DNA from: Candidatus Pampinifervens sinense
GTDB taxonomy: Bacteria; Aquificota; Aquificia; Aquificales; Aquificaceae
NCBI GenBank assembly: GCA_037927135.1
Contig: JAXSPP010000003.1
Span: 167,623-190,615 of the forward strand
DNA length: 22,993 nt
Direction of reading: 5' to 3'
The translations under genes were made by a program, and so were the position numbers. Position 1 is the first letter of the stretch. The number at the start of each line of letters is the position of its first letter. The notes beneath the pieces are model-generated. The model made no database searches and was not told the DNA's origin. It saw nothing but the letters and a program-made list of their open reading frames with translations. This document shows, piece after piece, positions 1 to 22,993 of this stretch.

Positions 1-600
1 GTGGTGCTTGATGGTAAGGAGGTTTTGGAACCAGGCCCGGACAGAGCCATGGTCTTTCAAAACTATTCCCTTCTGCCTTGGCTTTCTGTGTATGAAAACG
101 TTATGCTTGCAGTAAGGTCGGTTTTTAAGTGTGAAGAGCTAAAAAAGGCTATAAGGAGGGCGGAGGATTACTTAAAACTGGCAGGCCTTTGGGAACACAG
201 AAACAAGCCTCCTTCCCAAATCTCCGGTGGTATGAAGCAAAGAACGGCCCTTGTGAGGGCTTTGGCTGTGGACCCTAAGGTGCTTCTCCTTGATGAACCC
301 TTTGGTGCCCTTGACGCCTTAACAAGAGCTACATTGCAAGATGAGCTTTTAAAAATATGGGAAAGGGATAAAAAAACTGTGCTTATGGTTACTCACGATG
401 TGGAGGAGGCTATATACATGTCTGACCGCATAGTGATTATGAGCAATGGACCAGCCGCTAAGGTCTATGACATTGTGAAGGTTGGCATAAAAAGGCCGAG
501 GGTGAGAGAGGAGATGATAAGGTTAAAGGAGTACTTAGACCTTAAGGAATACCTGATATACACCTTAAGGGAAAAGTTAAGAAGGAGGGAAGTGGCATGA
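1..600 (+). CDS. Nitrate/cyanate ABC transporter ATP-binding subunit (NrtD/CynD-like), 5'-truncated by the window edge
   Basis: MVFQNYSLLPW Q-loop, ISGGMKQR signature, VLLLDEPFGALD Walker B/D-loop, MVTHD H-loop. Walker A is absent, so the true start is upstream of base 1. Overlaps cyanase start (ATGA). Confidence 0.88.
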   Translation: MVLDGKEVLEPGPDRAMVFQNYSLLPWLSVYENVMLAVRSVFKCEELKKAIRRAEDYLKLAGLWEHRNKPPSQISGGMKQRTALVRALAVDPKVLLLDEPFGALDALTRATLQDELLKIWERDKKTVLMVTHDVEEAIYMSDRIVIMSNGPAAKVYDIVKVGIKRPRVREEMIRLKEYLDLKEYLIYTLREKLRRREVA

Positions 601-1076
601 GGTATGAAGCTGGTTTTATCACAAGAGAAGAGGTAAGGAAGTTATTGCTTTCAGCCAAGGATAAAAAGGGTTTCACATGGTCTAGGTTAGCCGAGGCCAT
701 GGGTTTAAGCCCAGTATACACAGCCATGTTAGTATACGGCTATGGGCAGGCAACGGAAGAAGAGGCAAGCAAATTGACAGATATTCTAGAGATTCCAGCA
801 GAGATTAAAGAAGAGGTTAAAAGGGTTTTAACCAAGGCCCCCTACAGGACTCCTTCCCAACCATGGCCTCCCACAGATCCCTTTGTCTATAGGCTTTATG
901 AAGTAGTCTTGCTTTATGGCCCTGTTATTAAGGATGTGGCCCATGAACTCTTTGGCGATGGCATCATGAGCGCCATAGATATGTCAATAGATGTGCAAAA
1001 GATAGAAGAACCAACGGGCACTCCAAGAATGGTGCTGACCCTCAATGGTAAGTGGCTTCATTACAAAAAGTTCTAA
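597..1076 (+). CDS. cynS: Cyanase (cyanate hydratase)
   Basis: N-terminal HTH-like domain plus PTDPFVYRLYE, FGDGIMSAID and LNGKWLHY motifs carrying the catalytic Arg, Glu and Ser. Confidence 0.96.
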   Translation: MRYEAGFITREEVRKLLLSAKDKKGFTWSRLAEAMGLSPVYTAMLVYGYGQATEEEASKLTDILEIPAEIKEEVKRVLTKAPYRTPSQPWPPTDPFVYRLYEVVLLYGPVIKDVAHELFGDGIMSAIDMSIDVQKIEEPTGTPRMVLTLNGKWLHYKKF

Positions 1077-1094
1077 ACTGCAAGGGGGTATGAA

Positions 1095-2519
1095 GTGAGA
1101 CGTATCATAGAAGCTATAAAATCGGGCAATCCTAAGGCTCTTTTTGCATCCTTTTTGTACTTTGATACGGGCTTTAGCATATGGCTTTTGCTTGGCGCTT
1201 TGGCGCCCTTTATAGCCCAAGAATTAAATCTTTCCCCTGCACAAAAGGGTTTTCTTGTAGCTGTCCCCGTTCTCTCTGCCGCCATCCTTAGGATAAACTT
1301 TGGCTATCTCTACCAGTCTGTAGATGGAAGAAAGATAGCACTGGCTGGTATAATCCTTTCAAGCATTCCATCCCTTTTTGCCCTTCTCTTCCCATCCTAT
1401 TTAGATGATTACACGGTGCTTCTCCTCTTGGGTGTGCTTTTGGGTATGGGTGGAGCCAGCTTTGCAGTTGCTCTTCCCATGGCTGGTAGCAACTATCCGA
1501 GAGAAGTTCAAGGTCTTGTATTGGGCCTTGCGGCGGCTGGAAACATAGGGGCTGTTTTGGATGGCATCCTTTTCCCTCCTCTTGCAAAGACCTTTGGCTG
1601 GAAAGAAACGATGGCTATGGCTGGGCTTTTGCTGGTGATAACCTTTTTGGTGGTCTTTTTCTGGGCAAAGGATAAAGGGGAGAAGGAAGGTAAAGGAACT
1701 TATCCCATCCTTGTCTTTGCCATAACCATCCTCTTTATGCTATTTTTGGTTCCAGCTCTTGAGAAGGGTTGGCTTGGTATAAAAGGCAAAGAAGCCTTGC
1801 TTTTACTCCCACTTATAGGAAGCGTCTTTGTGCTTTCCTTCCTGCCAAACAGATACAGAAGAGTTTTTCTTGAAAGGGATACATGGCTTATGGTCCTCAT
1901 ATACAGCATAACCTTTGGCGGCTTTGTGGGTATGTCTTCATATGTAAGCCTTTATCTCATTGACCAGTATGACTTTTCAAAGATTGAGGCTGGGGCTCTA
2001 ATGTCCCTCTTTGCCTTTACGGGAGCTTTTATAAGGCCCTTTGGAGGCTTTATTGCGGATATGATAAGCGGTGTTAGAGCCTTGACCTTTATACTCTTTA
2101 GCATAGCCAGCATGTACATGGTGTTGTCTGTGCTTAAACTACCACCCTTCCTTGGTGTGCTTGCCCTTCTTGTAATCTTTGCCTTTTTCGGTCTTGGCAA
2201 CGGTGCAACCTTCCAGCTTGTGCCACACCGATGGCCAAAGGTTAGGGGTATGATGGCTGGCATTATAGGCGCTGCCGGCGGTTTTGGAGGCTTTTATCTT
2301 CCCACCGTCTTAGGTATAGTAAAGGAAACAACCGGCTCTTACTCTGCTGGCTTTTTCCTCTTTTCAATGGTAGCCCTAACTGCCTTGGTTCTGTTAAGGC
2401 TTGTGCATAGTCAATGGATGGAATGGGCTTATGTTAGGTATGACTACGAGAAGGATATGCTAACCGGTATAGCTCCCAACGGGAGGGTGGTGATGGATTT
2501 TGTTTATAAGGAGGATTAA
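1095..2519 (+). CDS. NarK/NasA-family nitrate/nitrite MFS transporter
   Basis: Multi-TM MFS. Conserved Arg residues in AILRINFG and FIRPFGG, nitrate-signature-like FFGLGNGATFQLVP and GAAGGFGGF. GTG start with AGGGGG RBS. Next to nitrate reductase. Confidence 0.9.
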   Translation: MRRIIEAIKSGNPKALFASFLYFDTGFSIWLLLGALAPFIAQELNLSPAQKGFLVAVPVLSAAILRINFGYLYQSVDGRKIALAGIILSSIPSLFALLFPSYLDDYTVLLLLGVLLGMGGASFAVALPMAGSNYPREVQGLVLGLAAAGNIGAVLDGILFPPLAKTFGWKETMAMAGLLLVITFLVVFFWAKDKGEKEGKGTYPILVFAITILFMLFLVPALEKGWLGIKGKEALLLLPLIGSVFVLSFLPNRYRRVFLERDTWLMVLIYSITFGGFVGMSSYVSLYLIDQYDFSKIEAGALMSLFAFTGAFIRPFGGFIADMISGVRALTFILFSIASMYMVLSVLKLPPFLGVLALLVIFAFFGLGNGATFQLVPHRWPKVRGMMAGIIGAAGGFGGFYLPTVLGIVKETTGSYSAGFFLFSMVALTALVLLRLVHSQWMEWAYVRYDYEKDMLTGIAPNGRVVMDFVYKED

Positions 2520-2520
2520 A

Positions 2521-4539
2521 ATGAAAGCCTTTCAATGTCCTTACTGTGGAGTGGGCTGTGGCCTCCTGTGGGATGAGGGAAAGATAAGGGGAGACAGGAG
2601 CCATCCGGCCTCACGGGGAGAGGTCTGCAAAAAGCCCCTTTACTATCCAGAGGCGATGCACAAGGGAAGACTTTTAAAGCCCATGTTTAGGGAAACTAAG
2701 AAAGAACCCTTTAGGGAGATAAGCTGGGAAGAGGCCTACTCCATACTTTTAAAAAAGTTAAAAGAACACTCTCCCGAAGAGCTTTACTTTTACCTTTCAG
2801 GACAGCTTTTGACGGAAGACATATATGTGATGAACAAGTTTATAAAAGGTTTTTTAAAGACAAATAATGTGGATGCCAACTCAAGGCTCTGTATGGCAAC
2901 GGCCGTAGTGGCATACAGGCTGGCCTTTGGCTCCGATGGCCCACCTTGCTCTTATGAGGACCTGGATGATGCAGACACCTTTGTCTTTGCAGGCTCCAAC
3001 GCCCTTTGGACCCATCCCGTGCTTTTCAAAAGGATACTCAAAAGAAAGGCCAAGGGAGAGGCTATAAACATAATAGTTATAGACCCTGTAAAAACACAAA
3101 CGGCCCAAAAGGCAGACAAACACTACCAAATAAGGGCTGGAACAGATGCTGTGCTTTTTAACTCGGTGCTTTACGTGCTTTATGAGAAGGGATGGATAGA
3201 CGAAGAGTTTATAAAGAACCATGTAGATGGCTTTGAAGAGGCCATAAAGGAAGCTTTAAAATATCCACCCAAAAGGGCCTCGGAGATATGCAAGATAGAA
3301 GAAAAAGATATATGGGAGCTTGCGGAATACTACGCCTTTAGCAAAAAGCTCATATCCCTGTGGTGCCAAGGCCTCAACCAATCATCGCAAGGTGTTATGA
3401 AGAACATAGCCCTCATAAACCTACACCTTGCCACAGGAAGGCTAAATAACAAGGGCTGTCCCTTTTCCTTGACAGGCCAGCCCAACGCCATGGGTGGAAG
3501 GGAAATGGGCTATCTTTCCAACGGCCTTCCGGGATACAGGGATGTGAGGAAGGAGGAAGACAGGGAGTTTATGGAAGCCTTTTGGGGAATTCCTACGGGT
3601 AGCATAAAGCCCGAGCCGGGTCCAACCATTACAGAGGCCATAGACCTTATGCTTAAGGGAGATATAAAGTTTTTGTGGGTGGTTGCCACAAACCCTGCCA
3701 TTACTCTACCAAACCTTGGCAAGGTGTGGAAAGCCCTTGAAAAGGTCTTTTTGGTGGTCCAAGATGCCTATTGGAACCATACCTGTGAGTTTGCCAACCT
3801 CCTACTGCCCGCAAGCCAGGTGGGTGAAAAGGAAGGGGTGATGACAGGGTCCGACAGGACCATAAGCCTATGCACCAAGTTCTCAGAAGCTCCCGGCCAA
3901 GCCAAGGAAGACTGGAGGGTATTTACAGAGCTGGCTCAAAGGATGGGCTATGAAAGGCACTTTCCCTACAGGTCCTCAGAAGAAGTCTTTAATGAGCTAA
4001 AGAAGGCCACAAAGGGCAGGCTCTGCGATATATCTTCCTTTTCTTACAAAGATTTACCCAAGAGGTGGGGAGGAAAACACCTTTATGAGGACCTAAGGTT
4101 CAAAACAGACACGGGAAGGGCCAAGATGTACCCAGCTATATACAAGCATCATCATGCAAGGTTTATCCTTATAACGGGAAGGACAAAGAACCAGTGGCAT
4201 ACTATGACAAGGACTGGCAAAAGCCCAGAGCTTTTAAAGGGAGAGGAAGAACCTTTTTTGCTTATGAACCCGGAGGACGCCCAAAGCATGGGAATAGCGG
4301 AAGGAGACAAGGTCAAGCTTATGTCTTTGGAGAACAAGGAGCTGGTTGAGTTAAAGGTAAGGCTTGGAGAGATAAAGAGGGGGCACCTTTTTGCGCCCTT
4401 TGGCTATGGGTCTGTGCCCGTTAACCTGCTTTTGGGAGACAAAAGGGATCCCATTTCAAAGGAGCCAGAACTAAAGTTTACACCTGTTTTGGTATATGCA
4501 AAGGATAGGAGGCTTATGGCCCATGGGCTTGAAAGGTAA
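2521..4539 (+). CDS. Assimilatory nitrate reductase, molybdopterin catalytic subunit (NarB/NasA-type)
   Basis: CPYCGVGCG...C [4Fe-4S] motif, NSRLCMATA Mo-ligand Cys, LTGQPNAMGGRE, TGRTKNQWHTMTRTG. Start moved to ATG 2521 after an AGGAGG RBS (ORF track starts at 2500). Confidence 0.92.
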   Translation: MKAFQCPYCGVGCGLLWDEGKIRGDRSHPASRGEVCKKPLYYPEAMHKGRLLKPMFRETKKEPFREISWEEAYSILLKKLKEHSPEELYFYLSGQLLTEDIYVMNKFIKGFLKTNNVDANSRLCMATAVVAYRLAFGSDGPPCSYEDLDDADTFVFAGSNALWTHPVLFKRILKRKAKGEAINIIVIDPVKTQTAQKADKHYQIRAGTDAVLFNSVLYVLYEKGWIDEEFIKNHVDGFEEAIKEALKYPPKRASEICKIEEKDIWELAEYYAFSKKLISLWCQGLNQSSQGVMKNIALINLHLATGRLNNKGCPFSLTGQPNAMGGREMGYLSNGLPGYRDVRKEEDREFMEAFWGIPTGSIKPEPGPTITEAIDLMLKGDIKFLWVVATNPAITLPNLGKVWKALEKVFLVVQDAYWNHTCEFANLLLPASQVGEKEGVMTGSDRTISLCTKFSEAPGQAKEDWRVFTELAQRMGYERHFPYRSSEEVFNELKKATKGRLCDISSFSYKDLPKRWGGKHLYEDLRFKTDTGRAKMYPAIYKHHHARFILITGRTKNQWHTMTRTGKSPELLKGEEEPFLLMNPEDAQSMGIAEGDKVKLMSLENKELVELKVRLGEIKRGHLFAPFGYGSVPVNLLLGDKRDPISKEPELKFTPVLVYAKDRRLMAHGLER

Positions 4540-5317
4540 AAGGATTGCCATATGCGCCTCAAGGAAGGCACTGAATATAAGCGAGAGGATCATAAACTTA
4601 GGTGGTAGGCCCTTTGTGGAGGATATAGTCAGAATAGAGTATGTGCCAGAAGAGGAGGTAAGGGATACCATTATAGAATCCTTGTCTTTAAAGCCTCACT
4701 TCTTTTTGTTTACCACCGGCGAGGGAACGGAAAGGGTGTTCCAAGTGGCGCAGAAGTATGGCCTTTTTGAGCCTTTGAGGGAAAACATGCTAAAAGGAAC
4801 TATTCTGGCAAGAGGCTATAAGACAAGAAAGGTGCTTCTTAAATATGGCTTTGAGGGCTTTAGGACCGTGGAAAGCTCGGGAGAGTTCATAGGTTTTTTG
4901 AAGGAGGAAGAGGTAAAAGGAAAGGTGGTCTTTATTCAAATGTACGGCGAGGAGCTTCCAGCCTTGGAAAGGCATATGCTTGAAGCTGGTGGAAAGGTCC
5001 TAAAGGTGTGGGTCTATAGGTATGTGCCAGATATGGAAAGAATGGATGCCTTTATTGAAAAGCTTTTGAATGGGTTTTACGATGGGGTGCTTTTCACTTC
5101 GGCCTTTCAGGTAAGGTGGCTCTTTGCCAGGGCAAAGGAAAGGGGTCTAAACAAGGAGCTAAGCAAAAGGATGAACAAAGAATTGACCACCGTATCCGTT
5201 GGGCGCACCACTGCAAAGGCTTTGTTTGAAAACGGCGTTATAAGGGTTTTTATACCAGAGAGGGAAAGGCTCAGCCTTGCAATAAAAGAACTCATAAGGG
5301 CCTTTGAAGATGGGTAA
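4523..5317 (+). CDS. Uroporphyrinogen-III synthase (HemD-like)
   Basis: LKGKRIAI, FTTGEG, VYRY, DGVLFTSAFQV, SVGRTTAKAL HemD-fold motifs. Directly upstream of cobA. Likely ATG at 4523 (track 4496). Confidence 0.8.
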   Translation: MGLKGKRIAICASRKALNISERIINLGGRPFVEDIVRIEYVPEEEVRDTIIESLSLKPHFFLFTTGEGTERVFQVAQKYGLFEPLRENMLKGTILARGYKTRKVLLKYGFEGFRTVESSGEFIGFLKEEEVKGKVVFIQMYGEELPALERHMLEAGGKVLKVWVYRYVPDMERMDAFIEKLLNGFYDGVLFTSAFQVRWLFARAKERGLNKELSKRMNKELTTVSVGRTTAKALFENGVIRVFIPERERLSLAIKELIRAFEDG

Positions 5318-6056
5318 GGTCTATATTGTAGGCGCAGGACCAGGAGACCCAGAGCTTTTAACGCTAAAGGCTTTGAGATTAATAAAGTCAGCAGATATTA
5401 TCCTCTACGACAGGCTCATAAACCAAGAGATATTACTCTTTGCCAAGCCAGATTGCGAGCTGGTCTATGTAGGAAAAGAAGATGGAAAGCATACCATGGA
5501 ACAAGAGAAGATAAACGAGCTTTTGCTAAAGTATGCCCACACAAAGGAAGTGGTGGTAAGGCTAAAAGGGGGAGATCCCTTCATCTTTGGAAGGGGAGGA
5601 GAAGAGGCCCTATTTTTGGTAGAGCATGGCATAGAGTTTGAAGTAGTTCCAGGAGTGAGTTCCTTTTACTCAGTGCCAGCCTACGCTGGCATACCAATAA
5701 CCTTCAGGGGCATATCTTCATCCTTTGCCGTGATAACAGGGCATGAGGACCCAAGAAAGGAAAGGTCTAGCATAGACTGGAAGAGCCTCAAGGGTATAAA
5801 CACATTAATAGTTCTCATGGGAGTCTCAAGGAGGGAGGAGATAGCCAGAAGGCTTATAGAGATAGGAAGGGACCCAAAGGAGCCTGTGGCCTTTATAGAG
5901 AATGGGACCACAGAGAGGCAGAGGGTCATTTTAACAGACCTTTATGAGTTATCCACAAACCCCCCTGAGGTAAGCCCGCCCGCCATCATGGTGGTGGGAG
6001 AGGTGGTAAGGCTCAAAGAAAAGATAGAATGGTTTGAAAGATCACATGCTTTGTAG
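5310..6056 (+). CDS. cobA: Uroporphyrinogen-III C-methyltransferase (siroheme pathway)
   Basis: GKVYIVGAGPGDPELLTLKA, VVRLKGGDPFIFGRGGEE, VVPGVSS, AGIPITFR motifs. Confidence 0.95.
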   Translation: MGKVYIVGAGPGDPELLTLKALRLIKSADIILYDRLINQEILLFAKPDCELVYVGKEDGKHTMEQEKINELLLKYAHTKEVVVRLKGGDPFIFGRGGEEALFLVEHGIEFEVVPGVSSFYSVPAYAGIPITFRGISSSFAVITGHEDPRKERSSIDWKSLKGINTLIVLMGVSRREEIARRLIEIGRDPKEPVAFIENGTTERQRVILTDLYELSTNPPEVSPPAIMVVGEVVRLKEKIEWFERSHAL

Positions 6057-6797
6057 AAATCTTGGAAGCTCTGCCACGCTCTCCAGGATTGCAAAGGGCT
6101 CTATGCCCTTCTTTAGATCCTCTGGCCTAAACTTGCCAGTCTTTACAAGCACGCCCTTTATGCCAGCGTCCTGCGCACCTTTTATATCAAACTCTATATC
6201 ATCGCCAACCATCAGGGCCTCATGAGGTTCAACCCCCAAGGCTTTTAGCACTAAATTGAAAAAGTCCCTTGAGGGCTTTCCTATTATCCTGGCAGATTTT
6301 CCGGAGGCATATTCCAAAGCCTTAACAAAGGGACCCGCATCTAAAGAGAGCTTTCCATCCTTATCCATAAAGTATCTGTTTGGAGCAACAGCAATCAGCT
6401 CTGCACCTTCCAAAAGGTATCTGAAGGCTGTGTTTAAGTTCTCATAGGTAAAGTTCTTATAAGCATCTGCCACCACAACGTACTTTACCGGCTCTTTTGG
6501 CACATCAAACTCCTCATAGGCCTCATCCGTTGATAAAAGGTAAGCTCCGCCACCTTGAGAAAGAACAAACTCTTTTGCTACTCTGAGTGCTGTAAAAAGT
6601 TCTTTCTCTTCCAGATCAAAACCACAGTTAAGCAGGCTTTGAAAAACTTTTTTTGTAGGTATGCGCGTTGTATTAGTTACAAAGGCAAGCTTGTAGTGTT
6701 TTCGCAGCTTACTGACGGCCTCCACACTGCCTTCAATGACCCTATCCCTTATGCATAGCACGCCATCAATATCAAAGAGTATGGCTTTTATACCCAT
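6042..6797 (-). CDS. HAD-superfamily class IIA hydrolase (LHPP/TIGR01458-like)
   Basis: FDIDGVL motif I, FVTNTT motif II, IGKP, MVGDDIEFDIKGA, LVKTGKFR. Confidence 0.9.
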   Translation of the reverse strand: MGIKAILFDIDGVLCIRDRVIEGSVEAVSKLRKHYKLAFVTNTTRIPTKKVFQSLLNCGFDLEEKELFTALRVAKEFVLSQGGGAYLLSTDEAYEEFDVPKEPVKYVVVADAYKNFTYENLNTAFRYLLEGAELIAVAPNRYFMDKDGKLSLDAGPFVKALEYASGKSARIIGKPSRDFFNLVLKALGVEPHEALMVGDDIEFDIKGAQDAGIKGVLVKTGKFRPEDLKKGIEPFAILESVAELPRFLQSM

Positions 6798-6829
6798 TAA
6801 TTAGAAATAATATTTCAGTTGGAACTTTG

Positions 6830-6838
6830 TGGTATAAT
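6830..6838 (+). promoter_or_regulatory. Extended -10 promoter (TGgTATAAT) for acpP-fabF-rnc
   Basis: TG-n-TATAAT at 6830-6838. AGGAGG RBS at 6857-6862 before ATG 6869. Confidence 0.7.
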
Positions 6839-6868
6839 ATTTAGCCAACAACGGACAGGAGGTAAACA

Positions 6869-7105
6869 ATGGACCTAGAGCAAAGGGTAAAAGAGATAAT
6901 AGCCGACCAGCTTGGTGTTGAAGTGGATAAACTAAGCCCTGAGGCAAAGTTTGTAGAGGATCTTGGAGCGGACTCCCTTGATGTGGTGGAGCTTATCATG
7001 GCCTTTGAGGAAGAGTTTGGTATTGAAATACCCGATGAGGACGCAGAAAAGATAAGGACTGTAGGAGACGTTATAGACTACCTCAAGGAGAAGGTGAAGG
7101 CTTGA
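6869..7105 (+). CDS. acpP: Acyl carrier protein
   Basis: [12 protein letters not shown] phosphopantetheine site, acidic 78 aa, strong RBS. Confidence 0.97.
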
Positions 7106-8343
7106 AAAGGCGTGTAGTGGTCACTGGGCTGGGGGTAGTTTCCCCCATAGGAACGGGTGTAGAAAAGTTTTGGTCCAATCTTATAGCAGGTGTAAGCGGT
7201 GTAGATATAATAAGGAGGTTTGATCCTGTAGAGCTTGGGCTTCCGGTTCATATTGCAGCAGAAGTAAAGGACTTTGAACCAGAAAAATACTTTGATAAGA
7301 AGGAGATACAGAAGGTTTCGGACTTTATAAAGTATGCCGTTGCTGCGGCAGAGGAGGCCATAAAAGACAGCGGCCTTTTGGAGAGCAAATTTGATCCATA
7401 CAGGGTTGGTGTGATCATAGGTACTGGTATTGGGGGTTTAAGGGACATTGAGGAACAGCACAAGATACTTATGGAAAAGGGTCCAAGGAGGGTTTCTCCC
7501 TTCTTTATACCCTACGGCATATCCAACATGGCAAGCGGTCTTGTGGCCATACGCTTTGGCTTTAAAGGCCCAAATTATTGTGTGGTCTCCGCCTGCGCCA
7601 CGGGCAATCATGCCATCGGCGATGCCATGAGGCTGATACAAAAGGGAGATATAGATGTGGCCATAGCTGGGGGTTGTGAGAGCGCCATAACACCCCTTGG
7701 AGTGGCAGGCTTTGCCTCCATGAAGGCCCTTTCCACAAGGAACCATGAGCCTCAAAAGGCCTCAAGGCCCTTTGACAGAGACAGGGATGGCTTTGTGATG
7801 GGTGAGGGGGCTGGCATATTGGTTTTGGAAGAATATGAACATGCAAAGGCAAGGGGAGCAAAGATATACGCAGAGCTTGTAGGTTATGGTGCCACGGACG
7901 ATGCCTACCATATTACCGCACCATGCGCCGACGGAGAGGGTGCATACATGTGCATGAAGCTTGCCTTAGAGGATGCGGGTGTGAAACCTGAGGAGATAGA
8001 TTACATAAATGCCCACGGCACTTCCACACCTTTGAACGACAAGTCTGAAACACTGGCCATAAAAAGGCTTTTTGGAGAGCATGCCTACAAGCTAAAAATA
8101 AGCTCCAACAAATCTATGATAGGGCATCTTTTGGGTGCTGCGGGAGCGGTGGAGGCTGTGGCCACAGTAAAGACCATACAAACGGGCATAATACCACCCA
8201 CCATAAACTTGGAAAACCCCGATCCTGAGTGCGACCTTGATTATGTGCCAAACAAGGCTATAGAGTATCCTGTGGTTTATGCCCTTTCCAATTCCTTCGG
8301 CTTTGGCGGAACCAATGCAAGCCTTCTCTTCAAAAAACTTTGA
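7102..8343 (+). CDS. fabF: 3-oxoacyl-ACP synthase II
   Basis: [15 protein letters not shown] catalytic Cys, [28 protein letters not shown]. Follows acpP. Confidence 0.96.
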
Positions 8344-9040
8344 AGACCTTGAGAAGGCCATAGGCTACGTTTTTAAGAACAAAGACCTTTTAATTCAAGC
8401 CTTTACTCACAAGTCTTATGCAGGTGAGCAAAAGCTTAAGAGCTATGAGACTTTGGAGTTTCTCGGAGACTCTCTTATAAACTTCTTTGTTGTAGACATA
8501 CTTCTTTCCGAATTTCCAGAGGCTTCGGAAGGAGAATTGGCTATGATGAAGTCCTATTTTGTAAGCGAAGATTACCTTTATGAGCTTGCGGAAGAGCTCT
8601 CCTTGGGTAAGTATATACTTGTAGGTGGTAAAAACAGAAGGAGTCATATAAGCACCTCTTTGATGGCCGATACCTTTGAGGCTCTATGGGCTGCCATTTA
8701 CATTGATTGTGGAAGGTCTGCCGATACGGCAAAAGGTTTATTTGATAGGTTATTCAAGGATAGAATAGTTGAAGCGGTCAAAAACAAGGATTATATAAGG
8801 GACTATAAAACCCTTCTGCAGGAAGAAACCCAAAGAAGGTGGAAGGAAAGGCCTGTCTATAGGCTCATAAGCGTAGAAGGTCCACATCACAACAGGATAT
8901 TTGAGGTGGAGTGTAGCATAAGGGAGTTTAGGGCAACGGCAAAGGGGAAAAATAAGAAAACGGCTCAACAGCTTGCTGCAAAAAAGGTGCTTGAGCTTAT
9001 CCTGTCTTCTGAAAGTTCATCTCAAACAACTTCCTGTTGA
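8315..9040 (+). CDS. rnc: Ribonuclease III
   Basis: [10 protein letters not shown] signature, [15 protein letters not shown]-terminal dsRBD (DYKTLLQE...EGPHH...[12 protein letters not shown]). Start uncertain (8279 or 8315; both overlap the fabF end). Confidence 0.94.
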
Positions 9041-9503
9041 AGTTCAAGGCTTGTTTCATAACCTCCAAACAAGCCCTAAAAGGTGTAAACATGGCGTAGA
9101 GCTTTGGGCTTTCCTTTTCCACTTGAAGTATATCCTCAAGCAAGTTAGCCAAAGCCTCCGTTTTTGAATTGATAGAATTGGGTATGTCCAGCCTTTCCAC
9201 CTCTCTTAAAAGCTCTTCTGGCAGGTTTGCAAGTAATGTAGCTTCAAAGTTGAAAACTTCATACATATCGTAGAGGTAATCAATGACTTCATTAATGCTC
9301 TTAAAAAGTTCCTTTTCAATCCTGTAAATAGCCTTCCTATAGGCTTCCAATTCTTCATCCCTCAAGGAACATGCCTCTGCCAAAAAGCTCACTTCTTCAA
9401 GGTCTGCTTTTAGCTCTTTCAAGATCATCTCCAAGAGATTAAGGTTATACCTTATTAGCCTATCTTGCATCAGAAGGGCGCTCAGCACCACACTCCTTTC
9501 CAT
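8997..9503 (-). CDS. Hypothetical helical protein
   Basis: Long ORF filling the gap between rnc and the TOPRIM gene. GGAGG precedes ATG 9503 (MERSVV). No recognisable motif. Confidence 0.7.
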   Translation of the reverse strand: MERSVVLSALLMQDRLIRYNLNLLEMILKELKADLEEVSFLAEACSLRDEELEAYRKAIYRIEKELFKSINEVIDYLYDMYEVFNFEATLLANLPEELLREVERLDIPNSINSKTEALANLLEDILQVEKESPKLYAMFTPFRACLEVMKQALNFNRKLFEMNFQKTG

Positions 9504-9819
9504 ACACATCCTCCACAAAGGTTATTCCCAAACCTCTCAACTCTTCTCTAAAATCTTCTATTAAAATATATCCCTGGCTTTCTAAAAGTGTTTTTACCTT
9601 TTCCTTTATCCTCTCGCCGTGCTTGTCAAGGTCAAAAAGTAGTATGACCTCCGAATAACCTTCCAAGAGGTCTGGAAGGTCGGTGAACCTTTTCCCTTCT
9701 AAAGTGAATATGTTCTTAATACCGAACTTAGAAAGGGCCTGTTTGTCCCTTTTACCCTCTACCAAAACAGCCCTACTTTTTGAAGCTTCCCTTAGCCTCT
9801 CTAGCCAATCTGCAAGCAT
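9460..9819 (-). CDS. Small standalone TOPRIM-domain protein (small primase-like/RNase M5-like)
   Basis: VLVEGKRD (conserved Glu) and LLFDLDKHGE (DxD) TOPRIM motifs in 119 aa. Confidence 0.85.
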   Translation of the reverse strand: MLADWLERLREASKSRAVLVEGKRDKQALSKFGIKNIFTLEGKRFTDLPDLLEGYSEVILLFDLDKHGERIKEKVKTLLESQGYILIEDFREELRGLGITFVEDVYGKECGAERPSDAR

Positions 9820-9825
9820 TAAGTA

Positions 9826-9834
9826 TGTTATACT
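9826..9834 (+). promoter_or_regulatory. Extended -10 (TGtTATACT) upstream of gyrA/parC
   Basis: TG-n-TATACT in the 30-bp divergent gap between the TOPRIM gene and gyrA. Confidence 0.5.
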
Positions 9835-9849
9835 ATATTTGCTGGCACC

Positions 9850-12144
9850 ATGGAAATCATAACAGTTCCCATAGAAGAAGAGGTAAAGCAGTCTTACATA
9901 GACTATGCAATGTCCGTTATAGTGGGCAGGGCCATACCCGATGTGAGGGATGGCCTAAAGCCTGTCCAAAGAAGGATACTATATGCGATGCACGAAATGG
10001 GCCTGTATCCGGATAAGCCTTTTGTAAAGAGTGCAAGAATAGTTGGTGCCGTCCTAGGACACTACCACCCTCATGGAGATCAGGCTGTCTATGAAGCTCT
10101 AGTGCGTATGGCCCAGGACTTTAACATGAACTATCCACTCATAATAGGGCAAGGGAATTTTGGTTCTATAGATGGTGATCCTCCAGCGGCCATGAGGTAT
10201 ACGGAGGCAAAGCTGTCTAAGTATGCGGTAGAACTTCTGGAGGATATTGATAAAAATACGGTAGATTTCGTTCCGAACTTTGACGGCTCCACATGGGAGC
10301 CTTCTGTGTTGCCTTCCAAGTTTCCAAACCTTCTATGCAACGGGAGCAGTGGTATAGCTGTGGGGCTTGCTACTTCCATACCACCCCACAACCTAAAGGA
10401 AGTGTGCCAAGCACTTGTGGAGCTGGCAAAAAACCCAGATCTTACCACTCAAGAAATTATGAAATACATAAAAGGCCCAGATTTTCCGACGGGGGGTATT
10501 GTGGAGAATTATTCGGAGCTTGTAGAGTTTTATGAAAAGGGGAGGGGTCAGGTCAGGATAAGGGCAAAGGCCCATATAGAAAAGCTATCTGGTGGAAGAG
10601 AACAGATAGTGATAACTGAGCTACCTTATCAAGTCAATAAGGCGGAGCTCATAAAGCGCATTGCAGAACTTGCTAGGGAAGGTAAGCTAAAAGAGATTTC
10701 GGAGATAAGGGATGAGTCGGATAGGGAAGGGATAAGGATAGTGATAGAGTTAAAGAGGGATGCGGAAGGTGAGAAGACATTGGATAAGCTCTACAAGCTT
10801 ACAGCTTTAAAAAAGAACTTTCCTTTAAACTTTGTGGTTTTAATAAACGGCGAGCCAAGGCTGGTTGGCATAAAGACCCTACTCCAGGAGTTTATAAAAC
10901 ATAGGCTGGAGGTCATACTACGAAGGGCCAAGTTCTTCCTTTCAAAGGCAAAAGAAAGGTTGCATATAGTGGAAGGTCTTCTAATCGCGCTGAATAACTT
11001 GGACAAGGTTATAGAGGACATAAGGAGCTCTTCCGACGTTCAAGAGGCCAGAGAAAGGCTTATGCAGAAGTATAAGCTTACCCAAGTTCAGGCAAACGCT
11101 GTGTTGGATATGAGGCTACAAAGGCTAACATCCTTGGAAAGGAGTAAGCTGGAGGAGGAGGAAAGGGATCTAAAGAAGAAGATAGAGTATTATACAAGGC
11201 TGGTAGAGGATGAGGGAGAGAGGATAAAGGTCTTTATAGAGGAGACTAACGAACTTGTCCAAAAGTTTAACACACCAAGGAAAACGCTGATAGAAGAACT
11301 TCAAACGGAAGAGGAGGGATCACTTACTGTGGTTATCTACACAAAAGGTAAGGTTCTGCCTTTGGAAAGTTTGGAGGAAGGTGAAGAGGTAGTAGATGTT
11401 CTTACTGTGCCCTTCACAAGCGGTCTTTTTATGGTATCCGATATGGGAAGGGTTTATTGGATAGCAGGATCCCAAGCCCTAAGAGGAAGCTTTCTATCTT
11501 TTAAGGATGCTGAAGAAAAAATAGTTGGTGCCTTCGTGAGGTCTTCTGTGGATGGGAGGATACTCTTAGCAACGCAGATGGGTTATGTGAAAAAGATACC
11601 CCTTGTGGATTTTGAATACAGGTCTCAGGGCATGCAGATAATAAAGTTTTCGGAAGAGGAGGATAGGGTAGCTAAGGTGGTGCAAGCGCCAGAGGAGGGT
11701 GACGTGCTCTTGTTTACCTATAGGGGTAGGTTGCTCAGGTTCCCAGCAAAGGAGATTCCTCCCTCCACGCCCAACTCTAGAGGTGTCCAAGGCATTAAGC
11801 TTGAAAAGGGTGATATGGTGGTGGGGATAAGGGCTTTAAAGGATGCGGAGTACCTTTTGGTGATAACGGAGGACGGTGGGGTAAAGAAGGTTTCCCTTCA
11901 AGAGGTGCCTCAAAGGGGAAGGGCCACAAAGGGTGTGGAGGTTCTTGGGTCTTCAAGGGAAAGGCTTGTAGATGTGGTTCCCATAAGAGGCTCTGTAGAG
12001 CTCATGATAGCCACAAAGGAAGGTAGGGTCTTTTATGATAGGTTGGAGGAGAGAAGCTTGCCTTTGAGCAGGCTTGACCAGAGGGCAAAGAGAAGGTGGG
12101 ATCTTGGAGAGGATAAGATTGCAAGGGTGGTGGTAAAGGAGTAA
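9850..12144 (+). CDS. gyrA: Type IIA topoisomerase subunit A (GyrA/ParC)
   Basis: [29 protein letters not shown] catalytic Tyr, C-terminal beta-pinwheel repeats. The GyrA-box is not seen at the canonical position, so activity may be topo IV-like. Confidence 0.9.
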
Positions 12145-12147
12145 GAA

Positions 12148-12156
12148 TGGTATAAT
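12148..12156 (+). promoter_or_regulatory. Extended -10 (TGgTATAAT) 6 nt before leuD ATG, probable leaderless promoter
   Basis: TGGTATAAT-tttccc-ATG, with no Shine-Dalgarno between the -10 and the start. Confidence 0.65.
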
Positions 12157-12162
12157 TTTCCC

Positions 12163-12666
12163 ATGGTTATAAGAGGTAGAGTTTGGAAGTTTGGAGACAA
12201 CGTAGACACAGACCAGATAATACCTGCAAGATATTTGAACACTTCAGACCCCTATGAGCTTGCCCAGCATGTGATGGAAGATTCAGAACATCCCAACTTT
12301 GCCAAGGAACACAAGGAAGGCGACATTATAGTGGCAGGCAGGAACTTTGGCTCCGGCTCTTCCAGAGAGCATGCTCCTATTGCCATAAAGTACGCTGGTG
12401 TGCCTGTAGTCATTGCTAAGTCCTTCGCAAGGATATTCTTTAGAAATGCCATAAACATAGGGCTTCCTATAGTGGAGGCTCCACAGGCGGTAGATGAAAT
12501 AGATCACGGTGATGAGGTGGAAGTGGATCTGGAAAAGGGTATAGTGAGAAACCTCACTAAAGGAAAAGAATACCAAGCCACAAGGTTTCCAGAGACCCTT
12601 ATGGCTATATTAAAGGCCGGTGGCCTTATGGAGTATGCCAAAGAGAAGCTAAGGGCTAATGGATAA
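12163..12666 (+). CDS. leuD: 3-isopropylmalate dehydratase small subunit (short LeuD/HacB type)
   Basis: [43 protein letters not shown]. Confidence 0.9.
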
Positions 12667-13201
12667 GGAAAGGCTTAAGGCTCTTATAAAGGAAAGGTCG
12701 CTAAAGGTGGCAGAAGAGCCCATCTTTAAACTCTCTTCCGGAAGGTTAAGCAGGTATTACATAGACCTAAAGCAGATCACCTTTGACCCAGAAAGCCTTT
12801 ATATGCTTGGTAGAATAATGTATGAAAGCATAAAAGACTTAAGGCCCGATGGAGTAGGTGGCCTTACCCTTGGTGCAGACCCTATAGCCTACTCTGTGGC
12901 CATGATATCCTACATGGAAGGAGATCCAATAAAGCCCTTTGTGGTAAGAAAGGAGCCAAAGGCCCATGGCACAGGAAGGCAGATAGAAGGATTGTTGAAG
13001 GCTGGGGACAGGGTGGTGGTCTTTGAAGATGTTATAACCACTGGAGCCTCCGCCCTAAAGGCTGTTCAAGCCTGTCAAAAAGAAGGCTATGAGGTTCTAT
13101 GCGTTTATGCAGTGGTAGACAGGGAAGAGGGCGGAAGGGAGAACTTGGAAAGGGAAGGGCTAAAGGTTTTCTCCCTTTTTAAGGTCTCAGACCTACTATG
13201 A
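12659..13201 (+). CDS. pyrE: Orotate phosphoribosyltransferase
   Basis: FKLSSGRLSRYYID, VRKEPKAHG, VVVFEDVITTGAS PRPP loop, VVDREEGG. Confidence 0.94.
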   Translation: MDKERLKALIKERSLKVAEEPIFKLSSGRLSRYYIDLKQITFDPESLYMLGRIMYESIKDLRPDGVGGLTLGADPIAYSVAMISYMEGDPIKPFVVRKEPKAHGTGRQIEGLLKAGDRVVVFEDVITTGASALKAVQACQKEGYEVLCVYAVVDREEGGRENLEREGLKVFSLFKVSDLL

Positions 13202-13923
13202 ACATAATTTTTCTTTCCTCTTTGCTCCTTTTGGGAACCTTTCTTGGAAGCCTTATTGCCGTACTTTTTAAAAGGTCCTTTATAAGCGTGGGGCCAGCCC
13301 TCTCTTTTACCGGTGGTGTTATGCTTGTGGCCAGTTTTACAAGCCTTATACTGCCTGGCATAAAGATAGGTGGCTTTTGGTCTGTGGCTTTGGGCATTGT
13401 GCTGGGCTTTGCCCTTATGGCCCTCATAGAAAACCTTGTGCCTCATGAACATACCGTAAAGGGTAAGGAAGGCCTTTCTCATAAAAGGATAAATAAAATC
13501 TACCTTATAGTCTTTGCGGTGATAATACACAACATACCGGAGGGTCTTAGCGTTGGCATAGCCTCTTCCTACTCTATGAATAAAGGGCTTGAAACCGCCA
13601 TAGCCATAGCACTTCAAGACGTACCAGAAGGCCTCATAGTAAGCCTTCCACTTATGGTCATAAGCGAGAAGGTGCTTATACCCTTATGGATAGGCTTTTT
13701 AAGTGGTCTTATTGAGGCCATCTTTTCACTTTTTGGCTATACCTTTTTTGAACACTTTAACAGCCTTTTGCCCATAGGCCTTGGCTTTGGTGGTGGTGCC
13801 ATGATATACATAACGGCCAAGGAGGTTTTCCCAGAGGCCTACTCGGAAGAAAAACATACCCAATCCACAATAGCTTTTCTTGTAGGATTACTGCTTATGC
13901 TTCTTCTGGATACCTCACTTTAG
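13198..13923 (+). CDS. ZIP/ZupT-family divalent metal transporter
   Basis: GGVMLVASF, PHEH, IIHNIPEGLSVG, IALQDVPEGL, GGAMIYI; multiple TM segments. Confidence 0.92.
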   Translation: MNIIFLSSLLLLGTFLGSLIAVLFKRSFISVGPALSFTGGVMLVASFTSLILPGIKIGGFWSVALGIVLGFALMALIENLVPHEHTVKGKEGLSHKRINKIYLIVFAVIIHNIPEGLSVGIASSYSMNKGLETAIAIALQDVPEGLIVSLPLMVISEKVLIPLWIGFLSGLIEAIFSLFGYTFFEHFNSLLPIGLGFGGGAMIYITAKEVFPEAYSEEKHTQSTIAFLVGLLLMLLLDTSL

Positions 13924-14733
13924 GGCGTTCTGCACCAATGTGGGTATGAGGTGCACATTGTGGCATCTATAACAGTATTGCTCTATCTCCGACATTTGTC
14001 TAAAGACAGCTTCTCTGTTTACCTGCTGAGCCTTTAAGGCCCTTTGTAAGTTGTCAAGGGAAGTAAGATAGTCCTTGCCAGCAAGGGCTTCTATGGATGC
14101 TTTAGAGGTGTGGCATTTAGTACACATGGTATTTAGCTGTTTTGCCCTCTCTACAAAGTTGTCTCCATGCTCTTTTGCCTTTGCCACATCGCCTTGCATA
14201 AGGAATACCCTAAGGGACTTCATAGAATCGGAAAGCTTCTTCATATAGTCTTTTACCTTCAGCTCCTGCAATTCTACTGGATCTTCAATCCTTATATTGT
14301 CATACCTTGGAAAGTGATAGTATAGCTTTACCACCGCTTGGTTTTCTTGATGGCATTTATTACAGGTTTGGCCAAGGTCCCTCATAGCCTTTATGACCGC
14401 ATCCACATTCCTTGATTGGACAGCCTTTACCAAGTTGTCTGCCAAGACAGGCTTATAGTATTCCCTCCACTCTGGCACCATCCTTGCACTCTCTTCATAG
14501 GCCTTCTTTAGCTGGCTTGCCCAATCAAGGGCCTTGTCCCACCTTCCTTCGTTTATGTTTAGGCTTATCCCATGGAGGGCTGTGCTCATAGTGTGCATAT
14601 TGGATAGAAACTCCATCCTCTGAGATCTGGGAGGGTAATACTTTTCAAGGGACTTGGGTGGCCTCTTCATCACTATCTGCTGTGAAAAGGAAAAGCCCAA
14701 AAGCAGGCTTATCAAAACCAAAGACCTTTTCAT
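13915..14733 (-). CDS. Exported triheme c-type cytochrome
   Basis: N-terminal signal peptide (MKRSLVLISLLLGFSFSQQ) and three CxxCH motifs (CNKCH, CTKCH, CYRCH). Confidence 0.82.
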   Translation of the reverse strand: MKRSLVLISLLLGFSFSQQIVMKRPPKSLEKYYPPRSQRMEFLSNMHTMSTALHGISLNINEGRWDKALDWASQLKKAYEESARMVPEWREYYKPVLADNLVKAVQSRNVDAVIKAMRDLGQTCNKCHQENQAVVKLYYHFPRYDNIRIEDPVELQELKVKDYMKKLSDSMKSLRVFLMQGDVAKAKEHGDNFVERAKQLNTMCTKCHTSKASIEALAGKDYLTSLDNLQRALKAQQVNREAVFRQMSEIEQYCYRCHNVHLIPTLVQNALK

Positions 14734-14778
14734 CCTTCCACCCCCTGATGTTGTTTAGAAAAAAAATATAATATACTC

Positions 14779-15759
14779 ATGCATTTTTCAATACTTGGTG
14801 GAGGGCGCTGGGGCTGTGCCTTGGCCTCCCATCTTGGAAGGCTGGGACACAAAACCCTTATCTTTGAAAAGAACCCAGAGGTGATAGAGCTTATAAACAG
14901 GGGAAGACATCCTTATGTGGAAGGAGTAGAACTAAAAGATGCACAAGCTACCCATGACCTTGAGGAAGCCCTTAGCTTTTCCGATTATATAATCCTCGCT
15001 CTTCCCGTTCAGGTCATAAGGGAAGTGCTTAAAGGGAAAAGCTTTAAAGGCAAGAGGGTGATATCTGCCTCAAAGGGTCTTGAGATAAGCACAAGGAAGA
15101 GGGTTTCAGAGATACTTCTGGAGATAGATCCAAAGGTGGAGGTCTTTTGCCTTTCTGGACCTTCCTTTGCCAGCGAGGTTTCAAGGGGGCTTCCTACAGC
15201 GCTCGTTTTAGCTGGAGAAAATGTGGAGGAGATGGAAAGGATAAGAGGTTGGATCGGTTCAGAGAACTTCAGAGTATACCTTTCTACGGACCTTGTGGGT
15301 GTAGAGCTTGGCGGTGCTTTAAAGAATGTGATAGCCATAGCCTGTGGTATATCGGACGGCCTTGGCTTTGGGGAGAACGCTAGGGCCTCCCTTATAACAA
15401 GGGGTCTTGCAGAGATGGTAAGGATAGGGGTAAGTCTTGGGGCAAGGAGGGAGACCTTTTATGGCCTCTCTGGTGTGGGAGACCTCTTTTTGACAGCAAG
15501 CTCTTCCCAATCAAGAAACAGAAGCTTTGGCTACATGCTGGGCAAAGGCCTTTCTGTAGAGGAAGCGCTAAAGAAGCTAAACCAGACTGTGGAGGGAGTG
15601 CATACAGTAAGGGCAGTCTATGAACTTTCCATCTCTTTAAAAATACATGCTCCCATTAGCCTTGCCGTCTACAAGGTTGTGGTGGAAGGCCTTCCTGCCC
15701 ATGAGGTGGCTCTTGAGCTTCTAAGAAGGCCTCCTCAGTCTCCCTTTGAGACCCTATGA
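14779..15759 (+). CDS. gpsA: NAD(P)H-dependent glycerol-3-phosphate dehydrogenase
   Basis: ILGGGRWG Rossmann motif, SASKGLE, LSGPSFA, GGALKNVIAIACG, GVGDLFLT, SRNR. Confidence 0.95.
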   Translation: MHFSILGGGRWGCALASHLGRLGHKTLIFEKNPEVIELINRGRHPYVEGVELKDAQATHDLEEALSFSDYIILALPVQVIREVLKGKSFKGKRVISASKGLEISTRKRVSEILLEIDPKVEVFCLSGPSFASEVSRGLPTALVLAGENVEEMERIRGWIGSENFRVYLSTDLVGVELGGALKNVIAIACGISDGLGFGENARASLITRGLAEMVRIGVSLGARRETFYGLSGVGDLFLTASSSQSRNRSFGYMLGKGLSVEEALKKLNQTVEGVHTVRAVYELSISLKIHAPISLAVYKVVVEGLPAHEVALELLRRPPQSPFETL

Positions 15760-15865
15760 GCTCACCATAAAAATAGTACTCTCCGCATGATTCACACCTG
15801 TAAATACCCCCACCACAACACTCTATGATCTCAAGCAAAGCACCACAGTTGGGACAGCTCTCCAT
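15656..15865 (-). CDS. Small Cys-rich zinc-ribbon protein
   Basis: CPNCG...CCGGG...CESCG in the first 30 aa, which lie in the gpsA/AI-2E gap. Candidate -10 (TAAATT) 7 nt before the ATG. 3' end overlaps gpsA by 104 bp. Confidence 0.6.
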   Translation of the reverse strand: MESCPNCGALLEIIECCGGGIYRCESCGEYYFYGELIGSQRETEEAFLEAQEPPHGQEGLPPQPCRRQG

Positions 15866-15883
15866 AGCTTATAATTTATCTCC

Positions 15884-16969
15884 GTGAAGGAAAAAATCTT
15901 CCTTTACTTTCTCCTAGCGCTAACAGGCTTTTTCACAGCCTTAGTGCTCATCATGCTCCTTCCCTTCCTAAAGCCTATCCTTTGGGCCATCATATTCTCC
16001 CTTGTCCTCTATCCTATACACCTTAAGCTCTCCCGTAGGGTGGGAAACCTAGCTTCTGCCCTCCTTTTGACTTTGACCGTTCTGCTTCTGGCGGTCATAC
16101 CCTTCAGCCTTGTTCTGTTCTTTGCCATAAGACAATCCATAGACCTTCTACAGCTTGCCATAAGCCTCACCCAAAACAGCTCCTACATAGACTTTATAAA
16201 AGAGGCGTTAAAGCATCCCATCATAGGAAAGCTTTTCACAGAAGAGGAGATAGGGAGGTTTCTATCCTACATAGAATCTGAGGAGTTTAAAAACTTTCTA
16301 GTGGCTGGTCTAAGGGATCTTGCCCAAAGGGGCCTCAATCTTTTAGCTTCCCTCGTTCCAGCTGTAGCGAGCTTTGTCTTCAAAACCTTTGTCTTTCTTA
16401 TCACCCTCTTCTTTATCTTAAAGGATGGTCCAAGGTTTATGCACTTTGCCAAAAGGTTCCTACCTATGCACAGAGAGGATGTGGAGGAGGTGTCTATCAC
16501 CATATACAAGACTGTAATTGCTACCGTTTATGGTTCTATAGGTGTGGCCATAGCTCAAGGCATACTGAGTTTTATAGGCTATAAGATAGTGGGCGTTGAT
16601 TATGCTTTACTGCTCGCTTTGGCCACCTTCATAAGCTCCTTTATACCACCCTTTGGTGCAGCCTTCGTTTGGTTCCCTGTAGCTGTCTACACCTTTTCCA
16701 CAAAAGGTCTATACAGTGGATCCATAATGTTCCTTTATGGATCCCTTATAATCTCAACTGTAGACAACTTTGTAAGACCTCTCATAATGAAGATGGGCAT
16801 AAGCATACCTTATATAGTCCTCTTCTTTTCCATAGTGGGGGGCCTACTCACCTTTGGCTTTGTAGGTATATTCCTTGGCCCCCTCATCTTTACTACTCTC
16901 TTTACCCTTGCTCTGATCTACGAAAAGAGGATCCTAAAAGAAGATATCACTCAAGACCGTGCATCTTAA
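15884..16969 (+). CDS. AI-2E family transporter
   Basis: PFLKPILWA, FFILKDG, SFIPPFGAAFVWFP, VDNFVRP, GGLLTFGFVGIFLGP. Confidence 0.9.
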   Translation: MKEKIFLYFLLALTGFFTALVLIMLLPFLKPILWAIIFSLVLYPIHLKLSRRVGNLASALLLTLTVLLLAVIPFSLVLFFAIRQSIDLLQLAISLTQNSSYIDFIKEALKHPIIGKLFTEEEIGRFLSYIESEEFKNFLVAGLRDLAQRGLNLLASLVPAVASFVFKTFVFLITLFFILKDGPRFMHFAKRFLPMHREDVEEVSITIYKTVIATVYGSIGVAIAQGILSFIGYKIVGVDYALLLALATFISSFIPPFGAAFVWFPVAVYTFSTKGLYSGSIMFLYGSLIISTVDNFVRPLIMKMGISIPYIVLFFSIVGGLLTFGFVGIFLGPLIFTTLFTLALIYEKRILKEDITQDRAS

Positions 16970-17585
16970 GGTTCTCCTTTATCTTATGGAGTAGCTCCGC
17001 TGGGTTCTTTATGGGAAATTCAAGCTCTTGAATAACCTCCCTTGCCGTCCTACCCTTTATATAGACATTTTCCAGCTTATCCAATATGGCTTCTGCAGAG
17101 TTTATAGGAAAGTCCGTACCCTTTAACCTCTTTAAAACCATATAAGCCCAAGGCACATCCAAGGCATAGGCTACCCTTTCACAGTATTGGAGGAAAACCT
17201 TAGATTCTTCTTGCCCTTCCTTCACAAGCTTGTATGCGAGCTTTGCCACACCACCTGCAGTATGCACTTTTAATTCCTTCCTTTCCTCTTCTATAAGTTC
17301 TTCAATGCTCTTTAGCTTCTCCATCACCTTGTTTGGGTCTGCCCTCAGTATGTTCCTTACCGTTTGAATGGTAAGTCCTACCTTTTGGGCTATCTCTTCC
17401 TCAGTCTTAAAATACTCCTCCCTCAACACCACACAGTAAACGGCCCTCGCAAGGGAAGGAAGCCAAGTGAGGGTCTTGTAGTCTGCAAGCTTAGAAAGGC
17501 CCCCAAGCACATCAATGGACTTTAAAAAGACTCTGAGCACCAGAGCTTCCAGGTCTTGTTCTACAGGTTGTGCTATTACTACCAT
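16947..17585 (-). CDS. Probable HTH regulatory protein (resembles the 'near-KaiC' domain family, TIGR03879-like)
   Basis: LTWLPSLARA...KTEEEIAQKVGLTIQTVRNILR...HTAGGVAK HTH pattern. AAGGAGGTG RBS. Family call is from memory. Confidence 0.6.
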   Translation of the reverse strand: MVVIAQPVEQDLEALVLRVFLKSIDVLGGLSKLADYKTLTWLPSLARAVYCVVLREEYFKTEEEIAQKVGLTIQTVRNILRADPNKVMEKLKSIEELIEEERKELKVHTAGGVAKLAYKLVKEGQEESKVFLQYCERVAYALDVPWAYMVLKRLKGTDFPINSAEAILDKLENVYIKGRTAREVIQELEFPIKNPAELLHKIKENLKMHGLE

Positions 17586-17607
17586 GTTTCACCTCCTTTT
17601 TTAAAAA

Positions 17608-17680
17608 TCGGGGTGACGGGACTTGAACCCGTGACCTCTGGCCCCCCATGCCAGCGCGCTGCCGCCTGCGCCACACCCCG
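17608..17680 (-). tRNA. tRNA-Pro(GGG), CCA not encoded
   Basis: Minus strand: CGGGGTG acceptor stem, GCGC D-stem, CTGGC-AT GGG GG-GCCAG anticodon arm, ACGGG-TTCAAGT-CCCGT T-arm, CACCCCG-A. Confidence 0.95.
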
Positions 17681-17686
17681 TTAAAT

Positions 17687-17929
17687 TTAAATTTTAGAAC
17701 GTTTTAAGCCATATTTCAACTTAAAAAGAAGCTTTTTGCTTGGTCTGAAGACGATCCTTTTTTCCCCTCTTCTAAAGCTTCCAAAGCCAGATATTTTGAC
17801 CTTTTCACCAGAAAGTAAAGCTTGGCTCAACTTTTTTATGATAAAATTTACCATGCTGTAGACTTTCCTTTTTGGAAAATTGGGAAAGTGATCCCTATGT
17901 AGCCTTTCCGCTATAGCCTTTCTTTTCAT
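17687..17929 (-). CDS. HU/IHF-family DNA-binding protein with shortened arm
   Basis: LSQALLSGEKVKISGFGSF and IVFRPSKKL HU/IHF motifs. Translationally coupled to rpsA (4-bp overlap). Confidence 0.8.
   Translation of the reverse strand: MKRKAIAERLHRDHFPNFPKRKVYSMVNFIIKKLSQALLSGEKVKISGFGSFRRGEKRIVFRPSKKLLFKLKYGLKRSKI
17691..17719 (-). promoter_or_regulatory. Sigma70-type promoter for tRNA-Pro, inside the HU-like gene 3' end
   Basis: Minus strand TTGAAA (17719-17714), 17 nt, TAAAAT (17696-17691), ending 10 nt before the tRNA 5' end. Confidence 0.55.
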
Positions 17930-19500
17930 AACTTAAGCTTCTTCTTTAGAATATCTCCCAAGGTAAAGCCTTTGTCTCCCCCAGACCCTATAGTAATAAT
18001 ATCCTTTTCCTCCTTCCTTTCCTCCTCCTTCATACTAAAGGTTATCCTATCTTGAGAAAGTTCTATTATCTTTACCTCAACCTCTTGACCTTCCGAAAGC
18101 TTTACACCCCTTGGCACCTCCGATATGGGTAAAAGGCCATCCACACCCTCTGGAAGCTGTAGGAAGGCTCCAAAGGGATGCACACTCTTTACCTTTAGCT
18201 TTACTTTGTCTCCCACCTTGTAATTCTTAAGAACCTTTTCCCAAGGATTTTCCTTTAGCTGTTTTAGGCCTAGCTTTACATACCTTCCTTCCAGCCCAAG
18301 CACGGCAAACTCAAGGGATTGGCCAACTTGAAGCACCTCTTCTACCCTTCCAGGCCTTACCCAATCAAGGTCGCTCCTGTGTATTATGCCCTGCACATTC
18401 TCCTCAAGCCTTATGATGGCCTTCGCTCCCTCTATACTTTCAACAGTGCCAACCACCTTGCTTCCCACAGGATACTTCTTGATAAACTCTTCCCAAGGCT
18501 TGGGAAGTGTCCTCTTTATACTGAGTATAAGCTTGCGCTTCTTTGGATCAAACTCCAACACCTGCGCAGAAACCCTATCCCCCTTCTTGAAAGTAGCACC
18601 ATCATAGGAAACCTCTTCCTTAGGCACAAAGCCCTCCACACCCTCCATAACCTCTACAACAAGACCGTTTTCCCTTACTTCAACCACCCTACCGTTTACC
18701 ACCTGCCCTTTGCTTATGCTTTCCTGGGCCTTCACCCATGGATTTTCCTTCATTTCCCTTAGGCTAACGAAGATGAACTGACCGTCCTTAGGTATCCTCT
18801 TTACCTTAACCCTCAACCTCTCACCTATCTCCGTATAGTTATAGGGATTCTTGTCCCTTCCCCAACTTAACTCCTCCAGTGGTAGGAAGGCTCTTAGCAC
18901 TTTGCCTACCAGAAGGGTTACTCCCTTGTTAGGATCTATCTTTATAACGCGGCCTTCAACCACATCCCCTACCTTTAGCCTTGCAAGAAGTCTAGCCTTC
19001 TTCCTCTCTTCCATAAACTTCATATACTCCTTCTGAGAAAGGACTATCTTTAAACCATCCTGCTCCCTCTTAAACTCTATTATCTTTGCCACCACCTTTT
19101 TACCTTCCGCTAAGTTCTTGCTTGCCTCCTCAAAAGGCATCTCCGCTTTTAGACCGCTGATATCCACCACATAGGACCTTTCATTCCTTGCCACTACTGT
19201 ACCTGTGATAAACTTACCCTTTTCATAAGCATTTTGCAAAAATCTTATAAGCCTTCCTTCCAAATACCTTCTATAGGAAAGTATGGGATAGCCTTCCCTA
19301 CTAAACCTTAAAACTACTGCCTTTACCTCATCACCCACCTTTGCTTCAGGAAGTTCCTCTTTAGGTATGACTCCCTCCACCTTATAACCAATATCCACAT
19401 ACAAGTTCCTCTCATCCACCTGTACCACTTTTCCTTTTACCACTTCCCCTCTTCTTATCTCCTTCAGACCACTCTCAAAAACCTTCTCAAATTCGCTCAT
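17926..19500 (-). CDS. rpsA: 30S ribosomal protein S1
   Basis: Six S1/OB repeats (GEVVKGKV, VDIGYKVEGVIP, ENPW, FGAFL...DGLLPISE) and C-terminal FTLGDIL. Start 19500 (GGAGG RBS) or 19512. Confidence 0.92.
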   Translation of the reverse strand: MSEFEKVFESGLKEIRRGEVVKGKVVQVDERNLYVDIGYKVEGVIPKEELPEAKVGDEVKAVVLRFSREGYPILSYRRYLEGRLIRFLQNAYEKGKFITGTVVARNERSYVVDISGLKAEMPFEEASKNLAEGKKVVAKIIEFKREQDGLKIVLSQKEYMKFMEERKKARLLARLKVGDVVEGRVIKIDPNKGVTLLVGKVLRAFLPLEELSWGRDKNPYNYTEIGERLRVKVKRIPKDGQFIFVSLREMKENPWVKAQESISKGQVVNGRVVEVRENGLVVEVMEGVEGFVPKEEVSYDGATFKKGDRVSAQVLEFDPKKRKLILSIKRTLPKPWEEFIKKYPVGSKVVGTVESIEGAKAIIRLEENVQGIIHRSDLDWVRPGRVEEVLQVGQSLEFAVLGLEGRYVKLGLKQLKENPWEKVLKNYKVGDKVKLKVKSVHPFGAFLQLPEGVDGLLPISEVPRGVKLSEGQEVEVKIIELSQDRITFSMKEEERKEEKDIITIGSGGDKGFTLGDILKKKLKL

Positions 19501-19522
19501 CCGTTCCTCCATGGAATTTTTT

Positions 19523-19531
19523 ATTATACCA
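19523..19531 (-). promoter_or_regulatory. Extended -10 (TGgTATAAT) for rpsA
   Basis: Minus-strand TGGTATAAT in the short rtcB-rpsA gap. Confidence 0.65.
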
Positions 19532-19532
19532 C

Positions 19533-20978
19533 TTATCCTTTTAAAGTGCCCAGGGGTTTAAACCTTGCCACAAGCTTTGCTATACCCAAGGAATGCACTA
19601 CAAAGGCTACCTCAGAAACATCCTTATAGGCCTGTGGTATCTCTTCAGCCACCGTTCCCTTTCCCCTTGCCACCACCACAAGGTCTCCAAGCACCTTCTC
19701 AAGACCTTCCCTCCTTACAAACTCCTTTGCCTTTGTCCTTGACATAAGCCTGCCAGCTCCATGGCATGCACTTCCAAAGCTCATATGCATACTCTTTTCC
19801 TGTCCTACCAGAAGGAAGGAATACCTTCCCACATCTCCGGGTATGAGAACGGGCTGGCCTATGTCTCTGTAAGCTGGTGGAATGTCTGGGTTATGGGGTG
19901 GGAAGGCCCTTGTGGCACCCTTTCTATGAACCAAAAGCTTTTTAACTCTCCCATCCACCTTATGCTCTTCCACCTTTCCTATGTTGTGGGCAAGGTCGTA
20001 GATGAGCCTGTATCCAAACTCCTGCCAGGAGAGTTTAAAGAACCTTCTTACCGTATCTGCCGTAAGGTATCCAAGTATCTGCCTGTTGGCAAAGGCGTAG
20101 TTGGCCGCAGCGTTCATGGCCTTAAAGTAGCTTTGACCTTCAGGCGACTTGAAGGGCATACATGCCAACTGCATATCTGGAATGTCTATATCGTATTTCC
20201 TTAAGGCATCCTTTGCTACCTTGAGGTAATCTACACATACTTGATGGCCAAAGCCCCTTGAACCAGAGTGCACCATTATGGTAACCTGTCCAAGCTCAAG
20301 GCCTAGCTTTTTGGCCACATCCTCATCGTATATCTCATCCACATACTGCACCTCTACAAAGTGGTTTCCTGATCCCACCGTTCCAAGCTCGTCAGATCCC
20401 CTCTCAAAGGCATAATCGGAAACTTTAGAAGGATCTGCATTGGGAAGGGCTCCACCGCTTTCTATATGCTCCAGGTCCTCCTTAAAACCATAACCCCTCT
20501 CTATAGCCCATCTTGCACCCTTTATGGCCACCTCAGAAAGCTCAGACTTTGAAAGCCTTATCTTTCCAGTAGACCCTACACCGGCGGGAACATTCTTTAA
20601 TATCTCCTGCATAAGCTCCTTTCTTACAGGCTTTACATCATCCACAGTAAGGTTTGTAGCTATAAGCCTTACACCACAGTTTATATCGTAGCCTATGGAC
20701 CCAGGGCTAATAATACCATCCTCTATATCGGTCGCCATTATACCACCTACTGGAAAGCCATAACCCACATGCACATCTGGCATTACATAAATGGCCTTTT
20801 CCACTCCAGGAAGGGTAGCTGCATTGGCCGCCTGCCTTATGGCATCCTCCTCTAAAAGCTCAAAGAGTTTATCGCTAAGGTAAAAGTAGACTGGCACCTT
20901 TTGACCTTGGATAGTCTTCTCCGGCAGCTTATAGATATATTCATCAATCTTAATGAGGCTCTCCTTTAGACTCATCAT
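19533..20978 (-). CDS. rtcB: RtcB-family RNA ligase
   Basis: MPDVHVGYGFPVG, GYDINCG, GSGNHF, HSGSRGFG, AHN, HRKGAT, SACHGAGR (His-GMP), EEIPQAYK, C-terminal KG. No intein. Confidence 0.95.
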   Translation of the reverse strand: MMSLKESLIKIDEYIYKLPEKTIQGQKVPVYFYLSDKLFELLEEDAIRQAANAATLPGVEKAIYVMPDVHVGYGFPVGGIMATDIEDGIISPGSIGYDINCGVRLIATNLTVDDVKPVRKELMQEILKNVPAGVGSTGKIRLSKSELSEVAIKGARWAIERGYGFKEDLEHIESGGALPNADPSKVSDYAFERGSDELGTVGSGNHFVEVQYVDEIYDEDVAKKLGLELGQVTIMVHSGSRGFGHQVCVDYLKVAKDALRKYDIDIPDMQLACMPFKSPEGQSYFKAMNAAANYAFANRQILGYLTADTVRRFFKLSWQEFGYRLIYDLAHNIGKVEEHKVDGRVKKLLVHRKGATRAFPPHNPDIPPAYRDIGQPVLIPGDVGRYSFLLVGQEKSMHMSFGSACHGAGRLMSRTKAKEFVRREGLEKVLGDLVVVARGKGTVAEEIPQAYKDVSEVAFVVHSLGIAKLVARFKPLGTLKG

Positions 20979-21000
20979 AGTATTAAATGTATTTCAAAAA

Positions 21001-21050
21001 TGGTGGGCGATGGAGGACTCGAACCTCCGACCTCCATCTTGTGAGGATGG
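21001..21050 (-). repeat. 3' 50-bp fragment of tRNA-Val(CAC), attachment site of the integrated element
   Basis: Minus strand CCATC-CT CAC AA-GATGG AGGTC GGAGG-TTCGAGT-CCTCC ATCGCCC A CCA. The 5' acceptor strand (expected GGGCGAT) and D-arm are absent upstream. The integrase ends 49 bp away. Confidence 0.9.
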
Positions 21051-21099
21051 GTGAAAGCCTAATTCTATCAAGGTTTTCGTGGCGGGTGTTAACTACAGG

Positions 21100-22188
21100 T
21101 TAACTTTTGGGCAAAGATTTATCCATAACCTCTGACAGGGTGTCAAGGGCAGACCTAAGATGCTCTGGGCTAAGGTGGGCGTATCTCTTTACCATGCTGG
21201 CGGACTTATGCCTTGTTAGGTGTTGTATGGTGTAGAGGTCTACTCCTTTCATGGCAAGCCAGCTGGCAAAGGTATGTCTAAGGTCATGAAACCTAAGGTC
21301 TGGTATGCCTGCTTTCCTGCATGCGGTTTTAAATGCTTTTAGATAGGTCTTGTCCTCTACCTTGTAGGGCTTGCCTTTTGAGTTGGTAAAGATGTAGCCT
21401 ATGCGAGGAGTATTGCCTTTAAGCCTTTTAAGGAGCTCAATGGCTTGCTTTCCCAGTGGAAGCCTTGCTATTTCATTATTCTTGGCATTGGTTATGGCTA
21501 TAGTGCCATGCTCTAAGTCCACATCTTCCCACTTTAGGCTAAATATCTCACTGGCTCTAAGACCTGTATAGACTGCAAACTCTACTGCGGGTCTTAGCCA
21601 TGAGGGGCATGCTTGTAGTAGGCGGGCAAACTCCTCTGGCTTTAAAAACCTAAGCCTACTGTCATCTACCTTGAAAAGTTTAACCTCTGGCAGGTCTCCA
21701 GAGTATAGCTTTAGGGTTTTAGCTTTCTTGAGGATGGCTCTGAGAATGTTAAGCTCTGAGTTTATTGTGTTGGGCTTTACTCCAGCGGATAGCCTATGCT
21801 GTTTATACTGCTCTATGGTGAAGGTGCTTATCTTGGATAACTCCATAGTGCCAAAATAGTCAACGAGCTTGTGGACTTTCCTTTCTATCTCATAGCTTGT
21901 CCTTGCCTTTGCATGTGGGCGGGTAGAGTGATACCACTTTAGATATTCCTGTGCCAGTTCTTTAAAGGTCAGCTCCTTCTCTTCTACTGGCAGGTAAGTG
22001 CCTTGAATTATCTCTTGCTTTATCTTTATGGCTATGTTCCTTGCCATTGTCAAGGGTATTTCATCAACCCTGCCAATTCTCTCATAGTAAGTCTTGCCTT
22101 TGTAGGTAAACTTTAGCCAGTAAGACCCATGAATTTCATAAAGGTTGTCTCCGTAAGACACTTTGCCTTTCTTTCTTGCCTTAGCCAT
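21100..22188 (-). CDS. int: Tyrosine recombinase/integrase
   Basis: N-terminal arm-binding-like domain (YWLKFTYKGK...RIGRVDEIPLTMAR), core-binding domain, catalytic YTGLRASEI, K, FHDLRH, RH, RYAHL. ATG 22188 with GAGG RBS (track starts at 22200). Confidence 0.93.
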   Translation of the reverse strand: MAKARKKGKVSYGDNLYEIHGSYWLKFTYKGKTYYERIGRVDEIPLTMARNIAIKIKQEIIQGTYLPVEEKELTFKELAQEYLKWYHSTRPHAKARTSYEIERKVHKLVDYFGTMELSKISTFTIEQYKQHRLSAGVKPNTINSELNILRAILKKAKTLKLYSGDLPEVKLFKVDDSRLRFLKPEEFARLLQACPSWLRPAVEFAVYTGLRASEIFSLKWEDVDLEHGTIAITNAKNNEIARLPLGKQAIELLKRLKGNTPRIGYIFTNSKGKPYKVEDKTYLKAFKTACRKAGIPDLRFHDLRHTFASWLAMKGVDLYTIQHLTRHKSASMVKRYAHLSPEHLRSALDTLSEVMDKSLPKS

Positions 22189-22196
22189 GACAGACC

Positions 22197-22304
22197 TCAA
22201 CCCTTAGGTTCATCATGCCAGACAGTCCATATCATGTAGGCTATCATCCCAGTAAAAAGCAAAGACATAAGACCTGCCAGTAGGTAAATAAGCCTTTCAT
22301 CCAT
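22197..22304 (-). CDS. 35-aa single-TM peptide MDERLIYLLAGLMSLLFTGMIAYMIWTVWHDEPKG (not in ORF track)
   Basis: AAGGAGGT RBS 6 nt before ATG 22304. Overlaps the stop of the upstream ORF, and its TGA overlaps the int RBS. Hydrophobic core of about 22 aa. Confidence 0.75.
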   Translation of the reverse strand: MDERLIYLLAGLMSLLFTGMIAYMIWTVWHDEPKG

Positions 22305-22536
22305 CTTTTAACCTCCTTATAAGCCTTCTTGCTCTAATATGCAATGAAAGGGCATAAACAAGCAAGGCAAACCATAGAGGTATGCCAGCGGTGATAAAAG
22401 CCTTTGCTTGTGGGCTTTCTGGCTTAAGCATCAACCCTACAAGACCACCAGTAAGCAAAAGTAAAGCATTCCACACATGGCTAAACATGTGCTTGTAGTA
22501 AGCTATTAACTCCTTTAGCTCCTCATTGCCTTTCAT
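22297..22536 (-). CDS. 79-aa two-TM membrane protein of unknown function
   Basis: AGGAG RBS, two hydrophobic segments (VWNALLLLTGGLVGLML; AFITAGIPLWFALLVYAL) and a basic C-terminus. Confidence 0.75.
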   Translation of the reverse strand: MKGNEELKELIAYYKHMFSHVWNALLLLTGGLVGLMLKPESPQAKAFITAGIPLWFALLVYALSLHIRARRLIRRLKDG

Positions 22537-22550
22537 TCTTAAACTCCTAT

Positions 22551-22618
22551 AGCCATATGGCAGTTAACCAACCCTTATGACCTAATGTCTTGTGGTTAGT
22601 TGACTGCAACACATGGCT
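22551..22618 (-). other. 68-nt imperfect hairpin spanning most of the repressor-to-membrane-gene spacer
   Basis: Minus strand AGCCAUGUG/CAUAUGGCU (9 bp), UU bulge, then GCAGUCAACUAACC/GGUUGGUUAACUGC (13 of 14 paired). Confidence 0.7.
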
Positions 22619-22839
22619 TAAGTCTTACCCTTCTCATGGTATGCGTTATCTTGTCCTTTCTCTTCCTCTTTCTGACGGGCGGTCTCAAGGATTTCTGTGA
22701 TTAAAAGAGACAAGGACTTGCCTTCTTTTTGAGCTTTAGCCTTAACCCAGTCCATTAGCTCCTTAGGCAGTCGTATCTGGGTTTTCTCTGGCAGTGAACG
22801 AGGACTAAGGGCTTTAAAGCCTTTTCTTGCCTGAGCCAT
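22618..22839 (-). CDS. Ribbon-helix-helix (Arc/CopG/HicB-like) DNA-binding protein, putative repressor
   Basis: KTQIRLPKELMDWVKAKAQKEGKSLSLLITEIL RHH pattern. Start reassigned to ATG 22839 from promoter geometry (track 22857). Confidence 0.8.
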   Translation of the reverse strand: MAQARKGFKALSPRSLPEKTQIRLPKELMDWVKAKAQKEGKSLSLLITEILETARQKEEEKGQDNAYHEKGKT

Positions 22840-22846
22840 ACAAAAA

Positions 22847-22875
22847 AGTATATCCATACGCTACATCTTAGTCAA
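22847..22875 (-). promoter_or_regulatory. Leftward sigma70 promoter TTGACT-17-TATACT
   Basis: Minus strand -35 at 22875-22870, -10 at 22852-22847, 7 nt before ATG 22839. Confidence 0.8.
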
Positions 22876-22887
22876 GAGGCAAAAAAC

Positions 22888-22916
22888 TTGACATCTTAAA
22901 TAAGATGGCTTATATT
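22888..22916 (+). promoter_or_regulatory. Rightward sigma70 promoter TTGACA-17-TATATT with operator palindrome CATCTTA-aa-TAAGATG (22892-22907)
   Basis: Consensus -35, 17-nt spacer, 5/6 -10. A perfect 7-bp inverted repeat covers the -35 end and spacer. Confidence 0.82.
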
Positions 22917-22950
22917 AGATGCCATCAATACCTTGACAGGAGGGTTAACC

Positions 22951-22993
22951 ATGCAAGAACTCAGAACCTTAGAAAGCTGGCTCTTAGACCTAA
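22951..22993 (+). CDS. N-terminus of a divergently transcribed element gene (MQELRTLESWLLDL...), truncated by the window end
   Basis: AGGAGG RBS at 22938-22943, open frame to the window end, downstream of the rightward promoter. Confidence 0.6.
   Translation, partial: MQELRTLESWLLDL

Follow-up and report, generated by a model that had tools for sequence, protein, structure and literature searches.

An RHH-type immunity and integrase module in tRNA-Val(CAC) of an Aquificaceae genome, probably one end of a small integrative self-replicating element

Introduction

In the temperate phages P2 and 186, the repressor and integrase genes share one leftward operon, and an opposite early operon starts with Cox or Apl. 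The repressors of both phages have an HTH fold, and the two promoters stand face to face. Repressors of the RHH class are represented by Arc and Mnt of P22, CopG of plasmids and AvtR of an archaeal virus. To our knowledge, few mobile elements have been described in Aquificota, and we know of no routine genetic tools for the group.

Among small integrative elements, the minimal satellites of phages that SatelliteFinder classes as P4-like, Type C PICI or PICMI, the last from Vibrionaceae, share a recognisable core made up of an integrase, an AlpA/HTH_17 regulator or excisionase and a primase or replicase, and they have no capsid genes. Tycheposons of Prochlorococcus are likewise integrative elements that target tRNA genes and combine a replication module with variable cargo.

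In this work, we analysed positions 21001-22993 of a window from the genome of a hot-spring Aquificaceae bacterium, the window being the whole stretch of 22,993 nt under study. A preliminary description, made from the letters alone, had placed here the integration and immunity end of a possibly uncharacterised virus, satellite or integrative plasmid. Our results make it very probable that a small integrative element capable of self-replication sits in tRNA-Val(CAC), upstream of rtcB, and that the region is its integrase and immunity end. The general kind is familiar, and no description of such elements in Aquificae or Aquificota was found among the literature matches listed.

Results

Insertion into tRNA-Val(CAC) upstream of rtcB

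The features of the region are the following, in order of position and with the evidence for each.

21001-21050, minus strand: 3' fragment of tRNA-Val(CAC), 50 nt (alignment with the intact tRNA-Val genes of relatives G015 and G024)
21051-21106, minus strand: P' arm of att, containing the AGTTAAC heptamer twice (arm repeats shared with relatives)
21100-22188, minus strand: tyrosine integrase, 362 aa (Pfam Phage_integrase, Int_N and SAM-like domains; identity to the G024 integrase)
22197-22304, minus strand: gene of a 35-aa single-TM peptide (ORF; homologs with a conserved C-terminus)
22297-22536, minus strand: accessory slot gene of a 79-aa two-TM protein with a basic C-terminus (ORF)
22541-22625, minus strand: hairpin h1 (fold z; covariance model; member of an inverted-repeat family)
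22618-22839, minus strand: RHH (Arc/CopG-like) repressor, 73 aa (PHROG; Pfam match of the G024 ortholog; fold search)
22847-22875, minus strand: leftward (maintenance) promoter, TTGACT-17-TATACT (10/12 consensus match)
22863-22926, no strand assigned: operator-like repeats (repeat search; variation among RHH types)
22888-22916, plus strand: rightward (early) promoter, TTGACA-17-TATATT (11/12 consensus match)
22951-22993, plus strand: first early gene, first 14 codons, cut by the contig end (homology to the first early gene of relatives)

The tRNA-Val fragment at 21001 had been noted from the letters, and alignment with the intact tRNA-Val(CAC) of relatives confirmed it: 21001-21050 spans, on the minus strand, the part from the 5' strand of the anticodon stem to the CCA, and unrelated sequence stands in place of the 5' half. 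We regard it as a fragment, since ARAGORN called no tRNA there and the Rfam tRNA score (21.3 bits) stayed under the gathering threshold (29). It was the sole match of Rfam 15 over 20900-22993 at E values up to 1, and no described RNA family was otherwise found there. An intact tRNA-Val(CAC) is contiguous with rtcB in 7 of the 40 relatives searched (G015, G006, G005, G020, G007, G019 and G008); in G015, whose empty-site flank resembles the flank 3' of the fragment, no integrase homolog was found at E 1e-20. Judged by these alignments, the adjacency in the seven genus relatives is the empty site for which the preliminary description had proposed to look, and 21001-21050 is the rtcB-side copy of the att core left by integration, with a host-derived 3' part.

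The integrase and its att arms

The integrase had been listed as an ORF of 21100-22200 on the minus strand from a TTG at 22200, and the ATG at 22188 is its likely start. Its intact look was upheld by Pfam, in which Phage_integrase (PF00589) matched with E 7.5e-41 over profile positions 2-171 of 172, together with the Int_N and SAM-like domains; the R, HxxR and Y motifs can be read by eye in the translation as LRASE, HDLRH and RYAH. By sequence, the protein is an intact member of the tyrosine recombinase (phage integrase) family, and it shares 98% identity with its counterpart in the complete G024 element. At the N-terminus, Arm-DNA-bind_3 (E 0.0049) and Arm-DNA-bind_2 (E 0.019) matched under the Pfam cut-offs. 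Identity among Val-, Met- and Gly-targeting integrases is 92-96% over residues 1-80 and 41-50% over residues 81-170.

The AGTTAAC heptamers lie at 21088-21094 and 21099-21105 on the minus strand, the second overlapping the integrase stop. The stretch AGTTAACCTGT(A/G)GTTAA(C/T) 3' of the integrase stop is also present in G024, L044, L046, L045 and G016, irrespective of the target tRNA, and the opposite att arm of G024 and of G016 contains a 27-bp copy of it. The G024 locus contains AGTTAAC 12 times (3.2 expected; 0 of 200 shuffles reach 12), with the copies clustered in both arms; over the whole window it is not enriched (3 found, 3.1 expected). In the L121-type element, the Int N-domain is only 74% identical over residues 1-80 and AGTTAAC is entirely absent. 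The comparison indicates that the putative arm-binding domain and the arm repeats are constant, while the remaining integrase and the target tRNA vary. This joint conservation of residues 1-80 and the arm repeats lends indirect support to an arm-binding role of the N-terminus.

The proposed RHH repressor, its promoters and operator-like repeats

The RHH ORF was listed as 22618-22857 on the minus strand, and the start at 22857 had been adopted in the preliminary description. This start does not hold up: because the -10 box overlies the upstream ATG, the ATG at 22839 is most likely the start, giving a protein of 73 aa. The -10 box TATACT ends 7 nt before this ATG without an SD, and the RHH ATG stands 6-7 nt past the -10 box in all five immunity types, a spacing from which the mRNA is probably leaderless.

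All six Pfam RHH matches of the window protein fell under their cut-offs (best E 0.0012-0.005); its G024 ortholog (~60% identical) passes those of RHH_5 (27.3 vs 26) and RHH_1 (20.6 vs 20.5). The PHROG Arc-like repressor matched the window protein with E 5e-5, and the best PDB profile was a weak sequence match (E 0.032). The AlphaFold model (pLDDT 70) contains helices at 26-39 and 43-70, and the strand is not formed in the monomer model. When this model was used in Foldseek, about 28 of the 33 matches listed were RHH proteins (E 0.1-1.4), and the top matches were Arc, CopG, MazE, the MatP RHH domain and AvtR, with rmsd of 0.5-2.1 Å over 31-49 columns. The window protein is accordingly modelled as having the strand-helix-helix (RHH) fold. 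In the family, a variable N-terminal strand is followed by a conserved P, and a GK(S/T) turn lies between the helices.

The divergent near-consensus promoter reported earlier was recovered on the plus strand with 11 of 12 consensus positions, and a second promoter with 10 of 12 stands back to back with it on the minus strand. The architecture of the leftward promoter is identical in all five immunity types, and both hexamers of the rightward one are kept in them. The operator-like repeat ACATCTTA occurs at 22863 and 22891. The palindrome CATCTTA-aa-TAAGATG (22892-22907) lies inside the rightward-promoter spacer, and an imperfect inverted repeat follows at 22904-22926. Five RHH beta-strand types correspond to five different repeats in this same early-promoter spacer. 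As for TAAGATG, only its clustering is notable, with 3 copies within 44 bp; over the whole window it is not enriched (5 found against 3.6 expected, 29 of 100 shuffles reaching 5). A scan of the minus strand between RHH and int gave no other promoter-like site of at least 10/12, a point in favour of a single leftward unit. To the right, the first early gene has homologs of 134-145 aa in G024, L044, L123 and L121; no Pfam or PHROG family matched it, and the Atlas gave one weak lead to DUF6788.

The accessory slot and hairpin h1

The leftward unit had been described as RHH, a 68-nt hairpin, a 79-aa 2TM gene, a 35-aa 1TM gene and int, and we found every part in its place. The GAGG ribosome site of int sits in the end of the 35-aa gene. 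Homologs of the 35-aa peptide with the conserved C-terminus W(H/K)DEPKG occur in G024, L042, L043, L045, L055 and L069; neither PHROGs nor PADLOC assigned a family to it, nor did Pfam above cut-off. Both small genes are kept in related loci, and the 79-aa gene is replaced or absent in variants of sequencing runs X4 and X7 (joints 22315 to 22541/22548) and in L044, L047 and L123. For the 79-aa protein, a word search returned only 3 clusters and a profile of four variants 141 representative clusters; the representatives scanned (42 with Pfam, 37 with PHROGs) gave no membrane or phage family above cut-off, and no named family came from Pfam, PHROGs, PADLOC, the word search, the profile search or the Atlas.

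The main stem-loop of h1 occupies 22551-22618 on the minus strand (68 nt). Folded as RNA, the 96-nt segment 22530-22625 reaches an MFE of -34.8 kcal/mol (z -5.3), a stability equalled by 0 of 200 shuffles. The RHH stop codon lies at the base of h1, and three of the four GGAG bases that form the ribosome site of the 2TM gene are paired in the outer stem. A covariance model of h1 matched all close family loci, with one strong match per genome in this genome, G024 and G016 and none in G015. Compensatory pairs number 0 among six sequences or 1 among ten, all other changes being one-sided wobble; we therefore rejected covariation as proof of an RNA structure, as the sequences diverge too little. 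A terminator scan did not call h1 and reported three sites, all on the plus strand inside int; no U-tract follows the stem, the sequence 3' of it being AUAGGAGUUUAAG, and no Rfam family (Rfam 15) matched.

We infer that h1 and the membrane peptides function within the leftward unit as set out in the Discussion, with h1 acting as an RNA element. It is a tentative alternative, with a chance somewhat below even, that h1 is instead a DNA site, namely an element-specific inverted repeat bound by a protein of the element. Under that tentative alternative, the Int arm-binding domain would be the first candidate binder, and the site might form an operator or a roadblock ahead of int, or else be a junction for module exchange. 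Indeed, h1 is one copy of an element-specific inverted-repeat family GTTAACTAACC..GGTTAGTTAAC; each element has 2-4 copies of the arms, which enclose unrelated loops and lie at module boundaries. No genome without the element was found to carry these arms (5 of 90 family genomes have them, all within the genus; control 0), the 8-mer TAGTTAAC is common to them and to the att arm repeats, and the 3' edge of h1 is the exact point at which sequence conservation ends and the cassettes begin to differ. The L121-type element, with its divergent Int N-domain and lack of AGTTAAC, also has different inverted repeats, a point for the DNA site; when compared, however, they proved unlike L121's own arm repeats. 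Moreover, the differences between the h1 arms are G-U wobbles on the mRNA strand only, which suits an RNA and not a DNA cruciform, and the additional outer stems, the overlap with the ribosome site and the location of all inverted-repeat copies at 3' ends of transcription units, as expected of terminators, also argue against a DNA site.

Complete relatives and the rest of this copy

In the closed genome G024, a 7.5-kb element lies between a tRNA fragment and the intact tRNA-Val, so that the second core copy sought in the preliminary description is present in this relative; in G016, an 8.1-kb relative lies between a 44-bp repeat and an intact tRNA-Met(CAT). Both have a direct repeat of the tRNA 3' part at the two ends, one copy completing the intact tRNA. 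The family also includes tRNA-Gly(CCC) among its targets, besides Val-CAC and Met-CAT. The early operon of relatives consists of three genes without assigned function, an HTH_17 Xis/AlpA-like gene (E 1e-11) and, as the other gene of the pair that both G024 and G016 encode, a primase-helicase, in which a CHC2 zinc ribbon and AAA_25/DnaB_C were matched (PHROG primase/helicase, 2.4e-23). The replication gene exists in two exchangeable versions, the CHC2 primase-helicase or a 909-aa DUF3854/P-loop protein, and some variants carry TA-like DUF4258/DUF2283 and RHH/DUF6290 genes. For defence systems, PADLOC gave only two matches on 20 element proteins, both weak and partial.

Replication, packaging or conjugation genes had also been proposed as something to look for, and of these only replication genes were met. 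Neither in the G024 and G016 elements, which are complete, nor in the partial L044, L123 and L121 elements did Pfam or PHROGs find capsid, portal, large terminase, tail or lysis genes, and no Pfam family of relaxase, coupling protein or T4SS matched any scanned element protein. The sequences thus point to an integrative plasmid or a phage-satellite-like element of probably ~7-8 kb, judged from the relatives. Of the three options first offered, the satellite and the integrative plasmid stand, and the full virus is unsupported because both complete relatives are small (7.5 and 8.1 kb) and without structural genes.

The window ends where its contig (C3) ends, inside the element, so that the assembly of this genome lacks the remainder of this copy and contains a single core copy only. 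None of the 44 tRNAs on its 12 contigs is an intact tRNA-Val(CAC), the right end of C3 overlaps no other contig, and tblastn of the G024 element proteins on the contigs recovered the window genes only, with no homolog of an early or replication gene. Contig C12 and the right ends of C10 and C11 were considered as missing element DNA and rejected, since they are nuo operons; no contig end of this genome shows clear synteny with the genes that lie past the tRNA in G015, G024 and G003.

Metagenome run X1 gave depths of 221 for the rtcB-flank contig and 564-604 for the element contigs, a ratio of ~2.6, these depths being k-mer means of unitigs and, by the tool's own warning, not copy numbers. From the core, the contig graph leads either to the rtcB flank or to a 4861-nt contig (depth 571); the depth of the 47-nt core unitig is 797 (~221 + 571), and the P-arm sequence of G024 is matched by a loose end at 21086. 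Contigs built at k=31 cannot span the 47-nt core, and attP and empty attB junctions are therefore not directly visible in X1. Runs X2, X4 and X7 gave short contigs only, so their depths were not used. The size, replication gene and second core copy of this copy are thus presumed from the relatives and from the contig graph of one run.

Discussion

We propose that, in the integrated state, the leftward promoter would give a leaderless mRNA for the RHH repressor, dimers of which would bind the palindrome in the rightward-promoter spacer and keep the early operon off; the extra half-site in the leftward promoter would allow autoregulation. The leftward transcript would continue through h1 and the variable accessory slot, occupied here by the two membrane peptides, into int. 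By sequestering the ribosome site of the 2TM gene, h1 may restrict read-through or translation, and int may be translationally coupled to the 35-aa gene, in whose end its ribosome site sits; together these two effects would keep the integrase level low. Once repression is lost, Xis and Int, the latter acting through its N-terminal arm-binding domain on the AGTTAAC repeats in both att arms, would excise the element at the 47-50-bp core, and the primase-helicase would replicate the circle. As no transfer genes were found, spread from cell to cell would require a helper, as in a phage satellite, or another route.

What kind of element this is can be weighed between three explanations. A minimalist phage satellite, like PICMI, type C PICI or P4, which helper infection would induce to excise, replicate and be packaged in helper particles, is a serious possibility, though we stop short of calling it probable. 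Integrase, AlpA-like HTH and primase/replicase make up the core set that de Sousa et al. give for Type C PICI, and they also fit the three core proteins reported for PICMI. The size of 7.5-8.1 kb without transfer genes, the greater depth of the element than of its host flank in X1, and a G016 cargo gene with PF13022 HTH_Tnp_1_2 above cut-off and a weak PHROG small terminase match (E 0.0099) point the same way. However, no helper is known, and the scanned element proteins include no capsid-remodelling or capsid-morphogenesis homolog, no sid/psu/delta and no clear terS gene. IMG/VR held six loci with best integrase identities of 29-32% and no close relative. The CRISPR spacer match that the preliminary description had suggested seeking did not turn up in limited checks: a crude scan found no array in this assembly, and of eight stretches of 29-43 bp in which other genomes match the G024 element, none lay within an array-like repeat, a weak check because arrays are often unassembled.

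An autonomous integrative plasmid, alternating between the chromosome and a low-copy circle by means of its own primase-helicase and spreading without a virus by transformation, vesicles or cell contact, is possible as well, if on the doubtful side. In its favour, the element has its own replication gene in two exchangeable versions, and the TA-like and RHH/DUF6290 genes of some variants would suit plasmid maintenance. The depth ratio of ~2.6 points the same way, and since the core depth is the sum of host and element, the additional copies are independent of additional host sites; these figures, however, are rough. Against it, no partition gene, relaxase or oriT-type protein occurs among the scanned element proteins, and phage-derived elements are the more typical place for a lysogeny-like switch whose early operon includes an excisionase. 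That the int-RHH end alone survives in this genome as a decayed remnant, with the contig end falling there by coincidence, is very improbable. The 12 contigs indeed show no second core copy, intact tRNA-Val(CAC) or early and replication gene homologs; but all four genes are intact, the integrase nearly equals that of a complete element, the first early gene is still open at the contig end, and the 4861-nt contig of X1 enters the core at the depth of the element, beside the loose end that matches the G024 P-arm.

A wider and rather improbable reading is that these are plug-and-play satellites or integrative plasmids of Aquificaceae, in which cassettes of three kinds, each setting one specificity, would be swapped: the RHH strand and its operator (five immunity types); the core-binding/catalytic part of the integrase and its target tRNA, set on the constant arm-binding domain and arm sites; and the replication protein. 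On this reading, the inverted repeats, which carry the integrase arm-type motif and sit exactly at module junctions, would be the exchange sites. Int-dependent recombination on folded repeats, by distant analogy with integron attC, would perform the exchange, and the copy upstream of int might double as an Int-responsive brake on the int operon.

Whatever its mode of spread, the element supplies an att site, an integrase, an excisionase candidate, a replication gene, a compact repressor/operator pair and strong consensus promoters, and is a natural starting point for integration or shuttle vectors in these thermophiles. The family is also a natural experiment, offering variant pairs of RHH beta-strand and operator, and an integrase in which the targeting module is exchanged while the arm-binding domain is kept. 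Should the elements be satellites, unknown helper viruses would be expected in hot springs.

Compared with the described systems, the order of att, int and repressor, followed by an opposite early operon with an excisionase-like HTH gene and replication genes, is similar to that of the P2/186 switch as generally known, and int likewise lacks a strong promoter of its own, judged here by the minus-strand scan. The control module called unusual in the preliminary description is thus so in part: an RHH protein as main repressor is uncommon, yet it is known, and the layout resembles P2/186. Unlike P2/186, the present repressor is RHH and not HTH, the promoters stand back to back, and repressor and int are separated by an accessory slot and a hairpin. 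With Arc/Mnt, CopG and AvtR the protein shares the fold, the variable strand before the P and palindromic or repeated operators, whereas the sequence match is weak and it appears to be the leaderless main immunity repressor of an integrated element.

The combination of integrase, AlpA-type regulator and primase/replicase in one small island, typical of minimal phage satellites, occurs in the relatives, the window itself showing the integrase only. The host differs, being Aquificaceae here, and the main text of the SatelliteFinder paper does not contain "Aquific"; the present element targets tRNA genes and not the end of fis, and has an RHH master repressor, no psu/delta/sid and no known helper. 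Tycheposons, apparently alike in general plan, differ in host phylum and regulatory module. The points that appear new relative to all of these are the probably leaderless RHH gene, the pairing of strand type with spacer repeat, the constant putative Int arm domain beside a changing remainder, and the hairpin that is at the same time an element-specific repeat.

Insertion of the element in tRNA-Val(CAC)

Aligned with the intact tRNA-Val(CAC) genes of relatives, the minus strand at 21001-21050 matches their 3' 50 nt base for base, as the preliminary description had claimed. The 5' limit of the match is the 5' strand of the anticodon stem, beyond which the sequence is unrelated. Rfam places a tRNA at 21001-21050 with 21.3 bits, below the gathering score of 29, and reports nothing else in 20900-22993; the sole ARAGORN tRNA call in the window is tRNA-Pro(GGG). 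The leftward series from RHH gene to integrase gene is complete and in the described order, and the promoter opposite it is indeed near consensus.

21001-21050, minus strand: 3' 50 nt of tRNA-Val(CAC)
minus strand, after the tRNA fragment: integrase gene (Pfam Phage_integrase, 7.5e-41)
minus strand, next: ORF of 35 aa with one transmembrane (TM) segment
minus strand, next: ORF of 79 aa with two TM segments (2TM)
22551-22618, minus strand: 68-nt stem-loop h1 (fold)
minus strand, last of the series: RHH-like ORF (Pfam search)
minus strand: promoter-like site TTGACT-17-TATACT (10/12), back to back with the rightward site
plus strand: promoter-like site TTGACA-17-TATATT (11/12), back to back with the leftward site

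Ordinary host genes lie left of the insertion (17608-17680 and 17926-19512); they comprise tRNA-Pro(GGG), rtcB (Pfam 1.5e-167) and the gene of a 528-aa protein whose repeated sequence looks S1-like by eye.

A 501-nt query containing the 5' end of rtcB, the tRNA fragment and its flank was searched against 40 relatives. In seven of them (G015, G006, G005, G020, G007, G019 and G008) nothing interrupts the match between rtcB and the end of the tRNA part, and ARAGORN calls an intact tRNA-Val(CAC) there, contiguous with rtcB. These are empty sites. The occupied state is seen in the closed genome G024, in which the same tRNA fragment and 50-nt flank (96% identical), beside an integrase 98% identical to that of the window, lie 7.5 kb from an intact tRNA-Val(CAC). 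Empty and occupied sites together support the reading as an element integrated in tRNA-Val(CAC). The expected second core copy with an intact tRNA-Val was thus found in G024 and not in the assembly of the source genome (G000), whose 44 tRNA genes include only Val-GAC and Val-TAC as valine isoacceptors. The window occupies C3:167623-190615 and shares its final base with contig C3, whose right end overlaps no other G000 contig, so the sequence right of 22993 is absent from the assembly. In G010, the rtcB-fragment-integrase junction is on one contig and the tRNA with the opposite arm on another. Integrase relatives at E 1e-20 or better occur in 8 of 25 genus genomes, G000 counted.

Five relatives (G024, at 2040-6920 of its locus L020, and G003, G018, G023 and G011) carry about 5 kb that includes [NiFe]-hydrogenase-like genes between rtcB and tRNA-Val(CAC). 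This segment, absent from G000 and from all seven empty-site genomes, is a second variable segment at tRNA-Val(CAC).

The G000 assembly is itself fragmented, with 17 of 24 contig ends finishing in one of two roughly 127-nt repeats. Both also occur inside C1:79462-79978, about 280 nt apart and at 93-95% identity, and they probably mark the two termini of an insertion sequence or other repeat whose many copies broke the assembly. Contig C12 is an 8.2-kb nuo (NADH dehydrogenase) operon. At its ends it shares 85% and 92% identity with the right ends of C10 and C11, which makes two paralogous nuo operons.

Gene content in relatives and the missing part

Genes of the element in G024 (L020, about 6897-14357)
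Order; gene; match
1; integrase, two small TM ORFs and RHH gene, followed by rightward genes
2; early rightward genes of 145, 85 and 135 aa, after RHH; no family
3; 66-aa HTH_17 protein, after the three early genes; HTH_17 1e-11, also weak Phage_Cox
4; 680-aa protein with CHC2 primase zinc ribbon and AAA_25/DnaB-like domain; PHROG primase/helicase 2.4e-23
5; last genes, two paralogues of about 170 aa each

The closed genome G016 contains an 8.1-kb relative with the same layout. On one side this relative has an intact tRNA-Met(CAT), on the other a 44-bp repeat of that gene's 3' part. In the partial elements L044 and L123, the replication gene is swapped for a 909-aa DUF3854 (Toprim-like) plus P-loop protein. 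Replication, packaging or conjugation genes had been anticipated; replication genes are present in the relatives' elements, and the element proteins of G024, G016, L044 and L123 gave no capsid, portal, large terminase, tail or lysis family and no relaxase or T4SS family. The only hint of such a function is a 137-aa cargo protein of G016 (locus L206, 8765-9178), which scores 30.5 bits against PF13022 HTH_Tnp_1_2, over the cut-off of 27.9, and has a weak match to a small-terminase PHROG (E 0.0099). This protein offers a lead toward redirected packaging.

Part of the 2-kb stretch is present in 20 hot-spring metagenome runs from eight studies. In run X1, a 3430-nt rtcB contig (depth 221) terminates inside the core. 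The 47-nt core itself (21004-21050) forms a separate unitig (depth 797), from which a 4861-nt contig (depth 571) leads off in place of the rtcB flank. The integrase contig has depth 604, the RHH contig (depth 564) reaches 250 nt beyond 22993, and a loose end at 21086 resembles the G024 P-arm sequence. Such a contig graph is expected if about 5 kb of further element ends at a second core. The element lies at about 2.6 times the depth of the host flank, these depths being k-mer means of unitigs and not copy numbers. Because core depth equals host plus element, there are extra element copies without matching extra host sites. The excess in k-mer depth fits excised, replicating circles, with no excision junction directly seen in X1.

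The RHH switch

Among eight aligned RHH genes, the second half (helix A, a GK(S/T) turn and helix B) is invariant, and a variable stretch precedes an invariant proline. In Arc/MetJ/CopG proteins, the stretch at that N-terminal position is the DNA-reading strand. The predicted model contains the two helices, and a fold search with it ranks Arc, CopG, MazE, the MatP RHH domain and AvtR highest (rmsd 0.5-2.1 A, E 0.1-1.0). In all five strand types the rightward promoter has TTGACA and TATA(A/T)T 16-17 nt apart, with a repeat in the spacer that differs from type to type.

RHH strand types and repeats in the rightward promoter spacer
Source; RHH strand; spacer repeat
G000, L069; KTQIRLP; CATCTTA-aa-TAAGATG
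L042, L123; KFTSSVP; ATCATT-c-AATGAT
G024, L055, L045, L044; RIELRVP; GACAGGA-n6-GACAGGA
L047; RIGAHIP; CAAAAA-attc-TTTTTG
L121; KLTTKLP; GACATTTT-caa-AAAATGTC

This pairing of strand with spacer repeat, a comparative observation, is the main support and suggests that the RHH protein is the immunity repressor. In G000, another half-site copy lies within the leftward promoter spacer. TAAGATG is not enriched across the window (5 found, 3.6 expected; 29 of 100 shuffles reach 5), and its clustering alone stands out, with three copies within 44 bp. As read from the sequences, the leftward -10 box ends 6-7 nt upstream of the RHH ATG in all five types, with no ribosome site; the repressor mRNA is therefore probably leaderless, which would put the RHH start of the window at 22839 rather than 22857.

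Integrase and att arms

Across the 18 kb of the G024 locus there are 12 copies of the heptamer AGTTAAC (3.2 expected; 0 of 200 shuffles reach 12), 11 of them inside the element: two directly after the integrase stop, four in the opposite arm and five elsewhere. Inverted repeats account for two of these five (h1; an overlapping pair in h2). The window shows no such enrichment (3 found, 3.1 expected), and all three copies are in its element part. In G024 and in G016, both arms contain a 27-bp repeat that carries two heptamers.

Integrase identity to G000 by residue range
Integrase; target tRNA; 1-80; 81-170; 171-362
G016, L044; anticodon CAT; 92-96%; 50%; 60%
L045; read by eye as Gly-CCC; 94%; 41%; 60%

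All the compared loci keep the repeat that follows the integrase stop. The predicted arm-binding part and its sites are therefore constant, and the core-binding and catalytic parts vary together with the target tRNA. Targeting modules are swapped on a constant module of predicted arm-binding function. Integrases that share the first 80 residues and the arm repeat are directed to other tRNAs at L044 8889-9010, L046 1270-1390, L045 2189-2330 and L206 15883-16030; one such tRNA has anticodon CAT and is an intact tRNA-Met in G016, and the other was read by eye as Gly-CCC.

The hairpin and its repeat family

The 96-nt stretch around h1 folds with an MFE of -34.8 kcal/mol (z -5.3), a stability that none of 200 shuffles reaches. 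Its covariance model matches every close family locus, with 14 strong sense-strand matches from 29 sources that include duplicates of one genome. G000, G024 and G016 have one strong match each, to which G000 adds two weak matches with E of at least 0.1; G015, where the element is absent, has none.

We considered h1 as a candidate RNA attenuator acting by ribosome-site occlusion and as a candidate DNA site for an element protein. Pointing toward an RNA role, the RHH stop codon sits at the hairpin base, three bases (G, A and G) of the GGAG ahead of the 2TM gene are paired in the outer stem, and differences between copies are one-sided, with G-U pairs kept on the mRNA strand. Compensatory pairs number 0 in 6 sequences and 1 in 10, and no terminator is called at h1, which has no U-tract. 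A purely RNA role is opposed by the repeat family to which h1 belongs, with 11-bp perfect arms (GTTAACTAACC/GGTTAGTTAAC) around unrelated loops of 18-22 nt and two to four copies per element, at module boundaries. The repeat family occurs in only 5 of 90 genomes of the bacterial family, all of this genus (reversed control 0); the G000 copy has one arm mismatch and is left out of the count. Also against a purely RNA role stand TAGTTAAC, common to the arms of the repeat family and the att arm repeats, and the conservation of h1, which ends exactly where the downstream cassette switches from TM genes to a DUF4258/DUF2283 pair.

Membrane peptides and the accessory slot

In the 79-aa protein, a basic tail accompanies two hydrophobic segments. 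The 35-aa peptide contains a single hydrophobic segment and ends in a conserved W(H/K)DEPKG, which overlaps the integrase ribosome site. Neither matched Pfam, PHROGs or PADLOC. A word search with the 79-aa protein found three clusters, and a profile of four variants found 141 representative clusters, nearly all of 70-90 aa. Among the representatives scanned (42 against Pfam, 37 against PHROGs), a single match passed its cut-off, to a ketol-acid reductoisomerase domain that lies apart from the matched stretch in a 200-aa protein. Some metagenome variants lack the 79-aa gene; in runs X4 and X7, 10-18 other bases replace it (joints 22315 to 22526, 22541 and 22548). In further variants, different small TM genes or toxin-antitoxin-like pairs take up the slot. 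Some have a DUF4258/DUF2283 pair before the integrase gene, and L123 also has a DUF6290/RHH antitoxin-like gene near its far end; the segments concerned are L044 7112-7608, L123 9351-9847 and 203-430, and L047 987-1214.

We infer that the membrane peptides are accessory genes expressed with the repressor. By analogy with prophage genes in the same position, their likeliest roles would be to keep out incoming DNA or to act in addiction at the membrane.

Distribution and comparison with known elements

Close integrase relatives come from hot-spring material only. Nine metagenome loci have 62-97% identity and the other 71 kept loci 41% or below; four genome loci, all Aquificota/Aquificaceae MAGs and one of them Candidatus Pampinifervens yunnanense, have 55-96% and the rest 37% or below. 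IMG/VR holds no close integrase relative (nearest 29-32%). The P-arm segment and integrase-like DNA of G024 match contigs of three further genomes (G071:C34, G072:C16 and G084:C37) at 72-87% identity, and because these fall in at least two other genera, the element family extends beyond one genus. Literature searches at listing and abstract level found no description of such elements in Aquificae/Aquificota.

From the relatives' gene content and sizes and the empty searches for structural and transfer genes, we read the element as an integrative replicon that would resemble minimal satellites in size and core content. The family is new, of a familiar kind and with neat modular features. PICMI are outlined as having three core proteins, for excision and replication. 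De Sousa et al. (PMC10085698) give integrase, AlpA-type regulator and primase/replicase as the Type C PICI set. The element's relatives carry an integrase, an HTH_17 regulator and a primase-helicase, much as Type C PICI do.
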